Assembly (NCBI GenBank): GCA_030583805.1
Contig: CP129476.1
Coordinates: 53,453-117,452 of the forward strand
Source of the DNA: Patescibacteria group bacterium
Lineage (GTDB): Bacteria; Patescibacteriota; Patescibacteriia; SG8-24; DYFX01
Direction: 5' to 3'
Length of the DNA stretch: 64,000 nt
The notes under the pieces: model-generated
The model's input: only the letters and a program-made list of their open reading frames with translations
Databases searched by the model: none
What the model was told of the DNA's origin: nothing
Shown here: in pieces, positions 1 to 64,000 of the stretch
Layout of the letters: every line of letters starts with the position of its first letter
Numbering within the stretch: position 1 is the first letter of the stretch
Made by a program: the position numbers and the translations under genes

Positions 1-196
1 CTTCGAGCTTCGCCTTGTCGGAGAGCAGTTCCGGGTCGATCTTCACGGACGTAACCTCCTGGTTGCCGTTCATGGAAATCGAGATCTTGCCCCAGGCGGC
101 CGAACCCTCCACCGTCACGTCCTTCAGGACGTTTTGGATGGTTTTGGCTTGGTCGCGGAGATCCTTGATCTGTTTGAGTTTGCTGAACATCGTCAT
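1..196 (-). CDS. ybaB: YbaB/EbfC family nucleoid-associated protein (N-terminal part; rest lies beyond window start)
   Basis: Reverse-complement translation from the ATG at 194-196 gives MTMFSKLKQIKDLRDQAKTIQNVLKDVTVEGSAAWGKISISMNGNQEVTSVKIDPELL, matching the YbaB family. It sits immediately downstream of dnaB. Confidence 0.75.
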   Translation of the reverse strand, partial: MTMFSKLKQIKDLRDQAKTIQNVLKDVTVEGSAAWGKISISMNGNQEVTSVKIDPELLSDKAKLE

Positions 197-205
197 AGTG
201 CGTGG

Positions 206-1615
206 TTAAGCTTCGATAGCGGTCGGGGCGAGCGCGAAGTCCTTGTCGAGATTCTTGAAACTGGCGCGGTTCTCGTCGAAGAAGAGGCGGCAGACGCCGG
301 TCGGGCCGTTGCGGTGCTTGGCGATATGGATTTCGGCGACATGCCGTTCTTCGGGCGCCAGGTCCTCCATGCGGTAGTTGCGGTCGGCGGCTTTGCGGTA
401 GATGAACATGACGACGTCGGCGTCTTGTTCGATCGAGCCCGATTCGCGCAGGTGGGCGAGCTTCGGGATGGCCGGCTTGCTCATTTCGACGGCGCGCGAG
501 AGCTGCGAGAGCGCCAGGACCGGAACGTTCATTTCGCGGGCCAAACCCTTGAGCGATCGGGTGATGCCGGCGATTTCCTGCACGCGGTTCTCGATCTTCG
601 TTTGCGACTCCATGAGCTGGAGATAGTCGACGACGATGAGGCCGAGCTGCCCGTGCTGCTTCTGGAGGCGGCGCACTTTCGTGCGGATCTCCATGATGTT
701 GACGTTGGCGGAGTCGTCGATGAAGATCGGCGCTTCCGAGAGCGTACCGAGCGCGTGGGCGATGTGCGGGAAGTCGTCGTCGCCCGGCTTGTCCGACAAG
801 CGGCCGGTACGCATCTTCCAGAGGTCGACGTTGGCTTCGGCGCAGATCATGCGGTCGACCAGCTGTTCCTTGGACATTTCCAGCGAGAAGATGCCGACGG
901 CTTTTTGCGAGCGGACGGCGACGTTGCGGGCGATGTCGAGCGCGAACGACGTTTTACCGCAGGCCGGACGGGCGGCGAGAATGACAAGGTCGGAAGCCTG
1001 AAGGCCGGCAAGAAGATTATCGAGCGACTTGAAACCCGTCGGCACGCCGCGCAGCTTTCCTTTTTCCTTGTGCAGCTCGTCGATGCGGTCGAAGGCGGCG
1101 TCGAGGACGCTGCGGATCGGGACGAAGTTCTGCTTGAGGTGCTTTTGCGAAACGCCGAAGAGGCGTTGCTCGGCTTGGTCGAGGAGCGATTCGACGTTAT
1201 CGCTCTCGCCGCCATCGAAACCCATGCGGGCGATTTCATGCGAGGCGGTGATCAGGCGGCGCAGCGTCGAGTCGCGCTGGACGATTTTGGCGTAGTGAAA
1301 AACATGCGAGGCGGTCGGGACGGCTTCGGCCAGCTGCGCGAGGTACGTCTGTCCGCCGCAGCGTTCGAGCTGGCCGGCTTCGTTCAAGCGGTCGGAGAGC
1401 GAGATGAGGTCGATCGGCTCCGATTTGGCGTACAGGCCGAGCATGGCGTCGAAAATCGCGCCGTGGCTCTCGCGGTAAAAATCCTCGGGCGTGACCATGT
1501 CGGCCACGCGCAAAATCGCTTCCTTGTCGATCAGGATCGAGCCCAGGACCGCCGCTTCCGCGTCGTAATTGTGCGGCGGGACGAATTCGGGTTTGCGGTC
1601 TCCGGAAGCTGTCAT
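206..1615 (-). CDS. dnaB: replicative DNA helicase DnaB
   Basis: 469 aa. N-terminal DnaB domain (NYDAEAAVLGSIL) and Walker A (ARPACGKTSFAL). Also carries the RecA-like C-terminal motifs (LIVVDYLQLM, SQLSR). No intein. Confidence 0.95.
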   Translation of the reverse strand: MTASGDRKPEFVPPHNYDAEAAVLGSILIDKEAILRVADMVTPEDFYRESHGAIFDAMLGLYAKSEPIDLISLSDRLNEAGQLERCGGQTYLAQLAEAVPTASHVFHYAKIVQRDSTLRRLITASHEIARMGFDGGESDNVESLLDQAEQRLFGVSQKHLKQNFVPIRSVLDAAFDRIDELHKEKGKLRGVPTGFKSLDNLLAGLQASDLVILAARPACGKTSFALDIARNVAVRSQKAVGIFSLEMSKEQLVDRMICAEANVDLWKMRTGRLSDKPGDDDFPHIAHALGTLSEAPIFIDDSANVNIMEIRTKVRRLQKQHGQLGLIVVDYLQLMESQTKIENRVQEIAGITRSLKGLAREMNVPVLALSQLSRAVEMSKPAIPKLAHLRESGSIEQDADVVMFIYRKAADRNYRMEDLAPEERHVAEIHIAKHRNGPTGVCRLFFDENRASFKNLDKDFALAPTAIEA

Positions 1616-1682
1616 AGTGGCCCCATCGTACGCGATGAGGCTGGCACCGTCAAAACGAAAAAACGGGCCTGGTAGGCACCGT

Positions 1683-2366
1683 TCAGGGGGTGGCGATGAG
1701 CCTGTGGATAAGATCGAACAGGCTCCGGTCGTAGAGCGGGGAGCGGTGGTGCCAAGGTCCGTAGTGGCACCAGCTCTGATCGAGATCGGGTTGGCGCTTC
1801 GAGACGAGCAGGTCTCTCGTGCCGAAGACGGCCTGGAAGTCCCAGTCGCGCGGATGATGCAGGAACGAGACTTGCTCGTTCAAGGTCGGACTGCCCGGTC
1901 GCATCTCGCGGATGCTGGTCCCGATCAGCGGGTCGATCAGCCATCCAGCGTGGGCGCTCAAGGCCCCGTGGAAGGGGGAGCCGTAGGTGACGATGCGGCG
2001 GACGACATCCTCTGGCTGCTCGTGCGTCTGCAAGACGGTCTGCATCATGGCGGAGACCGCCACGAGACCGCCCTCCGACCATCCCATGACGGTGAGAGGT
2101 TGATCGAGCACGCTGCGGAGCTTCAGGAGGTCTCTTGCGAGGCGCAGGCCATGGTGGCCGATCGGCTTGCGGTAAAGGAACGGCGCGCGTGGCCAGACGA
2201 GAACGTCGACGCCGCGTTTCGCCAGCGCATTGCGAAGGGGACGGAGCGAAAGGCGTCCTCCCGCGAAACCTGGCACAAGAACGGTCGGAAACGAGAGCGG
2301 TGTGGACACGTGACACCTCCGGGAGGAGCCTGCGTACACGGTAGTCCGGCGCGAAGCCGAAGTCAA
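1683..2366 (-). CDS. alpha/beta-hydrolase fold protein (lipase/esterase-like)
   Basis: 227 aa. N-terminal oxyanion region VLVPGFAGG and nucleophile elbow GWSEGG. The exact start is uncertain because only 21 bp separate it from the divergent permease. Confidence 0.65.
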   Translation of the reverse strand: MTSASRRTTVYAGSSRRCHVSTPLSFPTVLVPGFAGGRLSLRPLRNALAKRGVDVLVWPRAPFLYRKPIGHHGLRLARDLLKLRSVLDQPLTVMGWSEGGLVAVSAMMQTVLQTHEQPEDVVRRIVTYGSPFHGALSAHAGWLIDPLIGTSIREMRPGSPTLNEQVSFLHHPRDWDFQAVFGTRDLLVSKRQPDLDQSWCHYGPWHHRSPLYDRSLFDLIHRLIATP

Positions 2367-2387
2367 AACGTGCTAGAATGGTGCGGT

Positions 2388-3536
2388 ATGGCCAATGGAC
2401 GCTCCGCGACACGTTTCGGCTCCGGTCTCCGCGCATCTTTCGTCATGTTCGGCACGATCGTTGGCGCCGGCATCTTCGGTCTGCCCTATATGGTTCAGCA
2501 AGCCGGCTATCTGGCCGGCCTGTTTTGGATGCTTGTCTTGGCGGTTGCCGTCACGTTGACGCACTTGTTGTACGCCGACGTCGTCATGGCGACGCCTGGT
2601 CAGCATCGTTTGGTCGGGTATGTGAGGATGCATCTCGGTTCCTGGGCCGGCCGTCTTGAAGCCTTCTCGTCGGTAATCGGTCTTTTCGGCGCGAGCTTGG
2701 CCTACTTGATCCTCGGCGGCTTGTTCATCGCGCAGATCTTCGGACCTGAGCTTCCGGTTCCGCCGTTCTGGGGCGCTGCGCTCTTGTTCATTTTCGGCGT
2801 CCTGGCCGTGCGAAAAGGAACGACGTTTCTCTCCGCCGTCGATTTCTGGATGACGCTTGTTGAAATGGGATCGATCCTGCTTTTGGCGGCAATCGCGTCG
2901 ACAGCGATCAAGACTGAGCACCTCCTTACGTTCAATGTGGAACACGCGCTCGTGCCGTACGGCATCATTCTTTTCGCCTACGGCGGCCTGACGGTCGTGA
3001 CGGAGGTGCGGGAGATCGTCGGCGACGACGCGCGCAGGGTGCGCCGAAGCGTCATTGCCGGCACGCTTATGGCCGTAGGACTCACGATCGCATTCGCAAC
3101 CGCAGTCGTCGGCGCGCTCGGTCCGACTACCACGACGGAGTCGATCGGCGGCCTTAGCGCCGCGTTCGGGGGCCATCTGCCGCGGCTCGGCGCGCTCGCC
3201 GGATTTTTCTCGATTCTCACGTCCTACATCGTTTTTACCGACTACCTGAACAAGCAGTTCTGCAAGGATTTCAACGTTCGACCGATTCTGGCTTCGATCG
3301 CGGCCGTCGGATTTCCTTTCATGCTGTATCTCATGGGCGTACGCAGCTTCGGCCGCATTTTGGAGCTTGTGGGCGCCGTCCTGATCGGCGTCGAAGGCAT
3401 GTTCGTTTCAATGATGTACCTGAAAGTAAAGCGGGAGAAGCGCGATGGGATGTTGAAGGTCCCGAATCTCGTCGTCTACTTCCTCCTGCTCGTGTACGCC
3501 GCGGGAGCCCTCTACGCCCTTTTCGGCCCGCGTTGA
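2388..3536 (+). CDS. amino-acid permease (aromatic amino acid / Trp-Tyr permease-like family)
   Basis: Only the C-terminal 383 aa of the 655-aa track ORF look real: multi-TM hydrophobic protein starting MANGRSATRFGSGL..FGTIVGAGIFGLP (typical amino-acid transporter N-motif). The upstream part of that ORF is antisense to dnaB and the hydrolase. Confidence 0.7.
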   Translation: MANGRSATRFGSGLRASFVMFGTIVGAGIFGLPYMVQQAGYLAGLFWMLVLAVAVTLTHLLYADVVMATPGQHRLVGYVRMHLGSWAGRLEAFSSVIGLFGASLAYLILGGLFIAQIFGPELPVPPFWGAALLFIFGVLAVRKGTTFLSAVDFWMTLVEMGSILLLAAIASTAIKTEHLLTFNVEHALVPYGIILFAYGGLTVVTEVREIVGDDARRVRRSVIAGTLMAVGLTIAFATAVVGALGPTTTTESIGGLSAAFGGHLPRLGALAGFFSILTSYIVFTDYLNKQFCKDFNVRPILASIAAVGFPFMLYLMGVRSFGRILELVGAVLIGVEGMFVSMMYLKVKREKRDGMLKVPNLVVYFLLLVYAAGALYALFGPR

Positions 3537-3548
3537 TCGGAAGAATCC

Positions 3549-3577
3549 TTGACAAAACGGGGTTTTTTTGATAGGTT
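3549..3577 (+). promoter_or_regulatory. sigma70-like promoter candidate (TTGACA-17-TAGGTT) upstream of the GGDEF gene
   Basis: TTGACA at 3549-3554, a 17-nt spacer, then TAGGTT at 3572-3577. An AAGGAGG RBS lies 6 nt before the ATG at 3644. Confidence 0.4.
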
Positions 3578-3643
3578 CAGACCCAGTGAGATTGCCCTTT
3601 TTTCAACGTAGTACTACCCCCAACCACAGCCAAGGAGGCCATC

Positions 3644-4627
3644 ATGGCCGAGCCGAAGGTGGCGAGCGTCAGCCCGCCTAGCCCCGATCGTCAGCTTGCC
3701 TCCGCGCTTGCAACCGCCGCTGCGCTTCGTTCGCAGCTCGCTTCCAAAGAGGTGATCTGCCTGGCCTTCGAATGCGACGATGCTGCCCGCATGATTGCGG
3801 ACGAGCATGGTCGGATCGTCGAGTGCAACCGCATGGCCGAGCATCTGTTCGGCGACGTCAGAGACGATCGCATCAGCGTGCGCGTGTTCGAGCGCATTCA
3901 GCGCCGGCACGGGCGCCGGCGTTCCGAACAGAGCGTCGTGCACGAGCTCCCTGTCGCCTACGGCGTCGAGCTCCTCACGCGCCTCCAGTCCGGAAAGCTC
4001 CAGCGCATCCGCGAACGCGTCGTCATCGACAGCCGCATGAAGGGATTGATCGGCGCGATCTTGTCGGTCGTGCCGCTCGATCACGGCGGCAAGCGCTGGC
4101 TCAAGATCGAGGTCAACGAAGTCGATTCGATCGAAGACGACAACCTCACGCGGCTGGGTACCAAGGAACAGCTCGAGCGCAAGGTTGCCGAAGCGATCCA
4201 GAGCGAAGCGACGTTTTCGCTCCTGTACTTCGACATCGACAAGTTCAAGCCGATCAACGACGAGCATGGCCATGCCGACGGCGACGACGTCATCGCCGGC
4301 GTCGCCGAGCGCACGTCCAACTGCGCCCAGCGCAGCACGGACTTCCCCGCGCGCTTGCACGGTGACGAGTTCTGCGTGCTGGTGCTCGACAACGTGCTCG
4401 CGGCTTGCGGCTTGGGCGAGCGCATTCGCGCCGAGATCGAAGGGAATCCCTTCATGACGCGCTCGGGCAACCAGCTCAGCGTGACGATCTCGATGGGTGC
4501 CGCCGAGTACGAACCCGGCGACACCGTCGATGCGCTGATCAAGCGCGCCGACGCGAACATGATCGCGGCCAAGCGCGAAGGCCGCAACCGCATCTCCACC
4601 AGGAGCGCGGTACTCAAGCGGCCGTAA
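3644..4627 (+). CDS. PAS-GGDEF domain protein with degenerate A-site (HGDEF) and intact I-site (RSTD)
   Basis: 327 aa. Strong RBS. N-terminal PAS-like region (IVECNRMAEHLFG). C-terminal diguanylate-cyclase fold (LLYFDIDKFKPINDEHGHADGD...RLHGDEFCVL...NMIAAKREGRNRI). The signature reads HGDEF, preceded by RSTD five residues upstream. Confidence 0.85.
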   Translation: MAEPKVASVSPPSPDRQLASALATAAALRSQLASKEVICLAFECDDAARMIADEHGRIVECNRMAEHLFGDVRDDRISVRVFERIQRRHGRRRSEQSVVHELPVAYGVELLTRLQSGKLQRIRERVVIDSRMKGLIGAILSVVPLDHGGKRWLKIEVNEVDSIEDDNLTRLGTKEQLERKVAEAIQSEATFSLLYFDIDKFKPINDEHGHADGDDVIAGVAERTSNCAQRSTDFPARLHGDEFCVLVLDNVLAACGLGERIRAEIEGNPFMTRSGNQLSVTISMGAAEYEPGDTVDALIKRADANMIAAKREGRNRISTRSAVLKRP

Positions 4628-4633
4628 CGCACA

Positions 4634-4669
4634 AGGCATCCCGCCTCATGGGGATGCCTCTTTTATTTG
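4634..4669 (+). terminator. intrinsic terminator after GGDEF gene
   Basis: Hairpin AGGCATCCC / GGGATGCCT (9-bp stem) followed by CTTTTATTTG. The T-tract overlaps the folD stop. Confidence 0.6.
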
Positions 4670-5469
4670 CCGTGGCGTTTCGCGAGGTCCAGTGTTTTCT
4701 TGAGCAGCATCGCGACCGTCATCGGGCCGACGCCGCCGGGGACGGGCGTCAGCGCGCTCGCGACGTTTTCCAAACTCGCCGCATCGGCATCGCCCACGGT
4801 CTTGTCGCCGACGCGCGTGGTGCCGACGTCGATGATGACGGCACCGGGTTTGATCATGTCGCCCGTGAGCGAGCCGGGCTTTCCGACCGCCGTGACCACC
4901 ACGTCGGCCGCGGCAAGGTCTTCCGTCGGTTCAAGGCCGCGGCGCGAGAGCATCGTTTCGACCGGAGCGGAGAAGACCGCGCTGTTGGCCAGGACGCAAG
5001 CGAGGCCATGCTTCGGCGTCGGGGCGGTGTCGAGCAGGAGCGAAATCGCTTCGACGAGACCTGGAGCCTCGCCGGTTCCTTCCAAATAGCCGAGGAGATT
5101 CTCAGGATGAAAACCGTCGACGTCTTTCTGCGGATGCATCGCGCCGACGATCTTGTCCGCCTCCAGGTGCGGCGGAAGCGGCAATTGCACCAGCATGGCG
5201 TCGATCGCTTCGCTTCGGTTGAGGTCTTCGACCGCGGCCAGGACTTCATCCTGCGCGGCCGTGGAGGGAAAATGACGGAGATCAAAATGCAGGCCGGCTT
5301 CGGCACAGGCCTTTTCTTTCAAACCGACGTAAAGCCGCGAGGCCGGATCTTCTCCGACCAGCACGACGCCCAAACCCGGCTTTCTGCCGAGTCGCGAAAC
5401 TTCTTCCGCGACGGCCGTCCTGATTTTCTGCGCTTCCGCGCGTCCGTCGATCAGTTTCATGCGTTCCAT
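4663..5469 (-). CDS. folD: bifunctional methylenetetrahydrofolate dehydrogenase / methenyl-THF cyclohydrolase
   Basis: 268 aa. FolD family motifs ([46 protein letters not shown]). Confidence 0.9.
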
Positions 5470-6725
5470 TCGGGATAGATCGGATGCGCGGCAACCAGCG
5501 TTTCGACAGCAGCCAGGACTTCCTTGCGTACGCTTTCGTCAGCCGGAGATTTCAAAACCTTGGCGATCAAGCCGCCGACGACCCGCATATCGCCTTCATT
5601 CAAGCCGCGCGTCGTGAGCGCGGGCGTGCCGATGCGGAGTCCCGAGGGGTCCATCGGCTTGCGCGGATCGTAGGGGATCATGTTCATGTTCGTGTAGATC
5701 CGCGCGAGATCGAGTGCATCGACCGCCGGCTTGCCTGTCGTGCCAAGGTCCGTCAGGTCGGCGATCAGCATGTGGTTGTCGGTGCCGCCCGTGATGACGC
5801 GCACGCCTTCTTGGGTGAGAGACGCGCTGAGCGCTTGAGCGTTCTTCACGACTTGTTTTTGATACGTTTCAAACTCCGGCTTGAGCGCTTCGCCGAACGC
5901 GACCGCTTTGGCCGCGATGACGTGCTCAAGCGGGCCGCCTTGCATGCCGGGAAACACGGCGGAATCGATTTTCTTGGCGAAGTCTTTCTTGCAGAGAATC
6001 ATCGCGCCGCGCGGGCCGCGGAGCGTCTTGTGCGTCGTCGTCGTGACGATATCGGCGTGCGGCACGGGATTCGGAAACGCTTTGCCGGCAACGAGACCGG
6101 CGAAGTGCGCCATGTCGACCATGAAAAACGCGCCGACCTCGTCGGCAATGGCGCGGAACGCCGCAAAGTCGAGCGTGCGCGAATAGGCGGTAAAACCGGC
6201 GACGAGGATTTTCGGCTTCGCGTCGAGCGCGATCTTCCGCACTTCGTCCATGTCGATCAAGTGCGTTTCACGGTTCACGCCGTAGTGGGCGAAGCGGTAG
6301 AGCTTGCCGGAAAAGTTGACCGGCGAGCCGTGCGTGAGATGTCCGCCCATCGCCAAATCCATCGCCATGATCGTCGAGCCCGGCTCGGCGAGTGCCATGT
6401 ACGCCGCGAGGTTCGCAGGGCTTCCGGCGTGCGGCTGGACGTTGGCATGCTCCGCGCCGAAGAGCTGCTTGGCGCGCTCGATCGCCAGCGATTCGACCTG
6501 GTCGACGACCTCGTTGCCGCCGTAGTAGCGCTTGCCGGGGTAGCCTTCGGAATACTTGTTGGTGAGCGGCGAACCGAGCGCTTCCAAGACGGCCTCCGAA
6601 ACGATGTTTTCGGAAGCGATCATCTCAAGGCCTTCCTGCTGGCGATGCGCTTCCGCGCGGATCATGCCGGCGAGATCGGGATCCTGGCTGGCGAGGTGGG
6701 GGAGCGTCATGGGCGTGGGAAACAA
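5457..6725 (-). CDS. glyA: serine hydroxymethyltransferase
   Basis: 422 aa. SHMT motifs ([44 protein letters not shown]). Overlaps folD by 13 bp. Confidence 0.95.
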
Positions 6726-6797
6726 GGCGTGTAATGCGTGGAAAGTATACGCTGCTGCGCGAGGAATTGAAAAGCCGCCCTGGTCGGGGCGGCATGC

Positions 6798-7520
6798 TTA
6801 CTCTTCGCTGCAAGGACCGCCACCGCCGCATTGGGCGAGGACGACACGGATGGCGAGCGAGGAGACGTAGACGCCGATCGGTTTGCCGTTCGAGCGAAGC
6901 TTTCCCGAAGCGAGCGTCATGCCCACGACGTTTCCGTCGCTGTCGATCAGCGGCGAGCCCGACTCCCCGGATTCCGGAGGATGGGGCGCGGCGGCGTAAA
7001 AGACGCGGGACGGCGGCAGCGGTTCCATTACGACGACGGCGTCGCCGAATACGGCAGTGCCCGTCGTTTCGTCGTACGCATTGAATGAGCGACGGTGCAG
7101 GATTTCCCCGTTTTCGGGCAGACGCGCGGCCAGGTTCAGGTGCCCCGCGTGCTCGTTGTGCGCGAGGAGCAAGAGGGTGTCGAGCGTATCGATGCGGTTG
7201 CCGTAGACGGCCCGGCTGCACCCGCCCTCTCCGACAATGGCGAAATCGGGAATAGCGCCGTCGCGCGCGGCTTGGAGCGCGTGGTCGGCCGTGGCGATGA
7301 CGCGTGGCGCCACGTAGAAGCCGGTGCCGATCGCGGTCGCATCACCAAGCGTTTCGCAGGTCGCCTCGATGAACACGAGGACGACGTGCGCAGCCGCGGC
7401 CGCGACGGGCGCGGGCAGCTCGGGTGGTGGCACGGATGGTTTCGGCGGCGCCGAAGACGGGCTCGCTTGCGAAGCGCAAGCGGCGAGGATGCTTGCAAGC
7501 GCAAAAACAGCAACGCGCAT
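6798..7520 (-). CDS. trypsin-like (S1 family) serine protease, predicted lipoprotein
   Basis: 240 aa. Signal peptide with lipobox (ASILAAC). His motif TADHAL and Ser motif GESGSPL. AAGGAGG RBS. Confidence 0.75.
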   Translation of the reverse strand: MRVAVFALASILAACASQASPSSAPPKPSVPPPELPAPVAAAAAHVVLVFIEATCETLGDATAIGTGFYVAPRVIATADHALQAARDGAIPDFAIVGEGGCSRAVYGNRIDTLDTLLLLAHNEHAGHLNLAARLPENGEILHRRSFNAYDETTGTAVFGDAVVVMEPLPPSRVFYAAAPHPPESGESGSPLIDSDGNVVGMTLASGKLRSNGKPIGVYVSSLAIRVVLAQCGGGGPCSEE

Positions 7521-7588
7521 CGGAGCCTCCTTGAAAGGACCGTTTCAGCATAGCGTATGGGCGCGTGTTGGCAACTCGCCGCCGTGCT

Positions 7589-7619
7589 GAAAAAGAAAAA
7601 ACCGGCCACGCAAGGCCGG
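7589..7619 (-). terminator. intrinsic terminator downstream of GT4 gene (minus strand)
   Basis: Hairpin CCGGCC-ACGCAA-GGCCGG. The plus-strand A-tract 7590-7601 becomes a T-tract on the minus strand right after the stop at 7623. Confidence 0.6.
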
Positions 7620-7622
7620 TTC

Positions 7623-8738
7623 TTATGCCGTCATTTTTTCGTACAGTTCTTTGTATTGCTCCGCAATCCGATCCCAGTCGAATTTCGCCAAGCGGCTCGT
7701 GGCCGTCTCCGCGAGGCGCGCGGCGAGCGCGGCGTCCGAGAGAATGCGCACGATCGCTTCCGCCAGCGCTTTCGGATCGGACGGGGGAACGAGCAGCCCG
7801 CTCTTCTCATGTTCGATCACGTCGGGAATGCCCCCGACGTTCGTGCCCACGACCGGCACGCCAAGCGCTTGCGCTTCAAGCAGCACGATGCCGAGGCCTT
7901 CGCCCAATGAGGGCAGGACGAAGACGGTGGACTGCGCGACTTCCGTCATGGCCTCCGTGTTCGGTTTGGCGCCGAGGAAGCGCACGACCTCTTGAAGCGA
8001 CTGTGCGTGCGTGAACTTCTTGAGTTCGGCTTCGAGCGCTCCGCCTCCGACGATGACGAGCTCGGCGTCGGCGACGGAGTGGCGCGCGATTTTGATCGCT
8101 TCGATCAGGAAGGGGAGACCTTTCTCAGGCGAGAGGCGGGCGACCGTGACGACGCGATGCTTCTTTTTTTCCAAACGCGGCACGTTGGCGAGATGGCTGA
8201 AGTCGACGCCGTTCGGGATCGTCGTCGTGTCTTTCGCGCCCAATCGGGCGGCGCGATTCGTGAGCGCCGTCGAGATGCCGACGACCTTGGTCGGCGAGAC
8301 GTGGATGTTGCGCCAGACGAAGCGCGGAATCTTTTTATTCTTGACCGGCATGTCCAAATCGCCCGACTGGAGCGTGAGTAGCGTCGGTTTTTTTCCGCCG
8401 AAGACGCGATACCACCAGAGCGCGATACCGGCATAGGATTCCATGACGGCGTGGACGAGGTCGTGCGGCTGCTTGAGAGACCAGAGCGGCGCTAGCAGCG
8501 GAAACGCGTATTTGTCCCACTTCTTTCCGAATCCGAGGCGCGTGATTTCGTACGTCGCGCCGCCCCCCAGCGTTTTCGTTTCGTGTTTTGGCAGCGTGCC
8601 GTCGAGACGCGCGGTCACGACGCAGATCGAAAAACGTCCGGCCAAGCGGCGGACGGTCTCGACGACCATCACCTCCGCTCCGGAAATGAACGGGTCGTAA
8701 AACGCAGAATAGATCAGGACGCGCTTACGCGGCGCCAT
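7623..8738 (-). CDS. glycosyltransferase family 4 (GT-B)
   Basis: 371 aa. GT4 C-terminal motif (SLGEGLGIVLLEAQALGVPVVGTNVGGIPDVIEHEKSGLL). Confidence 0.85.
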   Translation of the reverse strand: MAPRKRVLIYSAFYDPFISGAEVMVVETVRRLAGRFSICVVTARLDGTLPKHETKTLGGGATYEITRLGFGKKWDKYAFPLLAPLWSLKQPHDLVHAVMESYAGIALWWYRVFGGKKPTLLTLQSGDLDMPVKNKKIPRFVWRNIHVSPTKVVGISTALTNRAARLGAKDTTTIPNGVDFSHLANVPRLEKKKHRVVTVARLSPEKGLPFLIEAIKIARHSVADAELVIVGGGALEAELKKFTHAQSLQEVVRFLGAKPNTEAMTEVAQSTVFVLPSLGEGLGIVLLEAQALGVPVVGTNVGGIPDVIEHEKSGLLVPPSDPKALAEAIVRILSDAALAARLAETATSRLAKFDWDRIAEQYKELYEKMTA

Positions 8739-9699
8739 GCTTGTTTTTCATGTATTCGTAGGTCTCCCGAAGGCCTTCTTCAAGCGTCGTCTCCGCTTTG
8801 GTACCGATCAGCTCATGCATGCGCTGGACGTCCGGCGTGCGGTATTTGATCTCCATTTTACGCACCGGCAGGTATTCAATCTTCAGGTCTTTGCCCGAAA
8901 CGGCGGCGACGCGCTCGGCCAGTTCCTGGATGGTGGTCGGAATGCCTTTGCCGACGTTGATGGTCTGGCCGTCGGTCGTATCTTTCAGCATTGCGGTCAG
9001 AATGGTGTTGACGTTGTCTTTATAGAAAACGAAATCGCGCGTCGCCGAACCGTCGCCGAAAATATGGAGCGGCTCGCCCTTGAGCGCGCGGTCGAGAAAG
9101 ATGCCGACCACGAAACCGTACGGCGAGCTTTCTTGGCGCGGGCCGTAGACGTTGAAGAAGCGGAGTGCCACGGTTTTCAGTCCGTACTGCTCGTAGTAAT
9201 GATGCGTCAGGTTCTCTCCGAGCATCTTCACGAGGCTGTAGGGGTCGCGCGGGCTCACGTTGATCGGGCCGTGCTCATGCGTCGGCAGCGAGATCGGCTC
9301 GCCGTAGACCTCGGAAGAGGAGGAGTACAAAATTTTCTTGACCTTGCGATCCTTGCAGAATTCGAAAATCGCGCGGATGCCGTCGATATCCTTGAGGACG
9401 TCGAGCGGACGCTCTTCGACGCGCTTTACGCCGCAGAAGGCGCCGAGGTGGAAGACGTAGTCGGGTTTGTGGGTATCGAAGACGCGGTCGAGCGTCGGCC
9501 AGTCGTTGGCGTTGCCGTGCGCGAACGCAAAATTGGGATTACCTTCGTGTTGCGAAAGATTTTCGCGCTTGCCGGTCGAGAGATCGTCAAGAACGACGAC
9601 CTTGGCGCCGAGTTCGATCAGCCGGTCAGTCAGGTGGGAGCCGATGAACCCCGCTCCTCCCGTCACCAATACGCTGGCCCCTTTATACGCTTCAAACAT
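8725..9699 (-). CDS. NAD-dependent epimerase/dehydratase, UDP-glucuronate decarboxylase (UXS)-like
   Basis: Rossmann VLVTGGAGFIGSH, catalytic YxxxK region, and a UXS-like YGPRQ...GDGSATRDF segment. The ATG start at 9697-9699 is preferred over the upstream GTG. Confidence 0.85.
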   Translation of the reverse strand: MFEAYKGASVLVTGGAGFIGSHLTDRLIELGAKVVVLDDLSTGKRENLSQHEGNPNFAFAHGNANDWPTLDRVFDTHKPDYVFHLGAFCGVKRVEERPLDVLKDIDGIRAIFEFCKDRKVKKILYSSSSEVYGEPISLPTHEHGPINVSPRDPYSLVKMLGENLTHHYYEQYGLKTVALRFFNVYGPRQESSPYGFVVGIFLDRALKGEPLHIFGDGSATRDFVFYKDNVNTILTAMLKDTTDGQTINVGKGIPTTIQELAERVAAVSGKDLKIEYLPVRKMEIKYRTPDVQRMHELIGTKAETTLEEGLRETYEYMKNKHGAA

Positions 9700-9781
9700 A
9701 TGGCGACACTCTAGCGAAAACACGCATTTTTGGCCAGGGGTGAAAACCGGGAAAATAAAAATCCCCGATGCGCAACGGGCT

Positions 9782-10219
9782 TCAGATACCCTTGCTCTTC
9801 GGGGGTGGCGGAGGAGGATCGGCCGGCGCGGTACCCTCCGTGGCCGGAGCCATGATCGGCACCTTCTCGTCCGGCATCTTGACCTTCACGCCGTCGAACA
9901 CCTTGGAATCGAGCTTCTTGCCGACTTCCTTGGCGGCCTCCTTGGCGGCCTCTTGCTGAGCATCGCGCCCGCCGGGCGTCGCCTTCCGGATCGCGTCGCG
10001 GACTTCCTTGGTGGCGCCGCCCTGGTCGTTGCCGGTCGCCTTGTCGGCGCGCTGCTTGTTGCCGTCGTTCTCGCGCTTCACGCGGTGCGCGTCGCGCCTG
10101 TTGGCTCCGTCGGGGACAGGCTTCGTCTTCGGCACCACGGTGACCTGCACCTCTTCGGGCTTGACCGTCGGCTTCTCGCGTTCGCGCGGGTCGCCGCCCT
10201 CTTTCTTGTCATCTGGCAT
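9782..10219 (-). CDS. hypothetical low-complexity charged protein (K/E/D/P-rich, C-terminal PPPPPPK)
   Basis: 145 aa. GGAGG RBS 7 nt upstream of the ATG. Compositionally biased; no recognisable domain. Confidence 0.45.
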   Translation of the reverse strand: MPDDKKEGGDPREREKPTVKPEEVQVTVVPKTKPVPDGANRRDAHRVKRENDGNKQRADKATGNDQGGATKEVRDAIRKATPGGRDAQQEAAKEAAKEVGKKLDSKVFDGVKVKMPDEKVPIMAPATEGTAPADPPPPPPKSKGI

Positions 10220-10332
10220 GATCGTACTCCTCCGTTTTGGGATGACATAGATAGCTTGACACCAGGCCTAAAACGTGTAAAGGTGCGCCTGTTGTATCGC
10301 GACTTCAACCGCACATCTTGGAGGGAATGCGC

Positions 10333-10785
10333 ATGAGTTGCAGAGCAATCGAGATCAGCGGGCTTCAGCTGCGCAGGATCGTCCGGTGGGGCGTGTCGAT
10401 CCTGACGGATGGACCGAACCTGCTGCCGCGACCGTCGACCTGGAAACGGGTCTGCGTCGACCTGAAACCCGTCACGTTGACGGGGGACCCCAGCTTCCTG
10501 CGTCGCCTCAAGCAGATCGAGATGGTCGGCGGCAAGAACGCGGTGCTGGTGACGGCGCAGGATATCGCCGCGAACTCGGCGCTGGCGCGCTACCTGCTGT
10601 GCGCCGGCTGGACGATCATCGCCCGCGGCAACGGCGCCTACGCGGTGCAGAAGGTCATCTTCCGCCGGCCGATCAAGGACGATCTGGTCGGCGAGATCGA
10701 CCAGCACCAGATCTTCCAGGTGCCGACGAGCGCGCTCGCGCCGTGGGGCGGCACGCTCGATCCGATCACGCGCGCCGCTTCCTGA
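10333..10785 (+). CDS. hypothetical protein
   Basis: A GGAGGG RBS precedes ATG 10333 (MSCRAIEISGL...). No recognisable domain. The overlapping R-rich frame 10338-10826 was judged a shadow. Confidence 0.45.
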   Translation: MSCRAIEISGLQLRRIVRWGVSILTDGPNLLPRPSTWKRVCVDLKPVTLTGDPSFLRRLKQIEMVGGKNAVLVTAQDIAANSALARYLLCAGWTIIARGNGAYAVQKVIFRRPIKDDLVGEIDQHQIFQVPTSALAPWGGTLDPITRAAS

Positions 10786-10886
10786 TCGGGACGCTTTCAC
10801 GGTCACGACTTCGAGAGACCTTCTGAGGGGAAGGTCTCGTTTTTTATCTTGAAAAATATGGAGCGAACGGGTAGGCTGGGCGTGAC

Positions 10887-12281
10887 ATGGCACTCGACCT
10901 CACGCACGTCCACCGCATCCATTGCGTCGGCATCGGCGGCATCGGCGTTTCCGCCGCCGCCAAGTTTTTGCGTTTGCAGGGGAAGGACGTGAGCGGCTCC
11001 GACACCGCCCGCTCCGTCGTGACGGCCGATGCCGAGCGCGCCGGCGTGCGCGTGCTCGAACCCGCGGCTGAGAACGTCGCTCCGGATCTCGACCTTCTCA
11101 TTTACACGTCCGCCGCTCCAGAGACGCAGGCGGAGCGCCAAGCGGCCGCTGCCTTCGGTATCCCGCAGCTCAGCTATTTCGAATTTCTCGGACTTCTGTC
11201 CAAGCAGTACAAAACGGTCGCGATTTCCGGCACCAACGGCAAATCGACGACGACGGCGATGCTCGCGCTGATCCTCGAAAAGGCGGGATTGGATCCGACC
11301 GTGATCGTCGGCAGCCGCGTGCCGAGCTTTGAGTATGGAAACCTGCGCGTGGGCAAGAGCGACCTGTTCGTCGTCGAGGCGTGCGAATATCGCGAGCAGT
11401 TCATGAGCTTGTCGCCCGCAATGGTCGTCGTCACCAAAATCGTCGAGGACCACCTCGATTACTACCGCGACCTCGCGCATATCCAGGAAACGTTTAAAGC
11501 GTTTGCGGCCAAGCGGCCCGTCGACGGACCGTTGATTTGGAATGCGGATGATGCGGGCAGCCGCGAAGCGCTCGGCGCGCTCGCGGAGCCGAACAGCACG
11601 TTCGGATTTTCGAACGATGCCGATCTTCGCGTCGAGCGGCATGAAACTTCCGAAGGATTGCAGCGCTTTGACGCCGTGTTTAAGGACGGCGTCGCTTGGC
11701 GCGACCTCGAACTGCGCGTGCCCGGCACGTTCAACGTGTTGAACGCGCTCGCCGCGATCGGCGCGGCCCGCGCGCTCGGCGCGTCCGAAGAGGCGGTACG
11801 TTCGGCGCTGGCCTCCTTCGCCGGCATTTGGCGGAGATTCGAGAAGGTCGGCGAGACGCACGGCGCGCCCGTCATTTCGGATTACGGACACACGCCTGAC
11901 GCGATCGAGGCGACGCTCAAAGCCGCAAAGGAGTTTTATCCCGGAAAAAAACTTGTCGTCGCGTTCCAGCCGCACCACCACGAGCGCACGCGGAAGCTGT
12001 TTGACGCGTTCGTGAACGCGTTTGACGAGGCTGATACGCTCGTCCTTTCGGAAATCTACGGCGTCGAGGGTCGCAAAGAGGGGGAGCATGAGGTTTCCTC
12101 CCGCGACCTGGTCGACGCGATCAAGAAGCGCGGCCGCGTGGCCGCGGTTTCCTACGCCGCCGATCCGCCGGAAGCGCTGCGCCAGCTCGAGGCGATCGAT
12201 TCGAAAGATGCTATCATGCTTGTCATGGGCGCAGGCGACATCTATTCCATCGCGTATCCACTATGCAGAACATCCCGATGA
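10887..12281 (+). CDS. murC: UDP-N-acetylmuramate--L-alanine ligase
   Basis: 464 aa. N-terminal Rossmann HCVGIGGIGVSAAA and Mur ligase P-loop AISGTNGKSTTTAML. Typical MurC middle and C-terminal domains. Confidence 0.9.
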   Translation: MALDLTHVHRIHCVGIGGIGVSAAAKFLRLQGKDVSGSDTARSVVTADAERAGVRVLEPAAENVAPDLDLLIYTSAAPETQAERQAAAAFGIPQLSYFEFLGLLSKQYKTVAISGTNGKSTTTAMLALILEKAGLDPTVIVGSRVPSFEYGNLRVGKSDLFVVEACEYREQFMSLSPAMVVVTKIVEDHLDYYRDLAHIQETFKAFAAKRPVDGPLIWNADDAGSREALGALAEPNSTFGFSNDADLRVERHETSEGLQRFDAVFKDGVAWRDLELRVPGTFNVLNALAAIGAARALGASEEAVRSALASFAGIWRRFEKVGETHGAPVISDYGHTPDAIEATLKAAKEFYPGKKLVVAFQPHHHERTRKLFDAFVNAFDEADTLVLSEIYGVEGRKEGEHEVSSRDLVDAIKKRGRVAAVSYAADPPEALRQLEAIDSKDAIMLVMGAGDIYSIAYPLCRTSR

Positions 12282-14473
12282 AACCGCTCGACGCATTCCT
12301 CCTGAAGCTCGTCCGTTACGGCTTGTTCGCGGTGTTCGCGATCCCGTTCGTCGTCTGGTTGAGCCACCTCTATCCGTGGGTGACCGGAAAGGTCATGTGC
12401 TTCCAGATCCTGGTCGAACTGCTTTTCCCGTGTTACGTCCTGCTCGCGTTCCGCCGCAAAGAATTCCGCCCCTCGAAGTCGCCCTTCCTGTATGCCATGC
12501 TCGCGTACTTCGCCGTGGCGACGCTTTCGATGCTGTTGGGCGACAATACGCACCGGAGTTTCTGGTCCAAGCCGGACCGGCTCACGGGCCTCTTCTTCCA
12601 ATACCACCTGCTCGCCTTCTTCCTTATGGCCGGCGCCACCTGGCGCAAGGTCATGGTGCAGCCGGTGATCGCCGCCACGATTTCGGCAATCATCCTTTCT
12701 CTCCACGGCCTCCTTCAGGTGATGTTCCCTCCCGCGGGCGCGCTCGACGTGCGCGGATCCGCCACGCTCGGAAACGCCAGCTATCTCGGGCAGTACCTCG
12801 TACCGCACCTGTTCCTTGCCGGCTGGTTGGTCGCGCGCTACTGGAAAACGCCTTTGCGTTGGGCTTGGGGCGCAGCCGGCCTCGTGATCATGTTCGGCAT
12901 TTTTGCGACGAAATCCAAAGGCGCCTTGCTCGGCGTCGTGATCGGCGCGCTCGCGGCCTCCTTGATCGCCGCGGTGCGCGGAGGCAGGCGCGCGAGGATG
13001 TTCAGCTTGATCGGCCTCGGTCTCGTGGTCCTGGCGGCCGTCGCGTACCTGATCGGCAACCAGGTGCAACCGTTCAAGCGCTGGCTTTATGACGGACGCT
13101 TGTCGATCCAATACTTCCAGGAAACGAGCCATTCGCGAAAACTCCTGATCAGCAACGCTCTCAAGGGGTTCTCGCAGAAACCTTTGCTCGGCTGGGGTCC
13201 TGAGAACTTTGAAAGCGGATATTATTTCAACTACGATCCGCTCACGCTCCAGTACGGAGAATACGAAACGCGCCAGGACCGTCCTCACAACCTGGTGCTT
13301 GAGATGCTGCACAACCTTGGCGCGCTGGGATTCCTGGCCTATACCGCCGTCTTCGTTTTTGCCGTGCGCGTCGCCGTTACGCGAAAGCGGGAAGACTGGG
13401 TTCTTGGCGCCGGACTCGTCGTCGCGGCGATCGCGCAGGTCGGCACCAACCTGTTTATCTTCGAAACACCGATGTCGTATCTGGCGCTCTTCTTCATGTT
13501 CTCCCTTGTCGCTGCTGAAGCAGCTTCGCGCGAGGAGCGAGAAGAGGGGGCTGACGAGTCGAGCCAGGCCGCCGTGCCGCTCGCGCTGCTCGTCGCGCTT
13601 CTGAGTCTTTGGAGCTTGTATACCGTGTCCGCAAGCGTCCGCGCCGCCAAAATTACGTCGCAAATGATCATGGCGCTTTCGCAACCGGGACGCACGGCCG
13701 AAGAATGGTCTGGAATGCTCGAGGAGCTGCGCAAGAAAGAATCTCCCTACTACGAACGGCATATTCGCGCGGCCACGTCGCATCTCAGCCAGTCGCGCGG
13801 CGAATACCTCGAAGGGCCGTACCGTCCGATCCTGATCGATTTGGCGGAAGACGAGTACCGCCGTTTCAAGAATCGCAACGATTACGTCCAGGCGCTCGTG
13901 ATCTCTTCCGCGTACCTGAGCTTCGGACCGCGTACGCCAGAGCAGCAAGCGGCGCTCGAAGACGCTGCGGCGCGGGCGGCGGCGCGTTCGCCCAACCGGC
14001 ACGAGGTCGAGGTGATTCTGGCGCAGATCGCGTGGGAAAAAAATGAGCTCGACGTGGCCGAGACGCACATCAATCGGATTCGCGAGCTCGATCCGTCGCT
14101 TCCGCTCGGCGGCGGCTGGTGGATGCGCTGGCAGCTTGAATTCCGCGATCCGACGGCGGCTCCGAAATATCTGGCGGAGCACCCGGAGATCAAAGACAGC
14201 CAGGACGCGTGGGACCAGGTCGAATACGGCACGCTTCATATGCTGAACCAGAGGCGCTGGGCCGATCTTCTCGCGGTACAAAAAGCGTCCGCCGAAGCGA
14301 ACGTGCGAAATGTCCAATGGGATCTTGTGGGAGCGATCGGCGCCTGGGCGCTCGGCGACAAAGCCAAGAGCGACGCTTTGATCAGCGAAGCGCGCGCGCT
14401 CTATCCGGAAAAGCTCGATCTCGTCGAAGCGATCGCCGGACAGCGTGAAGTTATCGTCGCGAACGGCGGTTAA
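12263..14473 (+). CDS. O-antigen ligase/polymerase (WaaL/Wzy)-like polytopic membrane protein with C-terminal TPR-like domain
   Basis: 736 aa. About 12 TM segments. Wzy_C-type loop (RPHNLVLEMLHNLGALGF). C-terminal ~280 aa soluble helical repeats (TPR-like). Overlaps the murC stop. Confidence 0.8.
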   Translation: MQNIPMKPLDAFLLKLVRYGLFAVFAIPFVVWLSHLYPWVTGKVMCFQILVELLFPCYVLLAFRRKEFRPSKSPFLYAMLAYFAVATLSMLLGDNTHRSFWSKPDRLTGLFFQYHLLAFFLMAGATWRKVMVQPVIAATISAIILSLHGLLQVMFPPAGALDVRGSATLGNASYLGQYLVPHLFLAGWLVARYWKTPLRWAWGAAGLVIMFGIFATKSKGALLGVVIGALAASLIAAVRGGRRARMFSLIGLGLVVLAAVAYLIGNQVQPFKRWLYDGRLSIQYFQETSHSRKLLISNALKGFSQKPLLGWGPENFESGYYFNYDPLTLQYGEYETRQDRPHNLVLEMLHNLGALGFLAYTAVFVFAVRVAVTRKREDWVLGAGLVVAAIAQVGTNLFIFETPMSYLALFFMFSLVAAEAASREEREEGADESSQAAVPLALLVALLSLWSLYTVSASVRAAKITSQMIMALSQPGRTAEEWSGMLEELRKKESPYYERHIRAATSHLSQSRGEYLEGPYRPILIDLAEDEYRRFKNRNDYVQALVISSAYLSFGPRTPEQQAALEDAAARAAARSPNRHEVEVILAQIAWEKNELDVAETHINRIRELDPSLPLGGGWWMRWQLEFRDPTAAPKYLAEHPEIKDSQDAWDQVEYGTLHMLNQRRWADLLAVQKASAEANVRNVQWDLVGAIGAWALGDKAKSDALISEARALYPEKLDLVEAIAGQREVIVANGG

Positions 14474-15617
14474 GCACCGAACGGTACAGCGCGAGCACGG
14501 CTTCCACCATGGCCGAACCTGAGCGGCGTTCCGCAATGCGCGGGGCGCCGCTTTTGAGTTCATGATACAGCGTGCGGTCCGTCAGGACGTCGTGAAGCGC
14601 GCGCCGCAAAGCCTCAAGGTTCCCCGGTTCCACCAGCAAACCGCTGCGTCGGTCTTCGATCAGTTCCGGCAGGGCGCCGACGCGCGTGGCGACGATCGGA
14701 ATCTCGGCGAGCGACGCTTCAAGAATCGTCCACGGCAAACCTTCTTTTGTGGAAGGGAGGACAAAAACATCGAAGCCCTTCATGAGCGTGGCCGCGTCTT
14801 TCACGGCGCCCGGGAGGCAGACGCGGTCCTTGTGCGGGAGGGCGGCGTGCAACGCGCGCAGGCGCGGCATGTCCGGCCCGTCGCCAAGCACGACGAGATC
14901 GAGTTCCGGGAAGTCCGGCGCGAGGCGCTCGAACGTTTCAAACAGCATCGGCAAATTTTTCGCGGGGTAGGCGTTGGCGATCGTGCCGAGAACCAGACGG
15001 TCGAGTCGCGTGCCACAGCGCTCTGCCAGGCGTTCACGGGCGTCGTCGTGGTCCAGGAAAGCGATCTCCTCGCGATCGATGCCGAGCGGAATGATCGCGA
15101 GCGTCTGCGCGGTTGCCAAGCGTCGGCGCAAAGCGACGTCGCGCTCCGCTTCGGACAAGGTGATCGTGGCGCTCCGCCAGCGTGCGGCAAGTTTCTCGCT
15201 CAGCAAAAGCGTCAGTCGGAACAGCAAGCTGCGGCGTTCGAGAAAGCCCCAGCCGTGCGCGGTGTAGATCACGGACGGCCGGTACGCGGACATCCGCGCC
15301 GCGAGCGCGCCGATCAATCCCGCCTTGCTGCTGTTCGTGTGGATCAGGTCGAAGCGCTCGCGGTCGATCAGGCGGCGCAGCGCGCGCACGGCGAGCACGT
15401 CGCTGATGGGGGAGATGGGTTGTCGAAGTTCCGGAATTTCAAGCGCGCGCACCTCGGCAGGCAGCGCGGAAAACAGCTCGTGTTTCGGCGAACGGCCGGC
15501 GGCCACCGTTACGTCGAACGTTTTTGCGGCCTGCGCGGCCAGGCGCGCGACATAGCGTTCGGCGCCGCCCCAAGAGGACGACGTCACGAGCAGCAGGATT
15601 TTCGGTTTCGATTCCAT
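14451..15617 (-). CDS. glycosyltransferase family 4
   Basis: GT4 motif (STKEGLPWTILEASLAEIPIVATRVGALPELI). The ATG giving MESKPKILLLV is preferred. The track's upstream M is a TTG with no SD. Confidence 0.8.
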   Translation of the reverse strand: MESKPKILLLVTSSSWGGAERYVARLAAQAAKTFDVTVAAGRSPKHELFSALPAEVRALEIPELRQPISPISDVLAVRALRRLIDRERFDLIHTNSSKAGLIGALAARMSAYRPSVIYTAHGWGFLERRSLLFRLTLLLSEKLAARWRSATITLSEAERDVALRRRLATAQTLAIIPLGIDREEIAFLDHDDARERLAERCGTRLDRLVLGTIANAYPAKNLPMLFETFERLAPDFPELDLVVLGDGPDMPRLRALHAALPHKDRVCLPGAVKDAATLMKGFDVFVLPSTKEGLPWTILEASLAEIPIVATRVGALPELIEDRRSGLLVEPGNLEALRRALHDVLTDRTLYHELKSGAPRIAERRSGSAMVEAVLALYRSVLNRRSRR

Positions 15618-15672
15618 GATGCGGACTTTAAACTTCTTGCTTTTCGCTTTACCCAAGGTACACTATACACGC

Positions 15673-17892
15673 ATGAAAGTCGTCTTCGCCACCGGCATTT
15701 TTCCTCCCGATATCGGCGGTCCCGCCACCTCGGTTTCGGCGTTGGCTGAAGCGTGGAGCGCGCGCGGGCATCGCGTTACGGTCGTGACGTATGCCGATTC
15801 CGTGGAGGACGGCGCGCGTTCCGCGTACGGGGTCGTTCGCGTTCCGCGCGCGTTGCCCGCATGGAAGCGCTACGCGGCTTTTTTTCGCGCGCTTTGGCGC
15901 GCGTCCGACGAACCCGGGCCGATCTTCGCGCAGGACGCGATCGCTTCAGGCGTGCCCGCGCTCCTGGTCGCCTGGCTCCGCCGCCGGAGGTTCATCGTCC
16001 GGATCGCGGGCGATTTCGCCTGGGAGCAAGCGCACGTGAAGTACGGGTACGGCGAATCGCTCGAAACCTTTCAAAAAGACGCACGCGTTCCGCTCGTACC
16101 GATGGTTTTGCGCGCGGTGCAGCGCTTCGTGTATCGCCGCGCTGATCTCGCGCTCGCGCCCAGCCGCTACCTGGCCGCGGTGCTCCGCGACTGGGGCGTC
16201 CCCGAACGCCGCATTCGCATGGTGTACAACGGCGTCCATCTCCCAGAGGTTGCCGGCGAGCGCGGGAAGCATCCGCGCCGCATCGTCGCGGCCGGACGTC
16301 TCGTGCCTTGGAAAAATTTCGACGTCTTGATCAAGGCGATGCCGCGCGTCGTCGAGCGCTTTCCCGATGCGGAGCTGCTGATTGCCGGCGACGGACCTGA
16401 ACTCACGCGCCTGCGCGCGCTGGCGAGCGCGCCGATGCTCGCGGAACGCGTGACGTTCGCGGGCAAAATGGAACGCGAGGCGCTTTGGAAAACCATTGCC
16501 GAGAGCGGCGTTTTTGCGCTCGTGAGTTCTTACGAAGGCTTCTCGCACCAGCTGGTCGAAGCCTCGGCGTGCGGCACGGCGATTGTCGCGAGCCGCGCCG
16601 GAGGCAACACGGAACTTATCGAGAACGGGCGAAACGGCCTGCTGGTCGAACCGGGCGATGCCGCGTCGCTGGCGCAGGCGCTGATTCGGTTTCTGGAGGA
16701 TCCGGCATTCGCGCGCGCGTGCGCTGAAGAAGCGGCAAAAGATGCGCGGACGTTTTCGATCGAGCGGCAAATTGCGGAAACGTCCGAGATCGTACTCGGC
16801 GCGCCCGGACTCCGCGTCGTTCTCGTCAGCCGCGACGGCACGGTTGCCGATGCCGCTTCGCGGACGGCCGCGCGCATGCGGTCCTACGGCGAACGCGTCG
16901 ATCATCTTCGTGTCGTGAGCCTCGCGAAACAGGACGCGGCTTCGGTCGAGCTCTCGCCGCGGGTTCATGCGGATGTCGTTGACGTTCGCGGGTATCCTTT
17001 GCCGTGGCGGCTCGTGCGGCAGGTGCGCGAGGCGATCGCGGCGGAGCAGGCGACGCTCGTGGTCGCGCAAGATCCGTTCGAAGCGGGATTGGTTGGCGCG
17101 GCTGCGGCCTCGGCCGAGCAGGTTCCGTTCGTTGTCGAAGAACACGGCGGCGTCTATCTTTCCGAACATTGGCGGCAGGAGACGCTGAAACACAAGGTGT
17201 TGTATCCGCTCGGGCTCCGCGTCCTGAAACGCGCCGCCGGTATCCGGGCGGTCAGCGTGAAAATCGAAGAAGACCTGCGTCGGCGTTTTCCGACGGCGGA
17301 GATCGTCAAGATTCCCGTCTACACGGAACCGCGCACGTGCCGTTCGAGCGCGCCGCCGCACGTGTTCGGATACGTCGGCCGCTTCGTGCCGCAAAAGAAT
17401 CTCTTCGGCATGCTTGAAGCGTTTGCCGTGGTCGCCAGAGCGCTTCCGCAAGCGAAGCTGCTGCTTGTCGGCGCCGGACCGCTTGAAAACACGCTCAAGG
17501 CGCGCGCCTTCGTTCTCGGTATTTCAGAACGCGTGGAATGGATCGCGCACACGGAAAGCGTCGACAGCGTCTATGAACGCATCGGTACGCTCGTGCTTTC
17601 TTCGTGGTACGAGGGCTGGGCGCGCGTGGTGCCGGAAGCGATGTCCTGCGGTATTCCCGTCGTCATGACGGACGTGGGCTGCGCCAACGAATTGTTGCGC
17701 AACGGCATGGAAGGGTACGTCGTTCCGATCGGGGACGATGCCGTACTGGCCAAGGCGATGATCGATATCGTGCAGTCTGGAAAGCACGGGCTTTTGGCCG
17801 CCGCGGCGAAGCGCCGCGTCGAAACGTCGCCGACGCCGCAAGAGCTCGGCGATCGGCTGGTCGATTTTTGGAAGCGCTTCGGAGCGGCCTAG
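15673..17892 (+). CDS. tandem GT4-GT4 fusion glycosyltransferase
   Basis: 739 aa from ATG 15673 (MKVVFATGIFPP). Two complete GT4 units, each with its own E-x7-E-type motif (SSYEGFSHQLVEASACGTAIV...; SSWYEGWARVVPEAMSCGIPVV...). Confidence 0.8.
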   Translation: MKVVFATGIFPPDIGGPATSVSALAEAWSARGHRVTVVTYADSVEDGARSAYGVVRVPRALPAWKRYAAFFRALWRASDEPGPIFAQDAIASGVPALLVAWLRRRRFIVRIAGDFAWEQAHVKYGYGESLETFQKDARVPLVPMVLRAVQRFVYRRADLALAPSRYLAAVLRDWGVPERRIRMVYNGVHLPEVAGERGKHPRRIVAAGRLVPWKNFDVLIKAMPRVVERFPDAELLIAGDGPELTRLRALASAPMLAERVTFAGKMEREALWKTIAESGVFALVSSYEGFSHQLVEASACGTAIVASRAGGNTELIENGRNGLLVEPGDAASLAQALIRFLEDPAFARACAEEAAKDARTFSIERQIAETSEIVLGAPGLRVVLVSRDGTVADAASRTAARMRSYGERVDHLRVVSLAKQDAASVELSPRVHADVVDVRGYPLPWRLVRQVREAIAAEQATLVVAQDPFEAGLVGAAAASAEQVPFVVEEHGGVYLSEHWRQETLKHKVLYPLGLRVLKRAAGIRAVSVKIEEDLRRRFPTAEIVKIPVYTEPRTCRSSAPPHVFGYVGRFVPQKNLFGMLEAFAVVARALPQAKLLLVGAGPLENTLKARAFVLGISERVEWIAHTESVDSVYERIGTLVLSSWYEGWARVVPEAMSCGIPVVMTDVGCANELLRNGMEGYVVPIGDDAVLAKAMIDIVQSGKHGLLAAAAKRRVETSPTPQELGDRLVDFWKRFGAA

Positions 17893-18881
17893 GCTTCGAC
17901 GTCGTAAAAACCTTTCGCGTTGCGCGGGAAAGCGCGGATCTGTTCCGGCGGGCTGACGCAAAGATCGCCCGGTTTCAACGGGAACGGGGCTTCGTGCGCG
18001 TGAACGAGCAGAATGCCTCCGCGGCAGCAGACAAGCCATTTGCCGTTCGGGAACGTTTCAAGGACGGTTCCCGGAGCGCGTCCGGACTGTCCGTAGGCGA
18101 TCGCGTCCGTTTCGAATATCGAGGCGCGATGGATCGTGATCTTCTCGCCGCGCACGTACGTGAAGGCGCCGTTGAACGGCGGCGCGACCGCTCGAATGAA
18201 CCGCTCGATGTCCTCGAGATCCGCGCGCCAATCGATCAGGCTGTCTTCAGGATTCCGTTTCGGATAGAACGTCGGCGTCTCGTCGCTTTGCGGCGCCAGG
18301 CGAAACTGGCGCTCGAGAAGCGCCGGCAAATTTTTGATGATGAGGCGTTTCATCGCCAAGGCGTTTTTAAAATGCATCGTCTCGGCCGTGTCCTCCGGAC
18401 GGATCGTGAACCTGAACGTGTCCAGAACAGCGCCGGAATCGACGCCGGGATCGTACCGAAAGAGGTTCGTATAAAACTCCGTCCGCCCTTCCAAAATCGA
18501 CCAATTCATCGGCGAGCGCCCGCGGCCCTTGGGCAGGTTTTCGGCGCTGCCGTGCATGCCGAACGCGCCGATGCGGATGAGATCAAGAACGTTTGCGGGA
18601 ATCAGCCGCTGCCAGCCGATCACGAAGGCGAGATCGAGCTGCATGGAACGGATCGCCTCGACGTCCTCCGGCTCTTTCAGGGCATAGCTTCGCGCGACGT
18701 AGCAGGGAATGCCGTGCGCTTCGGCGAACGCGCGCAAGTCTTCGTAGTCGGCGACGTCGTTTTTCGCGGCAAGTTCCGGCGAGATCGTAATGAGCTGCTG
18801 CACGCCGCGCTGCGCCAAAAGCGCCTCAAGCATGAAGCGCGTCGTTTGCTTGCAGCCGAAGATGGCGATCTTCGCGTTCAT
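17889..18881 (-). CDS. formyltransferase family protein (sugar N-formyltransferase / Fmt-like)
   Basis: Start MNAKIAIFG. Formyl_trans_N region (HGSAENLPKGRGRSPMNWSILEG) and C-terminal Fmt-like domain. Stop overlaps the next gene start. Confidence 0.8.
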   Translation of the reverse strand: MNAKIAIFGCKQTTRFMLEALLAQRGVQQLITISPELAAKNDVADYEDLRAFAEAHGIPCYVARSYALKEPEDVEAIRSMQLDLAFVIGWQRLIPANVLDLIRIGAFGMHGSAENLPKGRGRSPMNWSILEGRTEFYTNLFRYDPGVDSGAVLDTFRFTIRPEDTAETMHFKNALAMKRLIIKNLPALLERQFRLAPQSDETPTFYPKRNPEDSLIDWRADLEDIERFIRAVAPPFNGAFTYVRGEKITIHRASIFETDAIAYGQSGRAPGTVLETFPNGKWLVCCRGGILLVHAHEAPFPLKPGDLCVSPPEQIRAFPRNAKGFYDVEA

Positions 18882-19585
18882 GAAGGGATACGCGTTCGGT
18901 AGGGAATGCAATTCTCCGCGACGTGCGCCTGAAAGCGATTGGCGCGCTCCGTTACGAAGCGGTCAAGAAGATCCACGTTATCCTTCGTGTTCGGATACAT
19001 CCACCAGAGCGGATGGATGAGGAGGTGCATCGCTTTGGTCTGCTTCCATTCCTCCGTTTCGAACGGGTGTCCGAAACGGAACAGGCCTTGGGAATCGGAA
19101 ACGTACTTGATGTCCTTGAAGTACTTGTTCTGGTAGGTGTGTTCGACGCCACAGAGCGGAGCGTCGCAGTTCTTGAGAAAATCGTTGGGGCGGTGCACGC
19201 TCATGACCGTGACCGGCACGCCGAAATACGATTCAAAAAGCGCTTTTTCCTCGAGAAAGCCTTGTTCGACGTTTTCATAATGCGTCGGATCGAAATGGAT
19301 GCTGACGCGGTGCCCGCGCGCATGGATCGAATGGATATATTCGGCGTTCGCGCGCGAAAAGGGGTTGTAGGAATCCGAACGCATCAGGAAAAAGTAGGTC
19401 GCTTTCACCCCGAGCGCGTCTTCCGCCAGCGACATGTCGTGCGCCAGCTTCACGTCAAAGTCGACGTCGTGGCGCACGATGAGTTCTCCCGTCGCGCCCG
19501 TCGCCTGATCAAAAAAAATCGGACGATAGCCGTTGAAGGCAAAGCCTTGAAGCAATGCGGCGTATTTTCCGAGATAGCTTTCCAT
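18878..19585 (-). CDS. hypothetical protein, possible polysaccharide deacetylase-like (NodB-fold) enzyme
   Basis: 235 aa. VRHDVDFD...GVKATYF resembles CE4 deacetylase motifs. Assignment is weak. Confidence 0.45.
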   Translation of the reverse strand: MESYLGKYAALLQGFAFNGYRPIFFDQATGATGELIVRHDVDFDVKLAHDMSLAEDALGVKATYFFLMRSDSYNPFSRANAEYIHSIHARGHRVSIHFDPTHYENVEQGFLEEKALFESYFGVPVTVMSVHRPNDFLKNCDAPLCGVEHTYQNKYFKDIKYVSDSQGLFRFGHPFETEEWKQTKAMHLLIHPLWWMYPNTKDNVDLLDRFVTERANRFQAHVAENCIPYRTRIPS

Positions 19586-19590
19586 GGGGT

Positions 19591-20616
19591 TCAGTGGATC
19601 GGCAGGCTGATGACGTGCTTGGCGGCGAATTCCGAATGGGGGAGGGGCGCGTGCTTGCCGAACAGGCCGACGTAGGCCGGCTGCTTGTAGACCGGAACGT
19701 CGTAATAGATTGCGGACGGAATGCCTTCGCGTTCAAGTTCTTTCACGAACGCCTTGCGGTCGTGTACGAGCAGCGTGAAGACGTTGTAGGTATGCCCCTC
19801 CTGTTCGGGCAGCGCCATGACGTTCGGGTGGTTCCGGTATTTTTTGAACCAGGATTGCGCTCGCGCGCGTCGCACGGCCAGATCTTCCTCCAGCCATGCT
19901 ATTTTTTCAAGCAGGACGGCGGCTTGGATCGTGTCGAGACGGCTGTTGCCGCCGATGATCTGGTGGACGTACTTTCTGGGTTGTCCGTGGTTTTTGAGCA
20001 GCTTGAAGCGCGCCAGGACGGCTTTCGAGCGGATCGTGACCGCGCCGCCGTCGCCGAAGGCGCCAAGATTCTTCGTCGGGAAGAAACTGAAGCAGCCGAC
20101 ATCACCGAACGTGCCGGTGAGCTTGCCGCCGCTTTTCGCGCCGTAGGACTGGGCGCAATCCTCGACGAGTTTCAGGTGATGCTTTTTGCAGATACGCGCG
20201 ACCTCCGCCACGTCGCAGGCAAGGCCGTAGAGATGTACGACGAGGACGGCGCGCGTTTTTTTCGTGATCTTTTTCTCGATCTGCGAAGCGTCGATGTTGA
20301 AGGTCTGCGGATCGATGTCGACCAGGACCGGTTTTGCGCCGACGGCCGCGATCGCTTCAATGGTCGCGAAATAGGTGAACGCCGTCGTGATGACTTCGTC
20401 GCCCGGACCGATACCGAGCGCTTTCAGGCCGATCATCAGAGCGTCCGTGCCCGAATTGCAGGTGACGGCTTCCACGCCGAAAAAGTCCGACAGCTTACGC
20501 TCGAGATCTCCGACTTCCGGACCGTTGATGAACTGTTCGGCGGCGACAACACGACCGATCCGCTTCAAGAGCAGGTCGGTTTTTTTCTTTGAGAGCTGTT
20601 GCGAAAAGAAGTTCAT
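19591..20616 (-). CDS. DegT/DnrJ/EryC1/StrS family PLP-dependent sugar aminotransferase
   Basis: 341 aa. TCNSGTDAL, HLYG, and an FFPTKNLGAFGDGGAV lysine region. Confidence 0.9.
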   Translation of the reverse strand: MNFFSQQLSKKKTDLLLKRIGRVVAAEQFINGPEVGDLERKLSDFFGVEAVTCNSGTDALMIGLKALGIGPGDEVITTAFTYFATIEAIAAVGAKPVLVDIDPQTFNIDASQIEKKITKKTRAVLVVHLYGLACDVAEVARICKKHHLKLVEDCAQSYGAKSGGKLTGTFGDVGCFSFFPTKNLGAFGDGGAVTIRSKAVLARFKLLKNHGQPRKYVHQIIGGNSRLDTIQAAVLLEKIAWLEEDLAVRRARAQSWFKKYRNHPNVMALPEQEGHTYNVFTLLVHDRKAFVKELEREGIPSAIYYDVPVYKQPAYVGLFGKHAPLPHSEFAAKHVISLPIH

Positions 20617-21344
20617 GCGGAAGCGGGTCCTTCGTAGGTGATCTCGTCGTCAGACAGGCGGCGCGGGCCGCGTACGGTTTCGCGTTCTTCGATGATCTGT
20701 GCGAGCAGTCCCGGCAAGCGAGCGAGCGCAAAGATGCCGCGCATCGGTTCAGGTCCGAAACCCATGTCGAGCAAGACGGCTGCCATCGCCCCGTCGACGT
20801 TAAGCGGCAGCGGTTTTTTCGCGTCGGTATTCAGCGCCGCTTCGACGCGTTCGGCGAACGCGGCATAGGCGCCGTAGACGCCGAGCGCTTTGGCGCGCGC
20901 GCATAAGGCTTCGCTGCGGCGGTCCTTGGCCAGAAGCTTGTGCCCGTATCCCGGCAAGCGGCGGTGTTCGGCGTGTGCGCGCGAGACGACGACTGCGGGG
21001 TCTTCCTGCGCCTGCGCGAGAAAGAATCTGGCCGCGTTCTCGATCGCGCCGCCGTGCAGCGTACCTTGGGCTAGGATGCCGGCGGCCAAAGCGACGTGCG
21101 GATCGTTTCCGGAAGAGGCGACGGCGCGCGCCGTGATCGACGAAACGGGCGCCGCGCCGTGATCGATGGCGGCGACCAGCACGGATTCCAGCATGGCGGC
21201 CTGTTCTTTCGTCGGCCAGCTCTCGCGCAGCAAAAGCCACGTCACTTCCGTAAACGACCGCGTACCGATCAAGGAGATCAGGTCGTGGCCGCGAAGAAGT
21301 TCGTGTTCCTTCGTGACATGGGAGATGCGCGTTTTGATGTTCAT
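20613..21344 (-). CDS. citrate synthase-like catalytic domain protein (citryl-CoA lyase / ATP-citrate lyase C-terminal-like)
   Basis: 243 aa. GYGHKLLAKDRRSE resembles the citrate-synthase HxxY...D-R catalytic loop. Size matches CCL / ACL C-terminal domain. Start overlaps the upstream gene stop by 4 bp. Confidence 0.6.
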   Translation of the reverse strand: MNIKTRISHVTKEHELLRGHDLISLIGTRSFTEVTWLLLRESWPTKEQAAMLESVLVAAIDHGAAPVSSITARAVASSGNDPHVALAAGILAQGTLHGGAIENAARFFLAQAQEDPAVVVSRAHAEHRRLPGYGHKLLAKDRRSEALCARAKALGVYGAYAAFAERVEAALNTDAKKPLPLNVDGAMAAVLLDMGFGPEPMRGIFALARLPGLLAQIIEERETVRGPRRLSDDEITYEGPASA

Positions 21345-22237
21345 GCGTGGGTCGTCGAATGGATCAATTCTACGAGGTTTTCGAAGCGTTCGGCAACCAA
21401 GGCGCCGGCGTCTTGGAGCGCCGCCATTTTTTCCCGGGCCGACCGGCCCTTGCCGACGATCGCGCCGGCGTGTCCCACAACAGTACCCGACGGCAGCGTT
21501 TCGGCGAAGGCGCCGCCGATATGCACCGCGAGCGGCTTCGTAAAGCCGCCGTCATGCAGCAAAGAAACGATTTCCGTTTCGTAGTTCACGCCCTGTTCGG
21601 CGTAGAGCACGACGGCTTTCGTGGCCGGGTCGTTTTCCATTTCCTTCAGGACGTCGGCGTACGTCGTGCCGATCAAGAGTTCGCCGCCGACGTGGACGGC
21701 GGCGCTCTGTCCGAGGCCGGCCTGGCGCACGAGCCAGGAGAGCTCGTTGGTCATGCCGCCGGAGCGCGAGATGACGCCGATCGGTCCTGGCGCGTAGATG
21801 TCGTCGACCAAAGGGCCGCCGACGACGCCGAGGCGTCCGATGCCGGGAACGATGCAGCCGAGCGAGCCAGGGCCGATGATCCGTGCGCCGCGTTCGCGCG
21901 CCGCCGCGAGGCAGTAGGCCGCGTCCTTGAGCGGCATCTTTTCCGTCATGACGTTCACGAGCGGTACGCCCGCCTCAAGCGCTTCGAGCACGGCGGATTT
22001 TGCGGCGGACGGAGGCACATAGACCGCCGAGACGTTGATTTCCGGGAAGGACGACAGGGCGTCTCGCACGGTCCCGAAGACCGGCGCGCCGTCGGCGACG
22101 TGCCCGCCTTTGCCCGGCGTGACGCCGCACGGCACGCGCGTGCGGTACGCCCGCATGGCCGTGAGCGCGCGCAATCCCTCCTTGCCGGTGATGCCCTGGA
22201 TCAAGACCGATGTTTTTTCCGTCAGCAGGATACTCAT
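21341..22237 (-). CDS. succinyl-CoA synthetase alpha-subunit (SucD)-like CoA-binding protein
   Basis: 298 aa. MSILLTEKTSVLIQGITGKEG, GVTPGKGG, phosphohistidine loop GHAGAIV. Colinear with SucD/CcsB. Confidence 0.85.
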   Translation of the reverse strand: MSILLTEKTSVLIQGITGKEGLRALTAMRAYRTRVPCGVTPGKGGHVADGAPVFGTVRDALSSFPEINVSAVYVPPSAAKSAVLEALEAGVPLVNVMTEKMPLKDAAYCLAAARERGARIIGPGSLGCIVPGIGRLGVVGGPLVDDIYAPGPIGVISRSGGMTNELSWLVRQAGLGQSAAVHVGGELLIGTTYADVLKEMENDPATKAVVLYAEQGVNYETEIVSLLHDGGFTKPLAVHIGGAFAETLPSGTVVGHAGAIVGKGRSAREKMAALQDAGALVAERFENLVELIHSTTHA

Positions 22238-23304
22238 AGCGCCAGCGTTTTCATGCGTGTCACGGCATCATCCATCGACGTTTCCTTGCCGAAAAGTTCG
22301 ATGCGCAGGCCGTTCCGTTCCGCGCAGGCGCGCAAGAGCGCGAGGCCTTCGCGTTCGCGCGGGCCGGCACGGCGGACGACGATCGGGTAGGAAGGCTTGA
22401 GCGCGTCGAGCGCCTCGGCAATGCCTTCGAACGTTTCTTTGACGTCGGTAAAATTGGCGATGCCGCCGACGATCAGCGCGCCGCGGAGGCCCGGCTTCGA
22501 CAAGACGAGCGTCGCGAGCTCGCGGACTTTTTCTTTCGGCGGGTTTCCGGAGTACTCGGCGTAATTGGCAGCGCGGAGTCCGGCGCGTTGCATGGCGTCC
22601 ATGTTCACGAGACTCGCGCCGCCGCCCGAAAAAAGCGTGGCGATGTCGCCGGAGAGCGCGCGATACGACGCGCCGAAGGCCGAACGGTCATGCACTGCGT
22701 CGTCGAGCGCGACCTTTGCGTCGAGCGCCACGAGTGATCCGTCTGCGCGCTCGGCGACGGGATTGATTTCGATTTGCCGCGCGTCTTCTTCAAAAAATGC
22801 TTTGACAAGCTTTTCGCAAAGCTCCGGCAACGCTTTGGCGATCAGGCCCAGCTCGCCGAAAATTCCTTCGAGCGAGCGCGCCGGATCGCGCGAATCGATC
22901 GGAAAGGATCGGATATCCTCGCGCGTCTCGACGCCGGAGCCTCCGTGTCGGCCGACGAGCAGGAGCGGTCCGCGAGAAGCGGCGTCGTAGAGGCAGGAAA
23001 CGTACAGTTCGCGCGCCGCAACGATGTGCTCTTCGAGCAGCATGCGCTCTACGGGCTGGCCGTTCACGCCGCGCGCCAGCCATGCGGACACAGTCTTCTC
23101 GACGTCGGACACGGATTCGCAAAAAACCACGCCGCCGTGCGCGGCGCGGTTTCCCTCAAGGATTTGCGCTTTGACCACCCAGCAGCCGCCCAGACTCTTC
23201 GTGGCCGCTTCGATCTCCTCGATGCCTGAAATAAGGATTCCGGCAGGAATCGCGATGCCGTGTTTTGCGAGGAGCGTCTTACCTTCGTGCTCGCAGACGT
23301 TCAT
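22234..23304 (-). CDS. succinyl-CoA synthetase beta-subunit (SucC)-like ATP-grasp protein
   Basis: 356 aa. MNVCEHEGKTLLAKHGIAIP resembles the SucC N-terminus. ATP-grasp plus CoA-ligase domains. Start overlaps the SucD-like stop (4 bp). Confidence 0.85.
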   Translation of the reverse strand: MNVCEHEGKTLLAKHGIAIPAGILISGIEEIEAATKSLGGCWVVKAQILEGNRAAHGGVVFCESVSDVEKTVSAWLARGVNGQPVERMLLEEHIVAARELYVSCLYDAASRGPLLLVGRHGGSGVETREDIRSFPIDSRDPARSLEGIFGELGLIAKALPELCEKLVKAFFEEDARQIEINPVAERADGSLVALDAKVALDDAVHDRSAFGASYRALSGDIATLFSGGGASLVNMDAMQRAGLRAANYAEYSGNPPKEKVRELATLVLSKPGLRGALIVGGIANFTDVKETFEGIAEALDALKPSYPIVVRRAGPREREGLALLRACAERNGLRIELFGKETSMDDAVTRMKTLAL

Positions 23305-24352
23305 ATTCTTCCTTCACGCGCCGTACGAGCTTTTTGAGATTGTGGTGCTCGACGACGATCGAGCGGAGCGTTTCGCCCATGCGGGCGCGTTCGTCGGGCG
23401 CGAGCGACAGGCACTTGTCGAGCTTGGCGGCAAAATCCTCAGCACCCCATTCGTAAAAGAGGTAGGGCAGCCACTCGCCGAAGTATTGGTTGAAGACCGG
23501 TGTGCAGACGAGCGTCGGAACGCCGCAGGACATCGACTCGAGAAAATTCTTTCCGGCGCCGCCGCCGCGCTGCATGGCGATGGAGACCGACGCGCCGCAC
23601 AAGTAGGGGAGAATGTCCTTGTTCGGCACCGGCCCCACGAAGTCGAAAGCGTCCTCCAGGCCGGCCGCCTTGATGCGTTCCTTGATGCCGGCGACGTAGG
23701 CTACGTCGGACGCGGTCAGCGGTCCGCCGATGATGCGTGCCACGAAATCGCGGCGACCGTACTTGTCGCGGAGAAGCTTGCAAGCATCGATCAGCAAATC
23801 ATACTCCTTAATAGGAGAAAGGCGTCCGACGCTTAAAATCACCTTGCGTTCCGAGGTGCGTTGCGGCACGGGGCAGCTGAAGAGATCCGGGTCGACGCCG
23901 TGGCCGACCGCCATGAATTTCGGCGAATCGCTGCCGCGGAAGCTTTCCTTCGAAACCGAAACGACGCCGTCGCCGAGCCAAAGCGCCATGAGCCGCAGCC
24001 AGCTGCCGCCCTTATGCGCGAACCAAAGCAGCGTCGTCTTGCCCATGAGCCTCCAGAACGGGCCGCCGAGCGTGACGTACTCGGAGTTCATGTGCACGAA
24101 GACGCAGTCGTAGTCGTTGCGCAGGCCGAAAATGTATTTGTAGAAACGCCAAAGGTACTGCAGCCGCGAGCGCTTTTCCTCTTTGCCGAGCGAGTGCACG
24201 CGCACGTTGGACGGGAGATCGTACGCGCCTTTTTTCAAACAGATCACTTCGACGGACGCGAAGACTTCAGCGAACCTCTTGATCCACTGGTGAAACGCGC
24301 CGAGCACGTCGTCGTTCTTATCGACGATTTGCGTGATGATCAGGAGTTTCAT
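23279..24352 (-). CDS. glycosyltransferase family 4
   Basis: Start MKLLIITQ (ATGA overlap with the upstream stop). GT4-like C-terminal domain (VGRLSPIKEYDLLIDA...GGGAGKNFLESMSCGVPTLV). Confidence 0.75.
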   Translation of the reverse strand: MKLLIITQIVDKNDDVLGAFHQWIKRFAEVFASVEVICLKKGAYDLPSNVRVHSLGKEEKRSRLQYLWRFYKYIFGLRNDYDCVFVHMNSEYVTLGGPFWRLMGKTTLLWFAHKGGSWLRLMALWLGDGVVSVSKESFRGSDSPKFMAVGHGVDPDLFSCPVPQRTSERKVILSVGRLSPIKEYDLLIDACKLLRDKYGRRDFVARIIGGPLTASDVAYVAGIKERIKAAGLEDAFDFVGPVPNKDILPYLCGASVSIAMQRGGGAGKNFLESMSCGVPTLVCTPVFNQYFGEWLPYLFYEWGAEDFAAKLDKCLSLAPDERARMGETLRSIVVEHHNLKKLVRRVKEEYERLRARR

Positions 24353-24927
24353 GCGGGGCGCACAAGCCCGTCCTCCAGACGGTAGGTTTTTCCGCACGGC
24401 GCGCAGACGGCGCGTTCGTTTTCAAAAGACAGTCGCGCATCGCAGGCGCAAACCCAACCGATGGGCTTGGCCGGAACGCCGACGACGAGCGCGTAGTCCG
24501 GCACGTTCTTGGTGACGACGGCGCCCGCACCGACCATCGCCCAAGCGCCGATCGTCACGCCGCAGACGATGGTCGCATTCGCGCCGATTGCTGCGCCGGT
24601 TTTGACGAGCGTCGGCTGCCAAGCTTCGCGTTTGGAGGTCTCGCGCGAGCGCGGCATCGGGTCGTTCGTAAAAACGACCGACGGGCCGACGAACACGCGG
24701 TCTTCCAGCGTCACGAGATCCCAGACGTCGATATTCGCCTCGAGTTTCACGCGGTCGCCCAAAACGGCTTTTCCGAAAACGGTGCAGTTGTGGCCGATGA
24801 CGCAGGTTTCGCCGACCTTCGCGCCGCTCACGATCTGGCTGTGGCGCCAGATTTTCGTGCCTGAACCGATGGTCGCGTCGTCGGCGACTTCGGCGGTCGG
24901 ATGGATCGTGACGCCCTCATGCGCCAT
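24349..24927 (-). CDS. hexapeptide-repeat (LbH) sugar N-acetyltransferase, WbpD/PglD/QdtC-like, with C-terminal Cys4 ribbon
   Basis: 192 aa of left-handed beta-helix repeats. C-terminus CACDARLSFENERAVCAPCG (CxC...CxxC). Confidence 0.85.
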   Translation of the reverse strand: MAHEGVTIHPTAEVADDATIGSGTKIWRHSQIVSGAKVGETCVIGHNCTVFGKAVLGDRVKLEANIDVWDLVTLEDRVFVGPSVVFTNDPMPRSRETSKREAWQPTLVKTGAAIGANATIVCGVTIGAWAMVGAGAVVTKNVPDYALVVGVPAKPIGWVCACDARLSFENERAVCAPCGKTYRLEDGLVRPA

Positions 24928-25714
24928 ACGCGGCGTAGAGCGAATCGACGAGTTCGACGGACGGCAGCGTCTCGGCCGGGCGCACGCCCTTGCCCTCGAG
25001 CAGGTCGAGGTAGACGAGGCGGTGCAGATTCTCGTATGACAAGTTATCCTTCGACGAGAAGTTGTAATCCTTGCCGTTCACGACGAAGCGGCGTTGCTGA
25101 CCCGCGCGGTCGCGGTAGATGCCGACCGTCCAGGTGCAGCGATAACGGTCGCCTTCGATGACGCCTTTGCCGACGAGATCGTTCAATTCCGTCGTCGTGA
25201 CCTTCGTCGGCGCTCCGAAGATGTGCTGGAGCAGGTCGAAATAGTGGATGCCGATGTTGTAGAGCGGGCCGCCGGAGCGCTTGTTGTCGCCCTTCCACGT
25301 TTTGAAATACTTCTCGTCGCGGTAGACGGAAATATTCATGTCGATCTCGAACGTGCCGCCGGCGGCGACCTGCGCGCGCAAATCGTGCACCATCGGATGA
25401 TGGCGCAGCTGCATCACGGTGAAGATCTTGTCGAATCCGGCCAGCGATTTGACCGACTCCGCGGAGATGCCGAGCGGCTTTTCGCAAAGCACGAGCTTGC
25501 CGGCTTCGGCGGCCGCGCGTGCCATCGGGACGTGCAGGTCGTTCGGGCCGAGGATCACGATACAATCGGTTTTCGGGTTGTCCATCACTCCGGTTTTCCA
25601 GCGGTCTTCGCCGTACGCGGTATTCACCGCGTCGATCAATTTTCCGCCCAAAGCCTCGATGGCTTCGGCGTGCCGCGGCATGATGAATCCGGTTCCAATC
25701 AGGCTGAAGTTCAT
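24917..25714 (-). CDS. Gfo/Idh/MocA family sugar oxidoreductase (WbpB-like), short form
   Basis: 265 aa. N-terminal Rossmann MNFSLIGTGFIMPRHAEA, then EKP and a GGPLYNIGIHYFDLL C-terminal domain. Confidence 0.8.
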   Translation of the reverse strand: MNFSLIGTGFIMPRHAEAIEALGGKLIDAVNTAYGEDRWKTGVMDNPKTDCIVILGPNDLHVPMARAAAEAGKLVLCEKPLGISAESVKSLAGFDKIFTVMQLRHHPMVHDLRAQVAAGGTFEIDMNISVYRDEKYFKTWKGDNKRSGGPLYNIGIHYFDLLQHIFGAPTKVTTTELNDLVGKGVIEGDRYRCTWTVGIYRDRAGQQRRFVVNGKDYNFSSKDNLSYENLHRLVYLDLLEGKGVRPAETLPSVELVDSLYAAYGA

Positions 25715-25758
25715 ACTTCGGCATTATCGGCTTGAGAGGGCGATTCGTCAATGAACGC

Positions 25759-25787
25759 TTGACGTTTTGGTATTTTTGGGGAATACT
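25759..25787 (+). promoter_or_regulatory. sigma70-like promoter candidate (TTGACG-17-AATACT) with ~150-nt leader before 25936
   Basis: TTGACG 25759-25764, 17-nt spacer, AATACT 25782-25787. It lies in the 220-bp intergenic region that must also hold the leftward promoter of the 9-gene operon. Confidence 0.4.
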
Positions 25788-25935
25788 AGGTCGTTGCCTG
25801 GAAGTATCCTGTTTGAACTCAGCGTTTTGAGGCTGCATCTCGGCTCCAAACCGCCGCGTTCAAAAGGGAAGTTCCCGAGGCGAACGTTTCGTCTCAGAAC
25901 GTACCGACGGCATTCAAGAAAGGCAGGGTAGCCAT

Positions 25936-26745
25936 ATGGCCAACCTGTTCACTGTTCCCGCTGGAAAGCTCAATACGTTCACTGGCAAGCTGTCGCAAGA
26001 GGGCCTAACGGCCGAAATCGTCTTGGCGACTGACAAATATCCGGAGATCGTCCGGGTAATGGTCGAGGCGGGGCGCAAGGCGTTCGAAGCTCGTGATCAG
26101 AACCCCTTCGTCATGACGCTTGAGGAGCAGCTCGAGGCACTGCGTCTCGCCAACATGGAGGAGGGGTGGGGTATCGCTGACGAGATCATCGATCAGCTCG
26201 CCGCGACCGCACCCGCTTGGCCCAAGGGCCGTGACTCCTACCGTTCGTTTCGTATTCGCTTCGGTGAAGGTGGTGATGGTGTGGCACAGACCTTCGAGGC
26301 GCACATGACCCGCATTGAGCGCCTGTACGGAAAAGAGAAGTTTCAGCGACACACGTACTTGCGCTCGGGAAAAGAGTACTTGCGCCGACACGCACCGGAT
26401 CGTCCCCATACGCCCGTTGTCGAGTGGTGCATCACAAGTCTCGATGCCAACGAGAAAATGAAGAGCGTCAAAGCTCGTCGCGGTCCGAAGTCGCTCGCCG
26501 ACGAAGGTTTGGTTCTCGCCTGGCTCTTTCCCAAACGAGTTGAAGCGATCGACCGCAGCATGTGGCCGGCATGGTTCTGTGCAGGGTACGAGATCTGTGT
26601 TCCAGAGTTTTGCCCTCAAGGTTTCGTCCCTACTTGGAACAACCTGATCTGCGTCACCCGCATCCAGAATGGCGAGATACTTCTGAAAATCGACCAACAG
26701 GACTGCGCCTTAAAGGGCTATTCGGTGCCGGCTGTTGAGGGGTGA
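25936..26745 (+). CDS. hypothetical protein with Cys-rich C-terminus
   Basis: 269 aa, no recognisable domain. C-terminal cysteines (WFCAGYEICVPEFCPQGF...NLICV...QDCALKGY). Confidence 0.5.
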   Translation: MANLFTVPAGKLNTFTGKLSQEGLTAEIVLATDKYPEIVRVMVEAGRKAFEARDQNPFVMTLEEQLEALRLANMEEGWGIADEIIDQLAATAPAWPKGRDSYRSFRIRFGEGGDGVAQTFEAHMTRIERLYGKEKFQRHTYLRSGKEYLRRHAPDRPHTPVVEWCITSLDANEKMKSVKARRGPKSLADEGLVLAWLFPKRVEAIDRSMWPAWFCAGYEICVPEFCPQGFVPTWNNLICVTRIQNGEILLKIDQQDCALKGYSVPAVEG

Positions 26746-26870
26746 TCGTGTTAAGACGCTTGCACATTCCCTGACCAGCTCGAAACAAATTCTTCGCGCG
26801 ACAAACCGCATTTGGAAAACGCCCTCTCAGGGCGCGCTCCATGTGCGGTATTTTCTTTTGCGCAAACTGG

Positions 26871-26890
26871 CCAAAAACGCGTTTTTTTGG
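26871..26890. repeat. perfect 20-bp palindrome CCAAAAACGCGTTTTTTTGG (A/T-rich arms) 14-33 bp upstream of the GT4-GT-C gene start
   Basis: Seen directly in sequence. Could be an operator or a weak bidirectional hairpin. Confidence 0.5.
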
Positions 26891-26903
26891 CAGGATAGGG
26901 GAG

Positions 26904-29255
26904 ATGAACATCGCCTACGTCGCCAACGTCCGCCTGCCGACCGAGAAGGCGCACGGGCTCCAGATCATGTCCATGTGCCGCGCGTTCGCGAGGAACGGCC
27001 ACCGCGTGCGGCTGGTCGTCCCGAAGCGCAAGAACATCCACGCCGAATCGCCGTGGGCGTTTTACGGTTTCAAAGAGGAATTTGAAATCGTCGAGGTGCC
27101 GATCTACGACTTCATTTCGCACGATCGCATCCTCGGCCGCTTCGCGCTCTGGCTGAACACGCTGCAATTCTTGGTGACGGCGCGCCGCGCCGTGCACGGG
27201 TTCAATCCCGACGTCGTCTACGCGCGTGAGCCGTGGTACGGCAGTCTCGCGCCGGAAGTCCCGCACGTCTTCGAGGCGCACGACTTCACGAATCGCGTCA
27301 CGCCGTTGCACCGCCGCTGGTGGAAGCGCGCCGCGAGAATCGTCGCCGTTACGGCGGGGCTCAAAAACGTTTTTGTCGCGCACGGCGTGCCGGAAGAAAA
27401 AATCGTCGTCGCGCACGACGGCGTCGACGAAGCCACCTTCGCCGTGCGCGAGACCAAAGCGGAAGCCCGGGCGGAACTCGGCCTGCCATCCGACGCGGTT
27501 CTTGCCATCTACACCGGACATCTCTACGCCTATAAAGGAGCGGATGACGTGCTGGATGCCGCCGCTTCGGTGCCGCCGCACGTCCGAATTCTTTTCGTTG
27601 GCGGCCGCCCTGACGACCTCGCGCGGCTCAAGGCGCGTGCAGCCGCGCTCCATGCGTCAAATGTCATTTTCGCGGGACGCGTGCCGCACGCCATGATTCC
27701 GGTGTATCTCCGCGCGGCTGACATCGCCGTGCTGCCGACGCGCGGAACCGACCGGCATGCCGCGGAATTTTTGTCGCCGCTCAAGCTCTTCGAATACCTG
27801 GCTGCCGGCAAGGCGCTCGTCGCGACCGATCTGCCTTCGGCGCGCGAAGTGCTGACGGATGCAACAGCCGTCTTCGTCCCGCCGTCCGATCCGACGGCGC
27901 TGGCGAAAGCCCTGAGTGATCTTGCAGCTTCGCCGGAACGCGTCGCCTCGTTAGAGCGCGAGAGCTTGCGACTCGCGGCGAATCATACGTGGCTGCGCCG
28001 CGTGGAAACCGTGCTGGCAGATTTGAAGCCGTCCGATGCCGTGCAACCTTGGTACGTTCGTTATCGCGTCGAGATCCTCTGCGCCGTTCTCGCGCTGGCT
28101 ATCCGCACGCTGTACGTTTCCTTTTTCCCGCAGTTCAAGTTTGAAGGCGGCGACGGGCCGATTTACATCGGCTTATCCGACTACGTGCGCGGCCTTGTCG
28201 ACGAGGTGCCGAAGAAAGACCTGCGCTTCTTCCCGATTGTCTACCCGTACTTCTTGGCGATGATCAGAAGCGTCTTCGGCAACGATCTCTTGTGGGTGCG
28301 TCTTGCCCAGGCTGCGCTTTCAGCCGCGACCGTCTTCGTCGGCGCGCTCGCCGCGCGTCTCTGGCTCGGCCGCGCGACCGGACTGCTCGCGGGCGTCCTG
28401 CTCGCCGTGTACGCGCCGCTCGTGCTCGAGAGCGGCATTATCTACACCGAAACGACGTATACGTTCCTGCTGACTTCGGCCGTCGTGCTCGGGGTGTTCG
28501 CGGTGCAGCGCGCGCGGCTCGCGTACGCCTTCGCGGCCGGCATCGGTTTCATGTTCGCGGGCCTCACGCGCGAGCTCGGTTTCTACCAAGCGCTACTCTT
28601 CGGAATCTTCGCGCTCGCGTGGCGTCGTTCCTGGAAAATGGCGGCGCTGCTCATGATCCCGACCTTGCTCGCGCTCGGAGGATTGTCGATTCGGAACGCC
28701 GCGATCGCGGAAAAGCACGCGCTTACGTCCGCTCCGCTCGTCTCCAAAAATTATGAAAAGGATTTGTTCGAGCCGACCCTGGTTGAGTTCCTCTTTTCGC
28801 CGTCGCGCTGGCATCTGTACGTCGAGGGCTCGTATCTCTATTGGCGCTTCCCGTATCGCCTGAGCGATTTGGGAACGGGGGAGCCGGTCGATGGCAAGAC
28901 GAATCCGGACGGCGACGTGGTCTATCACTTGAGCACGAAGCCGGGTTCCTTCATGGCGATTCAGCCAGCGCATCAGATTGCCGGAAAATGGTTCCTGGTT
29001 TTGACGCATTGGTTCCTACTGGTTCTCGCGGCCTACGGCCTTTGGAGAGGCCGTCTTCCGAAAGAGGCGAAGATCGGTTTCCTGATCGCTATCCTGTTCG
29101 CGTGGGGCACGATCATGCTCGGCGGCTTGCACCGCGTGCAGGGATTCGAGGGTTTTGAACCGCTCGCGCGCTACCGGTTCCCGACGGAAGTGCTGATACT
29201 TCTCTTGGCCGTCTCCGGCGCGCAGGCGCTCGGCGTACGCAAGAAGAAAACGTGA
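26904..29255 (+). CDS. GT4 glycosyltransferase fused to a C-terminal polytopic GT-C-like (ArnT/PMT_2-like) membrane domain
   Basis: 784 aa from ATG 26904 (AGGGGAG RBS). N-terminal ~390 aa GT4 (TRGTDRHAAEFLSPLKLFEYLAAGKALVATD). C-terminal ~390 aa with about 10 TM segments and GT-C-like loops. Confidence 0.75.
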   Translation: MNIAYVANVRLPTEKAHGLQIMSMCRAFARNGHRVRLVVPKRKNIHAESPWAFYGFKEEFEIVEVPIYDFISHDRILGRFALWLNTLQFLVTARRAVHGFNPDVVYAREPWYGSLAPEVPHVFEAHDFTNRVTPLHRRWWKRAARIVAVTAGLKNVFVAHGVPEEKIVVAHDGVDEATFAVRETKAEARAELGLPSDAVLAIYTGHLYAYKGADDVLDAAASVPPHVRILFVGGRPDDLARLKARAAALHASNVIFAGRVPHAMIPVYLRAADIAVLPTRGTDRHAAEFLSPLKLFEYLAAGKALVATDLPSAREVLTDATAVFVPPSDPTALAKALSDLAASPERVASLERESLRLAANHTWLRRVETVLADLKPSDAVQPWYVRYRVEILCAVLALAIRTLYVSFFPQFKFEGGDGPIYIGLSDYVRGLVDEVPKKDLRFFPIVYPYFLAMIRSVFGNDLLWVRLAQAALSAATVFVGALAARLWLGRATGLLAGVLLAVYAPLVLESGIIYTETTYTFLLTSAVVLGVFAVQRARLAYAFAAGIGFMFAGLTRELGFYQALLFGIFALAWRRSWKMAALLMIPTLLALGGLSIRNAAIAEKHALTSAPLVSKNYEKDLFEPTLVEFLFSPSRWHLYVEGSYLYWRFPYRLSDLGTGEPVDGKTNPDGDVVYHLSTKPGSFMAIQPAHQIAGKWFLVLTHWFLLVLAAYGLWRGRLPKEAKIGFLIAILFAWGTIMLGGLHRVQGFEGFEPLARYRFPTEVLILLLAVSGAQALGVRKKKT

Positions 29256-29256
29256 T

Positions 29257-30075
29257 ATGGATTCTTCGCAGATCAAAGGCTTTTACGAAACCTACGGCGA
29301 CCGCATTGTCGAGAAGCGGTTGAATTCTCCGTATCCGCTGCGCCGTTACGCGCACCGCATGGGGTATGAGACGATCGCCAAGTTCATCCAGCCCGGCGAG
29401 ACGGTGCTCGACGCCGGTTGCGGCGAAGGCGTGCTTTCGTGGTACCTGGCCGAGCGCGGCGCCAACGTGACGGCCATCGACATCTCGAAACCGAACGTGG
29501 AAAACGCGCGGGCGTTTCTGGAAAAGAAAGGCGTCCTTGATCGCGTCACCGTCATGCAGGGCGACGCCGAGCATCTGCCGTTCGGAGACGAAAGTTTCGA
29601 TTGGGTGGTTTCGTCGCACGTGCTCGAGCACTTGCCCGATTTCGACCAAGGCCTGGCGGAGATCCGCCGCGTCACGAAAAAACGCGCGATCGTCGCGCTG
29701 CCCACCTGCCTGAACCTCGCCGGCGCTTCGCAGCTCGGCGGCGCCGATTTCTGGCGCCTCTCCAAGCGCATGCTTCTCGCATTGCCGTGGGGACTCGTGC
29801 GCATCCTTCTGAATCTCGGGCGCGAAGGCGTGCAGGAAGGCTATGCCGGCGTCGGCGAGCTGCCGCATATTTGGCGCTACCCGACGGTCATGCGCCGCCG
29901 TTTGAAAAAAGGGGGATTCGCCATCAAGCGTTTTGAAGCCGCGACGATCATGCTGCCGTATTTCAATTTCTTCTTGCCTCTTGTGAAGCTGCTCGATCGC
30001 GCGAAACATCTGCCGGTGCTGCGCGATTTCGGGTACGGCTCGATCGCGGTTTTGGAAAAAGAAAAAACCCCGTAG
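29257..30075 (+). CDS. class I SAM-dependent methyltransferase
   Basis: 272 aa. Motif I VLDAGCGEG and post-I acidic residue. Methyltransf_11-like. Confidence 0.8.
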   Translation: MDSSQIKGFYETYGDRIVEKRLNSPYPLRRYAHRMGYETIAKFIQPGETVLDAGCGEGVLSWYLAERGANVTAIDISKPNVENARAFLEKKGVLDRVTVMQGDAEHLPFGDESFDWVVSSHVLEHLPDFDQGLAEIRRVTKKRAIVALPTCLNLAGASQLGGADFWRLSKRMLLALPWGLVRILLNLGREGVQEGYAGVGELPHIWRYPTVMRRRLKKGGFAIKRFEAATIMLPYFNFFLPLVKLLDRAKHLPVLRDFGYGSIAVLEKEKTP

Positions 30076-30085
30076 GAGCGGGGCT

Positions 30086-30715
30086 TCAGGGATCGAAGAC
30101 GAACAGGGCGCGCGCGCCGACTTTGCCGAGTTCGTGCAGCCAGGCGTGCCAGACGCGCGCGACGGCGAGCGAGACGGGCTCTGTGCGGAGCTGCCGCCAC
30201 TCGTCCGTCTCGGCGCTCTCCGCTTCCTGCAGCCAGCGGGCGAGCGTGCCGCACTGTTCCCAGAGCAAAGGAGGTTTCAAGGCCGGATGGAACGTCTTCA
30301 GATGTTCCTTCGCAGCCTCGTCCTCGAGCGCGCGCAGCGCATTGTGTTTCGGTCCCACGCGGGCGAACGTTCCTTCGAGACCGATCGAGAAATCGGGATC
30401 GATGACGTCGCCTTGGGTGCGCGCCAGTTCGGCATCCAGCTCGTCCTGGTACTCGTACACGAGGATGTGCGGCGCGACCGTCTCGGACGGCGCGTTGTCC
30501 AACGTTTCAAAGAGCTTGCCGAGCAGCGTGCTGACGACGCAGATGCCTGCTCGCTGATGCGCGCTCCAGCTCAAGTGCGCGAAGCGCTTGTGAACGATCT
30601 TTTCGAGTCGCGTGACGCCCCCGAAGCTCAGAGGTTGGCCATGCGGCCGCCAAGCCGTTCGATCCTCTCCGATGTTCTCCGGATACAGAAATCGCAATTC
30701 CAAATCGAATCCCAT
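30086..30715 (-). CDS. hypothetical protein
   Basis: 209 aa. No recognisable domain. Convergent with the methyltransferase. Confidence 0.45.
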   Translation of the reverse strand: MGFDLELRFLYPENIGEDRTAWRPHGQPLSFGGVTRLEKIVHKRFAHLSWSAHQRAGICVVSTLLGKLFETLDNAPSETVAPHILVYEYQDELDAELARTQGDVIDPDFSIGLEGTFARVGPKHNALRALEDEAAKEHLKTFHPALKPPLLWEQCGTLARWLQEAESAETDEWRQLRTEPVSLAVARVWHAWLHELGKVGARALFVFDP

Positions 30716-30767
30716 GGTTCCTTCGTTCGGTTGGATGCGCGCACGCTATCCGAGGGCGGCGTCTGCG

Positions 30768-32084
30768 TCAACGGCCTTTTCGCTTCAGCACGCTGTACAC
30801 CGTCTTCAGAATGATCGCCGCGTCGAGCGCGAGCGAACGGTATTTCAAGTAGTAGAGATCGTGGCGCAGTTTCACGACATGGTCTTCGCGCGAAGCGGCA
30901 TACGGGGCCGAAACTTGCGCCCAGCCCGTGAGTCCCGGACGCACGAGGTGCCGCACCGGAAAGAGGGGAATTGTTTTTGCGAGCTCGTCCTCGATTTCCG
31001 GACGTTCCGGACGCGGACCGACGAAACTCATCTCGCCGCGCAGGATGTTCCAAATTTGGGGCAGCTCGTCGAGGCGCGTCGCGCGCAGCAGCCGGCCGAT
31101 GTGCGTGACGCGCGGGTCGCCCTCTTGCGCGAAGGCGGCGCCGTGCTTCTCGGCATCGACGTGCATCGTGCGGAACTTCAACATCATGAACGGCCGGCCG
31201 CCTTTGCCGACGCGCGTCTGTCGGTAGAGAACCGGGCCGCGGTCTTCAATCCAAATCGCGAAAGCGATGACGGGCGAAAGCAAGAGCGTCGGAATCGCGA
31301 ACAGGACGCCACCCAAGACGTCGCCCAAGTGCTTAACGTGCTCATAGATTGCCGAGTCCTGATGCGCGAGGTTATCGAGAATCCAGCGCTCGTCGAGCGC
31401 AGACTCCGGAACCGAATGGCGGATCTTTTCGTAAAAACTCGGAAAGTCGACGATCGTGACGGACTGGAAAAACGTCCGATACAAGCGCGCCGTCAGATCG
31501 GCGCTGCCTTGCAGCGTGCGCGCGACGACGATCATGTCGCAGGCGGGGAGGCGCGTCTCCGTCATTTCATGCACGACGCCGACGGGCGTGTATCCGAGGT
31601 TCGGATTGGTTTCGAGGACGGCTCGGAGCGCGCGCGCTTCTTCTCCGCCGCCCAGGAACAAGACGCGCAGCCGGAAGCGCGGCAGGGAGAACAAGTGCAT
31701 GGTGCAGATGCGCCAGCCGATAAAGAGCGCGGCGAAGAGGACGAGCACGATGACCAGGTTCGTTTTCGGCGTGATGCCGAACCCGGGCGTGAAGTAGAAG
31801 ACCGCCATGGAAACCAGGAACGCGGCGAAGATCGCTTCCGTCGCGCGTCCGAGCAGCTCGATGCGGCTGCGCAGCGCGCCGAAATCATACAGGCCGACGA
31901 TGTAGAAAATCGCGATCCACAAAAGGAAGACGGCGGTGAAGGGCCGCGCGTGTCCTTGCCACTGCACCGGGAGCGCGGCGTCGCCGTAACGCACAAGCAG
32001 CGTCAGGAGCAACGCCGAATAGGCCGCAAGCAAATCGCCCGCGGCAAGAATAGCCAATTTCAATCGGCGATGATCGCCGTTCAT
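30768..32084 (-). CDS. polyprenyl-phosphate sugar phosphotransferase (WbaP / bacterial sugar transferase family), initiating enzyme
   Basis: 438 aa. N-terminal TM segments. C-terminal Bac_transf domain (PVLYRQTRVGKGGRPFMMLKFRTM...DELPQIWNILRGEMSFVGPRPERPE). Confidence 0.9.
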   Translation of the reverse strand: MNGDHRRLKLAILAAGDLLAAYSALLLTLLVRYGDAALPVQWQGHARPFTAVFLLWIAIFYIVGLYDFGALRSRIELLGRATEAIFAAFLVSMAVFYFTPGFGITPKTNLVIVLVLFAALFIGWRICTMHLFSLPRFRLRVLFLGGGEEARALRAVLETNPNLGYTPVGVVHEMTETRLPACDMIVVARTLQGSADLTARLYRTFFQSVTIVDFPSFYEKIRHSVPESALDERWILDNLAHQDSAIYEHVKHLGDVLGGVLFAIPTLLLSPVIAFAIWIEDRGPVLYRQTRVGKGGRPFMMLKFRTMHVDAEKHGAAFAQEGDPRVTHIGRLLRATRLDELPQIWNILRGEMSFVGPRPERPEIEDELAKTIPLFPVRHLVRPGLTGWAQVSAPYAASREDHVVKLRHDLYYLKYRSLALDAAIILKTVYSVLKRKGR

Positions 32085-32158
32085 AACGAGTCAAGAATAG
32101 CTTTTTCAGGCTTGAAAAGCAAGGGTGTTCAGGGTACGCTTGCCTGAGCATTCGCCGT

Positions 32159-33250
32159 ATGAAGATCGCCTTTCTCACGACAACGCTGGACGAGACGGTC
32201 GGCTGGGGCCGCTACGCCGCCGGTTTTTTGGCGGAAGCGCGTCGCCGCAACGGCATTGAAAACGTCATCGCGCCGAATCCGGCGCGCTTGCGTTCAACCG
32301 AAATCCGATGGAAGCAGCCGTTCCTGGCGCTGCTCGACGCGTTCGTCCTTTGGCGTGAAGTCAAAGATTGCGACGTACTTCACGCGGCCATCGAGCCGGC
32401 CGCGCCGCTCGCGTATTTTTTGTCGCTGCTCACGGGCAAACCGTTCGTCGTTTCGGTGTGCGGAACGTTCGCCGATCTCGATTCATATTCCAAGCCGGTG
32501 CGCTGGCTGTACCGCCGCGCGTTCCGTTCCGCCGACCGCATGGCGATTTTGAGCCGCTACACGCTCAGGGTTTTCGAGCGCGGCGTGCAAGACGCGAAAA
32601 CGACGATCGTGTACGGCGGCTTCGTGCCTCCGGCACACGCGCCGAAGAAAACGGGGATCAGCGCCGAACGCAGGATTTTGGCCGTCGGCGCCGTGAAGCC
32701 GCGCAAGGGATTCCACACGCTGCTTGAAGCGCTGGGCCGATTGAAACGCGAAGGGTTTGCCTTCAAAGCCGATTGCGTCGGTCCGAAAGACGCTTCGCGC
32801 TACACCGAACAGCTCGACAAACGCCTGGTCGAACTCGGCCTTGAAGACCATGTGACGTTTCACGGACGCGTTTCCGAAGACGCGCTCAACCGGTTTTATG
32901 CCGATGCCGACCTGTTCGTGCTTCCGTCCGAGCACAGCGGCACCGCGTTCGAAGGCCTCGGCCTCGTCTATCTTGAAGCAATGGCCTACGGCGTGCCGGT
33001 CATCGGTTGTCTCGACTCGGGCGCCGAAGACGTCATTCGCGACGGCGAGAACGGGCGGCTCGTTCCGCCCGGAAACGTCGAAACGCTCGCCGAAACCATC
33101 CGGCAGATGCTGGTCGATGAAGCGCAATGGAAAAAAATGTCCGAGGCTGCGCCCGGAAGCATCGACCGTTTCCGCTGGGAATCCGTCGGCGCCGACATGA
33201 ACGACGCCTACAAGGCGGCGATCAAGGAACGGGCATGTGAGAGTGCATAA
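32159..33250 (+). CDS. glycosyltransferase family 4
   Basis: 363 aa. GT4 motif (PSEHSGTAFEGLGLVYLEAMAYGVPVIGCLDSGAEDVIRDGENGRLV). Confidence 0.85.
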   Translation: MKIAFLTTTLDETVGWGRYAAGFLAEARRRNGIENVIAPNPARLRSTEIRWKQPFLALLDAFVLWREVKDCDVLHAAIEPAAPLAYFLSLLTGKPFVVSVCGTFADLDSYSKPVRWLYRRAFRSADRMAILSRYTLRVFERGVQDAKTTIVYGGFVPPAHAPKKTGISAERRILAVGAVKPRKGFHTLLEALGRLKREGFAFKADCVGPKDASRYTEQLDKRLVELGLEDHVTFHGRVSEDALNRFYADADLFVLPSEHSGTAFEGLGLVYLEAMAYGVPVIGCLDSGAEDVIRDGENGRLVPPGNVETLAETIRQMLVDEAQWKKMSEAAPGSIDRFRWESVGADMNDAYKAAIKERACESA

Positions 33251-33324
33251 CTATACCAATGTCGGATTTTGATTAGATGTGCTAACCTTAAGCTGCATCT
33301 TTTAAGATAGGTATATACAATACT

Positions 33325-35913
33325 ATGCGACACAAGCGCTCGCGCGTGTTTCATCGTTTTATTAACGGCTTTTGCGGATTCGTCATAGTGTTTGCCGGAT
33401 CCTTTTTCTTTAGTGCGTCTGCGGATGCTGGGAGTATCTCCTTCGACGCCAAGAGCCAAGGCAGCGCCACCAGCGCTACGTCCGTCACGGTGTCCCACAC
33501 GACCGGCTCCGGCAGCAACCGCGTGATGTTCGTCCAGCTCTACATGACCCCGCACACCGGACTCACGCCGGCCGACTGCACCTACAATGGCGATGCGCTC
33601 ACGAATCTGGTCGCCCTGCCCTACAACGGAGGCGGCAACGCCAACGTTTACGTCTATCAGCTCGTGGCTCCCGATTCCGGCACGCACGACATCGTCTGCG
33701 ACGGGCCTGACAGCACCGACTACTATCTGACGGCCGCGACGTACGCAGGAGCGGCTCAGTCTCTCGCGACCGGCAGCGCCATCGCTTCGTATTCCAGCAA
33801 CAGCAGCTTCACCACCAAGACGCTTACGCCGACCGCGCTCACGGCCGGCAGCTGGATCTTCGGCGGCGGCGCGACCGAAGACAGCACCTTCACGAACGGA
33901 ACCAACTGCACGCTGCTCTACAGCGGCGCCCACACGGCGTGCGACAGCAACGGACCGGTCGGATCCGGATCCCAGAACCAGATATTCAACGCGAACGCCT
34001 CGACGCGTTTCCAGATCGTCGCCGTGGCGTTTGCGGAGGCCGAAACGCCGACCTCCATCTCCTTCGACGCCAAGAGCCAAGGCAGCGCCACCAGCGCTAC
34101 GTCCGTCACGGTGTCCCACACGACCGGCTCCGGCAGCAACCGCGTGATGTTCGTCCAGCTCTACATGACCCCGCACACCGGACTCACGCCGGCCGACTGC
34201 ACCTACAATGGCGATGCGCTCACGAATCTGGTCGCCCTGCCCTACAACGGAGGCGGCAACGCCAACGTTTACGTCTATCAGCTCGTGGCTCCCGATTCCG
34301 GCACGCACGACATCGTCTGCGACGGGCCTGACAGCACCGACTACTATCTGACGGCCGCGACGTACGCAGGAGCGGCTCAGTCTCTCGCGACCGGCAGCGC
34401 CATCGCTTCGTATTCCAGCAACAGCAGCTTCACCACCAAGACGCTTACGCCGACCGCGCTCACGGCCGGCAGCTGGATCTTCGGCGGCGGCGCGACCGAA
34501 GACAGCACCTTCACGAACGGAACCAACTGCACGCTGCTCTACAGCGGCGCCCACACGGCGTGCGACAGCAACGGACCGGTCGGATCCGGATCCCAGAACC
34601 AGATATTCAACGCGAACGCCTCGACGCGTTTCCAGATCGTCGCCGTGGCGTTTGCGGAGGCCGAAACGCCGACCTCCATCTCCTTCGACGCCAAGAGCCA
34701 AGGCAGCGCCACCAGCGCTACGTCCGTCACGGTGTCCCACACGACCGGCTCCGGCAGCAACCGCGTGATGTTCGTCCAGCTCTACATGACCCCGCACACC
34801 GGACTCACGCCGGCCGACTGCACCTACAATGGCGATGCGCTCACGAATCTGGTCGCCCTGCCCTACAACGGAGGCGGCAACGCCAACATTTACGTCTATC
34901 AGCTCGTGGCTCCCGATTCCGGCACGCACGACATCGTCTGCGACGGGCCTGACAGCACCGACTACTATCTGACGGCCGCGACGTACGCAGGAGCGGCTCA
35001 GTCTCTCGCGACCGGCAGCGCCATCGCTTCGTATTCCAGCAACAGCAGCTTCACCACCAAGACGCTTACGCCGACCGCGCTCACGGCCGGCAGCTGGATC
35101 TTCGGCGGCGGCGCGACCGAAGACAGCACCTTCACGAACGGAACCAACTGCACGCTGCTCTACAGCGGCGCCCACACGGCGTGCGACAGCAACGGACCGG
35201 TCGGATCCGGATCCCAGAACCAGATATTCAACGCGAACGCCTCGACGCGTTTCCAGATCGTCGCCGTGGCGTTTGCGGAGGCCGAAACGCCGACCTCCAT
35301 CTCCTTCGACGCCAAGAGCCAAGGCAGCGCCACCAGCGCTACGTCCGTCACGGTGTCCCACACGACCGGCTCCGGCAGCAACCGCGTGATGTTCGTCCAG
35401 CTCTACATGACCCCGCACACCGGACTCACGCCGGCCGACTGCACCTACAATGGCGATGCGCTCACGAATCTGGTCGCCCTGCCCTACAACGGAGGCGGCA
35501 ACGCCAACGTTTACGTCTATCAGCTCGTGGCTCCCGATTCCGGCACGCACGACATCGTCTGCGACGGGCCTGACAGCACCGACTACTATCTGACGGCCGC
35601 GACGTACGCAGGAGCGGCTCAGTCTCTCGCGACCGGCAGCGCCATCGCTTCGTATTCCAGCAACAGCAGCTTCACCACCAAGACGCTTACGCCGACCGCG
35701 CTCACGGCCGGCAGCTGGATCTTCGGCGGCGGCGCGACCGAAGACAGCACCTTCACGAACGGAACCAACTGCACGCTGCTCTACAGCGGCGCCCACACGG
35801 CGTGCGACAGCAACGGACCGGTCGGGTCCGGATCCCAGAACCAGATATTCAACGCGAACGCCTCGACGCGTTTCCAGATCGTCGCCGTGGCGTTTGCGGA
35901 GGTGGGTGACTAA
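33325..35913 (+). CDS. secreted repeat protein: signal peptide + four near-identical 207-aa tandem domains (Ser/Thr/Gly-rich, 4 Cys each)
   Basis: 862 aa. N-terminal signal peptide (FVIVFAGSFFFSASADA). The unit SISFDAKSQGSATSATSVTVSHTTGSGSNRVMFVQLY...AFAEAETPT repeats 4 times. The long antisense ORF (R-rich) was judged a shadow. Confidence 0.75.
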   Translation: MRHKRSRVFHRFINGFCGFVIVFAGSFFFSASADAGSISFDAKSQGSATSATSVTVSHTTGSGSNRVMFVQLYMTPHTGLTPADCTYNGDALTNLVALPYNGGGNANVYVYQLVAPDSGTHDIVCDGPDSTDYYLTAATYAGAAQSLATGSAIASYSSNSSFTTKTLTPTALTAGSWIFGGGATEDSTFTNGTNCTLLYSGAHTACDSNGPVGSGSQNQIFNANASTRFQIVAVAFAEAETPTSISFDAKSQGSATSATSVTVSHTTGSGSNRVMFVQLYMTPHTGLTPADCTYNGDALTNLVALPYNGGGNANVYVYQLVAPDSGTHDIVCDGPDSTDYYLTAATYAGAAQSLATGSAIASYSSNSSFTTKTLTPTALTAGSWIFGGGATEDSTFTNGTNCTLLYSGAHTACDSNGPVGSGSQNQIFNANASTRFQIVAVAFAEAETPTSISFDAKSQGSATSATSVTVSHTTGSGSNRVMFVQLYMTPHTGLTPADCTYNGDALTNLVALPYNGGGNANIYVYQLVAPDSGTHDIVCDGPDSTDYYLTAATYAGAAQSLATGSAIASYSSNSSFTTKTLTPTALTAGSWIFGGGATEDSTFTNGTNCTLLYSGAHTACDSNGPVGSGSQNQIFNANASTRFQIVAVAFAEAETPTSISFDAKSQGSATSATSVTVSHTTGSGSNRVMFVQLYMTPHTGLTPADCTYNGDALTNLVALPYNGGGNANVYVYQLVAPDSGTHDIVCDGPDSTDYYLTAATYAGAAQSLATGSAIASYSSNSSFTTKTLTPTALTAGSWIFGGGATEDSTFTNGTNCTLLYSGAHTACDSNGPVGSGSQNQIFNANASTRFQIVAVAFAEVGD
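33436..35903. repeat. tandem direct repeat, 621-bp unit x ~4, >99% identical
   Basis: Identical six-frame sub-ORFs recur at 33918/34539/35160 and 33939/34560/35181, offset by exactly 621 bp. Differences seen are GTT/ATT in copy 3 and GGA/GGG in copy 4. Confidence 0.9.
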
Positions 35914-35927
35914 GCTATTGAAAAATA

Positions 35928-35957
35928 CCGGAGCGGTGCAGACCGCCCCGGTTTTTT
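35928..35957 (+). terminator. intrinsic terminator after repeat-protein gene
   Basis: Hairpin CCGGAGCGGT-GCAG-ACCGCCCCGG followed by TTTTTT. Confidence 0.7.
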
Positions 35958-35973
35958 CATTGCCGAAGCGGAA

Positions 35974-37275
35974 GTGTTGACCTACACTGTGGGCATGCTC
36001 AACGCGTTCAAGGGCGCCGCCACGCGCCTTCTTCTCTGGTCGCAAAAATATACGAAAACCGACATGCGGTACGTCGCGCATGGCGGCTTTTGGATGTCCT
36101 TGAACCTCGTCCTGTCGTCCGCCGTCTCCGTCGCGCTCGCAATCGTCTTTGCCAACCTCTTGCCGAAAGAGGTCTACGGTTACTACAAATACGTTTTGTC
36201 CGTCGGCAGTTTGTTCGGTTTCCTGACGTTCACCGGCATGAACGCTGCGGTTTCGCAGGCGGTCGCGCGCGGTCAGGACGGCGCGTTTCCGTACGCCGTC
36301 CGCATCCAGCTGAAGTGGAACCTGCTGCTCGCCGTCGTTTTATCAGGTGTCGGTATCTACTACCTCTTGAACGGCAGCCAGAAGCTCGGCATTCCACTCC
36401 TGTTCCTCGCCATTGGTTCGCCCTTGGCCGCGGCCTACACGACCTACGGCGCCTATCTCGGAGGCAAGAAAGACTTCAAGACGGCTTCGCAGTATTCGAC
36501 GGCGGCAGTCGTGTTGTACGCGCTCACCATGTGCGCTGCCGTGCTCATTACGAAAGACGTGCGATGGCTCGCCGCGACGTATGCGATCAGCTCGGCTGTG
36601 ATCGCCTTCCTCTTCCATCGTCTCACCGTACGCAAATATCAGCCGCAGGGTCTGGAAGAGGAGGAGCGCAAGAAGATGCTGACGCTCGGCAAGCACTTGT
36701 CGCTGACGAACGTCCTCGGTTCGCTGGCGCAGTACGTCGACAGCATCGTCGTCTTCAAATTCGGCGACGCGACGGAGCTGGCCATTTACGCTTTCGCCAA
36801 CGTGATTCCCGACCGGTTGCGCGGTTTCATGAAGCGCGCGCTCGGCATCGTGGCCCCGAAGATCGCGGACAAGACGCCGAGGGAGGCATACGTATCGCTC
36901 GGCCTTCGCATTGCGCAAGGACTTATCGTCGGCGCCGCGCTTGCCGCGGTCTACTGGCTGCTCTCGCCGTTCGTCTTCAAGTATATTTTTCCGCAGTACG
37001 TGGTCTCAACCTTCTACTCGCAGCTGATCGCGCTCGGGTTCCTTCTCGTCATTCCGGCAACGTACAGTTCGCAAGTGATGCAGGCTCAGCATTTGTACAC
37101 GCCGCTGTACGTCGGCACGACGATCGGAAACCTGTTCCGCATTTTCGCGATCATTGCCGGCGGTTTCTTCGGTGGCGTCATCGGCGTCATCGTCGCTCGC
37201 CTTGCGGCCAACGTGTTCGCGACCGCGCTGACGCTTCTGCTCATTCGTCGTGACTTGCGAAAACTCACTGCGTAA
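35974..37275 (+). CDS. Wzx-like polysaccharide flippase (MOP superfamily, polysaccharide biosynthesis protein)
   Basis: About 12-14 TM segments. PF01943-like organisation. Start is TTG 35974 or ATG 35992. Confidence 0.8.
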   Translation: MLTYTVGMLNAFKGAATRLLLWSQKYTKTDMRYVAHGGFWMSLNLVLSSAVSVALAIVFANLLPKEVYGYYKYVLSVGSLFGFLTFTGMNAAVSQAVARGQDGAFPYAVRIQLKWNLLLAVVLSGVGIYYLLNGSQKLGIPLLFLAIGSPLAAAYTTYGAYLGGKKDFKTASQYSTAAVVLYALTMCAAVLITKDVRWLAATYAISSAVIAFLFHRLTVRKYQPQGLEEEERKKMLTLGKHLSLTNVLGSLAQYVDSIVVFKFGDATELAIYAFANVIPDRLRGFMKRALGIVAPKIADKTPREAYVSLGLRIAQGLIVGAALAAVYWLLSPFVFKYIFPQYVVSTFYSQLIALGFLLVIPATYSSQVMQAQHLYTPLYVGTTIGNLFRIFAIIAGGFFGGVIGVIVARLAANVFATALTLLLIRRDLRKLTA

Positions 37276-37276
37276 T

Positions 37277-38251
37277 ATGGCTGCACCCGCGCATCTTGCC
37301 GCCGCTTTCGGCGAGCGCCTGAAGGAAAACGAACCGCTCGCGAAGCACGTCCACATCCGCATTGGCGGACCGGCGGATTTGTATCTTGAAGCGAAAAGTT
37401 CCGACGAGATCGTCCAGGCCGTCGAAGCCGCGATCGCCGAAGGACTCCCGTTCGCGATTTTTGGCGGAGGTTCGAACACATTGCCGAGCGACGACGGTTT
37501 TCGCGGTCTCGTCATCCAAGCGGCGAATCGGAATTGGAGCATTGACGGTACGCGCGTGATCGCCGAAGCGGGCGTGCCGTCAGGTTTCCTGGCGCGCAAA
37601 ACCGCCGAGGCCGGGCTCACCGGCCTTGAATGGGCCGTTTCGCTGCCCGGCACGATCGGCGGCGCCGTACGCGGCAATGCCGGCTGCTTCGGCGGGGAAA
37701 CCAAAGATGCTTTTGTTTCGGCGGAAACGCTGCTCGTGACCGACGGGCGCGCGTTTCGGGCGATCTGCACCAAGAACGAGTGCGGTTTCGGCTATCGCGA
37801 GTCTCGTTTTAAGCGTAGCCGGGACGTGATTCTCTCGGCGGAGTTTGCGCTCGCGGTCGCGCCGAAAGAGACGTGCTTGGCGAGGCTCGAAGAAGTGCTT
37901 TCAAAGCGCAAAGCCGATCAGCCGAGCGATGCGCCGTCGGCGGGCTGCATGTTCAAGAACTTCGACTTTAAGGATGAGGCCGTATTGGCCAAGTTGAAGG
38001 AGCGCGTCGAGGTTCCCGAGGCGTTTCTGCGCGCCAAACGCCTTCCGGCCGGCTGGCTGATCGAGCAGGCCGACATGAAAGGCAAAGCCATCGGAGCCGC
38101 CAAAGTGTCGGAAAAACACGGAAATTTCCTGCTGAATCTCGGAGGCGCGACAGCCTCGGACGTACTGCAGCTGATTTCGCTCATCAAGATGCGCATTCGC
38201 AACGAGTTCGGCATCCAGCTTGAAGAAGAGGTGCAGTTGCTCGGATTCTGA
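37277..38251 (+). CDS. murB: UDP-N-acetylenolpyruvoylglucosamine reductase
   Basis: FAD-binding domain (IRIGGPADLY, FGGGSNTL) and MurB C-terminal domain. Start at ATG 37277 (MAAPAHL). Confidence 0.9.
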   Translation: MAAPAHLAAAFGERLKENEPLAKHVHIRIGGPADLYLEAKSSDEIVQAVEAAIAEGLPFAIFGGGSNTLPSDDGFRGLVIQAANRNWSIDGTRVIAEAGVPSGFLARKTAEAGLTGLEWAVSLPGTIGGAVRGNAGCFGGETKDAFVSAETLLVTDGRAFRAICTKNECGFGYRESRFKRSRDVILSAEFALAVAPKETCLARLEEVLSKRKADQPSDAPSAGCMFKNFDFKDEAVLAKLKERVEVPEAFLRAKRLPAGWLIEQADMKGKAIGAAKVSEKHGNFLLNLGGATASDVLQLISLIKMRIRNEFGIQLEEEVQLLGF

Positions 38252-38274
38252 ACTTCCGTTACGCTGCCACCACT

Positions 38275-39285
38275 ATGCAGAAAACCGCCATTATCACCGG
38301 CATCCTCGGCCAGGACGGCCCCTATCTCGCCAAGCTGCTCTTGGAAAAAGACTATCGCGTTTTCGGACTCATGCAGCGCCACTCGGCTCCGAATTTCGAG
38401 AACACCGATTGGCTGGGCGTGACCGACAAGATCGAGTTCGTGACCGGCGACATGACGGATGAGGGTTCGCTTCTGCATCTCGTGCGCTCGATCCGTCCCG
38501 CCGAAGTCTACAACCTGGCGGCGCAGTCGTTCGTCGGCGCGTCGTGGGATCTCGCCCGCGTCACGACGGAGGTTAACAGCCTTGGCGTGCTGCATCTTTT
38601 GAACGCGCTCAAGTACCACCAGCCGACCGGAAAGTTTTACCAGGCGGCGACGAGCGAGATGTTCGGCAACAATCACGATAACGGCGTGCAAACGGAAACG
38701 ACGTCCTTCCGTCCGCGCAGCCCGTACGGCATCTCGAAAGTCTACGCCTACTGGATGACCGTCAACTTCCGCGAGAGCTTCGGCATGCATACGTCGAACG
38801 GTATCCTCTTCAATCACGAATCGCCGATCCGCGGAAAGGAATTCGTGACCCGCAAAATCAGCGATGCGGTCGCCAAGATCAAGCTCGGCCTTCAAGACAA
38901 GATCATGCTCGGCAACCTCGACGCCAAGCGCGACTGGGGTTTCGCCGGCGATTACGTCGAGGCGATGTGGATGATGCTCCAGCAGCCCGAAGGCGGCGAT
39001 TATCTCGTTGCGACGGGGGAGCCGCACTCGATCCGCGAATTCCTCGACCTCGCTTTCAAGCATGTCGGCATCGACGACTGGAGCGATCTGGTCGGCATCG
39101 ATCCGCGCTTCAAGCGCCCGGCGGAAATCCATGCTCTCAAAGGCTCGCCGCAGAAGGCTACCGAAACATTGGGTTGGAAGCCGAAGGTCTCCTTTGAAGA
39201 ACTCGTTGCCATGATGGTCGACGCCGATCTCGAACGACAGCGCGTCAAGGCTGAAACGCCGGCGTTCTCGGTCAAAGCCGTCTGA
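38275..39285 (+). CDS. gmd: GDP-mannose 4,6-dehydratase
   Basis: 336 aa. ITGILGQDGPYLAKLLLEKDY, SEMFG, YGISKVYAYW. Classic Gmd. Confidence 0.9.
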   Translation: MQKTAIITGILGQDGPYLAKLLLEKDYRVFGLMQRHSAPNFENTDWLGVTDKIEFVTGDMTDEGSLLHLVRSIRPAEVYNLAAQSFVGASWDLARVTTEVNSLGVLHLLNALKYHQPTGKFYQAATSEMFGNNHDNGVQTETTSFRPRSPYGISKVYAYWMTVNFRESFGMHTSNGILFNHESPIRGKEFVTRKISDAVAKIKLGLQDKIMLGNLDAKRDWGFAGDYVEAMWMMLQQPEGGDYLVATGEPHSIREFLDLAFKHVGIDDWSDLVGIDPRFKRPAEIHALKGSPQKATETLGWKPKVSFEELVAMMVDADLERQRVKAETPAFSVKAV

Positions 39286-39290
39286 CCCCG

Positions 39291-39331
39291 GAAAGAGGCC
39301 GCCCTTGCATGGGACGGCTCTTTCCTTTAAA
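39291..39331 (+). terminator. possible intrinsic terminator after gmd
   Basis: Imperfect ~10-bp stem GAAAGAGGCCG / CGGCTCTTTC followed by a CTTTCCTTTAAA T-rich run. Confidence 0.4.
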
Positions 39332-39359
39332 GTAGAGCCACTAAAATAGGCTGTTCTCT

Positions 39360-39671
39360 ATGACCATTGATCGCATCAAAGCCACGGGAATCGAGCTTAC
39401 CGACGCTATTCGGGACGCTGTCGAGAAGGACCTCGCCGCGCTCGCGCCGATCACGGCTCGCTTCGGCGACGGCACCTCGGTCGACGTTGAAGTCGGCAAG
39501 ACGACGAATCATCACCACAAGGGCGAGATTTTCCGCGCCGAGATGAACCTGCATATTCCCGGCAAGACGATCCGCGTCGAAGAAGTCGCCGAGGATCTCT
39601 ACGCCGCCATCAAAGAAGCGGCGCGCACGCTCAGCCGCGAAGTGGTCAAAGAAAAGGAACGCCACGACTGA
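39360..39671 (+). CDS. hpf: ribosome hibernation promoting factor / RaiA family (short HPF)
   Basis: 103 aa. [25 protein letters not shown]...[24 protein letters not shown]. Confidence 0.85.
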
Positions 39672-39676
39672 TTTTC

Positions 39677-42403
<2,727 letters not shown>

Positions 42404-42493
42404 CTTGTCGCAAGCTCCAAGACGCCTTCGTTCGTACTATGACGTGGTCGTCGAGGCATAGTGGTATGCTAAGAAAGATCGCGTACCCTCCCT

Positions 42494-43282
42494 ATGCCTA
42501 AAGCCGTTGTTGTTATTCCCGCCCGGATGGCCTCAACCCGCTATCCCGGCAAACCCAAAGCGCTCATCGCCGGCGTGCCGATGATTGAGCGCGTTTGGCG
42601 TATCGCGAAAGCGGTGCCCTCGGCCGACCGCGTGATCATCGCCACCGATGACGAGGGCTTGAAGTCGTTTTGCGAAGGGTTCGGCGCCGAAGTGGCGATG
42701 ACGAGTCCGGACTGCCTGACTGGCACCGACCGCGTGGCCGAAGTCGCCGCCAAGCTTCCGGAATACGACATCGTGTTCAATTTGCAGGGCGACGCCGTGC
42801 TGACACCTCCGCATGTCATCGAGGCGCTTCTCAAAACAATGAAGGAAGAACCGGAGGCGCCGATGGCGACGCCGATCGTCCATCTGAAGGACGAAGCGCT
42901 TGAATCGTTTTTGGAAAAAAAGCGCACGGGCAGCACGACCGGCACGACCGTCGTCTTCGACCTCAAGGGATACGCGATGTATTTTTCGAAGCTCGTGATC
43001 CCGAACGTCCGCGACAAGAAGGATTTCGACGGCGAACCGCCGATCTACCGCCACATCGGTCTCTACGCGTACCGGCCGGACGTGCTCGCCACGTTCGCTT
43101 CGCTGCCGGAAGGCCGTTTCGAGCGCGCCGAGCGGCTGGAGTACCTGCGACTGCTTGAAAACGGCATTCGCATCCGCTGCGTCGAAGTCGACATGCAAGG
43201 CCGCACGATGGCGTCCGTCGATAATTTTGAGGATATTGCCGTGGTCGAAGACCTGATTGCGAAAGAAGGCGAGCTGCTATGA
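42494..43282 (+). CDS. kdsB: 3-deoxy-manno-octulosonate cytidylyltransferase (CMP-Kdo synthetase)
   Basis: 262 aa. IPARMASTRYPGKP, TGTDRVAEV, GYAMYFSK, RHIGLYAYR. Close motif match to E. coli KdsB. Confidence 0.85.
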   Translation: MPKAVVVIPARMASTRYPGKPKALIAGVPMIERVWRIAKAVPSADRVIIATDDEGLKSFCEGFGAEVAMTSPDCLTGTDRVAEVAAKLPEYDIVFNLQGDAVLTPPHVIEALLKTMKEEPEAPMATPIVHLKDEALESFLEKKRTGSTTGTTVVFDLKGYAMYFSKLVIPNVRDKKDFDGEPPIYRHIGLYAYRPDVLATFASLPEGRFERAERLEYLRLLENGIRIRCVEVDMQGRTMASVDNFEDIAVVEDLIAKEGELL

Positions 43283-43923
43283 AGCTCGTCGTCGCTCGGC
43301 ACGGAACAACGTTCAAGCCCGACGAGGAAAGCCGATACCAAGGCCAGCGTCTCGATTTGCCGCTCAGCGCGCTCGGCCGCGCGCAAGCGAAGCGCCTCGT
43401 CTTTTCGCTTCGCCGTCACGGCATCAAGCCGGATCGGGTCGTGAGCGGCCCGCATCTGCGCCAGCGCGAGACGGCCGAGATCATCGCCGCCGCGTACAAG
43501 CTCCCGACGCCGTCGGTCGAGCCCCTTTTTTCTGAAATCGATTACGGGCCGTGGGAGGGTTTGTCCGGCAAGGACGCGGCCGCGCGCTGGCCGGAAGCGA
43601 CGCGGGGATGGAAAAAGAAAGGCGTCTGGCCCGGCCTGTTTGGCGGCTCCTTCGAGGCGCATGTCGAGGCCTTGCGCGCATGGATCGCCCGGCTGCCGGA
43701 AGAGGGTACGACGCTGGCCGTGAGCAGCCAAGGCCTCATGCGCGCCATGTATGCCGCAGTTGATCCGGACGCGTGGAAAAGCGCCTGCCAGGCGGGTCGC
43801 GCAACCGTTGCGAATCTCAAGACCGGCGCTTGGGGCGAAATCGGCGGCACGCCCGCACGCCCGCGTCTCCTTAGGTGGCAGCGCGAGCCGTCGTGGATCG
43901 ACTGGTTGCCGTTTTTCTTTTGA
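43279..43923 (+). CDS. histidine phosphatase superfamily (phosphoglycerate-mutase-like) protein
   Basis: 214 aa. N-terminal RHG motif (MKLVVARHGTT). ATGA overlap with the kdsB stop. Confidence 0.7.
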   Translation: MKLVVARHGTTFKPDEESRYQGQRLDLPLSALGRAQAKRLVFSLRRHGIKPDRVVSGPHLRQRETAEIIAAAYKLPTPSVEPLFSEIDYGPWEGLSGKDAAARWPEATRGWKKKGVWPGLFGGSFEAHVEALRAWIARLPEEGTTLAVSSQGLMRAMYAAVDPDAWKSACQAGRATVANLKTGAWGEIGGTPARPRLLRWQREPSWIDWLPFFF

Positions 43924-43938
43924 ATCTAGGAATGGACT

Positions 43939-45378
43939 ATGGACACGACGTCTGTCGCCCTTGAGCAGCTGCGCGCGTTCAACCGCATGGTCTCCGAGAC
44001 ACCTGAACTTCGATCCAGGCTTGTCGAAGGTTCGTACGACGTTTTGCAGCAGCAGCAAGCGCGGTTATTTGCCGCTTTGCGCGGCCGGCTGAAAAAGTCA
44101 GGTACGGACGGCGAGGGTTCGCAAGGCGGCAGAATGCGCGCGTATGCCGACGCCGCCGCGGCGCTGCTGCTCACGGCCTGGTCCGCCGCGTCGCGTCGCG
44201 CGGATATCGTGGTGTTCGCGGTCGACATGATCAGTGCGGACGGTGACCACGATTTTCGGCTCGACGGCTTGTACCGCGCATTGCGCGCCAGGAACCTGCG
44301 CACGGTCGAAGTGCTTCATACGCTGATCGGCAGCACGACGCTCGCGCACGCCAGAAGCCGCAAGCGCGCGGCGGCCTATCATGAAGCGTTCGAGATCCTG
44401 GCGCGGCTCTGGTTCCGCTTTTGCCGATGCCGCCCGAAACTGCGCGCGCTCGCCGCGGCGCTGCCGTGCGAGGCGTTTCCTGAAGGGGAGCGCCCTTTCA
44501 TCCGCAAGCTCGCGTTGCAATCCATGGAAGCGGCGCTGTATGCGCCGTTCAAGGTGCGGCTATATCGCTGGCTGTTGCGCCGGCTCAAGCCCTGTGCGGT
44601 ACTCGGGATCGACGACACGCGCTACTACCACGATTTGGTGGCCGCCGCACGCGACCTTGGTATCCCGTTCCACGCATTCCAGCACGGGCTGTATACCGTG
44701 TCTCATGTCGGCTGGCTCGACGACGGGTACGGCTCCAACGCGAAAAAGATTCGACCGGACACGCTCGTCGTATGGAGCGAGTACTGGAAGCGCGAACTAC
44801 TGCGGTTGGGAACCTATTTTTCGGAGAACGATCTGCTGATCGGCGGAAGTCCCAAGCGCGAGAAAGACATCAATCCGCCTCCGCCGTCCCCGTCGGGTGG
44901 CTTTGGCGTGCTCGTGCCGTACGAGACAGGCGCCCCGAAACATGAAGTCAGCGTCTTTCTGAAAGCGTTTTTAGACGACCCGGCCATCACTGTCTTTTTC
45001 AAAGCGCGCCCCGACATGACGCACGAAGCGCAGCTGAAAGAGTACGGGCTGGAAACGTCGCCTCGTCTTGTCATCGTCGAGAAGGACGTCGAGAGCCGCT
45101 TGCCGGACATCCACGCCGTCGTCGGCGTCTGCTCTACGTATTTGTATGATGCGCTCGCATTCCGCCGCCCGGTCGTCATCATCGAAACGAGCCGTACGAG
45201 CGGCATGGCCATGGTACACAACGGTCTCGCCGGCTTCTTGCCGAAGGGCTCCGATGCCGCAGCCCTGAAAAGCCTCGCGGCATCGTCGCAGTCCAAGGCG
45301 GAAGAGCGCGCCCGCGCCTATCTTGGCGGAGGCGTTTCGCTCGATCAAACCTTGGACGCGCTCCTCGCCGGCTCTTGA
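43939..45378 (+). CDS. putative GT-B fold glycosyl/glycerophospho-transferase (KpsS/KpsC- or TagF-like C-terminal domain)
   Basis: 479 aa. C-terminal VVGVCSTYLYDALAFRRPVVIIE resembles the CDP-glycerol glycerophosphotransferase / capsule Kdo-transferase C-motif. Weak assignment. Confidence 0.4.
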   Translation: MDTTSVALEQLRAFNRMVSETPELRSRLVEGSYDVLQQQQARLFAALRGRLKKSGTDGEGSQGGRMRAYADAAAALLLTAWSAASRRADIVVFAVDMISADGDHDFRLDGLYRALRARNLRTVEVLHTLIGSTTLAHARSRKRAAAYHEAFEILARLWFRFCRCRPKLRALAAALPCEAFPEGERPFIRKLALQSMEAALYAPFKVRLYRWLLRRLKPCAVLGIDDTRYYHDLVAAARDLGIPFHAFQHGLYTVSHVGWLDDGYGSNAKKIRPDTLVVWSEYWKRELLRLGTYFSENDLLIGGSPKREKDINPPPPSPSGGFGVLVPYETGAPKHEVSVFLKAFLDDPAITVFFKARPDMTHEAQLKEYGLETSPRLVIVEKDVESRLPDIHAVVGVCSTYLYDALAFRRPVVIIETSRTSGMAMVHNGLAGFLPKGSDAAALKSLAASSQSKAEERARAYLGGGVSLDQTLDALLAGS

Positions 45379-45442
45379 GCTCTTGTACCATCGGTCGAAG
45401 AGCGTTAGGGTTGCGCCGTCCACGGTTTGAAAGAAGGAGCGC

Positions 45443-46054
45443 ATGAATCCCAAGCAGGAAACGATTGCCGCCTACGAGGCGTTTCCCAAAGACTTCGACG
45501 TCGAGTTTGAGCGGCACATGCGTCTCTACAACATGGGGCATGTCGAGCGTTTCCTGTGCTGCGTTCGCGGGGCGAGTATCCTCGACCTCGGAGCCGGCCC
45601 GGGCAACTACGCCGCCGAGTTTGCCGATCGCGGATTCGATGTCCTTTGCGGAGACCTTTCGCCCAGGATGGTCGAGTACTGCCGCCGCAAAGGCCTTGCC
45701 GCCGAGGTGCTCGATATCGAGACGTTCGATCTTCAGCGTCGCTTCAACGGCATCTGGGCAAACGCGGTTCTGCTGCATCTCCCTAAGACGGCTCTCCCAT
45801 CGGTCTTTGAACGCATCGCTCAACACCTGGTTCCCGGCGGCGTGTTCGCATGTTCCGTCAAAGAGGGGGAGGGCGAGGGGTTGAAAGACGATCCGGACTA
45901 CCCCGGCACGCGGCGCTTCTTCAGCTACTACGCTGAAGAAGAGTTCCGAACGCTGCTCATGCCGCGTTTCGCGATCACAGCGTTCGAACGGACGCCGTCG
46001 CGTTCCGGTCAGACGGTTTTCATCAAGTATCTGACGCACCTGCGGCCGACATGA
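45443..46054 (+). CDS. class I SAM-dependent methyltransferase
   Basis: 203 aa. Motif I ILDLGAGPGNYA and acidic post-I residue (CGDLS). Confidence 0.75.
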   Translation: MNPKQETIAAYEAFPKDFDVEFERHMRLYNMGHVERFLCCVRGASILDLGAGPGNYAAEFADRGFDVLCGDLSPRMVEYCRRKGLAAEVLDIETFDLQRRFNGIWANAVLLHLPKTALPSVFERIAQHLVPGGVFACSVKEGEGEGLKDDPDYPGTRRFFSYYAEEEFRTLLMPRFAITAFERTPSRSGQTVFIKYLTHLRPT

Positions 46055-46539
46055 GCCCTGTTGGTCATCGCTCCACTCCGATGGTAAAATCTCGCCATCG
46101 GATTTTTTTATCCACACCCGCCTCTATGCCCAGCCTAGAAGAAGTGCACGGACGCTTGCGCGTGAAGGCCCGCGAAAAAAGCGAGCTGCAGAAAGCCTTC
46201 AAAGACGAGCTCGCGAACAATCCCCGTTACCAGCAAATCGCTGAACAACTCAAGGTCTTGAAAGAGGAAAAGAAGTCGATCGAGAACCAAGTCTGGGCCG
46301 CCTCGTCGGCGGACGCGCAGAAACTCGACCTCTTGGCGCTCGACATCAAGTCCGACCGCGAGATGCTCTCCGAGCTGGCGCTCAATATGTACGTAAAAGG
46401 GGAAACCGTGCAGATCGTCGACGAGTTCCAAGCGCGTTGGGTTCCGAAGTTCGCCGTGACGTTTAAGAAAGATGACGAGATGCAGGAGGAGCGCTCGTCC
46501 GCTGCCGCTGAAGTTCCTGAACCGGATTTCGCGGCGTAA
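46051..46539 (+). CDS. hypothetical coiled-coil protein (start possibly internal at ATG 46126)
   Basis: Charged helical sequence, no domain match. ATGA overlap with the methyltransferase stop at 46051. Confidence 0.4.
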   Translation: MSPVGHRSTPMVKSRHRIFLSTPASMPSLEEVHGRLRVKAREKSELQKAFKDELANNPRYQQIAEQLKVLKEEKKSIENQVWAASSADAQKLDLLALDIKSDREMLSELALNMYVKGETVQIVDEFQARWVPKFAVTFKKDDEMQEERSSAAAEVPEPDFAA

Positions 46540-46554
46540 CTCCCACTCCTCCGT

Positions 46555-47199
46555 ATGGAAGAAAAATCGATTCAAAAACTGAACGCGGGTATTTCCGTCG
46601 TGTTCATCGCCGCCGCCTTGGTGCTCTTCGGCGTCGCGCTTAAAAATCGGAATGCCGCCGAGCCCGCTGCCGAACCGCCCGCCTCCACAAGCGCGCCTTC
46701 CCAGGAGTCGCAGCAGTACCAGGATCTCGCGGGCATGCGTCAGCTCGAGCTGGCCAAGGATTTCGCAAGTTGGACGCCCGAAGCCAAGCTTGAAACCGAA
46801 AAAACGCGCAGCGGCATGCTGGCCGTCACGGGCAAGATTGCCAAAGCGTTCTTGATCGTCAAAGCCTCCGTCGATGGCAAGCCGCTCACGAAGTACGAGA
46901 GCGTTTTCGTCAAGCTGAATGATGCCGGAGGACACCTGTTCCGCCCACAGTCGCTCCCGAGCCCGGATTCCGGAGTGACGAGCCTGCTCTTCGACCTGAG
47001 CGCCGTCCCGGTTTTGCCGAGCATTCCGTACGACGAGACGCGCACGCCCGACCAAGCCGACCTTTCGGCAGTCTTGCTGGACGGAAAATCCGTCAGGCTC
47101 ACGGCGTTCATCTCCTCGTTGCGCCCGGCGCTGCTTGAAGAGCTCACGCTCTCGTACGTTTGCGCCGAGGATTCCGATTGCAACGTCGTCGCCAAGTAA
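46555..47199 (+). CDS. hypothetical membrane-anchored protein (N-terminal TM, Pro/Ala-rich linker)
   Basis: 214 aa. TM helix ISVVFIAAALVLFGVAL. Confidence 0.5.
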   Translation: MEEKSIQKLNAGISVVFIAAALVLFGVALKNRNAAEPAAEPPASTSAPSQESQQYQDLAGMRQLELAKDFASWTPEAKLETEKTRSGMLAVTGKIAKAFLIVKASVDGKPLTKYESVFVKLNDAGGHLFRPQSLPSPDSGVTSLLFDLSAVPVLPSIPYDETRTPDQADLSAVLLDGKSVRLTAFISSLRPALLEELTLSYVCAEDSDCNVVAK

Positions 47200-47226
47200 A
47201 AAGAAAAACCCCGATGTTATTCGGGG
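47198..47226 (-). terminator. intrinsic terminator for minus-strand gene 47233-47691 (hairpin shared with the end of the plus-strand gene)
   Basis: Hairpin CCCCGA-TGTTAT-TCGGGG. The plus-strand A-tract 47198-47208 becomes a T-tract on the minus strand immediately after the stop at 47233. Confidence 0.6.
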
Positions 47227-47232
47227 CGGAGA

Positions 47233-47691
47233 TCACTTCGCGGCCGCTGCCTTCAGGGCGGCGGCCTTTCGCTTCTGATCGCTCCGATCGGCGATCTTGA
47301 GCGCGAGGAGACCGAGGAACGTCGCGCCGCCGCCGAGAGCGAACGGTGCCCAGTGCGGCGCGTAGAGCAGGGCGGGGAACGCCGCCGCAAGCCCAGAGAG
47401 GGGGAGTAGGAGCCAGAGGCGGTTCCTCAGGATCGCGACCAGGCTGTAGATGCCGAGGATCGCGGCGGCGCCGTATGCCGCAATCAGGGCGACCCAGCCT
47501 CCGGTAGCCTGGATGTCGGCCGAGAAGCTCGAGGTGAAGAAGATCCAGTCGTTGCGGGAGAGGCCGAGGCCGACGGCGACGGCTGTGCCGAACAGCGCGG
47601 CGAGCACCCAGAACGTGGTGAGCATCGTTTTCGCGACTTTCCGGTATCCCTTGCTGATGTCCGGAATAACGTACGATTGCGGATCCTTCAT
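47233..47691 (-). CDS. hypothetical small integral membrane protein (4 TM)
   Basis: 152 aa, hydrophobic. No domain match. Confidence 0.55.
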   Translation of the reverse strand: MKDPQSYVIPDISKGYRKVAKTMLTTFWVLAALFGTAVAVGLGLSRNDWIFFTSSFSADIQATGGWVALIAAYGAAAILGIYSLVAILRNRLWLLLPLSGLAAAFPALLYAPHWAPFALGGGATFLGLLALKIADRSDQKRKAAALKAAAAK

Positions 47692-47774
47692 CGGTTCCTC
47701 CTCTGTGGTTTGCGCTCAGGCCACTGTAGGCTACCACCGCCGAAACGTCAATATTCAAAAGGTTTTCTGCCACG

Positions 47775-47803
47775 TTGCCTTTTTTCGCGAGCTTCTTTAT
47801 ACT
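47775..47803 (+). promoter_or_regulatory. sigma70-like promoter candidate (TTGCCT-17-TATACT) upstream of secD
   Basis: TTGCCT 47775-47780, 17-nt spacer, TATACT 47798-47803, about 60 nt before the secD ATG. Confidence 0.45.
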
Positions 47804-47863
47804 GCCTCCGTATTGTGGATGGTGAGGATGTTCCTGATCTGACTTGACCCCAGATTTTCCCGT

Positions 47864-49933
47864 ATGACTACTCGTCGCGGCCGATCGTTTTTTTATTACG
47901 TGTCCGTTCCGTTCGTCTGGCTCGGTAAAGCGCTGAGCCGGATCGTGAAACCGACGTCCCGCGGCAAAGTACGCTGGGCTGTTTTGACTGTCTTGATTCT
48001 GGCCGGACTCTCCGGCTTCTTGGCGTATCCGCAGGCCTGGGATCGCGGCGCCGACGCTTGGAATACCAAGGTTGTCGACGGCATGAATCTGCCTGGCGGT
48101 TTCAAGATCCCGCATTTCGCCAACGTTCCGTACCGCCTCGGCCTTGATCTTCAAGGCGGCACGCACCTCGTCTACGAAGCGGATACTTCCGATATCGTTC
48201 CGAGCGAGCGCGACGCGGCAATGGAAGGCGTGCGCGACGTCATCGAGCGCCGCGTCAACGCGTTCGGCGTTGCCGAGCCGATCATCCAAACCAACAAGGC
48301 GGACGATCGCTGGCGTATTATCGTTGAGCTCGCGGGCGTTCGCGATGTCAGCGAGGCTATCCGCATGATCGGTGAAACGCCTATTCTTGAATTCAAAGAG
48401 GAAAACCCCGTTTCGGAAATTCCGCTCACGCCTGAGCAACAGAAGGAGCTCGAGACGCGCAACGCCGACCTGAAGAAACAGGCAAACGACACGTTGCGGT
48501 CGGCGCTCATCAACCCGAACGACGAAAAACTTGCCTGGGAAAACCTCGGTTCCGTCGGCGAAAGCCAGTACCCGGAACTTTGGAAGTGGGCCGATACGCA
48601 CCGTGGCGCCAAGCTTGCCGGGACGCTGGTTGAGGATCCGGAATACTGGAACGTGCTGCGCGTGAATGCCCGCGACGATGCCGAAAAGGAAATCAAGGCG
48701 AGCCATATTCTGATTTGCTGGGAAGATGCCCAGGGTTGCGGAGAGCCGCTCACGAAGGAGCAGGCTTTGGAGCAGATCACCGCGCTGCGCGGCGAAGTCA
48801 CGGCGCAGAACTTTGCGGAGAAAGCCAAGGCGAATTCAACGGACGGTTCCGTCAGCGTAAATGACGGCGATCTTGGCTGGTTCGGCGAAGGAATGATGGT
48901 CAAGGAATTCCAGGACGCCGCCTTCGCGCTCAAGAACGGGGAGATTTCTCAGCCTGTCGAATCTCCGTTCGGCTACCACCTGATCTACAAAACGGGGGAG
49001 CGCCCGCTCGTGCGCTACGATCTCGACCGCATTGCGTTCAAAAAAGTGACCGCTGCCGACGTCGCGCCGCAGGCCGATCCGTGGAAGAACACGGGCTTGT
49101 CCGGCAAGCATGTGCAGCGCGCGCAGGTTGAATTCGATCAGACGGTCAACCGCCCGCAGGTGCTTCTTACGTTCAACGAAGAAGGTAAAACGCTTTTTGC
49201 CGAACTCACCAAGCGCAGCGTCGGAAAACTGATCGCGATCTATCTCGACGGCCAGGCGATCTCCATTCCGCGCGTGCAGCAAGAAATCGCGGACGGCAAT
49301 GCCGTCATCAGCGGCGACTTTGATGTGAAGGAAGCGAAGCTCTTGTCGCAGCGTCTCAATGCCGGCGCATTGCCGGTACCGATCACGCTGCTCTCCCAGC
49401 AGACGATCGGCGCATCGCTCGGCCAAGACTCGTTGGCAAAGAGCCTGAACGCCGGCTTGATCGGCTTCCTGATCGTCGTTGTCTTCATGACCTTGTACTA
49501 CCGCCTCCCGGGCTTGATTGCCTCGTTGGCGCTGCTCATGTACACCGGTTTCGTGCTCGCGATCTTCAAGCTCTTGGGCATCACGCTGACCCTCTCGGGC
49601 GTTGCGGGCGTCATCTTGTCGATCGGCATGGCCGTGGACGCCAACATCCTGATCTTCGAGCGCATGAAGGAAGAGTTGAAGAATGCCCGCCCGCTTGATT
49701 CGGCGATCGCGGAAGGCTTCAAGCGCGCCTGGACCTCGATCTACGACTCGAATATCTCCTCGCTTATCACCTGCGCCATCTTGTACACCTTCACGTCGAG
49801 TTCGGTGCGTGGCTTCGCGGTGACCTTGGCGATCGGTATCGTCGTCTCGATGTTCTCTGCCATTACGGTGACGCGCACGCTGCTCCGCTTGGTCGCGCCG
49901 TGGACTAGTAACTCTCGCTGGCTCTTCAAGTAA
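47864..49933 (+). CDS. secD: protein translocase subunit SecD with an inserted parvulin-type PPIase domain in the periplasmic P1 region
   Basis: 689 aa. SecD motifs (GLDLQGGTHLVYEAD, GETPILEFKEE, C-terminal 6-TM bundle). Between them sits a PpiC rotamase signature (KASHILI...GDLGWFGEGMMVKEFQDAAFALKNGEISQPVESPFGYHLIY). Confidence 0.9.
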   Translation: MTTRRGRSFFYYVSVPFVWLGKALSRIVKPTSRGKVRWAVLTVLILAGLSGFLAYPQAWDRGADAWNTKVVDGMNLPGGFKIPHFANVPYRLGLDLQGGTHLVYEADTSDIVPSERDAAMEGVRDVIERRVNAFGVAEPIIQTNKADDRWRIIVELAGVRDVSEAIRMIGETPILEFKEENPVSEIPLTPEQQKELETRNADLKKQANDTLRSALINPNDEKLAWENLGSVGESQYPELWKWADTHRGAKLAGTLVEDPEYWNVLRVNARDDAEKEIKASHILICWEDAQGCGEPLTKEQALEQITALRGEVTAQNFAEKAKANSTDGSVSVNDGDLGWFGEGMMVKEFQDAAFALKNGEISQPVESPFGYHLIYKTGERPLVRYDLDRIAFKKVTAADVAPQADPWKNTGLSGKHVQRAQVEFDQTVNRPQVLLTFNEEGKTLFAELTKRSVGKLIAIYLDGQAISIPRVQQEIADGNAVISGDFDVKEAKLLSQRLNAGALPVPITLLSQQTIGASLGQDSLAKSLNAGLIGFLIVVVFMTLYYRLPGLIASLALLMYTGFVLAIFKLLGITLTLSGVAGVILSIGMAVDANILIFERMKEELKNARPLDSAIAEGFKRAWTSIYDSNISSLITCAILYTFTSSSVRGFAVTLAIGIVVSMFSAITVTRTLLRLVAPWTSNSRWLFK

Positions 49934-49934
49934 T

Positions 49935-50846
49935 ATGCTGCGCATCACGCATCACCGCCGAACCTACTACCTCCTTTCCGGACTGCTGACCGGCCTCGCT
50001 TTGGTCGCGTGGTTGTCGTGGGGTCTCAAGCCGGGAATCGATTTTACCGGAGGATCCCTCATGGAAATCGAGTTCTCGCAGGGCCGTCCCGAGGTCACGC
50101 AGATTGTTGAGGTTGCCCGCGCATCCGTCGCCAGCGAGGAGTTGACGGTTCAGCCGCTCGGAGAACGCGGCATGGTCCTGAGGATGCCGCCTCTCGCGGA
50201 AACGGATCATCAAAAACTGCTTCTGGGCCTGAAAGAGAGCTTTGAGAAGGATGGCGCCGTTCTGGATGAAAAGCGATTTGAATCGATCGGTCCCTTGATC
50301 GGCGAAGAGCTTCGCAAGAAGACGATCTACGCCGTCTTCGGCGCGATCTTGGCAATCGTCCTCTACATCACCTACGCCTTCCGCAAGGTCTCGCACCCGG
50401 TTTCGTCGTGGAAATACGGCGCTTGCACCGTCGTCGCTCTGGCGCACGACGTGATCATTCCTGTTGGCGTCTTCTCGGCGCTCGGACACTTCTACGGCAT
50501 CGAAGTCGGCGCCTGGGTCGTAACCGCGCTGCTCACGGTTCTGGGTTTCTCGGTGCACGATACGATCGTCGTATTCGACCGCATTCGCGAAAACCTGGCG
50601 CACGCGCGTCGCGAGAGCTTCGAAGAGATCATCAACCGCAGCTTGAACGAGACGCTCGGCCGCTCGATCAACACGTCGCTCACCGTGCTGTTCGTGCTCT
50701 TCTCCACGTATTTCCTGGGCGGCGAATCGATCAGGAACTTCATCCTGTCCATGACGATCGGCGTCTCTGTCGGCGTCTACTCCTCGATCTTCTTGGCTAG
50801 CCCGCTTCTGGTCAGCTGGCATCTCCGTGATTCCAAAAAAGGCTAA
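49935..50846 (+). CDS. secF: protein translocase subunit SecF
   Basis: 303 aa. SecF motifs (IDFTGGS, 6 TM). Starts 1 nt after the secD stop. Confidence 0.9.
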   Translation: MLRITHHRRTYYLLSGLLTGLALVAWLSWGLKPGIDFTGGSLMEIEFSQGRPEVTQIVEVARASVASEELTVQPLGERGMVLRMPPLAETDHQKLLLGLKESFEKDGAVLDEKRFESIGPLIGEELRKKTIYAVFGAILAIVLYITYAFRKVSHPVSSWKYGACTVVALAHDVIIPVGVFSALGHFYGIEVGAWVVTALLTVLGFSVHDTIVVFDRIRENLAHARRESFEEIINRSLNETLGRSINTSLTVLFVLFSTYFLGGESIRNFILSMTIGVSVGVYSSIFLASPLLVSWHLRDSKKG

Positions 50847-50891
50847 GGAAGGGGAAAAAAGGAATCTTCCAAAACACCGAAAAATATGCTA

Positions 50892-50928
50892 CGCTTCCGT
50901 TGACTACGGAAGCGTTGCTTTTTTCTCC
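50892..50928 (+). terminator. intrinsic terminator after secDF
   Basis: Hairpin CGCTTCCGT-TGACT-ACGGAAGCG (9-bp stem) followed by TTGCTTTTTTCTCC. It overlaps the first 12 codons of the track ORF at 50900, so that ORF's true start is downstream. Confidence 0.65.
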
Positions 50929-50932
50929 GTCC

Positions 50933-52252
50933 ATGCCCCAGATCGTCCTGGACCTGTCGCCACTGTACGCGTTGATGGATCAATCGCCGCTCCAGATCGC
51001 CTGGACATTTTTCGTGTACGGCGGCTGGATCCCGTTTGTTTGGATCCTGTGGCACGGTTTTTCGGAAATTTGGCTGGCGTCGCGTCAGAACAAGTACGCG
51101 GAGACGATCAACTACGTCTTGTTGAGCGTCAATATCCCGAGGATGAACGAGCAGACGCCGAAAGCGGCCGAGCATATTTTCTCGCACCTTGCCGGCACGT
51201 TCTCCTCGCCGAACTTCAAGGAAAAATGGCTTCAGGGAAAATTTACTCCGCCTTTTTCATTCGAGTACGCCTCGATAGACGGGTACACGCAGTTTATCGT
51301 GCGTGCGCCGATCCAATTCCGCGATTTGGTCGAGGCGTCGATCTTTTCGCAGTATCCCGACGCTGAAATCACGGAGATCGCCGATTACACTAAAAACGTT
51401 CCGCTCAAGCATCCGGACCCGGAATGGGATTGCTGGGGTACGGAATTCACGTTGGCAAAGCCGTCCGCGATCCCGCTGCGTACCTACACCGAGTTCGAGC
51501 ACACGCTTTCGCAGGAACTGAAAGACCCGCTCTCGACCCTGCTCGAAACGCTTTCGCGTTTGCGGAAAGGGGAGCAGGTTTGGATCCAGATCATCGTGTA
51601 CCCGCGCGATCAGAACTGGATCCAGGAATCGGTCAAAGTCGCCAACAAGATGAAGGGCCGCGAGGTGAAGAAGAAACCGCCGGCATGGCAAGGGCTTGTC
51701 GAGGAGGGTTTCAGTCTCATGACGGTTGGCGTGAGCCAGGTCGTCGGCGTTGGCGCGAAGGAAGCGGAAAAGAAAAAGGAGGAAAGCCGCGTGCCCAACC
51801 TGTCGCCTGGCGAAAAGCGTTTGTTGGAAGGCGTCGAGAATAAAATGTCGAAGTTCGGTTTTGGCGTGAAGATTCGCTTCGTCTATGTCGGCAAGCGCTC
51901 CGTTTTCCGGAAGGGTCCCATGATTTCGATGGTGCGCGGCGCTTTCGGCCTGTTCGGTTCCCTCGACGGCAACAGCCTCAAGGGCTACGGCAAGGCGGCT
52001 CCGAAAACGGATTACTTCTGGCAGCGCTGGAGCACGGAGGAAAAGAAGACGAAAATTATCACGCGGTTTTCGAACCGTTCTTCAGCAGGCGCCGACCGTT
52101 TCATCTTGAATGTGGAAGAGCTGGCGAGTTTGTGGCACTTCCCGCAAATTTTGGTGAAGGCTCCGCTGCTGAAGAAGGTTGACTCGCGCAAAGTCGAGCC
52201 GCCGTTCTCGTTGCCCGAAACGCCCGACGCCGCGCTGCCGACCCAAGAGTGA
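50933..52252 (+). CDS. hypothetical membrane protein (2 N-terminal TM helices + large soluble domain), upstream partner of T4CP-like ATPase
   Basis: Start placed at ATG 50933 (MPQIVLDLS...), just after the terminator. TM helices around IAWTFFVYGGWIPFVWILW. No domain match for the rest. Confidence 0.55.
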   Translation: MPQIVLDLSPLYALMDQSPLQIAWTFFVYGGWIPFVWILWHGFSEIWLASRQNKYAETINYVLLSVNIPRMNEQTPKAAEHIFSHLAGTFSSPNFKEKWLQGKFTPPFSFEYASIDGYTQFIVRAPIQFRDLVEASIFSQYPDAEITEIADYTKNVPLKHPDPEWDCWGTEFTLAKPSAIPLRTYTEFEHTLSQELKDPLSTLLETLSRLRKGEQVWIQIIVYPRDQNWIQESVKVANKMKGREVKKKPPAWQGLVEEGFSLMTVGVSQVVGVGAKEAEKKKEESRVPNLSPGEKRLLEGVENKMSKFGFGVKIRFVYVGKRSVFRKGPMISMVRGAFGLFGSLDGNSLKGYGKAAPKTDYFWQRWSTEEKKTKIITRFSNRSSAGADRFILNVEELASLWHFPQILVKAPLLKKVDSRKVEPPFSLPETPDAALPTQE

Positions 52253-52258
52253 CGCTTT

Positions 52259-54100
52259 ATGGCATTTTCCGCTGCGCCCTACAACCACGATCACGAAAAC
52301 GAAGTCATTCCGTTTGCGGAGACGAATTTTCGCGGTGAGAATCGGAAGTTCGGCATCAAGACCGACGATCGCCGCCGCCACGTGTACGTGATCGGTAAGA
52401 CGGGCATGGGCAAGACGACCCTGCTCGAAAACTTCGTCATGTCCGATATTTACGCCGGGCACGGTTTGGCGTACGTCGATCCGCACGGCGATACGGCCGA
52501 TAAGATTCTCGACTTCATTCCGCCCTGGCGCATTAATGACGTCGTCTATTTCAATCCGGCCGACATGGAGTTCCCGGTCGGGTTCAATATTCTTGAAATC
52601 GCCAACGAAAACCAAAAACACCTCGTGGCCTCCGGGCTCATGGGCGTCTTCAAGAAAATCTGGCCGGACGTCTGGTCGGCGCGTATGGAGTACATCCTGC
52701 TCAACTGCGTGCTGGCGCTGCTCGACACCCCCGGCTCGACGCTGTTGGGCATCAGCCGCATTTTGGCCGACAAGGATTTCCGCAAGAAGATCGTCGAGAA
52801 CGTGAAGGATCCGGTCGTAAAAGGCTTTTGGGTGAACGAATTCGCGAAGTATACGGACAAGTTCGCGTCCGAAGCGATCGCGCCGGTCCAGAACAAGGTC
52901 GGTCAATTCTTGTCGAACACGGTCATCCGCAACATCGTGGCCCAGACGAAGTCGACGATCAACATCCGGCAGATCATGGATGAGCGCAAGATCCTGATCG
53001 TGAACTTGTCGAAGGGTTTGGTCGGTGAAGACTCGAGCAAGCTTTTGGGCGGCATGCTGATCACGCGCTTGCAGCTCGCCGCCATGGAGCGCGTCGATAT
53101 GCTCGAAAAAGACCGTCAGGACTTTTATCTGTACGTCGACGAGTTCCAGAACTTCGCCACGGAATCGTTTGCCAATATCCTGTCCGAAGCGCGTAAATAC
53201 CGCCTGGCGCTGATCACGGCGCATCAATATATCGAGCAGCTTGAAGAAGAAGTGGCAGCCGCCGTCTTCGGCAACGTCGGCACGATTATTTCCTTCCGCG
53301 TCGGCGCGAACGATGCCGAGCATCTGGCGAAAGAATTCGCGCCCGTGTTCGTTGAGGAGGATATTATCAACCTCGCGAAATACGAAGTGTATCTCAAGCT
53401 CATGATCGACGGCGTGGCCTCTTCGCCGTTCTCGGCGAAAACGCTTTCGCCGATCGCGAAACGCACCGAGAGCCGCGAGAAAGTCATTACGTCCTCTCGC
53501 GAGCGGTACGCGCTGACACGCAACGACATCGAAACGAAAGTGAATACCTGGGCCGGCTTCGATGAAGCGACGGGTACGTTCGTCGGCAAGCCGGCGGCCG
53601 CGGGAGGTCCGTCATCGCCATTCAGCGAAGCGCCGCGCGAAAATTCCGATCGCCAATACAAGGCGAACTGCTCGCGTTGCGACAAGGAGCTGCATTTGAA
53701 ATTCCCGCCAGACCCGAGCCGGCCGTTCTATTGCAAGGAATGCTTGCCCTTCGCGCGAGCCGAAGCGGCTTCTGCGCCGAAACCGTCGGCCAGACCTGCT
53801 TCGAGCGCCGCTCCGCGACCGCCTGCACCGAGGCCGTCGCAAGCGTCCACCACCCACGCGCCGCTACCCGGAGCCCCTCGCACCGCGACCCCGAAACCGG
53901 ATGCCAAGCCCGCCCCGAAGCTTGCCGATAAACCCCTGCCTCCACCTCCGAAGCCCGGTATGTTTGCCGGTAAAATCCGGGTCGTTACCGACACGCAAGA
54001 GCCGGAAGTGTCGACTCCTGCGAAATCAGTCCCTTCCCCGACGGCGCCGAAGCCCGCGCCGCCGCGCTTGCCGCCCCTGAGCTTAAAACCGAAGGCCTGA
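52259..54100 (+). CDS. VirD4/TraG/TraD-like (type IV coupling protein family) P-loop NTPase lacking N-terminal TM anchor; C-terminal zinc ribbon + Pro/Ala-rich tail
   Basis: 613 aa. Walker A VIGKTGMGKTT and Walker B/DEF box FYLYVDEFQNF. C-terminus CSRCDKELHL...YCKECLPF followed by PKPSARPASSAAPRPPAPRP...PPPPKPG. Confidence 0.65.
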   Translation: MAFSAAPYNHDHENEVIPFAETNFRGENRKFGIKTDDRRRHVYVIGKTGMGKTTLLENFVMSDIYAGHGLAYVDPHGDTADKILDFIPPWRINDVVYFNPADMEFPVGFNILEIANENQKHLVASGLMGVFKKIWPDVWSARMEYILLNCVLALLDTPGSTLLGISRILADKDFRKKIVENVKDPVVKGFWVNEFAKYTDKFASEAIAPVQNKVGQFLSNTVIRNIVAQTKSTINIRQIMDERKILIVNLSKGLVGEDSSKLLGGMLITRLQLAAMERVDMLEKDRQDFYLYVDEFQNFATESFANILSEARKYRLALITAHQYIEQLEEEVAAAVFGNVGTIISFRVGANDAEHLAKEFAPVFVEEDIINLAKYEVYLKLMIDGVASSPFSAKTLSPIAKRTESREKVITSSRERYALTRNDIETKVNTWAGFDEATGTFVGKPAAAGGPSSPFSEAPRENSDRQYKANCSRCDKELHLKFPPDPSRPFYCKECLPFARAEAASAPKPSARPASSAAPRPPAPRPSQASTTHAPLPGAPRTATPKPDAKPAPKLADKPLPPPPKPGMFAGKIRVVTDTQEPEVSTPAKSVPSPTAPKPAPPRLPPLSLKPKA

Positions 54101-54153
54101 CCCTCGCCGGGTTGCCAGCCTGTAAGTTTTTTGTTGTACTCGCGTCTTAGCTA

Positions 54154-54726
54154 ATGAACTCGACTGTATCAATGGAATGGCTGAAAGAAGCTGGGCTTCT
54201 GCGCAGAATTCGGTCGGGGGAGGAGGCCGCGTTCGTCGAAACGTACGAGTTTTTCGGCCCAAAGATCTATCGGCACGCCCTTTTCCGCACAAGTTCTCCG
54301 GAAACGGCCGATGATATCATGAGCGAAACCTTTGTCCGGGCTTGGGAAACCATCCGGGTGAAGTCCGCCGAAATCAAAAAATTACGGGCTTTTCTCTACC
54401 GCATCGCTGACAACTTGATCATCGACCACTACCGCCGCAACGCCCGCTCCGCCATCGCGATCAGCGACGAGATCGAGGAAACGCTGCGGGCGCCCGGCGA
54501 TCCGCACGAAGAGATCGATCGTTTGCTGAAGAGCGAGCGGCTGGTGCACGAGCTCAACAGCTTGCGCCCTGAAACGCGCGATCTCCTCATCATGCGCTAC
54601 GTCGATGATCTCTCGATCGAGGAAATCGCCGTGATGACAGGGAAGAAAAAAAACGCCGTTTACGTCGCGATCCACCGCGCCGTAAAAGAACTGAAACTCG
54701 CATGTCCTGCAATCCCAAAGAACTGA
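54154..54726 (+). CDS. RNA polymerase ECF-type sigma-70 factor
   Basis: 190 aa. Region 2 (FVETYEFFGPKIYRHALFRTS, YRIADNLIIDHYRR) and region 4 (LSIEEIAVMTGKKKNAVYVAIHRAVKEL). Confidence 0.85.
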   Translation: MNSTVSMEWLKEAGLLRRIRSGEEAAFVETYEFFGPKIYRHALFRTSSPETADDIMSETFVRAWETIRVKSAEIKKLRAFLYRIADNLIIDHYRRNARSAIAISDEIEETLRAPGDPHEEIDRLLKSERLVHELNSLRPETRDLLIMRYVDDLSIEEIAVMTGKKKNAVYVAIHRAVKELKLACPAIPKN

Positions 54727-55535
54727 AAGAACTTCGACGCTTCCCGATCCCGGAAGCCGTTCTTGAGGGCGGCCGCGAGCGATTGCGGATCGTTATGGCT
54801 GAGCTGCCGTTCGTGCCCGGCGCGCGCCGCCACTTCGGCATTTTCATTTGGAAGCCGGCCATGACGCTCGCACTGATCGGCGTGCTGGTGTTTTCGAGCG
54901 GGGGAGCGGTCATGGCATCGATCGGCGCCGTGCCGGGCGAACGCTTGTACTCGGTCAAGCTCGCGGTCGAAGGCGTGCGGGAGCGCCTCGCGGTTTCGCC
55001 GGCTCGCAAATTTACGCTCCAGGCCGTGCACGCCTCGCGCCGTTTGGAAGAGACAGAAAAACTGATCGTCAATGAAGATCTCGCGGTAGAAATGCGCGAT
55101 GAACGCATTCAAGCCGTGTTGCACGAATACGAAGACCATCTTTTCAAGATGAATGCTTTGGCCGTGCGTTTGTCCGTCGATCCGCCGAAACCGAAAGCGA
55201 GCGCGCGCGCGATTGCCGCGGCGGAGCGCATGTTCGACCGGCACGCCGAGCTTGTCGCTTCGGCAACCGTGACGGAACCCGTCGTGACGGCCGCCGTGCT
55301 CGCGCCGATTGACATGGCGCTGGAATTGCAAAACGAAGTGCTTGAATCGATGTTTCAAGAGAGCGAGAAGCGCGACGATCGGCGCGACGGCGACGATGAG
55401 AACGAAGATGATCGTTCGCACGGCAAGTTGGAAGACAGGCATCGCGAGCGCACGAAGAAAATGAAAGAGCGTCTTCAGCTCCTGCGATTCGAACTCGATC
55501 TTCAAGCCCCACTTGAAAATCCCCTGAAAATATGA
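54702..55535 (+). CDS. putative anti-sigma factor (single TM, DUF5667-like extracytoplasmic helical domain)
   Basis: Overlaps the sigma-factor 3' end. One TM (LALIGVLVFSSGGAVMASIGA). Helical charged C-terminal domain. Context suggests an anti-sigma role. Confidence 0.55.
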   Translation: MSCNPKELKELRRFPIPEAVLEGGRERLRIVMAELPFVPGARRHFGIFIWKPAMTLALIGVLVFSSGGAVMASIGAVPGERLYSVKLAVEGVRERLAVSPARKFTLQAVHASRRLEETEKLIVNEDLAVEMRDERIQAVLHEYEDHLFKMNALAVRLSVDPPKPKASARAIAAAERMFDRHAELVASATVTEPVVTAAVLAPIDMALELQNEVLESMFQESEKRDDRRDGDDENEDDRSHGKLEDRHRERTKKMKERLQLLRFELDLQAPLENPLKI

Positions 55536-55553
55536 TAGAATATCCTCCGAAGT

Positions 55554-56255
55554 ATGTCGGAGGATTTTCTTTCCTTTAAAAACGGTTTCGTCCTTGCGGC
55601 GCTGTGCTTTTTGCTGGCAGCGCCTGTTTCCGCCGCTGAACCTTCGGCGTTCGATACGGACGGCGACGGGTACGACGACGCGACGGAAATGGCGAACGGA
55701 TACACGCCGTACGGTCCCGGCCGTCTTGAGACGCACGACGCCGATGGCGACGAGTTAACCGACGCAGACGAACTTATTTTTGGAACGGATCCGCTCGCGC
55801 CGGACAGCGACCGTGACGGGTATCGCGACGGTGAAGAAGTGCGGCATGGATACGATCCGGCGAAGGGTTCGTCGGCGCGCCTTCAGAAGCGCATCGTGAT
55901 CACGCTGGCGACGCAAACCCTGGCCTATTCGATCGGACCGAAACAACTGGGCACGTTCGAAGTCTCCACCGGGCGTCCGGGATATCCGACGCCGCTTGGA
56001 ACGTTCGCCATCCGCGATAAAATACCGCGCGCATGGTCAAATTCTGCCAAACTCTGGATGCCGTATTGGATGCCGTTCATCGGTACGACGTACGGTCTTC
56101 ATGAATTGCCGGAATGGCCCGGCGGCAAAAAGGAAGGAGAGGATAGTCTGGGTACGCCTGTTTCCGGCGGCTGCGTGCGCCTCGGCGTCGGTTCGGCAAA
56201 GACGCTTTACGAGTGGGCGGAAGTCGGTACGGAGGTCACGATCAATAAAACGTAA
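55554..56255 (+). CDS. L,D-transpeptidase (YkuD domain) with signal peptide and N-terminal Asp-rich Ca-binding-type repeats
   Basis: 233 aa. Signal peptide. Repeats DTDGDGYDD, DADGDELTD, DSDRDGYRD. YkuD catalytic region (HGYD...SGGCVRL). Confidence 0.8.
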   Translation: MSEDFLSFKNGFVLAALCFLLAAPVSAAEPSAFDTDGDGYDDATEMANGYTPYGPGRLETHDADGDELTDADELIFGTDPLAPDSDRDGYRDGEEVRHGYDPAKGSSARLQKRIVITLATQTLAYSIGPKQLGTFEVSTGRPGYPTPLGTFAIRDKIPRAWSNSAKLWMPYWMPFIGTTYGLHELPEWPGGKKEGEDSLGTPVSGGCVRLGVGSAKTLYEWAEVGTEVTINKT

Positions 56256-56275
56256 GGCGGCACGGGAGGTCGCCG

Positions 56276-57655
56276 ATGACGGTGCGGGCGCTGGTCTGGC
56301 AGCGCTCGTTTTGCTACGCTGAACAGCGTATGTACGAGCTTCGCGACCCCATTCACCAGACGATCGAATTTGACGATCGGGAAAAAGCGGTTATCGACCA
56401 CCCGGTTTTTCAGCGCATGCGGTACGTGCGTCAGCTCGGCTTGTCGTATCTCGTCTATCCGGGAGCGACCCACGACCGCTTCAGCCACATGCTGGGCGCG
56501 ATGCATATCGCAGGACGAGTTTGGGACAACATCGCGTCGGTCAGCGCCGACGTGCTGAAGCCGCTCTACAAGAAAAACGAACTGGCCTATTTCCGGCGCA
56601 TCCTCCGCTTTGCCGCGCTGCTGCATGACGTCGGGCACGCGCCGTTTTCGCACGTTTCGGAAAAGCTGATGCCGAAGTTTTCCGCGCTTGAGGCGCCGCG
56701 CGACTGGTACCGCGAGTACGATCTCGACGCGCCCGCCGAACACGAAGATTATTCGGTCATGATGATCGCGGCGCTCGGACGCGATCCTGGCGTGCCGATC
56801 GAGCCGTATGAAGCGCAAGATATCGCTTCGCTCTTACATCACGCCATCAAGCCGTCTTCGCGTTGGAGCAAAGCGTTCGGCGGGAAGAAGGGTGCGATTC
56901 ACGGCCTGCTCAGCGCGCTGATTTCAGGCGAGCTGGACGTCGATCGCATGGACTATCTCATGCGCGACGCGCATTTTACCGGCGTCGCCTACGGCTTTTA
57001 CGACAAAGACCATCTCATCCGCAATCTCGGCATGACGCTGCTGGACGGCCGTCCGACGCTCACGATCGATTCGACGGCCATGCGCGCGTTTGAAGATTTC
57101 CTCTTGGCGCGCTATCACATGTTCCTTCAGGTGTACCACCATAAGACGACCAACGGCTTCGATCATTTTTTGAAGCAGGCTTTCGCGCGGAGAGAAGTGC
57201 AGATCCATGTGCCCGGCACCGTGAGCGGGTACCTGCAGATGCGCGACAGCACGTTTCTTGAAGCGCTTTTTTCCGCCGCGGAGAATCCGAAAAACGTTTG
57301 GTCGCGGAGGTTCGCCGCGCGCGCTCCAGCCAAGCGCTTGTTTACCGCGAGCGGCGATCATCCGGAATCGCGCGAAACCATGCGCAAGCTGCGGAAAACG
57401 CTCAGTGCGGCGGGCGTGCCGTTTTTTGCCATCAACTCGCATCAATATCTCTCGAAACTGGACGCCTTCAAGAAATTCAAAAAAGCCGGCGACGCCAGGA
57501 TGTACGTCCGCGAAAAATCGTTGAACCGCATCGTCTTTACGCCGGTCGAGCACTACAGTTCGCTGCTCAAGAAATACAACGAGGTCATCGACATGGTGAA
57601 TCTCTACGTCTTGCCGGAGCACGAAAAGAAGGCGCTCAAGGCGATCGGCGCATGA
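56276..57655 (+). CDS. HD-domain dNTP triphosphohydrolase (dGTPase-like)
   Basis: GGGAGG RBS before ATG 56276. HD motif (THDRFSHMLGAMHI...LLHDVGHAPFSH). YELRDPIHQTIEF N-terminal signature. Confidence 0.8.
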   Translation: MTVRALVWQRSFCYAEQRMYELRDPIHQTIEFDDREKAVIDHPVFQRMRYVRQLGLSYLVYPGATHDRFSHMLGAMHIAGRVWDNIASVSADVLKPLYKKNELAYFRRILRFAALLHDVGHAPFSHVSEKLMPKFSALEAPRDWYREYDLDAPAEHEDYSVMMIAALGRDPGVPIEPYEAQDIASLLHHAIKPSSRWSKAFGGKKGAIHGLLSALISGELDVDRMDYLMRDAHFTGVAYGFYDKDHLIRNLGMTLLDGRPTLTIDSTAMRAFEDFLLARYHMFLQVYHHKTTNGFDHFLKQAFARREVQIHVPGTVSGYLQMRDSTFLEALFSAAENPKNVWSRRFAARAPAKRLFTASGDHPESRETMRKLRKTLSAAGVPFFAINSHQYLSKLDAFKKFKKAGDARMYVREKSLNRIVFTPVEHYSSLLKKYNEVIDMVNLYVLPEHEKKALKAIGA

Positions 57656-57698
57656 ATCTGGACAAAAGGCTCTCTGCGTGCTAGCATGACGGATCGCT

Positions 57699-58793
57699 AT
57701 GCATCTCGACACGCTCGCCACCGCGCTCGCAGGAGAACCGGCTTATCGCATCAAACAGGCTTCAGAACTCGTGTTCCGCGGCCTGATTTCCGATTGGGAC
57801 GAGGCAAGCTCTCTGCCGTTGGATCTGCGCGCCAAGCTCAAGGCCGAAGTGCCGATTTCGACCTTGGTGCCCGTTCAATCCTCCACGTCATCGAAAGGGG
57901 ATACGCAGAAGACCTTGTTCCGATTGACGGACGGCCAGCAGATCGAGGCAGTGCTCATGCGCCACGAGGGGGAACGCAACACGGTGTGCGTTTCTTCCCA
58001 GGCGGGCTGTCCCATGGCCTGCGCCTTTTGCGCGACCGGCACCATGGGCTTGAAACGCAATCTCGAGTCGCATGAAATCGTCGAGCAGGTGCTGCACTAC
58101 GCCCGCCTTCTCAAGCGCGAAGGCGACGTGCTGACGAACGTCGTCCTCATGGGCATGGGAGAGCCGTTTCATAATTACGACCGCGTCATGGACGCGCTGC
58201 GCCTCATGAACGATCCCAAAGGCTTGGCCTTCGGCGTTCGGCGCATGTCGATCAGCACCTGCGGCATCGTGCCGGGAATCTTGAAGCTCGCTGACGATCC
58301 GATGCGCGTGAACTTGGCGATCTCGCTCCACGCGCCGAATGACGACCTGCGTTCGCGGCTTATGCCGGTCAACAAGGCGTATCCGCTCGCCAAACTGTTT
58401 GACGCCATCAAAACCTACATTCGGAAGACCAACCGCAAGGTCATGTTCGAATACTTGCTGATCGAGGGCGTGAACGACACGCCGGAGATCGCCGAAGAGC
58501 TCGCGGATCTCCTGTGCCGCGAGAATCCTGACGGCAGCGGAGACCCGACGCCGCTCTACCACGTCAATCTTATCAAGTACCACGCGACCGAAGTCCTGGG
58601 ATCGGCCGCCGAGCGCTTCGGGCTTCCGGTCGATGCGCGCACGGGCAAGGGCACGTTCCCGTCGAGCCCGCTCGATCGCCGCCGCGCGTTCCAGCAAATA
58701 CTCTACGACCGCGGAATTTCGGTGACGCATCGCATCACCTTCGGGGAGGACATCGACGCCGCTTGCGGACAACTTGCAAACAAAGAGACCTAA
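57699..58793 (+). CDS. rlmN: 23S rRNA (adenine2503-C2)/tRNA methyltransferase RlmN (radical SAM)
   Basis: 364 aa. CxxxCxxC motif (CPMACAFCATG) and RlmN N-terminal domain. Confidence 0.9.
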   Translation: MHLDTLATALAGEPAYRIKQASELVFRGLISDWDEASSLPLDLRAKLKAEVPISTLVPVQSSTSSKGDTQKTLFRLTDGQQIEAVLMRHEGERNTVCVSSQAGCPMACAFCATGTMGLKRNLESHEIVEQVLHYARLLKREGDVLTNVVLMGMGEPFHNYDRVMDALRLMNDPKGLAFGVRRMSISTCGIVPGILKLADDPMRVNLAISLHAPNDDLRSRLMPVNKAYPLAKLFDAIKTYIRKTNRKVMFEYLLIEGVNDTPEIAEELADLLCRENPDGSGDPTPLYHVNLIKYHATEVLGSAAERFGLPVDARTGKGTFPSSPLDRRRAFQQILYDRGISVTHRITFGEDIDAACGQLANKET

Positions 58794-58819
58794 CGGTTAA
58801 GGTGCCGTTAGGTCTTTTG
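58789..58819 (+). terminator. intrinsic terminator after rlmN
   Basis: Hairpin CCTAACGG-TTAAGGTG-CCGTTAGG followed by TCTTTTG. Confidence 0.65.
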
Positions 58820-58849
58820 CGATACAAGGCTTCCACCCAGGAGGAGACG

Positions 58850-60667
58850 ATGTCCGACGAACAGAACGTCGAGCCGCCGCGGTGGGACCTGTCCAACAGG
58901 CTCTACGCCGGCATCGACGACAAGGCGCTCTGGGACGACCTGCGCGCGCTTGAGATCGAAGCGGCTGCTTTCTACGACGCCTTCCACGGCCGCGTCGAAA
59001 TCATGCTCGGTTCGGCGCTCTATGCCTACGAGCAGATCAAGATGCGCGAAGCCAAGATCACCGGTTACCTCGATCTGGCCGTGACGGAGCATGCGAGCGA
59101 GCGCCTGTCGATCAAGCGCCACGAGATCCTCGTTCGTTGGGAGAGCGTCAGCGCCGAAAAGCTGGATTTCTTCGAACAAGCCGTCGCCGAAATCGATGCG
59201 GACCGCGTCGAGAAGATGGCTGCGGCCGACGGCGTCATCCGCGCGTACGTGCCCTGGATCGTGCGGCTTCGCCAAGAAGCGAAACATCAGCTCGAAGACG
59301 GGCAGGAAGAAGCGGTCGCGAAGCGCGCGCCGTACGGTCCTGCCTCCTGGTACGAGTACACGAAGGAAGAACTGTCGCGCGCGCTGATCGACTTCGACGG
59401 CGCTCCGCGCAGCTTGAACGAACTCGACGGCATCTGGCGCCGCGATCCCGATCGCGAACGCCGCCGTCTCGCGCTTGCCGCGATGAACGATGCGCTGCGC
59501 GAGCGGATGGCGCGGCTTTCCGCACGGACGCTGAACGCGATCATCGGGTATCACGCGATCGAAACGGAAGATCGCAAATACGATGGCCCGATGGGGGAAC
59601 GGAACGCCGAGAATCGGATCGCGCAAGCCACGGTCGACATGGTCTGGGACGGGCTCAAGCACACGGCGTTTCCCGCCGCGCGCAAGTACGCCCAGCTTCA
59701 AGCGAAGCTCCTGCGCATGAAAATGCCGGAGGTGTCCGACTTGTGGGCGCCGTACGCGTTCGCTCCGGAACCGTTCGTGCCGTTCAACGAAGCGCTTCGC
59801 TGGGTCGATCTGGCCGTTCGGCAAATCGATCCCCGGTTGGCCGAGCACGTCAAGCGCCTCATGGATGAAAAGTACGTCGACGCGCAGCCGCGCCCCGGGA
59901 AATACACCGGAGCCTTCTGCCAGACGCTCGTGCTTTCGAATCGCGTTCCCGACGCGAACGTCATCATGAGTTACTACGGCACGATCGACGACGCCAACAC
60001 GCTCTGCCACGAGATGTTCCATGCCGTGAACGATCACGAGCTGGTTCCGCGGCACGGGCCGATCATGTCCTTCGTCTCGGCGCTCAACGCCGAACTCGTC
60101 GGCGTCATGGGCGACGCGCTCTGGTACGAAGTCGTGCGCAAGGAGATTGAAGCGTCCGGCGACGAGCTCCGGCTCCTCGCCCACGTGCTTCAGCGCCTCA
60201 AGCTGCTCTTCGCCTACTTGGTCGAAAGCGCCGTGCATTGGAGCTTCGAGCGGCGCATCCACGCCGTGGGACGCCCGCAAATGCCGGACGAATTCGTGCA
60301 GCACTCCCTTGATGCCTGGAAGGAAGTCTTCGGGCCTCAAGGCCGCAATGAAGTTGCGTACGCGTCCATCGACTACTACTGGACGATGTGCGAGAACTCC
60401 GGAGACCCGTTCTACGTGTTCGCCTATCCCTGCGCCGTCGGCGTCGCGCAAGCGATTCTGAACCGCCGTAAGGAACTCGGTGACGCGTTTCCCGGCTTGT
60501 GCCTGGACTTGTTCCAGAACAATAGCCAGAAGCGCATCGACGAGCTGGCCGTGCCGTTCGGGGTCGACATTCACAAGGACTTCTTCTTCCGGCAAATGTT
60601 CAAGTCTTGCCTTCAGCCGCTCATGGATGAAGCGGAGTGGCTGGCGAAGAAGTTGAAGATCATCTGA
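58850..60667 (+). CDS. M3 family oligoendopeptidase (PepF-like)
   Basis: GGAGGAG RBS before ATG 58850. HExxH zinc motif (HEMFHAVN). The opposite-strand 646-aa ORF was judged a shadow. Confidence 0.85.
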   Translation: MSDEQNVEPPRWDLSNRLYAGIDDKALWDDLRALEIEAAAFYDAFHGRVEIMLGSALYAYEQIKMREAKITGYLDLAVTEHASERLSIKRHEILVRWESVSAEKLDFFEQAVAEIDADRVEKMAAADGVIRAYVPWIVRLRQEAKHQLEDGQEEAVAKRAPYGPASWYEYTKEELSRALIDFDGAPRSLNELDGIWRRDPDRERRRLALAAMNDALRERMARLSARTLNAIIGYHAIETEDRKYDGPMGERNAENRIAQATVDMVWDGLKHTAFPAARKYAQLQAKLLRMKMPEVSDLWAPYAFAPEPFVPFNEALRWVDLAVRQIDPRLAEHVKRLMDEKYVDAQPRPGKYTGAFCQTLVLSNRVPDANVIMSYYGTIDDANTLCHEMFHAVNDHELVPRHGPIMSFVSALNAELVGVMGDALWYEVVRKEIEASGDELRLLAHVLQRLKLLFAYLVESAVHWSFERRIHAVGRPQMPDEFVQHSLDAWKEVFGPQGRNEVAYASIDYYWTMCENSGDPFYVFAYPCAVGVAQAILNRRKELGDAFPGLCLDLFQNNSQKRIDELAVPFGVDIHKDFFFRQMFKSCLQPLMDEAEWLAKKLKII

Positions 60668-60696
60668 TCGGGCGCCTGCCCGATCTTTTCTTTTTC
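60667..60696 (+). terminator. intrinsic terminator after pepF-like gene
   Basis: Hairpin ATCGGGC-GCCT-GCCCGAT followed by CTTTTCTTTTTC. Confidence 0.7.
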
Positions 60697-60732
60697 GATG
60701 ACTCGTGCTAGGTTCCGACCGAGGAGGCACGA

Positions 60733-61689
60733 ATGATTGAAAAACCATCCGCGGACACGCTGGCTATCAGCTTGCAGACGCGCGCTTGGGCTCTCGGCTT
60801 GGAGGCGTACGCGCATCGCCTGGAGTATGCCCGCCGGCCCGGCAAGGTCCGCATGAGCCGCGCCGGAGAAGATCCGCATGCTGCCGTAGCGAGTTACGCT
60901 CCGTACCAGTGGCCGCTTCTCGAAATCGATGATCGTCGCTGGCCTGATGCGCCGATCGTGCTCATCACGGCGACGATGCACGGCGATGAAATCGCCGGGG
61001 CGCTCACGCTCTATCATCGTTTCGAGGAGATCGTGCAGATCGCCTCGGAGGCGAGGCTCGCGCTTCTGTGCTTCCCGCTCGTGAACCCTTCCGGCTTCGA
61101 AAACGGGGAACGGTATGGCATGGACGGTGCGCCGCCGGAGGGCAACAACGATTACCTGCGCTACAGAACGTTCGGCGGCGAGTGGATCTGGGATTTGCGC
61201 GAAGATCATTCCATTACGGAGTGGCGATGGTCGTCCGATCCCACGCTGCCGAACCCGCCCGCGCTGCCTGCTGAAACGCGTCTCATGCACGAGCGTCTGA
61301 AGCTGATCGACTGGCCGCGGGTTGTTGCCGCCATTGATCTGCATCAGGATCGCATCACGCCCGGCGTCGGCCCCGGCGCCTATCACTACGGCTACGGCGA
61401 TCTCGGACGCTATGCGGATATCGTATCGCGCATCGCCAAGAGGGTTCCGATCCTCGCCGACCGCGACTTCGGCGTCGATCTGAGCCAGCCAACGAACACG
61501 ATGCGAACCGATGCGCGGGGTTTCATCGTTCGGCATGACGGTACCTCAAGCGATCTGTGGCACCGTCTAGGCGTGCCGCATGCGATCGTGGCCGAAACGT
61601 CCGGCGCGACCCCGCTCGAGGACGTCATCGAGGTCAATATGGAATGGATCCGCGGCCTCTGCCGTCTCGCGACTCAACGCCGACCCTGA
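60733..61689 (+). CDS. succinylglutamate desuccinylase/aspartoacylase (AstE/AspA, M14-like) family zinc hydrolase
   Basis: 318 aa. GAGGAGG RBS. HGDE zinc-binding motif (TATMHGDEIAG). Family-typical size. Confidence 0.7.
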   Translation: MIEKPSADTLAISLQTRAWALGLEAYAHRLEYARRPGKVRMSRAGEDPHAAVASYAPYQWPLLEIDDRRWPDAPIVLITATMHGDEIAGALTLYHRFEEIVQIASEARLALLCFPLVNPSGFENGERYGMDGAPPEGNNDYLRYRTFGGEWIWDLREDHSITEWRWSSDPTLPNPPALPAETRLMHERLKLIDWPRVVAAIDLHQDRITPGVGPGAYHYGYGDLGRYADIVSRIAKRVPILADRDFGVDLSQPTNTMRTDARGFIVRHDGTSSDLWHRLGVPHAIVAETSGATPLEDVIEVNMEWIRGLCRLATQRRP

Positions 61690-61707
61690 CCGGTCGGCCT
61701 TTTATTG
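61679..61707 (+). terminator. intrinsic terminator candidate after AstE/AspA-like gene
   Basis: Hairpin GCCGACC-CTGACC-GGTCGGC followed by CTTTTATT. The stop codon lies in the loop. Confidence 0.5.
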
Positions 61708-61723
61708 CCAATTTTTTCCTCAT

Positions 61724-62620
61724 ATGATACGTTTTTCCCACGAACGTATGCGAAAGACTTCCCTGAACGTCATTGGCATCATGGGCCTCGGCATGGTCGG
61801 CGGAGCCCTTTTTCGGTATTTCGAAAAGACCCGCGGCCTCGTTCCTGGCGAAACCTTGATCGGCTACGACCCGATGAAGGAGGGCTATCAGGACATCGAA
61901 CCGATGCAGAAAGCGGAAATCGTTTTCATCGGCGTGCCGACCCCGTATCTCACGGGCGAAGACGGCAAGATCGGCTTCGACGAATCCTACGTGCGCGCCG
62001 CTATCGAAGCGCTCCGCGATCCGAAAATCATCGTCATCAAATCGACGGTCCTTCCGGGTACGACCGAACGCATGCAGAAGGACTACCCGCAGCACAAGTT
62101 CCTGTTCAATCCGGAATTCCTGACGGAAATTTCCGCCGACCAGGACATGAACTACCCCGATCGCCAGTTGATCGGTACGACCGAGGAGTCGTACAACGTC
62201 GCGCTCGACGTCATGCACCTCCTGCCGATGGCGCCGTTCGAGCGCGTCATGCGCGCCCGCGAGGCGGAGATGGTCAAGTATTACAGCAACACCTGGTTCT
62301 CCACCAAAGTGGTTTTTGCCAACCAGATGTACGATCTCTGCCAAGCGCTTGAAGTCGACTATGATGTCGTGAAGGACGGCGCCGCAGCCGACAAGCGCAT
62401 CGGCCGCACGCATCTCGAAGTGTTCCACAAGGGCTATCGCGGCTATGGCGGCAAGTGCCTGCCGAAAGACACGCGCGCCCTGATCCAGCTCGGCGACCAG
62501 CTCGGCGTCGAGATGGCGCTCCTGAAGCGCGTCGAAGAATTGAACAACGCGCTCGTCGAAGCGCGCGCTGAAAAGAAAGCTGCGGAGCAGGCAGGGGAAA
62601 AAGCTCCGCAACCGGCCTGA
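61724..62620 (+). CDS. UDP-glucose/GDP-mannose 6-dehydrogenase family protein, short form lacking the C-terminal UDP-binding domain
   Basis: About 299 aa (start ATG 61724 or 61748). N-terminal NAD-binding domain (IGIMGLGMVGG) and catalytic Cys region (GYGGKCLPKD). Ends with a low-complexity tail. Confidence 0.7.
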   Translation: MIRFSHERMRKTSLNVIGIMGLGMVGGALFRYFEKTRGLVPGETLIGYDPMKEGYQDIEPMQKAEIVFIGVPTPYLTGEDGKIGFDESYVRAAIEALRDPKIIVIKSTVLPGTTERMQKDYPQHKFLFNPEFLTEISADQDMNYPDRQLIGTTEESYNVALDVMHLLPMAPFERVMRAREAEMVKYYSNTWFSTKVVFANQMYDLCQALEVDYDVVKDGAAADKRIGRTHLEVFHKGYRGYGGKCLPKDTRALIQLGDQLGVEMALLKRVEELNNALVEARAEKKAAEQAGEKAPQPA

Positions 62621-62624
62621 AACG

Positions 62625-62650
62625 ATAGACCTTGAACGGTCTATTTTTTC
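62625..62650 (+). terminator. intrinsic terminator
   Basis: Hairpin ATAGACC-TTGAAC-GGTCTAT followed by TTTTTT. Confidence 0.7.
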
Positions 62651-62668
62651 ATGCTAGCCTGATGCGTT

Positions 62669-63757
62669 ATGTGGCAAAACAACGGCAAGCCAAAAGTGAT
62701 GGTCGGCATGTCCGGCGGCGTGGATTCTTCCGTGGCCGCATCCTTGCTGTTGGATCAGGGCTACGACGTCGTGGGCGCTTTTATGAAGAATTGGTCGGAC
62801 AGCAAGGATCCCAAGACGGGGGAGTGCGCCTGGAAAGAGGAGCGCCGCGATGCCATGCGCGTCGCCGCGCAGCTCGGCATCCCGTTCGTCACCTTTGATT
62901 TTGAAAAAGAATACAACGAAGCGGTCGTCCAGTATCTCTATCGGGAATACGCCGCCGGACGCACGCCGAATCCGGACGTGATGTGCAATCGCGCCGTGAA
63001 GTTCGATCTCTTCCTGAAAGAAGCGCTCAAAGCGGGCGCCGACTTCATCGCGACCGGCCACTACGCGCGCGTCGCGAAAAAAGACGACGGTTCGTTCGCG
63101 CTCCTGGCCGGACTCGACCGCTCCAAAGACCAATCGTATTTCGTTTTCTCGCTCGGACTAGAGCAGCTGAAGCGCGTCCTGTTTCCGGTCGGCCATCTCG
63201 ACAAGCGCGACGTGCGCGCCTATGCCCGCGACAAGGGCTTGGAAACCGCCGAGAAAAAAGACTCGCAGGGCATCTGCTTCATCGGCCAAGTCGAAATTCG
63301 CGAGTTCCTGAAGCGCGCGCTCACGCCGAAACCCGGCGAAATCGTCACGGTAGAAGGGAAAGTCATCGGACAACACGACGACGCGCAAGCGTTCACGCTC
63401 GGACAGCGGCACGGCCTCAAAGTCGGCGGAGGGCCGGCGCTGTATGTCGTTGCGGTCGATGTGACAAGCGGCGTGGTCACGGTCGCCCAGGGCGCCGATC
63501 ATCCGGCCTTGTTCAAGCAAAAACTCGAAGCGGGAGAATGGCATTGGGTCTCCGGCGCTGCGCCGGCAACGCCGTTGTACGCCCAAGCGCGCATCCGCTA
63601 TCGACAACCGCTTCAAGAATGCGAAGTGCATCCGACTGCGCAGGGCTATGAACTCCGTTTCGCCAAGCCGCAACGCGCGGTGACGCCCGGCCAATTCGCC
63701 GTGCTCTACGATGGCGACGAAGTGCTCGGTGGAGGCGTGATCCTAAGCGGTACGTAA
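62669..63757 (+). CDS. mnmA: tRNA-specific 2-thiouridylase MnmA
   Basis: 362 aa. PP-loop VGMSGGVDSSVAA, then CNRAVKF and MnmA C-terminal domains. Confidence 0.9.
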   Translation: MWQNNGKPKVMVGMSGGVDSSVAASLLLDQGYDVVGAFMKNWSDSKDPKTGECAWKEERRDAMRVAAQLGIPFVTFDFEKEYNEAVVQYLYREYAAGRTPNPDVMCNRAVKFDLFLKEALKAGADFIATGHYARVAKKDDGSFALLAGLDRSKDQSYFVFSLGLEQLKRVLFPVGHLDKRDVRAYARDKGLETAEKKDSQGICFIGQVEIREFLKRALTPKPGEIVTVEGKVIGQHDDAQAFTLGQRHGLKVGGGPALYVVAVDVTSGVVTVAQGADHPALFKQKLEAGEWHWVSGAAPATPLYAQARIRYRQPLQECEVHPTAQGYELRFAKPQRAVTPGQFAVLYDGDEVLGGGVILSGT

Positions 63758-63760
63758 AAA

Positions 63761-63785
63761 GGCTCCCGAACGGGAGCCTTATTTG
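63761..63785. terminator. bidirectional intrinsic terminator between convergent genes
   Basis: Hairpin GGCTCCCG-AA-CGGGAGCC flanked by AAAAA upstream and TTATTTG downstream. Confidence 0.65.
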
Positions 63786-64000
63786 TATCCGATCTTGCGG
63801 AGCATCTCGCCACGATCCCAACCGTCCGGCGTTCCGCCGTTGGCCACGCGCCAGAGATCGGCGCCGAGCGTCCGCGCGAGAGAGCCTCCGTCTTTCAAGG
63901 CGCTGACCCAGTCCTTCGGCCACCAGTCCGGATCGTCGCTCCCGGCGCCCATCATGGCGCCGACCATCGAGGCGACGGTGTCGGTATCGCCGCCGGCGTT
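63779..64000 (-). CDS. hypothetical protein, C-terminal fragment (gene start beyond window end)
   Basis: Open frame continues to the window edge. C-terminal residues ...DWVSALKDGGSLARTLGADLWRVANGGTPDGWDRGEMLRKIGYK. No domain recognised. Confidence 0.35.
   Translation of the reverse strand, partial: NAGGDTDTVASMVGAMMGAGSDDPDWWPKDWVSALKDGGSLARTLGADLWRVANGGTPDGWDRGEMLRKIGYK

Follow-up and report, generated by a model that had tools for sequence, protein, structure and literature searches.

Why would genes for citrate metabolism lie within what looks like a sugar operon of a CPR bacterium, and what would such an operon make? Both questions are raised by nine genes in the 64-kb stretch of DNA analysed here (the window). 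We think it probable that this CPR operon makes and transfers a 2,3-diamino-2,3-dideoxy-hexose derivative, doubly N-acylated, with its own acetyl-donor supply included, and that it is expressed as one polycistronic, largely translationally coupled unit, the two statements being judged jointly.

Operon layout and flanking features

Nine co-directional ORFs lie head to tail at 17889-25714 and are read from 25714 towards 17889 (Table 1). These ORF calls, together with those of an independent gene caller, which agree in all nine genes on a public contig of identical sequence, bear out the nine minus-strand genes and the order claimed in an earlier note on this DNA. The nine-gene arrangement is found again in other MAGs and so cannot be a string of ORFs that arose by chance in GC-rich DNA. 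Alternative starts exist for G3 (GTG at 24397, giving 372 aa; the identical public contig annotates 357 aa) and G9 (TTG at 18911, giving 340 aa). The genes had been described as running without gaps, which holds for seven of the eight junctions (overlaps from G1 onwards of 11, 4, 26, 4, 4 and 4 bp, and of 4 bp between G8 and G9), but G7 and G8 are separated by 5 bp. The six overlap positions listed earlier (18878, 20613, 21341, 22234, 24349 and 24917) are correct; the 26-bp overlap between the GT4 and CcsA genes (23279-23304) was missing from that list. Among the operon starts, only that of G4 is preceded by an SD-like sequence, GAAGGA, which is consistent with coupling by termination-reinitiation.

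A promoter had been predicted in the gap at 25715-25935, and the region's strongest sigma-70-like site, as judged by consensus match only, does sit there. The end of its -10 element is separated from the G1 ATG by 8 nt, which would make the mRNA leaderless or nearly so. Four sigma-70-like sites were observed against 1.7 +/- 1.6 expected in shuffles, again counted by consensus match only. At the far end, the double-GT4 stop overlaps the G9 stop by 4 bp, leaving no space for an intergenic terminator. The divergent GT4-PMT_2 gene is kept beside the operon in seven related loci (L002, L004-L006, L083, L085 and L086), and its product probably acts as an extracytoplasmic transferase in the glycan system to which the operon belongs.

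Table 1. Predicted features of the operon and its flanks, in window coordinates
Feature	Coordinates	Strand	Length	Assignment
Double GT4 protein	15616..17892	+	758 aa	conserved convergent neighbour; cluster 26, found in related loci
G9	17889-18881	-	330 aa	ArnA/Fmt-like formyltransferase homolog, non-canonical active-site motif
G8	18878-19585	-	235 aa	uncharacterised family, CE4/NodB-like fold, putative de-N-acylase
G7	19591-20616	-	341 aa	WbpE-like DegT sugar aminotransferase
G6	20613-21344	-	243 aa	citryl-CoA lyase, truncated citrate-synthase fold
G5	21341-22237	-	298 aa	CcsB/SucD-like citryl-CoA synthetase small subunit
G4	22234-23304	-	356 aa	CcsA-like citryl-CoA synthetase large subunit
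G3	23279-24352	-	357 aa	GT4 glycosyltransferase (Pfam Glycos_transf_1)
G2	24349-24927	-	192 aa	WlbB/WbpD-like left-handed beta-helix N-acetyltransferase
G1	24917-25714	-	265 aa	compact WbpB-like Gfo/Idh/MocA sugar 3-dehydrogenase
Best promoter-like site	25723..25751	-		TTGACG-17 nt-GATAAT, 10/12 matches to sigma-70-like consensus
GT4-PMT_2 fusion	26841..29255	+		conserved divergent neighbour; PMT_2 = GT-C, ArnT/PMT-like

Enzymes of the predicted amino-sugar core

The oxidoreductase, aminotransferase and acetyltransferase had earlier been read as a Wbp-type set. G1 combines the Pfam GFO_IDH_MocA domain and its C domain, has the WbpB structures 3OA2 (1e-26) and 3O9Z (4e-24) as top PDB matches and retains the EKP and NIGIHYFD motifs; about 40 WbpB residues are missing from it in the alignment, and in total length it is about 50 residues shorter than WbpB. 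G7 belongs to Pfam DegT_DnrJ_EryC1 (2e-101), has its PLP lysine within an FFPTKNLG motif and matches 7B0D (1e-82), 8E75 (5e-80), WbpE (3e-77) and QdtB (3e-68) in the PDB, two other sugar aminotransferases thus scoring slightly above WbpE. G2, a Pfam Hexapep protein with a full-length match to WlbB (3MQG, 2e-51), would be the operon's consumer of acetyl-CoA. As the best or near-best solved relatives of G1, G7 and G2 are WbpB, WbpE and WlbB, the Wbp-type logic of 3-amination and 3-N-acetylation holds. In the core pathway that homology suggests, G1 would oxidise C3 of a UDP-GlcNAc-type sugar, G7 would transaminate the resulting 3-keto sugar and G2 would N-acetylate the new 3-amine from acetyl-CoA. 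G3 would then transfer this sugar to a glycan, whose completion would fall to nearby GT4s, to the GT4-PMT_2 fusion and to a Wzy_C-like protein.

The Gfo/Idh/MocA 3-dehydrogenase, DegT 3-aminotransferase and LbH 3-N-acetyltransferase are common to the operon and to the Wbp/Wlb pathway of Pseudomonas aeruginosa (WbpA/B/E/D/I) and Bordetella (WlbA-D), which leads to UDP-2,3-diacetamido-2,3-dideoxy-glucuronic/mannuronic acid. Unlike that pathway, the operon has a shorter G1, interleaves its sugar genes with a GT4 gene and the trio G4-G6, and contains neither a WbpA-type 6-dehydrogenase nor a WbpI-type 2-epimerase; the sole candidate in the 64-kb window, 36 kb from the operon, is a dehydrogenase-like gene with a C-terminal truncation. 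The operon therefore does not imply a uronic acid, and the exact sugar cannot be named.

The predicted citrate-cleaving trio and its probable role

What sets the operon apart most is the trio G4-G6. The earlier labels for these genes, SucC-like, SucD-like and citrate-synthase-like, gave the families correctly but no role; we identify them as genes for a predicted citryl-CoA synthetase and citryl-CoA lyase (CCS/CCL), a two-step ATP-citrate lyase. This identification follows from Hydrogenobacter proteins being the best solved relatives, from a family score above cut-off and from intact catalytic residues. G4 joins an ATP-grasp domain to an ATP-citrate-lyase citrate-binding domain (PF08442 and PF16114), and its top PDB match is the CCS large subunit (6HXQ_B, 9e-42), which outscores SCS beta. 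Its ANYAEYSGNPP loop is conserved, it shares a 30-aa linker deletion with the Saccharibacteria and Andersenbacteria versions, and it falls below all NCBIfam equivalog cut-offs. G5 contains CoA_binding and Ligase_CoA domains and the phosphohistidine loop GHAGA; its matches to SCS alpha (2YV2, 1e-62) and the CCS small subunit (6HXQ_A, 4e-61) do not discriminate between the two. G6 scores 217.4 bits against the NF004869 cut-off of 212, has Hydrogenobacter CCL as its top PDB match (6HXP, 8e-47) and keeps H62, H135 and D184 invariant (alignment A1).

The trio resembles the CCS/CCL of Hydrogenobacter thermophilus (6HXP, 6HXQ), the two-step ATP-citrate lyase of a reductive TCA cycle, in its three-protein split, domain content, CCL His/His/Asp and GHAGA loop. 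It differs in having a CCS large subunit of 356 aa rather than 429 aa, in lying within a glycan operon of a ~1.2-Mb CPR genome and in its proposed role, which is anabolic acetyl-CoA for N-acetylation here and carbon fixation there. Together, G4-G5 and G6 would convert citrate, ATP and CoA to acetyl-CoA and oxaloacetate, and this acetyl-CoA would feed the N-acetyltransferase in a host expected to be without a TCA cycle. Given the families of the three proteins, their intact catalytic residues and the context of their genes, supply of acetyl-CoA from citrate for sugar N-acetylation is the most likely role of the trio. The 64-kb window contains no TCA or rTCA genes, and no citrate transporter or other citrate source was identified in it. 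If the trio has the role proposed, citrate cleavage would be tied to cell-envelope sugar synthesis across many CPR genomes.

Sequences from CPR and DPANN have been placed inside CCS/CCL clades (bioRxiv 10.1101/2022.10.25.513756), and we see the linked three-gene form in many MAGs, among them Parcubacteria-type, Saccharibacteria and related ones. The trio is a fixed unit in more than 60 loci, and a seven-gene core with the trio between GT4 and DegT is kept down to 58% CCL identity. Outside the window's clade, 49 informative loci, each with at least 4 kb of upstream sequence, place the trio with co-directional GlmS (31/49), YvcK (30/49), a small GNAT (24/49) or a GlmU N-domain-only protein (17/49); since synteny is partly inherited among related MAGs, the 31 GlmS loci are not independent events. 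GlmS directly adjoins the trio in Andersenbacteria and Saccharibacteria. Three loci (L011, L013 and L018) link it to UDP-glucose-dehydrogenase-like genes, and the first also to DegT. Seven loci have Kbl and a Tdh-like protein inserted in the trio cluster, and five or six have PFOR alpha/beta/gamma; Tdh/Kbl and PFOR are other acetyl-CoA-forming systems. In Anaerolineae, which are non-CPR relatives, the trio occurs in unrelated, non-sugar contexts. For a CPR Gracilibacterium, acetyl-CoA and oxaloacetate have previously been predicted to come from scavenged external citrate by way of ATP-citrate lyase (PMC6851277). That enzyme has two subunits, is 'rarely detected in CPR' and was assigned to central carbon metabolism, whereas here a three-gene CCS/CCL is physically tied to amino-sugar genes.

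Could the position of the trio be incidental? It might serve general central metabolism, either as a source of oxaloacetate or pyruvate or by working backwards from acetyl-CoA and oxaloacetate to citrate and ATP, as ATP-citrate lyase does for substrate-level phosphorylation in Desulfobacter postgatei. The reaction is near equilibrium, the PFOR and Kbl beside the trio in other CPR loci could feed its reversal, and the Anaerolineae trio has no sugar context. We nevertheless find this unlikely, given the 4-bp overlaps that hold the trio between GT4 and DegT in a clade reaching 58% identity, its ties to three different amino-sugar contexts and the stoichiometric oxaloacetate that a reverse reaction needs, for which no source was seen. 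It is very unlikely, in our view, that the trio activates a different acid to give G2 or another transferase an unusual acyl-CoA, and the product a non-acetyl N-acyl group. Ligases of the SCS/ACL family do differ in their acid (malate, succinate, citrate, 3-hydroxypropionate and others in the NCBIfam list), G4 reaches no equivalog cut-off and some relatives (L083) have an extra Hexapep transferase. Against this stand the ACL citrate-binding domain of G4, CCS as its closest solved relative and the 2e-51 match of G2 to the acetyl-specific WlbB; the lyase, an obligatory partner whose citrate-synthase catalytic triad is intact, also argues for a citryl-type thioester cleaved to acetyl-CoA.

The accessory pair G8-G9

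Pfam and NCBIfam reproduce every earlier family call except 'NodB-like' for G8, which is backed by fold and a weak profile match only. Sequence searches of Pfam, NCBIfam and the PDB gave no match for G8, and its profile gives weak CE4 matches (E 0.006). At fold level the call is borne out: almost all of the top ~30 Foldseek matches of the AF2 model (pLDDT 94.7) to the PDB are CE4 deacetylases, with E down to 2e-5 and moderate TM of 0.4-0.5. Invariant residues of G8 include R38, H39, D40, D42, H92, H97, D99, H131 and H191. G9 has Formyl_trans_N and Formyl_trans_C domains and the ArnA formyltransferase domain as both its top PDB match (2e-35) and its best NCBIfam matches, all well under equivalog cut-offs. 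In its motif GMHGSxx(N/D)LP, the catalytic Asn of N-x-H is replaced by Gly in 120/120 closest homologs, while the His and Asp are kept. An N-formylated sugar, as predicted earlier, is therefore plausible but not secure: a formyltransferase homolog is present, but its catalytic Asn is Gly and it lies below every NCBIfam equivalog cut-off.

The genes G8 and G9 overlap and are conserved together: they share at least 24 contigs and also occur as a pair in Bacteroidota glycan loci, where no DegT adjoins it. The pair is missing from several otherwise identical operons. It is a separable accessory module, a property that the earlier reading missed.

The pair resembles ArnA/ArnD of lipid A 4-amino-arabinose synthesis, in which a formyltransferase, a CE4-fold enzyme and an aminotransferase likewise occur together. 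ArnD belongs to the CE4 family and acts as a deformylase. By analogy, G9 might transiently N-formylate the new amine, pulling an unfavourable transamination, and G8 would deformylate it after lipid-carrier transfer, so that the final glycan has a free cationic amine and no N-formyl group. The CE4-like fold of G8 would suit this, as would the ArnA formyltransferase domain, C-terminal subdomain included, as the closest solved relative of G9, the adjacency of G7-G8-G9 (recalling ArnB, ArnD and ArnA) and the PMT_2/ArnT-like GT-C domain in a conserved neighbour, to which relatives add a GT2 and PMT_2 pair. We consider it somewhat unlikely, because the operon also encodes a dedicated 3-N-acetyltransferase (G2), operons without the pair are otherwise complete and the Bacteroidota pair stands apart from DegT. 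Compared with ArnA, moreover, G9 has Gly at the Asn102 equivalent, two residues inserted after HGS and no decarboxylase domain, and the sugar here would be of hexosamine type.

We favour remodelling of one N-acyl group by G8 and G9, the weakest part of the proposed mechanism; its most likely route would be removal of the 2-N-acetyl group followed by formyl re-acylation, analogous to the VimE/VimA swap. For Porphyromonas gingivalis and Tannerella forsythia, such a swap has been described (PMC7468200): in their Wbp/Vim pathway a CE4 deacetylase and an acyltransferase exchange an acyl group of a Wbp product. There, as predicted here, a Wbp core is followed by a CE4-type de-N-acetylase and a re-acylating enzyme acting on a 2,3-diamino sugar. 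The operon differs in lacking a WbpS-type amidotransferase; VimE counts among the canonical CE4 proteins (CDD E 1e-83), whereas G8 is without a Pfam match, and re-acylation falls to the FemAB-like VimA there and would fall to the formyltransferase-like G9 here.

Operon organization and Wbp/Wlb-type sugar enzymes

The operon interval is filled by nine minus-strand ORFs, G1 to G9 in order of transcription, and ORF and junction analysis showed that the coordinates and gene order given in an earlier note on this sequence were all correct. The same genes are present on an identical 33-kb Logan contig. With the starts chosen by an independent gene caller on that contig, on which the junction lengths rest, successive genes overlap by 11, 4, 26, 4, 4 and 4 bp, are then separated by a 5-bp gap and finally overlap by 4 bp between G8 and G9. 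Five junctions are of the ATGA type, and an SD-like GAAGGA precedes the start of G4 (CcsA) only. The overlaps that the note had listed lie where it placed them; the 26-bp overlap was missing from its list.

The top sigma-70-like match in 17000-26600, TTGACG-17-GATAAT, falls within the upstream gap to which the note had assigned the promoter. It ends 8 nt short of the first ATG, a spacing suggestive of a leaderless or near-leaderless mRNA. Inside genes there are two promoter-like matches of 9/12, a frequency within chance (4 found versus 1.7 +/- 1.6 expected). Internal terminators were rejected, as candidates were weak consensus matches only, inside coding sequence and in many cases on the antisense strand. 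At its 3' end the operon shares a stop-to-stop 4-bp overlap with a convergent 758-aa double-GT4 gene, and an intergenic terminator is therefore impossible. The 221-bp leader gap was also considered as the site of an RNA element such as a riboswitch, and this was likewise rejected because no Rfam match was found there; neither Rfam families nor tRNAs were detected anywhere within the 64-kb window. Beyond the gap lies a divergent 269-aa gene, without a Pfam match and found solely on the contig of the window itself (L001). The promoter-like site of this gene and the -35 region of the operon overlap back to back.

Positions of features in the window and in three related loci (L017, L085, L086)
Feature	Position	Strand
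MurC-like ligase	10875-12281	
Wzy_C-type protein	12263-14473	
Operon, G1 to G9	17889-25714	(-)
G9, formyltransferase homolog	17889-18881	(-)
G8, CE4/NodB-fold protein	18878-19585	(-)
26-bp overlap within operon	23279-23304	
Gap upstream of operon	25715-25935	
Promoter-like site of operon	25751-25723	
Promoter-like site of 269-aa gene	25759-25787	(+)
Divergent 269-aa gene	25936-26745	(+)
GT4-PMT_2 fusion	26841-29255	(+)
GT4-PMT_2 fusion, L085	888-3007	
GT4-PMT_2 fusion, L086	141-2260	
Bac_transf initiating transferase	30768-32090	
862-aa repeat ORF	33325-35913	(+)
Tandem repeats	33436-35919	
Flippase-like protein	35914-37275	
MurB	37250-38251	
GDP-mannose-dehydratase-like gene	(envelope-glycan locus)	
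Cytidylyltransferase	(envelope-glycan locus)	
ORF without Pfam match	43930-45378	
SecD	47843-49933	(+)
SecF	49872-50846	
Lower-GC stretch	~50-53 kb	
ORF without Pfam match	50831-52252	
TraG/VirD4-like ATPase	52253-54100	(+)
UDP-glucose/GDP-mannose-dehydrogenase-like	61580-62620	(+)
GlmU-like protein, L017	1671-2441	
PFOR genes, L017	2431-4641	
111-aa GNAT, L017	7568-7903	

Dehydrogenase, aminotransferase and acetyltransferase together form the logic of the Wbp/Wlb pathway (cf. PMC7468200, PMC10622841), and all three are found here. The compact Gfo/Idh/MocA protein G1 (265 aa) finds its best PDB matches in the WbpB enzymes of P. aeruginosa and Thermus (3OA2, 1e-26; 3O9Z, 4e-24). It retains the EKP and NIGIHYFD (GxH(Y/F)xD) motifs, carries an internal deletion of ~40 residues and has the features of the WbpB/WlbA-type NAD-dependent 3-dehydrogenase of that pathway. 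A frameshift in G1 was suspected since the Pfam match begins only at position 57 of the profile and G1 is overlapped by a 264-aa ORF in a different frame. This was ruled out: the G1 N-terminus aligns where the Rossmann fold of WbpB starts, and the internal deletion accounts for the shorter length. G7 matches DegT at 2e-101 and contains the PLP-lysine motif. Sugar aminotransferases are its closest relatives of solved structure; they include QdtB and WbpE, and WbpE (3e-77) ranks in the top three distinct PDB proteins. By sequence, G7 is a putative WbpE/WlbC-type PLP 3-aminotransferase. Literature on PDB entries 7B0D and 8E75 gave nothing useful on their identity. G2 matches WlbB, a UDP-GlcNAc3NA N-acetyltransferase (3MQG), over its full length (2e-51), as expected of a WbpD/WlbB-type LbH 3-N-acetyltransferase, and G3 is a GT4 glycosyltransferase.

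The Wbp-like reading proposed in the note is supported for these three enzymes. A WbpA-type UDP-GlcNAc 6-dehydrogenase and a WbpI-type 2-epimerase are absent from the operon and its flanks. The substrate may therefore be UDP-GlcNAc and not a uronic acid. The sole sugar 6-dehydrogenase candidate within the window lies 36 kb from the operon; this UDP-glucose/GDP-mannose-dehydrogenase-like protein has N-terminal and central domains and no C-terminal UDP-binding domain.

The citryl-CoA synthetase/lyase trio

The note left the SucC/SucD/citrate-synthase-like genes G4-G6 without an explanation; they are the most informative part of the operon. G4 combines an ATP-grasp_2 domain (PF08442) with the citrate-binding domain of ATP-citrate lyase (PF16114), the architecture of a large subunit of citryl-CoA synthetase (CCS). 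Its best PDB match is the Hydrogenobacter CCS large subunit (6HXQ_B, 9e-42), with ACL beta and SCS beta behind. A 30-residue linker deletion in G4 was considered as decay and rejected: the region is equally missing from Saccharibacteria and Andersenbacteria homologs, and its loss is therefore tolerated. Like a CCS small subunit, G5 contains CoA-binding and ligase domains together with a phosphohistidine loop, GHAGA, though SCS alpha scores alike (1e-62, versus 4e-61 for 6HXQ_A), and G5 taken alone stays ambiguous between the two. G6 exceeds the NCBIfam cut-off for citryl-CoA lyase (CCL; NF004869, 217.4 against 212) and is closest in the PDB to Hydrogenobacter CCL (6HXP, 8e-47). Its H62, H135 and D184, equivalent to the catalytic His, His and Asp of citrate synthase, are invariant across 14 diverse homologs, as befits a stand-alone citryl-CoA lyase. 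For the large subunit and the lyase, these PDB and NCBIfam matches reject an ordinary succinyl-CoA synthetase plus citrate synthase. On sequence grounds, the trio is a predicted two-step ATP-citrate lyase, in which G4-G5 would convert citrate, ATP and CoA to citryl-CoA and G6 would cleave this to acetyl-CoA and oxaloacetate. Unlike CCS/CCL in its reductive-TCA setting, the trio is surrounded by amino-sugar and glycan genes; neither the 64-kb window nor the flanking sequence of related loci from Patescibacteria-type (CPR) bacteria showed any TCA or rTCA genes.

A scan of one genome per species yielded 80 loci, which were compared by tblastn searches with the nine operon proteins and by clustering every ORF in the flanks. 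In nearly all of the loci scanned, CcsA-CcsB-CCL forms a fixed, co-directional unit. All nine genes occur in L002, L003 and L083 (63% CCL identity), the last with an additional Hexapep gene upstream of the operon. A seven-gene core without G8-G9 is found in L004-L006, L085 and L086, at CCL identities as low as 58% and with a GT4-PMT_2 fusion, double GT4, Wzy_C and MurC-like gene as constant neighbours. In more distant CPR loci (Uhrbacteria, Magasanikbacteria, Paceibacter, Parcubacteria, Andersenbacteria and Saccharibacteria) the trio follows or abuts genes for GlmS (794 bits), a YvcK/GlmR-type UDP-GlcNAc-binding protein (195.6 bits), a 111-aa GNAT, a GlmU-like uridylyltransferase lacking the acetyltransferase domain, HAD/beta-PGM-like proteins and a TrmB-type regulator. 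Outside the window's clade, 49 loci had 4 kb or more of sequence upstream. They are not independent observations of synteny, given the kinship among MAGs; GlmS is on the same strand as the trio in 31 of them, YvcK in 30, the GNAT in 24 and the GlmU-N protein in 17. Fourteen loci, mostly non-CPR, have none of the four.

Other genes are inserted in some of these clusters. Kbl (glycine C-acetyltransferase, 591 bits) and a Tdh-like dehydrogenase interrupt the UDP-GlcNAc cluster in seven loci, and in five or six loci (L017, L025, L026, L046, L050, L059) PFOR alpha/beta/gamma genes separate the GlmU-N gene from GlmS. At one CPR amino-sugar locus, three different acetyl-CoA-forming systems are thus represented: CCS/CCL, PFOR and Tdh-like/Kbl. 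In L011, L013 and L018 the trio comes after two UDP-glucose-dehydrogenase-like genes and an epimerase/dehydratase, with a DegT gene also downstream in L011. The CPR GlmU-like proteins (cluster 9, including that of L017) comprise a uridylyltransferase domain only, of ~250 aa. The half-size GNAT (cluster 6) directly precedes the trio and may be the missing GlcN-phosphate N-acetyltransferase; a search for a relationship to GNA1-type GlcN-6-P acetyltransferases returned generic GNAT matches only. Many of the related TPA co-assembly loci (L003-L055) are titled 'uncultured Gammaproteobacteria bacterium', and one 'Candidatus Udaeobacter', despite CPR-type gene order; these taxonomic labels look unreliable and were set aside in the analysis.

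CPR bacteria have tiny genomes with almost no central metabolism, and the source of acetyl-CoA for their peptidoglycan and surface glycans is poorly understood. The common denominator of the contexts of the trio is acetyl-CoA-consuming amino-sugar synthesis, and CCS/CCL is most economically read as a module supplying acetyl-CoA for the N-acetylation of sugars. The window's operon is one instance of a widespread CPR association of CCS/CCL with UDP-GlcNAc or glycan genes. In its lineage the trio would have moved from the UDP-GlcNAc cluster into the Wbp-type operon, between GT4 and aminotransferase, where it would be translationally coupled to the acetyl-CoA consumer G2. It is also possible that the trio runs in the reverse, ATP-yielding direction or acts on an acid other than citrate; no citrate transporter was seen in the 64-kb window. 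A further proposal, which we consider unlikely, is that the operon, as a self-contained cassette, uses both products of citrate cleavage, acetyl-CoA serving G2 and oxaloacetate re-oxidizing the tightly bound NADH of G1, that CCS/CCL in CPR is a dedicated envelope acetyl-CoA generator fed by host-derived citrate, and that anabolic supply of acetyl-CoA, not carbon fixation, is a major and perhaps ancient role within the ATP-citrate-lyase lineage. WbpB-type dehydrogenases known so far use 2-oxoglutarate as the 2-keto-acid oxidant of bound NADH.

Published work is consistent with the acetyl-CoA-supply reading without describing it. CPR and DPANN sequences have been assigned to CCS/CCL clades (bioRxiv 10.1101/2022.10.25.513756), and a Gracilibacterium was predicted to convert external citrate to acetyl-CoA and oxaloacetate through an ACL 'rarely detected in CPR' (PMC6851277); no link between CCS/CCL and GlmS or glycan genes was found in the literature searched. 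CCS/CCL built into amino-sugar operons, with GlmS/YvcK/GNAT or, as here, Wbp-type genes, would offer a concrete, testable answer to where envelope acetyl-CoA comes from and point to citrate as a host-derived metabolite. 'TCA-like' genes, commonly taken for rTCA markers or mislabelled as succinyl-CoA synthetase or citrate synthase, would also gain a physiological role. The operon combines a Wbp-type pathway with CCS/CCL and an uncharacterised, putative acyl-remodelling pair.

The G8-G9 pair

G8 had been called NodB-like, a call that finds support at the level of fold and not of sequence membership. No Pfam or NCBIfam match, Polysacc_deac_1 included, was obtained at E <= 0.01, nor any PDB sequence match, which places G8 outside CE4 as defined by sequence; its 114 database relatives, chiefly from CPR and Bacteroidota, are 'hypothetical proteins'. 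An AlphaFold (AF2) model built from 25 homologs reached a pLDDT of 94.7, and almost all of its Foldseek matches in the PDB were CE4/NodB deacetylases (E down to 2e-5, probability 1.0, TM only 0.4-0.5). A profile-to-PDB search gave weak CE4 matches (E 0.006-0.76) across the 'ATYFF...GHxxxxH' region. CE4 enzymes are marked by a distorted (beta/alpha) barrel with an Asp/His/His metal site. In G8, the invariant residues R38, H39, D40, D42, H92, H97, D99, H131, H191, W194 and W195 are compatible with a putative metal-dependent amidohydrolase, with D40, D42, H92, H97 and H191 as candidate ligands or catalytic residues.

G9 contains both formyltransferase domains and is closest in the PDB to the formyltransferase domain of ArnA (2e-35), with scores far below NCBIfam equivalog cut-offs (157.6 versus 316 for the formyltransferase equivalog). 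Sugar N-formyltransferases of the ArnA-FT, WlaRD, VioF and FdtF type have an Asn-x-His...Asp triad; in G9, by contrast, the catalytic Asn of the N-x-H motif is replaced by Gly (GMH), with His and Asp kept, both in the window protein and in 120/120 of its closest homologs. All 120 also have two residues inserted after HGS in the active-site stretch GMHGSxx(N/D)LPxGRGRSP. The N-formylated sugar predicted in the note is plausible, though the non-canonical active site weakens the case for it.

Glycan loci of Lewinellaceae/Saprospiraceae (L082) and a further CPR-type locus (L084) also have the two genes side by side, and at least 24 contigs are common to the G8 and G9 homolog lists. They are missing from several otherwise identical operons, so the pair is an accessory, mobile module. 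Its action may be an acyl swap, in which the 2-N-acetyl group would be removed and the freed amine re-acylated with formyl; a transient, Arn-like formylation followed by deformylation also fits. We slightly prefer the acyl swap, given that a 3-N-acetyltransferase is already present in the operon and that the pair occurs elsewhere without an adjacent aminotransferase. The Wbp/Vim pathway offers a precedent for such a swap in its VimE (CE4)/VimA step (PMC7468200). The window's operon has the Wbp core and a CE4-like protein but no Acetyltransf_6/FemAB-like VimA gene, and a formyltransferase-like gene takes VimA's place; L082, like Wbp/Vim, carries AsnB-like, Polysacc_deac_1 and Acetyltransf_6 genes in the same locus. 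For glycobiology, the pair flags two uncharacterised families, one with a CE4-like fold for which Pfam has no model and one a formyltransferase-like clade without the catalytic Asn, which travel together through CPR and Bacteroidota glycan loci.

The surrounding envelope-glycan locus

The operon sits within a large envelope-glycan locus, in a window of ~62% GC. Besides several GT4 genes, this locus includes the tabulated genes for the Wzy_C-type protein, MurC-like ligase, Bac_transf initiating transferase, flippase-like protein, MurB, GDP-mannose-dehydratase-like protein and cytidylyltransferase. A GT4-PMT_2 fusion (GT-C, ArnT/PMT-like) is a conserved divergent neighbour of the operon, shared with L085 and L086; relatives of this locus have a separate PMT_2 protein and an added GT2. 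These loci suggest a polyprenyl-phosphate-linked, extracytoplasmic glycosylation step.

Further along, an 862-aa ORF with no solid Pfam match contains four tandem copies, 100% identical, of a 621-bp unit (207-aa repeats), and the repeat stretch coincides with a strong GC/AT-skew anomaly. Either a surface protein that expanded recently or an assembly artefact could explain it. SecD, with SecF downstream, has a PPIC-type peptidyl-prolyl isomerase (Rotamase) domain inserted between its P1 subdomains. The TraG/VirD4-like type IV coupling ATPase, which has a zinc-finger domain, is associated with a lower-GC stretch and adjoins two ORFs without Pfam matches; together they may belong to a CPR region for pili/DNA uptake or to a mobile region.

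Follow-up and report, generated by a model that had tools for sequence, protein, structure and literature searches.

Three consecutive genes in a glycan operon of a Patescibacteria (CPR) bacterium with a tiny genome appear, on balance, to specify an ATP-citrate lyase split into two enzymes, as in Hydrogenobacter, that would provide acetyl-CoA for the N-acetylation of envelope sugars. The enzymes are ordinary members of their families, and the novelty lies in their deployment in a glycan operon. No paper describing a citrate-cleavage trio deployed in a glycan operon was found in the literature, in line with the first-pass annotation, which knew of no such module in an O-antigen- or capsule-type locus.

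The DNA analyzed was a 64-kb stretch (the window) of a Patescibacteria MAG. The trio was found on the minus strand at exactly the coordinates first assigned to it, 22234-23304, 21341-22237, and 20613-21344. The operon consists of nine genes, from the GFO oxidoreductase to the formyltransferase, with the following features:

25723..25751, minus strand: candidate operon promoter, sigma-70-like (TTGACG, 17-nt spacer, GATAAT; 10/12 positions)
24917..25714, minus strand: GFO/IDH/MocA oxidoreductase, WbpB-like sugar 3-dehydrogenase (GFO_IDH_MocA N- and C-terminal domains)
24349..24927, minus strand: hexapeptide-repeat (LbH) sugar N-acyltransferase, WbpD/NeuD-like (Pfam Hexapep)
23279..24352, minus strand: GT4 glycosyltransferase (Pfam Glycos_transf_1)
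22234..23304, minus strand: citryl-CoA synthetase large subunit-like protein, 356 aa, WKZ29180.1 (ATP-grasp_2 and Citrate_bind)
22546-22557, minus strand: putative citrate-contact motif EYSG, large-subunit residues 250-253
22447-22461, minus strand: putative citrate-contact motif IANFT, residues 282-286
22360-22377, minus strand: putative citrate-contact motif VRRAGP, residues 310-315
21341..22237, minus strand: citryl-CoA synthetase small subunit-like protein, 298 aa, WKZ29179.1 (CoA-binding and phosphohistidine domains)
20613..21344, minus strand: citryl-CoA lyase, 243 aa, WKZ29178.1, stand-alone citrate-synthase-homology module (NF004869)
21159-21161, 20940-20942, and 20793-20795, minus strand: lyase catalytic motif residues His62, His135, and Asp184
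19591..20616, minus strand: DegT/WbpE-like PLP sugar aminotransferase (DegT_DnrJ_EryC1, 2.3e-101; ATGA overlap with the lyase)
18878..19585, minus strand: 235-aa protein with a CE4/NodB-type deacetylase fold (AF2 model and Foldseek)
17889..18881, minus strand: ArnA/Fmt-like sugar N-formyltransferase (Formyl_trans_N and Formyl_trans_C)

The GC1/GC2/GC3 pattern of the three trio ORFs was of the coding type, and an independent gene call on another assembly of this locus gave identical genes and Pfam families. The SucC/SucD, SucD/CCL, and CCL/DegT junctions were each a 4-bp ATGA start/stop overlap; ATGA overlaps were also present at the Hexapep/GT4 and CE4/FMT junctions. The overlaps and the coupling to DegT were as first described, and the trio is translationally coupled to the flanking sugar genes. 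The likely GT4 start, the ATG at 24352, gives 357 aa, the length also obtained in the independent gene call, and makes the gene overlap the Hexapep stop codon by ATGA. The longest ORF extends up to 24397. The formyltransferase likely starts at the ATG at 18881 (330 aa). The candidate promoter closely precedes the GFO start codon and is a consensus match only, promoter rules for CPR not being established.

The operon sits within a ~30-kb glycan cluster (~7.6 to 37 kb of the window). The cluster contains six GT4 genes, an epimerase, Wzy_C, Bac_transf, a flippase, and a methyltransferase, as well as the formyltransferase, DegT, hexapeptide transferase, and GFO oxidoreductase. No TCA or rTCA gene was found in the 64-kb window, and the placement of the block in a glycan rather than a TCA context was thus upheld. 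The window encodes no citrate transporter, no oxaloacetate-consuming enzyme, and no oxaloacetate source. Against the orthologs in a related locus (L001), dN/dS of the trio was 0.06-0.13 (large subunit, 0.125; small subunit, 0.076; lyase, 0.064), which indicates functional genes under purifying selection.

The lyase matched only the C-terminal part of Pfam Citrate_synt (profile positions 162-350 of 357, 9.2e-39). It passed the NCBIfam cut-off for citryl-CoA lyase (NF004869; 217.4 bits, cut-off 212). Its best solved-structure match was the CCL of H. thermophilus (6hxp_A, 8e-47), and it aligned to residues 12-244 of that 268-residue chain, as a full-length CCL. The catalytic His and Asp residues, on which the earlier proposal depended, are present; H62, H135, D184, and R209 were invariant in 16 homologs. 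In the family tree, the H. thermophilus CCL nested inside, among CPR CCLs, and this characterized enzyme was 50-55% identical to many of them.

The large subunit consists of an ATP-grasp domain (residues 3-184; ATP-grasp_2, 3.8e-29) and a citrate-binding domain (residues 218-349; Citrate_bind PF16114, 8.6e-31). Its best PDB match was the H. thermophilus CCS large subunit (6hxq_B, 9e-42). The C-terminal domain alone scored 85 bits against CCS, 65-77 against ACL/ACLY, and at most 42 against SCS beta. In the alignment with human ACLY (3mwd_A), residues G309, N346, F347, T348, and R379 were identical, and in family alignments the equivalent residues were invariant among CPR homologs. G309, N346, T348, and R379 of ACLY are reportedly citrate ligands, in work by Sun et al. 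from 2010. CPR members kept EYSG, IANFT, and VRR invariantly, whereas an Anaerolineae subfamily was without these motifs. In the window's clade, the ATP-grasp phosphate loop was divergent (GNRAAH vs GKRGK). The AF2 model had a pLDDT of 87.6; in the fold search, CCS and SCS beta were not separable, SCS chains being marginally first.

The small subunit matched Pfam CoA_binding, Succ_CoA_lig, and Ligase_CoA. The GHAGAI phosphohistidine loop is intact, as first noted, at residues 255-260 (21458-21475), with His256 at 21470-21472. Its PDB matches were the SCS alpha chain 2yv2_A (1e-62) and, second by a small margin, the CCS small subunit 6hxq_A (4e-61). Both GenBank and JGI label it 'succinate--CoA ligase subunit alpha'. 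The pair shares with SucCD the fold of both subunits and the phosphohistidine motif GHAGA. Unlike SucCD, both subunits fell below the curated NCBIfam cut-offs (SucC, 178 vs 370 bits; SucD, 238 vs 336 bits), the large-subunit C-terminal domain is of the citrate-binding type, with Arg (VRR) where E. coli SCS has Leu (VRL), and the pair comes with a lyase. The Pfam families named for profile searching by the first-pass annotation (ATP-grasp_2, CoA_binding, Ligase_CoA, and Citrate_synt, the last in its C-terminal part) were all matched. The pair is not housekeeping SucCD.

In the proposed mechanism, CCS, with its ATP-grasp/citrate-binding large subunit and CoA-binding small subunit carrying the phosphohistidine His256, would convert citrate, ATP, and CoA to citryl-CoA, ADP, and Pi. 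The 243-aa lyase would split citryl-CoA into acetyl-CoA and oxaloacetate. The module would be expressed together with a WbpB/WbpD/WbpE-like pathway (3-dehydrogenase, N-acetyltransferase, and aminotransferase), through a shared transcript and coupled translation. Its job would be anabolic, the supply of acetyl-CoA for N-acetylating envelope sugars, in parallel to eukaryotic ACLY in cytosolic acetylation. We infer that the substrate is citrate, that the reaction runs in the cleavage direction, and that sugar N-acetylation is the sink; the citrate may come from the host or the environment. The Hexapep acyltransferase is presumed to be the local acetyl-CoA consumer.

H. thermophilus CcsA/CcsB and Ccl (6hxq and 6hxp) have the same three-protein architecture with a separate ~250-aa lyase, and gave the best solved-structure sequence matches for the large subunit and lyase. 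The structure matches, the CCL cut-off, and the intact motifs favor the split ATP-citrate lyase first proposed. Unlike the Hydrogenobacter system, the module belongs to a Patescibacteria host and is built into an amino-sugar/glycan operon, with translational coupling to its genes rather than to carbon-fixation genes or, within 64 kb, to TCA/rTCA genes. The large subunit is also shorter (356 vs 429 aa), lacks a ~30-aa inter-domain segment, has GNRAAH in place of GKRGK, and has the ACL-like citrate loop IANFT instead of the TANNT of CcsA. ACL (AclAB; ACLY) has the same citrate-binding domain, and the trio would perform the chemistry of ACL; the motifs EYSG, IANFT(D)VK.TF, and VRR.GP were identical or nearly identical to those of Chlorobium AclB and human ACLY. 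ACL/ACLY, however, have the citrate-synthase-homology module as a fusion with the alpha subunit, whereas it is a separate gene in the window, and the lyase was much closer to stand-alone CCL (163 bits) than to the ACL modules (at most 67 bits).

Of 80 related loci, most of them CPR, at least 67 had the trio with its gene order unchanged. In most CPR loci, GlmS, in some cases a HAD gene, YvcK, and GNAT preceded the trio. Within five genes of the trio in 60 CPR loci, YvcK was found 36 times and GlmS and GNAT 30 times each; the YvcK neighbor passed the cut-off for UDP-GlcNAc-binding protein. An amino-sugar or glycan gene was present at this distance in 47 of the 60 loci. Split GlmU halves, the acetyl-CoA-forming Kbl, and a 2-oxoacid:ferredoxin oxidoreductase subunit (POR gamma) were further neighbors. 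In an Uhrbacteria locus (L010), the trio lay directly upstream of bona fide PseB and PseC, and in the window's clade it split the WbpB/WbpD/WbpE-like set, the order GFO>Hexapep>GT4>trio>DegT being kept down to 59% CCL identity. The common theme of these three arrangements is acetyl-CoA-consuming amino-sugar synthesis, so the trio most likely would make acetyl-CoA for N-acetylation. The idea that such a module supplies acyl-CoA within a glycan operon gained support from this recurrence across CPR.

The same CCS and CCL could instead be a general source of acetyl-CoA and oxaloacetate, the position beside glycan or GlmS genes being inherited or incidental, which is a lesser but real possibility. 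No amino-sugar gene lay within five genes in the remaining 13 of 60 CPR loci. A PHP-like protein, a methyltransferase, and RluA, unrelated housekeeping genes, were nearly as conserved beside the trio as GlmS, so inheritance of gene order could account for much of the link to GlmS. In the relative L084 (CCL 66% identical), the trio persists within the same glycan cluster although GFO, Hexapep, GT4, and DegT are missing; the trio can thus be kept independently of a local acetyltransferase, and a strictly dedicated coupling between the two is unproven. The earlier suggestion of a direct feed to the adjacent N-acetyltransferase is weakened by this relative. Kbl or POR gamma beside some CPR trios implies that the trio is not those cells' sole acyl-CoA source. 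On the other side, N-acetyl-amino-sugar genes adjoin the trio in each of the three distinct arrangements, and in the window it interrupts a set of pathway partners and shows ATGA coupling. To our knowledge, CPR are without fatty-acid synthesis; sugar and peptidoglycan acetylation is therefore probably the main acetyl-CoA sink, which makes a general source and a supply for sugar N-acetylation less distinct.

Operation in reverse, from acetyl-CoA and oxaloacetate via citryl-CoA to citrate and ATP, as an ATP-conserving citrate synthase in fermentative CPR or as a source of citrate for another purpose, is unlikely. An ADP-forming ACS or Pta-Ack, common in CPR, would be a simpler ATP-yielding route from acetyl-CoA. 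Hexosamine genes and acetyl-CoA consumers (GNAT, GlmU-type, and hexapeptide acetyltransferases) are what recurs beside the trio. Among the annotated neighbors of the trio loci, no enzyme that forms oxaloacetate was found, nor was an oxaloacetate source found in the window. CCS/ACL reactions are, however, reversible in principle, and the Kbl or POR adjoining some trios could feed such a route. A human ACLY mutant formed citryl-CoA from acetyl-CoA, oxaloacetate, and ATP (PMC10115795).

It is about as unlikely that the ligase activates another di- or tricarboxylate (succinate, malate, methylcitrate, etc.) and that Hexapep transfers an unusual acyl group to the 3-amino sugar. Bacterial amino sugars can bear N-acyl groups other than acetyl, the Hexapep gene was below every NCBIfam equivalog cut-off, and the ATP-grasp loop is divergent. 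However, a lyase would destroy the acyl-CoA, and it is kept with the ligase in at least 67 of 80 loci; the contact motifs are those of ACLY/ACL, not SCS, and the C-terminal domain scored about twice as high against CCS/ACL as against SCS. The succinyl-CoA and dicarboxylic acyl-CoA options raised by the first-pass annotation are unsupported. A housekeeping succinyl-CoA synthetase with a truncated, decaying citrate synthase, as TCA remnants, would fit the database name and top PDB match of the small subunit and the fold-search order of the large one, but is effectively refuted by the SucC/SucD cut-offs, Citrate_bind in place of the SCS beta C-terminal Ligase_CoA domain, the full-length CCL, and the dN/dS values.

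For the flanking sugar genes, the nearest known pathway is WbpB/WbpE/WbpD of Pseudomonas/Bordetella O-antigen (UDP-2,3-diacetamido-2,3-dideoxy sugars), where a GFO 3-dehydrogenase, DegT, and an LbH N-acetyltransferase likewise occur in one operon. We know of no described Wbp-type locus that carries a citrate-cleavage module. Unlike that pathway, the flanking sugar genes were under equivalog cut-offs (Hexapep vs NeuD/PglB/VioB, 89 bits, cut-off 160), and the operon adds a CE4-like deacetylase and a formyltransferase (158 bits against NCBIfam PRK06988). The GFO N-terminus carries IGTGFI. JGI names members of the GFO cluster 'UDP-N-acetyl-2-amino-2-deoxyglucuronate dehydrogenase', and GenBank names the Hexapep gene 'DapH/DapD/GlmU-related protein'. 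The 235-aa CE4-like protein is part of the operon, not of the citrate module. Pfam and NCBIfam profile searches gave zero matches for it. Its AF2 model had a pLDDT of 95, and the 25 best Foldseek PDB matches were all CE4 deacetylases/esterases, with 2vyo at the top (E 2e-5). Its invariant residues were R38, H39, D40, D42, H92, H97, D99, H131, and H191.

ORF calling returned three minus-strand genes exactly where the first-pass annotation had placed them:

22234-23304, minus strand, large-subunit ORF, 356 aa
21341-22237, minus strand, small-subunit ORF, 298 aa
20613-21344, minus strand, lyase ORF, 243 aa

All three ORFs were high in GC1, low in GC2 and high in GC3, as real genes are in this 61% GC sequence. 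By the same codon-position pattern, antisense ORFs over the trio (e.g., 21347-22390, plus strand) were rejected as GC-rich artefacts. The overlapping start and stop codons proposed earlier, including the coupling to DegT, were confirmed: the SucC/SucD, SucD/CCL and CCL/DegT junctions all read ATGA. Given internal ATG starts, ATGA also joins Hexapep to GT4 and the last two genes to each other; the independent gene call of a second assembly of the same locus chose identical internal starts. The gene order is GFO oxidoreductase, hexapeptide transferase, GT4, large subunit, small subunit, lyase, DegT, a 235-aa protein and formyltransferase, with a sigma-70-like consensus match immediately 5' of GFO, the first gene. 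The ATGA junctions and this match therefore make the nine genes one minus-strand operon spanning 25714 to 17889.

The 243-aa lyase matched only positions 162-350 of the 357 in the Citrate_synt profile (Pfam), the C-terminal two thirds. It passed the citryl-CoA lyase model NF004869 with 217.4 bits (cut-off 212), and its best PDB match was the citryl-CoA lyase (CCL) of Hydrogenobacter thermophilus (6hxp_A, 8e-47). The citrate synthase models of NCBIfam gave at most 84 bits against cut-offs above 330. A full-length citrate synthase (about 360-430 aa) was rejected because of the short length, the partial profile coverage and these scores. The citrate-synthase likeness claimed by the first-pass annotation held at the catalytic His/Asp residues: H62, H135 and D184 are present and invariant. 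The motifs IDHG (His), GYGH (His) and NVDG (Asp), together with Arg209, are invariant among homologs, and the two His, the Asp and Arg209 correspond to H900, the His preceding R976, D1026 and R1065 of ATP-citrate lyase (ACLY; H900, R976, D1026 and R1065 are named in PMC10115795).

The small subunit carries the CoA_binding, Succ_CoA_lig and Ligase_CoA domains (Pfam), and its phosphohistidine loop is intact, as first read (GHAGAI, residues 255-260). Its PDB matches to citryl-CoA synthetase (CCS; 6hxq_A, 4e-61) and to the alpha chain of succinyl-CoA synthetase (SCS; 1e-62) were about equal. It scored 237.8 bits with the SucD model NF004230, below the cut-off of 336. In ATP-citrate lyase (ACL/ACLY) the citrate-synthase-homology module is fused to the C-terminus of the alpha subunit, whereas here the small subunit stops at 298 aa. 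Unlike in AclAB/ACLY, a separate ORF encodes the lyase, and its start ATG lies within the ATGA overlap.

The large subunit combines ATP-grasp_2 (3.8e-29) with Citrate_bind (PF16114, 8.6e-31); no Pfam match to Ligase_CoA was found in it, Citrate_bind standing there instead. Its best PDB match was the CCS large subunit (6hxq_B, 9e-42), and it reached 178.3 bits with the SucC model NF001913 (cut-off 370). The C-terminal domain alone gave 85 bits to CCS, 65-77 to ACL/ACLY and at most 42 to SCS beta. In the alignment to human ACLY (3mwd_A), G253, N284, T286 and R312 equal G309, N346, T348 and R379, which Sun et al. 2010 reportedly described as citrate ligands. F285 aligns with ACLY F347, and the five aligned positions, lying in the motifs EYSG, IANFT and VRR.GP, are invariant in 30 homologs. 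F347 is also discussed in PMC10115795. The AF2 model of the large subunit was well folded (pLDDT 87.6), with low confidence only at the IAN citrate loop and in the linker between the domains. A fold search of this model against the PDB matched SCS beta, CCS and ACLY (E 1e-20 to 1e-32), SCS being marginally top. The predicted structure confirms the SCS/CCS/ACL fold, and the three are separated only by sequence motifs and profile cut-offs. The large subunit of the window's clade differs in its ATP-grasp loop (GNRAAH vs GKRGK) and lacks an inter-domain segment of about 30 aa.

Among the other identities considered, housekeeping SucCD beside a decayed citrate synthase was rejected: in the profile searches proposed at first pass both subunits fell far below the SucC and SucD cut-offs, and the lyase passed that for citryl-CoA lyase. 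An ADP-forming acetyl-CoA synthetase-type enzyme gave weak NCBIfam matches and was rejected. Malate thiokinase was dismissed at 120 bits against a cut-off of 604 (NF010647). The profile cut-offs, the CCS/CCL matches and the citrate motifs supported the main proposal of the first-pass annotation, a split citrate-cleavage system serving as acyl-CoA supply, and the trio is likely to be a citrate-cleaving CCS/CCL. The annotation's further suggestion of an unusual acyl-CoA donor was considered and rejected, the evidence giving it no support. Against the closest relative, dN/dS of the trio genes was 0.06-0.13, which shows purifying selection. The three enzymes are unexceptional representatives of the CCS/CCL family, their parts already named by automatic annotation. 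The GenBank entries WKZ29178 (lyase), WKZ29179 (small subunit) and WKZ29180 (large subunit) read "citryl-CoA lyase", "succinate--CoA ligase subunit alpha" and "ATP citrate lyase citrate-binding domain-containing protein", respectively.

The operon sits in a glycan cluster of about 30 kb with GT4 genes, an epimerase, Wzy_C, Bac_transf, a flippase and a methyltransferase, interspersed with a MurC-like gene and MurB. A GFO-type dehydrogenase, a DegT aminotransferase and an LbH transferase family occur together in the one operon (Pfam), and JGI gives members of the GFO cluster the name WbpB. The GFO, DegT and Hexapep proteins each scored below every NCBIfam equivalog cut-off, so their likeness to WbpB, WbpE and WbpD is at family level. 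No TCA or reductive TCA (rTCA) genes, citrate transport genes or oxaloacetate-using enzymes were found among the annotated genes of the 64-kb window. Neither Rfam nor tRNA scans gave a match in the window.

Relatives were collected by scanning one genome per GTDB species, which gave at least 143 lyase relatives; 80 loci were kept. The order large subunit, small subunit, lyase on a single strand was found in 67-73 of the 80. Most loci belong to Patescibacteria (CPR): Uhrbacteria, Magasanikbacteria, Paceibacter, Kerfeldbacteria, Colwellbacteria, Andersenbacteria, Yanofskybacteria and Saccharibacteria-labelled MAGs. The others come from Anaerolineae, Acidobacteriota, Zixibacteria and Planctomycetota. 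CCS/CCL genes occur in more than 60 CPR species-level genomes. In the lyase tree, where the entries of loci L004 and L076 are wrong-strand ORFs to be disregarded, H. thermophilus CCL nests among lyases to many of which it is 50-55% identical. It is 39% identical to the window's lyase, whose clade lies on a longer branch.

The order GFO, Hexapep, GT4, trio, DegT was restricted to the window's clade (the closest relative L001, L002-L005, L037, L082 and L083), with CCL identity from 91% to 59%. Most other CPR loci had the order GlmS, (HAD), YvcK, GNAT, trio, PHP-like protein. The GlmS label was confirmed by its GATase and two SIS domains, YvcK passed the "UDP-GlcNAc-binding protein YvcK" cut-off, and the GNAT neighbour is a 111-aa acetyltransferase. 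A TrmB sugar regulator and a semiSWEET transporter occur in the same neighbourhood. A 250-aa uridylyltransferase-only protein equal to the N-half of GlmU lies near GlmS and the trio in five loci (L013, L014, L043, L045 and L049), and an archaeal-type LbH acetyltransferase of about 230 aa equal to the C-half does so in three (L007, L059 and L067); GlmU appears to be split in these CPR genomes. In an Uhrbacteria locus (L010), the trio has two UDP-sugar dehydrogenases and an epimerase on one flank, and the opposite flank holds bona fide PseB and PseC. In L064 the trio is flanked by an epimerase with a PMT_2 glycosyltransferase and by a Wzy-like protein. Overall, in 47 of 60 CPR-type loci one or more genes for hexosamine, amino-sugar or glycan functions lay no further than five genes from the trio; in 7 of the remaining 13 the contig held at most three called genes upstream, leaving the upstream context largely unseen.

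Other acyl-CoA-forming genes stand beside the trio in some loci. Kbl (glycine C-acetyltransferase, acetyl-CoA-forming; 583 bits, cut-off 460), often in two copies, and the gamma subunit of a 2-oxoacid:ferredoxin oxidoreductase were found in the GlmS-type neighbourhood (one or the other in L007, L018, L021, L029, L032, L050 and L061; L015, L024, L026 and L027). Their clustering with the trio and GlmS suggests an "acetyl-CoA neighbourhood". The housekeeping genes for PHP-like protein, methyltransferase and RluA keep their place beside the trio about as well as GlmS does; inherited gene order therefore accounts for part of the signal. GlmS, YvcK, GNAT, PHP-like protein, RluA and related genes were absent from the window by tblastn; the lack of GlmS, YvcK and GNAT there indicates that in the window's clade the trio relocated between amino-sugar contexts. 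A search for a citrate transporter or an oxaloacetate sink among the genes between trio members (about 25 loci) gave nothing recurrent or informative. By eye from the sequences, those genes were variable, mostly singleton hypothetical or membrane proteins, with a HAD and an AAA ATPase.

In the proposed mechanism, citrate, ATP and CoA would form citryl-CoA via phospho-His256, and the lyase would split citryl-CoA into acetyl-CoA and oxaloacetate. The acetyl-CoA could then be used by the operon's hexapeptide N-acetyltransferase, whose acceptor would be a 3-amino sugar, the product of the GFO dehydrogenase and the DegT aminotransferase. More broadly, it could serve the GlmU-type and GNAT enzymes that make UDP-GlcNAc and derivatives. 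The analysis demonstrates family identity, the motifs, the coupling, purifying selection and the recurrent association; we infer the substrate, the direction, the sink and the origin of the citrate. With the recurrent association with amino-sugar genes, acetyl-CoA supply for amino-sugar N-acetylation is, by a small margin over even, the probable role of the trio. The view that the supply is "dedicated" held in part: the ATGA coupling to sugar genes agrees with it, but L084 (CCL 66% identical), where the trio is kept in the same glycan cluster, lacks GFO, Hexapep, GT4 and DegT. The trio is therefore not strictly tied to the local acetyltransferase.

To our knowledge, CPR generally lack the TCA cycle, and all characterised CCS/CCL members belong to the reductive TCA cycle of autotrophs. 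A tentative wider proposal, which we rate somewhat below even, is that Patescibacteria without a TCA cycle and fatty-acid synthesis keep an ACLY-like module as an accessory for N-acetyl amino sugars (UDP-GlcNAc, pseudaminic-acid-type and diacetamido sugars). The module might be a portable acetyl-donor unit moving between amino-sugar loci, and the envelope might depend on citrate scavenged from host or environment. If so, it would give a testable answer to how some TCA-less CPR obtain acetyl-CoA for peptidoglycan and surface glycans, make citrate a candidate host-derived nutrient for CPR, and provide a prokaryotic counterpart to what ACLY does anabolically in eukaryotes. We know of no other cofactor- or donor-supply module for acetyl-CoA travelling with glycan genes, and this would be the first case. 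Literature searches on citryl-CoA lyase/synthetase and citrate lyase found nothing on these genes in CPR or glycan loci, and no description of the conserved position beside hexosamine genes or of a citrate-cleavage module in an O-antigen/capsule-type operon. The enzymes are known; their deployment in CPR, beside hexosamine genes and in a glycan operon, is new. Metagenome surveys use CCS/CCL as marker genes of the reductive TCA cycle (e.g., PMC11075769). Given the number of CPR species-level genomes with these genes, such calls can be false positives, and under the proposed role ccsA/ccsB/ccl matches in metagenomes would be unreliable markers of rTCA carbon fixation. The trio proteins are small and soluble with known accessions, so the hypothesis is directly open to expression and assay.

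The family also showed other forms. The large-subunit homologs of Anaerolineae/Chloroflexota loci (L070-L079) have 515-568 aa and carry an additional C-terminal stretch that is Cys-rich and ferredoxin-like. The citrate motifs are missing (no IANFT; VRLGGN vs VRRAGP), yet these proteins adjoin a CCL homolog. They probably form a subfamily of their own, with a different substrate or a redox link. In Planctomycetota/Brocadiia (L065, L068 and L076) the CCL homolog is 33-39% identical and precedes genes for an HD-domain-like protein, the large and small subunits of an aconitase/IPM-isomerase-like enzyme and an isocitrate/isopropylmalate-dehydrogenase-like protein, as judged by reading the sequences. 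This context is of citrate/TCA type, unlike that in CPR, and fits citrate chemistry for the wider family. Many loci, among them L002, L003, L005, L006 and L008, come from TPA MAG records titled "uncultured Gammaproteobacteria bacterium" and are plainly of Patescibacteria type: their synteny is the same, and their proteins are 74-84% identical to those of the window. The "Candidatus Udaeobacter" locus L013 has the canonical CPR arrangement. These titles look like placeholder or mis-binned taxonomy.

The last two genes of the operon are as follows:

18878-19585, minus strand, 235-aa protein between DegT and formyltransferase, CE4/NodB-type deacetylase fold (pLDDT 95)
17889-18881, minus strand, ArnA/Fmt-like formyltransferase, paired with the 235-aa CE4-like protein

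The 235-aa protein matched no Pfam or NCBIfam family. Its best 25 PDB fold matches were all CE4, and RHDxD and the His residues are invariant. Bacteroidota (Saprospiraceae, Pedobacter) also have members of its family, in every case annotated "hypothetical". The window, L001, L002 and L082 carry the pair; L003-L005 and L083 lack it. By analogy, the pair recalls the logic of ArnA/ArnD, or a possible swap of N-acetyl for N-formyl on a sugar. Two one-carbon genes lie within about 1 kb of the first gene of the glycan cluster:

4663-5469 and 5457-6725, minus strand, FolD and serine hydroxymethyltransferase (SHMT)

FolD and SHMT make the one-carbon/formyl-THF donor, and a sugar formyltransferase gene is part of the cluster. 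With the citrate module included, the region would thus provide for the supply of formyl as well as acetyl donors. In L062 and L067, SHMT and FolD likewise lie within about 5 kb of the trio.

Further features of the window were recorded:

10887-12281, plus strand, MurC-like Mur ligase, 19-bp overlap with the Wzy_C gene
12263-14473, plus strand, 736-aa Wzy_C/O-antigen-ligase-like membrane protein
25936-26745, plus strand, 269-aa ATG ORF in extra DNA between divergent operons
37250-38251, plus strand, MurB
61580-62620, plus strand, UDP-glucose/GDP-mannose dehydrogenase-family ORF, about 110-bp overlap with the preceding ORF (60733-61689, plus strand)

The pairing of Mur ligase and Wzy_C is kept in L001, L003, L004, L037, L083 and L084. 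The GFO operon and the divergent GT4-PMT_2 gene are about 1.1 kb apart in the window (25715-26840) and about 50 bp apart in L001. The extra DNA has a lower GC of 0.50-0.57 and may be a recent insertion. The dehydrogenase-family ORF matched the NAD-binding profile only from position 69, and may contain a frameshift or have a mis-called start.

Follow-up and report, generated by a model that had tools for sequence, protein, structure and literature searches.

What does a gene built from four almost identical copies of a single domain do in the middle of a glycan-synthesis locus? The question is raised by an ORF in a 64,000-nucleotide stretch of the contig of a Patescibacteria group bacterium, hereafter the window. 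The ORF occupies 33325..35913 on the + strand, in agreement with the position given by an earlier, sequence-only reading of the same DNA, and encodes an 862-aa protein identical to WKZ29190.1 (locus tag QY323_00505), which is annotated as 'hypothetical protein' in a Patescibacteria group bacterium MAG and is the one member of its sequence cluster. Behind a Sec-type signal peptide, a 621-bp (207-aa) unit is repeated 3.97 times in frame; compared base by base, the repeated tract extends over 33436-35902, with the four copies in register at a spacing of 621 bp. Copy 1 (33436..34056) consists of a 207-aa β-sandwich module with its AEAETPT linker and matches the family profile described below with a domain E = 1e-71. 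No difference separates it from copy 2 (34057..34677). In copy 3 (34678..35298) alone, the G at 34888 is replaced by A (GTC>ATC, Val>Ile), and copy 4 (35299..35902) has a synonymous substitution of its own, 35826 A>G (GGA>GGG); the latter copy stops 5 codons short of a full unit and lacks the linker, leaving ...AFAEVGD as the end of the protein. These two differences, both already noticed in the sequence-only reading along with the fourfold in-frame layout, are the only ones within about 2.47 kb, and a self-blastn of the array gives 99.84% identity. A repeat search detected no other long repeat within the 64-kb window; this search and the direct comparison were used after Tandem Repeats Finder had returned nothing, since the unit of 621 bp exceeds the longest period of that program, 500.

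The + frame is the coding one, because its GC content at the third codon position reaches 0.84 (0.51/0.56/0.84 for the three positions) and homologues exist only for this frame. A 957-aa ORF on the minus strand displays the mirror image, 0.81/0.55/0.51, and was set aside as a shadow ORF together with three 130-aa ORFs in the +3 frame, on the grounds of codon-position GC and lack of homologues. Hence the possibility, raised by the sequence-only reading against its own proposal, that the minus frame is the expressed one finds both lines of evidence on the opposite side.

Such uniformity could come from the assembly, in which case the copy number or the near-identity would be artefactual and the true locus would contain a single unit or far more than four. 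Short reads are unable to resolve 621-bp repeats at >99.8% identity, and two other arrays of the same domain family reach a contig end or come close to it (P0018 of L007 begins at base 89 of its contig). An artefact is nevertheless most improbable in the face of the private substitutions in copies 3 and 4, of array ends that are clean, in-frame and domain-phased, of a record that is a single 1,167,441-bp contig, which suggests long-read assembly, and of a tandem multi-copy architecture that is common in the family. Taken as real, the array agrees with the very recent expansion or homogenisation postulated before, as 2 differences in about 2.47 kb contrast with a divergence of 12-16% between the flanking genes and those of the nearest relative. 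It would have originated by very recent tandem amplification of the 621-bp domain-plus-linker unit; alternatively, unequal recombination or gene conversion may keep the copies uniform. As the unit measures exactly 207 codons, a change in copy number stays in frame, and any further unit added or removed would change both the length and the valency of the protein. We infer that recombination may drive such changes in the array, length variation being a conjecture: searches of genome, metagenome and viral contig collections with the protein returned neither an allele with another copy number nor a close homologue. The term phase variation, applied to the array in the sequence-only reading, is not appropriate, since changes of this kind modify length and valency and do not switch expression on and off. 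A diversity-generating retroelement was also considered and rejected, given that the window contains neither long inverted repeats nor another family of repeats, that about 50 genes scanned gave no RT-like Pfam match and that the array shows only two singleton differences.

The gene is located between a GT4 glycosyltransferase (32159..33250, +) and a Wzx-type oligosaccharide flippase (35974..37275, +; 90% aa identity to P0158), which is followed by murB. Both are conserved flanks within a glycan locus, as previously recognised, that includes an initiating phosphoglycosyl transferase (Bac_transf, 30768-32084), many GT4 proteins, the flippase, a 736-aa Wzy_C protein and a GT4-PMT_2 fusion; glycan-synthesis and housekeeping genes (GT4, wzx, murB, secA) make up the neighbourhood. 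The AT-rich upstream region and the strong terminator described earlier are both present. The former is a spacer at 33251..33324 (+), with a GC content of 32% against 61% in the window; it constitutes the left part of the cassette and is presumed to hold the promoter and RBS, although a simple scan found no sigma-70 consensus site in it. The right edge is marked by an intrinsic terminator at 35927..35952 (+), a hairpin with T-run (dG -26 kcal/mol, z = -4.4). Homology between the window and the closely related locus L004 is limited to 31288-33237 (83.6% nucleotide identity) and 35949-41051 (87.8%), and the intervening slot contains 5.7 kb of other glycan genes in L004, a methyltransferase and a 155-aa ORF in L006 and yet another gene in L005. 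No copy of the domain exists anywhere on the contigs of these three. Since the closest relatives keep flanks of 84-88% identity and carry different genes in between, the hypervariable slot that separates GT4 from wzx is occupied here by a lineage-specific cassette, made up of the repeat gene with its leader and its terminator. The arrangement recalls capsule and O-antigen loci with serotype-variable central regions, where conserved flanks (here at 84-88% nucleotide identity) surround a fully different segment. It differs from them in two respects: the slot holds a repeat-protein gene and not sugar-modifying enzymes, and wzx belongs to the conserved flank and not to the variable part. A variable slot of a glycan locus can hence accommodate a protein gene in place of such enzymes.

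The signal peptide (33325..33429, +; aa 1-35) has the sequence MRHKRSRVFHRFINGFCGFVIVFAGSFFFSASADA, with predicted cleavage after ...SASADA and before GS. It displays a basic n-region, a hydrophobic core (10-mer Kyte-Doolittle score of 2.48) and an A-x-A site, and was recognised by inspection of the sequence and its hydrophobicity and not by a dedicated predictor. These Sec-type features, with the array placed immediately after them, are in line with the secreted multi-domain protein first suggested. The mature protein (827 aa, 84 kDa, pI ~4.35) is acidic and rich in Thr, Ser, Ala and Gly, and comprises the four repeats and nothing else, a separate N-terminal head domain being absent. Neither an LPxT[GAS] motif nor a lipobox nor a C-terminal hydrophobic segment is found in it; over the final 60 aa, which end in ...VAVAFAEVGD, the hydropathy of a 15-mer reaches 1.13 at most. 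Pfam and NCBIfam reveal no SLH or other known wall-binding domain. Export and a surface location are presumed; given that no anchor was found, the protein could simply be released.

Its composition also suits a different role, that of a surface or S-layer-like glycoprotein serving as O-glycosylated acceptor of the locus pathway, with the repeats acting as a scaffold and not as a binder. Ser and Thr amount to 26% of the mature protein, which is acidic, with its pI of 4.35, and contains TPT linkers, and the locus provides a Bac_transf, many GT4 proteins, Wzx, a Wzy_C protein and a GT4-PMT_2 fusion. The Wzy_C domain occurs also in O-oligosaccharyltransferases of the PglL type, and S-layer glycoprotein genes adjoin S-layer glycosylation (slg) clusters in some Firmicutes, with examples of such neighbours in Geobacillus, in Paenibacillus and in Tannerella. 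The likeness to those slg-linked genes lies in an acidic Thr/Ser-rich exported protein encoded beside a pathway with Bac_transf, GT, flippase and Wzy_C-type components. The difference lies in the absence of SLH or anchoring domains and in the lack of conservation, as the gene is missing from the slot, and the domain from the contigs, of the three closest relatives, whereas a core S-layer protein is usually conserved. The S-layer-like identity put forward in the sequence-only reading consequently loses ground, with no SLH or other Pfam domain, no LPXTG and no C-terminal hydrophobic anchor, and we consider the acceptor role unlikely. Any glycosylation of the protein is purely inferential; an acceptor role is compatible with a binding function and not exclusive of it.

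The sequence-only reading had recommended a structure prediction of one unit and a search for its homologues, both followed here. The AF2 model of a single unit is a confident all-β domain (pLDDT 93.3, pTM 0.90). For two units pLDDT falls to 87.6 and pTM to 0.61; the domains are therefore modelled with confidence and their mutual orientation is not fixed. Foldseek found no relative of the unit in the PDB, and PDB sequence searches, with the unit and with the profile, gave no match. Nothing relevant was retrieved from Pfam with a single unit and 16 relatives; matches of the whole protein, such as PF24025 (Ig_DR_A0283-like) and PF00137 (ATP-synt_C), were dismissed as sums of four identical sub-threshold matches in which no single stretch passes. 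The homology search, on the other hand, disclosed a very large unnamed domain family, with 26,818 representative clusters (clustered at 50% identity) at E<=1e-3 and 17,463 at E<=1e-10, for which Pfam, NCBIfam and the PDB sequences offered no match and in which no experimentally characterised member was found. Invariant positions of the family are occupied by T, S, G, R, Y, P and Q, none of the conserved residues being Asp, Glu, His or Cys, and the loops that it conserves include T/S-G-S-N-R, TYNG, AP-x-(S/T)-G, Q109 and DSNG. An enzyme of the glycosidase or lyase jelly-roll kind is accordingly unlikely, given the lack of conserved acidic or His residues and of a strong fold match. The four Cys per unit emphasised before are indeed present; they are not conserved in the family and hence characterise the window protein alone.

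Family members occur in diverse contexts. One or two copies of the domain follow a prepilin N_methyl N-terminus in P0003, P0048 and P0278-P0283; others are embedded in multi-domain surface-type (adhesin-like) proteins of 1,000-5,700 aa, and others again are secreted single domains. The connection with phages rests on several comparisons. The unit matches PHROG 553, annotated as 'minor tail protein', with E = 2e-7 over profile positions 116-271 of 512, that is, at the level of a domain, and among 17 relatives nine match PHROG 553 and five PHROG 2106, which bears the same name; the name is an annotation and not a tested function. Foldseek against BFVD yields full-length matches to minor tail proteins of Mycobacterium and Gordonia phages (TMq 0.70-0.85, probability 1.0). 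The C-terminal domain of Tweety gp21 is detected by hhalign (92% probability, E = 6e-7) and missed by the 17-sequence HMM, and the SGSNR loop, conserved in the family, is missing from it. The likeness to the phage minor tail proteins (PHROG 553/2106; Tweety gp21, PP, Hawkeye, Gaia) thus consists of a homologous β-sandwich domain, by profile, profile-profile and predicted-fold comparison, exposed on a surface structure and often C-terminal or distal. The differences are that the phage proteins have no signal peptide and are encoded in virion gene modules, while the window protein has one and is a cellular protein of a glycan locus, and that Tweety gp21, P0001 and P0007 contain a single copy of the domain and the window protein four. 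Mycobacteriophage baseplate accessory proteins with CBM-like β domains bind cell-wall glycans on arrays (PMC13252515); this is background, and their domain is not equated here with the present family.

Kinship with tail proteins admits the reading that the module is phage-derived, as a moron or prophage remnant engaged in phage-host conflict, for instance by masking the glycan receptor of the cell against adsorption. P0001 and P0007, the closest to the unit in sequence, come from phage-like contigs, the domain is common to phage minor tail proteins, and a self-contained cassette with leader and terminator resides in a variable slot of a locus that makes a likely phage receptor. PHROG scans around the phage-context relatives did not reveal the virion module to which they belong. 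Codon usage of the gene falls at the edge of what the surrounding genes show, with a distance of 0.157-0.165 against a maximum of 0.156 in 31 neighbouring genes; this is only marginally atypical and a foreign origin is therefore unproven, while GC and GC3 of the gene agree with the host genome. Moreover, there are no phage, integrase or transposase genes among the about 50 window genes scanned, and no close phage homologue emerged from INPHARED (tblastn with the unit and with P0022 gave no match) or IMG/VR (no relative). Many family members are plainly cellular, with signal peptides or pilin N-termini. We regard a phage-derived origin of this sort as very unlikely.

Taking into account that other members reside (i) on phage virions, (ii) in pilin-like proteins and (iii) in giant adhesin-like proteins, the family module is most likely a surface-exposed binding unit, and its ligand is probably a glycan. 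The lectin-like or adhesin role proposed at the outset fits the relationship of the unit with modules of phage tails and with fusions to pilins. On this basis we lean, with slightly more confidence than doubt, towards a recently amplified, multivalent, surface-exposed binding protein encoded on a swappable cassette and resembling the Periscope proteins. In the model, the protein would be exported through Sec and, once the signal peptide is removed, would present four β-sandwich modules as beads on a string, whose identical copies would give the Patescibacteria cell a multivalent binder at its surface or in its vicinity. The protein may also be linked to the glycan made by its own locus.

Recognition and binding of hosts by Patescibacteria are described as largely unknown (bioRxiv 10.1101/2024.11.25.624915), and an exported multivalent protein made of a phage-tail-type module would be a concrete candidate for host binding. 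A bolder version of the binding model, which we consider quite unlikely, is that an episymbiont of this group uses the phage-tail-type receptor-binding module, amplified to four copies on a glycan-locus cassette, as an adhesin, either a valency- and length-tunable binder of host glycans or a mask of its own glycan from phages. If this were so, the family of about 27,000 clusters would represent a general 'display-and-bind' module common to phages, pili and ultrasmall bacteria. As minor tail proteins of phages, fusions to pilins and giant surface proteins all come together in the family of the unit, naming this family and solving its structure would improve the annotation of phages and metagenomes.

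The Periscope proteins, namely Rib/alpha C, SasG/Aap, Sgo_0707 SHIRT, Esp and CdrA (Whelan et al. 2021, PMC8201768), share with the window protein the architecture of an exported bacterial protein with tandem folded domains of very high DNA identity. Their screening was based on repeats of >50 aa with at least 80% identity (PMC8201768); the window protein, with four 207-aa units at 99.84% DNA identity, lies well beyond both thresholds. For them it has been proposed that the very high identity of the repeat DNA allows intragenic recombination and in-frame changes of repeat number (PMC8201768). The window protein departs from the Periscope pattern in lacking an N-terminal ligand-binding head and a C-terminal wall anchor, and in its repeat of ~207 aa from a different, unnamed family, compared with 84-90 residues in the SHIRT repeats (PMC8201768). 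With a pTM of 0.90 for one unit and of 0.61 for two, the models lend no particular support to a rigid, rod-like stalk. Patescibacteria are not mentioned in the Periscope paper (PMC8201768), and the present case would bring Periscope-like arrays of near-identical domains to this group. Within the domain family, two or more domains are found in 84 of the 157 best-scoring members, a ranking that favours multi-domain proteins, and near-identical tandem arrays recur independently, those of L007 and L008 having DNA identities of 96% and 98-99%, respectively.

The gene at 33325-35913 on the plus strand is built from domains of a very large, unnamed beta-sandwich family shared with phages, and lies in a variable slot of a glycan locus. 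Its ORF of 862 codons holds four in-register copies of a 621-bp unit, spaced 621 bp apart; base-by-base comparison delimits the repeated tract to 33436-35902, or 3.97 units, copy 4 being five codons short of a full unit and the protein ending in ...AFAEVGD. A unit comprises 207 codons, so that all junctions are in frame; they also fall on domain boundaries, each unit consisting of the domain and an AEAETPT linker. The units are 99.84% identical (self-blastn): copies 1 and 2 do not differ, copy 3 carries a single private change at 34888 (G>A; GTC>ATC, Val>Ile) and copy 4 another at 35826 (A>G; GGA>GGG, synonymous). Since copies 3 and 4 each have a private substitution, the array ends are clean and domain-phased, and the gene lies within a single 1.17-Mb contig (1,167,441 bp), it is very improbable that the array is an assembly artefact. 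Tandem Repeats Finder is blind to it because its period limit of 500 is below 621 bp, and the 64-kb window contains no second long repeat.

GC by codon position in the plus frame is 0.51/0.56/0.84, like that of the adjoining genes, whereas the 957-aa minus-strand ORF gives the mirror image (0.81/0.55/0.51), and homologues are known for the plus frame only; the coding frame of the tract is thus the plus frame, and not the minus frame that the sequence-only reading had left as an alternative. The spacer upstream of the gene has 32% GC, against 61% in the window, and the stop codon is followed by a strong hairpin with a T-run (dG -26 kcal/mol, z = -4.4). The N-terminus, MRHKRSRVFHRFINGFCGFVIVFAGSFFFSASADA/GS, resembles by inspection a Sec signal peptide, and the product has the features of an exported-type precursor. 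The mature protein would have 827 aa and a pI of 4.35, with Thr, Ser, Ala and Gly making up about 50% of the residues and Lys and Arg about 1% each. The complete product has the same sequence as WKZ29190.1, 'MAG: hypothetical protein QY323_00505 [Patescibacteria group bacterium]'. With anatomy (621-bp/207-aa unit, about four in-frame copies, two nucleotide differences), coding strand, signal peptide, AT-rich spacer and terminator all checked, every factual statement of the sequence-only reading is confirmed.

The surroundings of the gene were compared with three contigs of related lineages, L004, L005 and L006, whose Wzx flippases share 90%, 77% and 52% aa identity with that of the window. Homology to L004 (blastn) is limited to 31288-33237 (83.6%) and 35949-41051 (87.8%), and the 2.7 kb between these flanks corresponds to the AT-rich leader, the repeat gene and its terminator. 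The repeat gene is thus a lineage-specific cassette. In the slot that it occupies (33238-35948) L004 has 5.7 kb (L004:1967-7694) with a GT4, an AsnB-like enzyme, two methyltransferases and an epimerase, L006 (L006:1946-3484) a methyltransferase and a 155-aa ORF, and L005 (L005:1-119) a gene whose product ends in ...FTIDSTL. The GT4-wzx segment is a hypervariable cassette slot with wholly different content in the four related lineages, and the unit domain is encoded nowhere on the three contigs. Moreover, searches of 185,579 species-representative genomes, JGI metagenomes and IMG/VR revealed no close homologue of the repeat protein. The flanks have diverged by 12-16% between lineages, as against 2 differing sites in about 2.5 kb among the four units. 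It follows that the array either arose long after the nearest relative split off or is actively homogenised, in agreement with the earlier proposal of very recent expansion or ongoing homogenisation. The GC content of the gene (0.646; GC3 0.84) is in line with the host genome, and its codon-usage distance (0.157-0.165, against a local median of 0.109 and maximum of 0.156) is only at the edge of the range.

Sequence searches with a single unit gave no match in Pfam, NCBIfam or PDB. Matches of the whole protein to PF24025 (Ig_DR_A0283-like; 30.2 bits, cut-off 27.1) and PF00137 (ATP-synt_C; 27.8, cut-off 24) were rejected: these scores pass only as the sum of four identical sub-threshold matches, with no individual stretch above the cut-off, and near-identical repeats can mislead annotation in this way. 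A word-indexed search yielded 16 relatives at 30-37% identity, mostly single-domain proteins of 214-266 aa, whose alignment contains the motifs T-x-S-x-T-x-G-SGSNR, TYNG..MT, AP-x-(S/T)-G, SYTG..Q and DSNGP and the invariant residues T23, S26, G27, R30, Y51, P80, G83, Q109 and G179. At no position of the alignment is an Asp, Glu, His or Cys conserved; therefore a hydrolase active site is unlikely, and the four Cys per unit, correctly counted in the sequence-only reading, are peculiar to the window protein and not a trait of the family. An exhaustive profile search, counted in representative clusters at 50% identity, returned 26,818 at E<=1e-3 and 17,463 at E<=1e-10, so the family is very large.

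Among predicted viral structures, full-length fold matches to the unit (TMq 0.70-0.85, probability 1.0) were 'minor tail proteins' of Mycobacterium and Gordonia phages and uncultured Caudovirales proteins. The unit matches PHROG 553 'minor tail protein' (E = 2e-7), as do 9 of 17 relatives, 5 of 17 matching PHROG 2106; hhalign aligns the family with the C-terminal domain of Mycobacterium phage Tweety gp21 (ABQ86090.1; probability 92%, E = 6e-7). The two best-placed sequence relatives are in phage-like contigs with an SU10 adaptor, HNH endonuclease, phiTE_241_C and M15 peptidase. This homology and the cassette nature of the gene would suit a phage-derived module serving phage-host conflict, but no phage, integrase or transposase gene is seen among the roughly 50 window genes scanned, a close phage homologue was not found and composition is host-like, making this reading improbable. 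At the level of the domain the window protein shares homology with actinophage minor tail proteins, yet its gene context is not that of a phage tail protein.

The family is also cellular. Its architectures include a signal peptide with one domain, a prepilin-type N-terminus (PF07963) with 1-2 domains in several independent metagenomic proteins of about 360-618 aa (P0003, P0048, P0278, P0279, P0281, P0283), and domains embedded in multi-domain surface-type proteins of 1,000-5,700 aa. One prepilin-domain gene (L010:5001-6083) adjoins the gene for a 1,301-aa LamG_3/DUF2341 repeat protein. Among the 157 top-scoring members, a ranking biased toward multi-domain proteins because domain scores add up, 84 have at least two domains; the domain stands at the very N-terminus in 92, behind a hydrophobic leader in 32 and behind other N-terminal extensions in 33. 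Adjacent-domain identity in this set is continuous, from about 25% to >90%. Two unrelated metagenomic contigs carry independent arrays with DNA repeats of about 600 bp at 96% identity (P0018; L007:89-1804) and of 675 bp at 98-99% (P0044; L008:8001-10058), that of the window being the most uniform seen; amplification thus appears to be a recurrent habit of the family. The gene of the first array begins at position 89 of L007, suggesting an assembly break at the repeats.

Homologous modules on phage tails and virions, pilin-like proteins and giant adhesin-like proteins make a surface-displayed binding module the most likely role of the unit, with glycans as the probable ligand. Accessory 'minor tail' proteins of mycobacteriophage baseplates bind cell-wall glycans through CBM-like beta domains (PMC13252515), an analogy to the unit domain and not an established family identity. 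The nearest known concept is the Periscope class (Rib, SasG, Sgo_0707 and others), whose sequence criterion is repeats of >50 aa with at least 80% identity, between which unequal recombination has been argued (PMC8201768). The repeat protein agrees with this criterion but has neither the N-terminal head nor the C-terminal anchor; its four beta-sandwich modules are confidently predicted, with linkers of 7-8 residues, and the two-unit model (pLDDT 87.6, pTM 0.61) leaves their mutual orientation free, so that it speaks neither for nor against a rod-like stalk. Thus, it plausibly works like a Periscope protein without being filed as a member, and it does not belong to sortase-anchored families. 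Four copies would confer multivalent avidity. Unequal recombination finds good substrates in identical 621-bp units, so that units are expected to be gained or lost in frame, which would change the length and valency of the protein; since this would not turn expression on or off, the earlier term phase variation is inappropriate. Near-identical tandem-domain surface proteins are a known phenomenon; the present one is of interest for its uncharacterised domain family and as a testable candidate by which an ultrasmall bacterium might recognise other cells or glycans.

Over the surrounding 40 kb, the genes of an envelope-glycan locus are interspersed with housekeeping genes. Besides many GT4 glycosyltransferases this stretch encodes a 736-aa Wzy_C-domain protein of the O-antigen ligase or polymerase type (12263-14473, +), an 804-aa fusion of GT4 with PMT_2, a GT-C, protein-mannosyltransferase-like membrane domain (26841-29255, +), whose acceptor could be protein or lipid-linked, and a Bac_transf initiating transferase (30768-32084, -); the GT4 at 32159-33250 and the Wzx flippase at 35974-37275 directly flank the repeat gene, as first read. 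The Wzy_C domain is found too in PglL-type protein O-oligosaccharyltransferases, so protein glycosylation by the locus is conceivable. The S-layer-like glycoprotein suggested earlier, if taken as a substrate of the locus, would fit Bac_transf, Wzx, Wzy_C and GT4-PMT_2 as well as the protein's composition, but the protein lacks SLH or any other anchor, does not fall in the SLH family, and its gene is not conserved in the relatives, so this reading is rather unlikely. The protein might bind the glycan that the organism makes from this locus, and the missing anchor would then be explained as well; alternatively, the ligand might be a host-cell glycan, or the protein might itself be glycosylated.

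Within the locus, adjoining a DegT aminotransferase and a formyltransferase, three adjacent genes (20613-23304, -) form an ATP-citrate lyase or citryl-CoA synthetase/lyase-like set (Citrate_synt C-terminal half, 243 aa; CoA_binding+Succ_CoA_lig, 298 aa; ATP-grasp_2+Citrate_bind, 356 aa), which may serve amino-sugar acylation instead of central metabolism. Also present are murB, a GDP-mannose-dehydratase-like gene, HPF, secA and secDF, the SecD (47864-49933, +; SecF next) having a PPIC-type peptidyl-prolyl isomerase (rotamase) insert in its periplasmic region (about aa 266-376). A 613-aa TrwB/TraG-like type IV coupling protein (52259-54100, +) is preceded by an unannotated 450-aa ORF.
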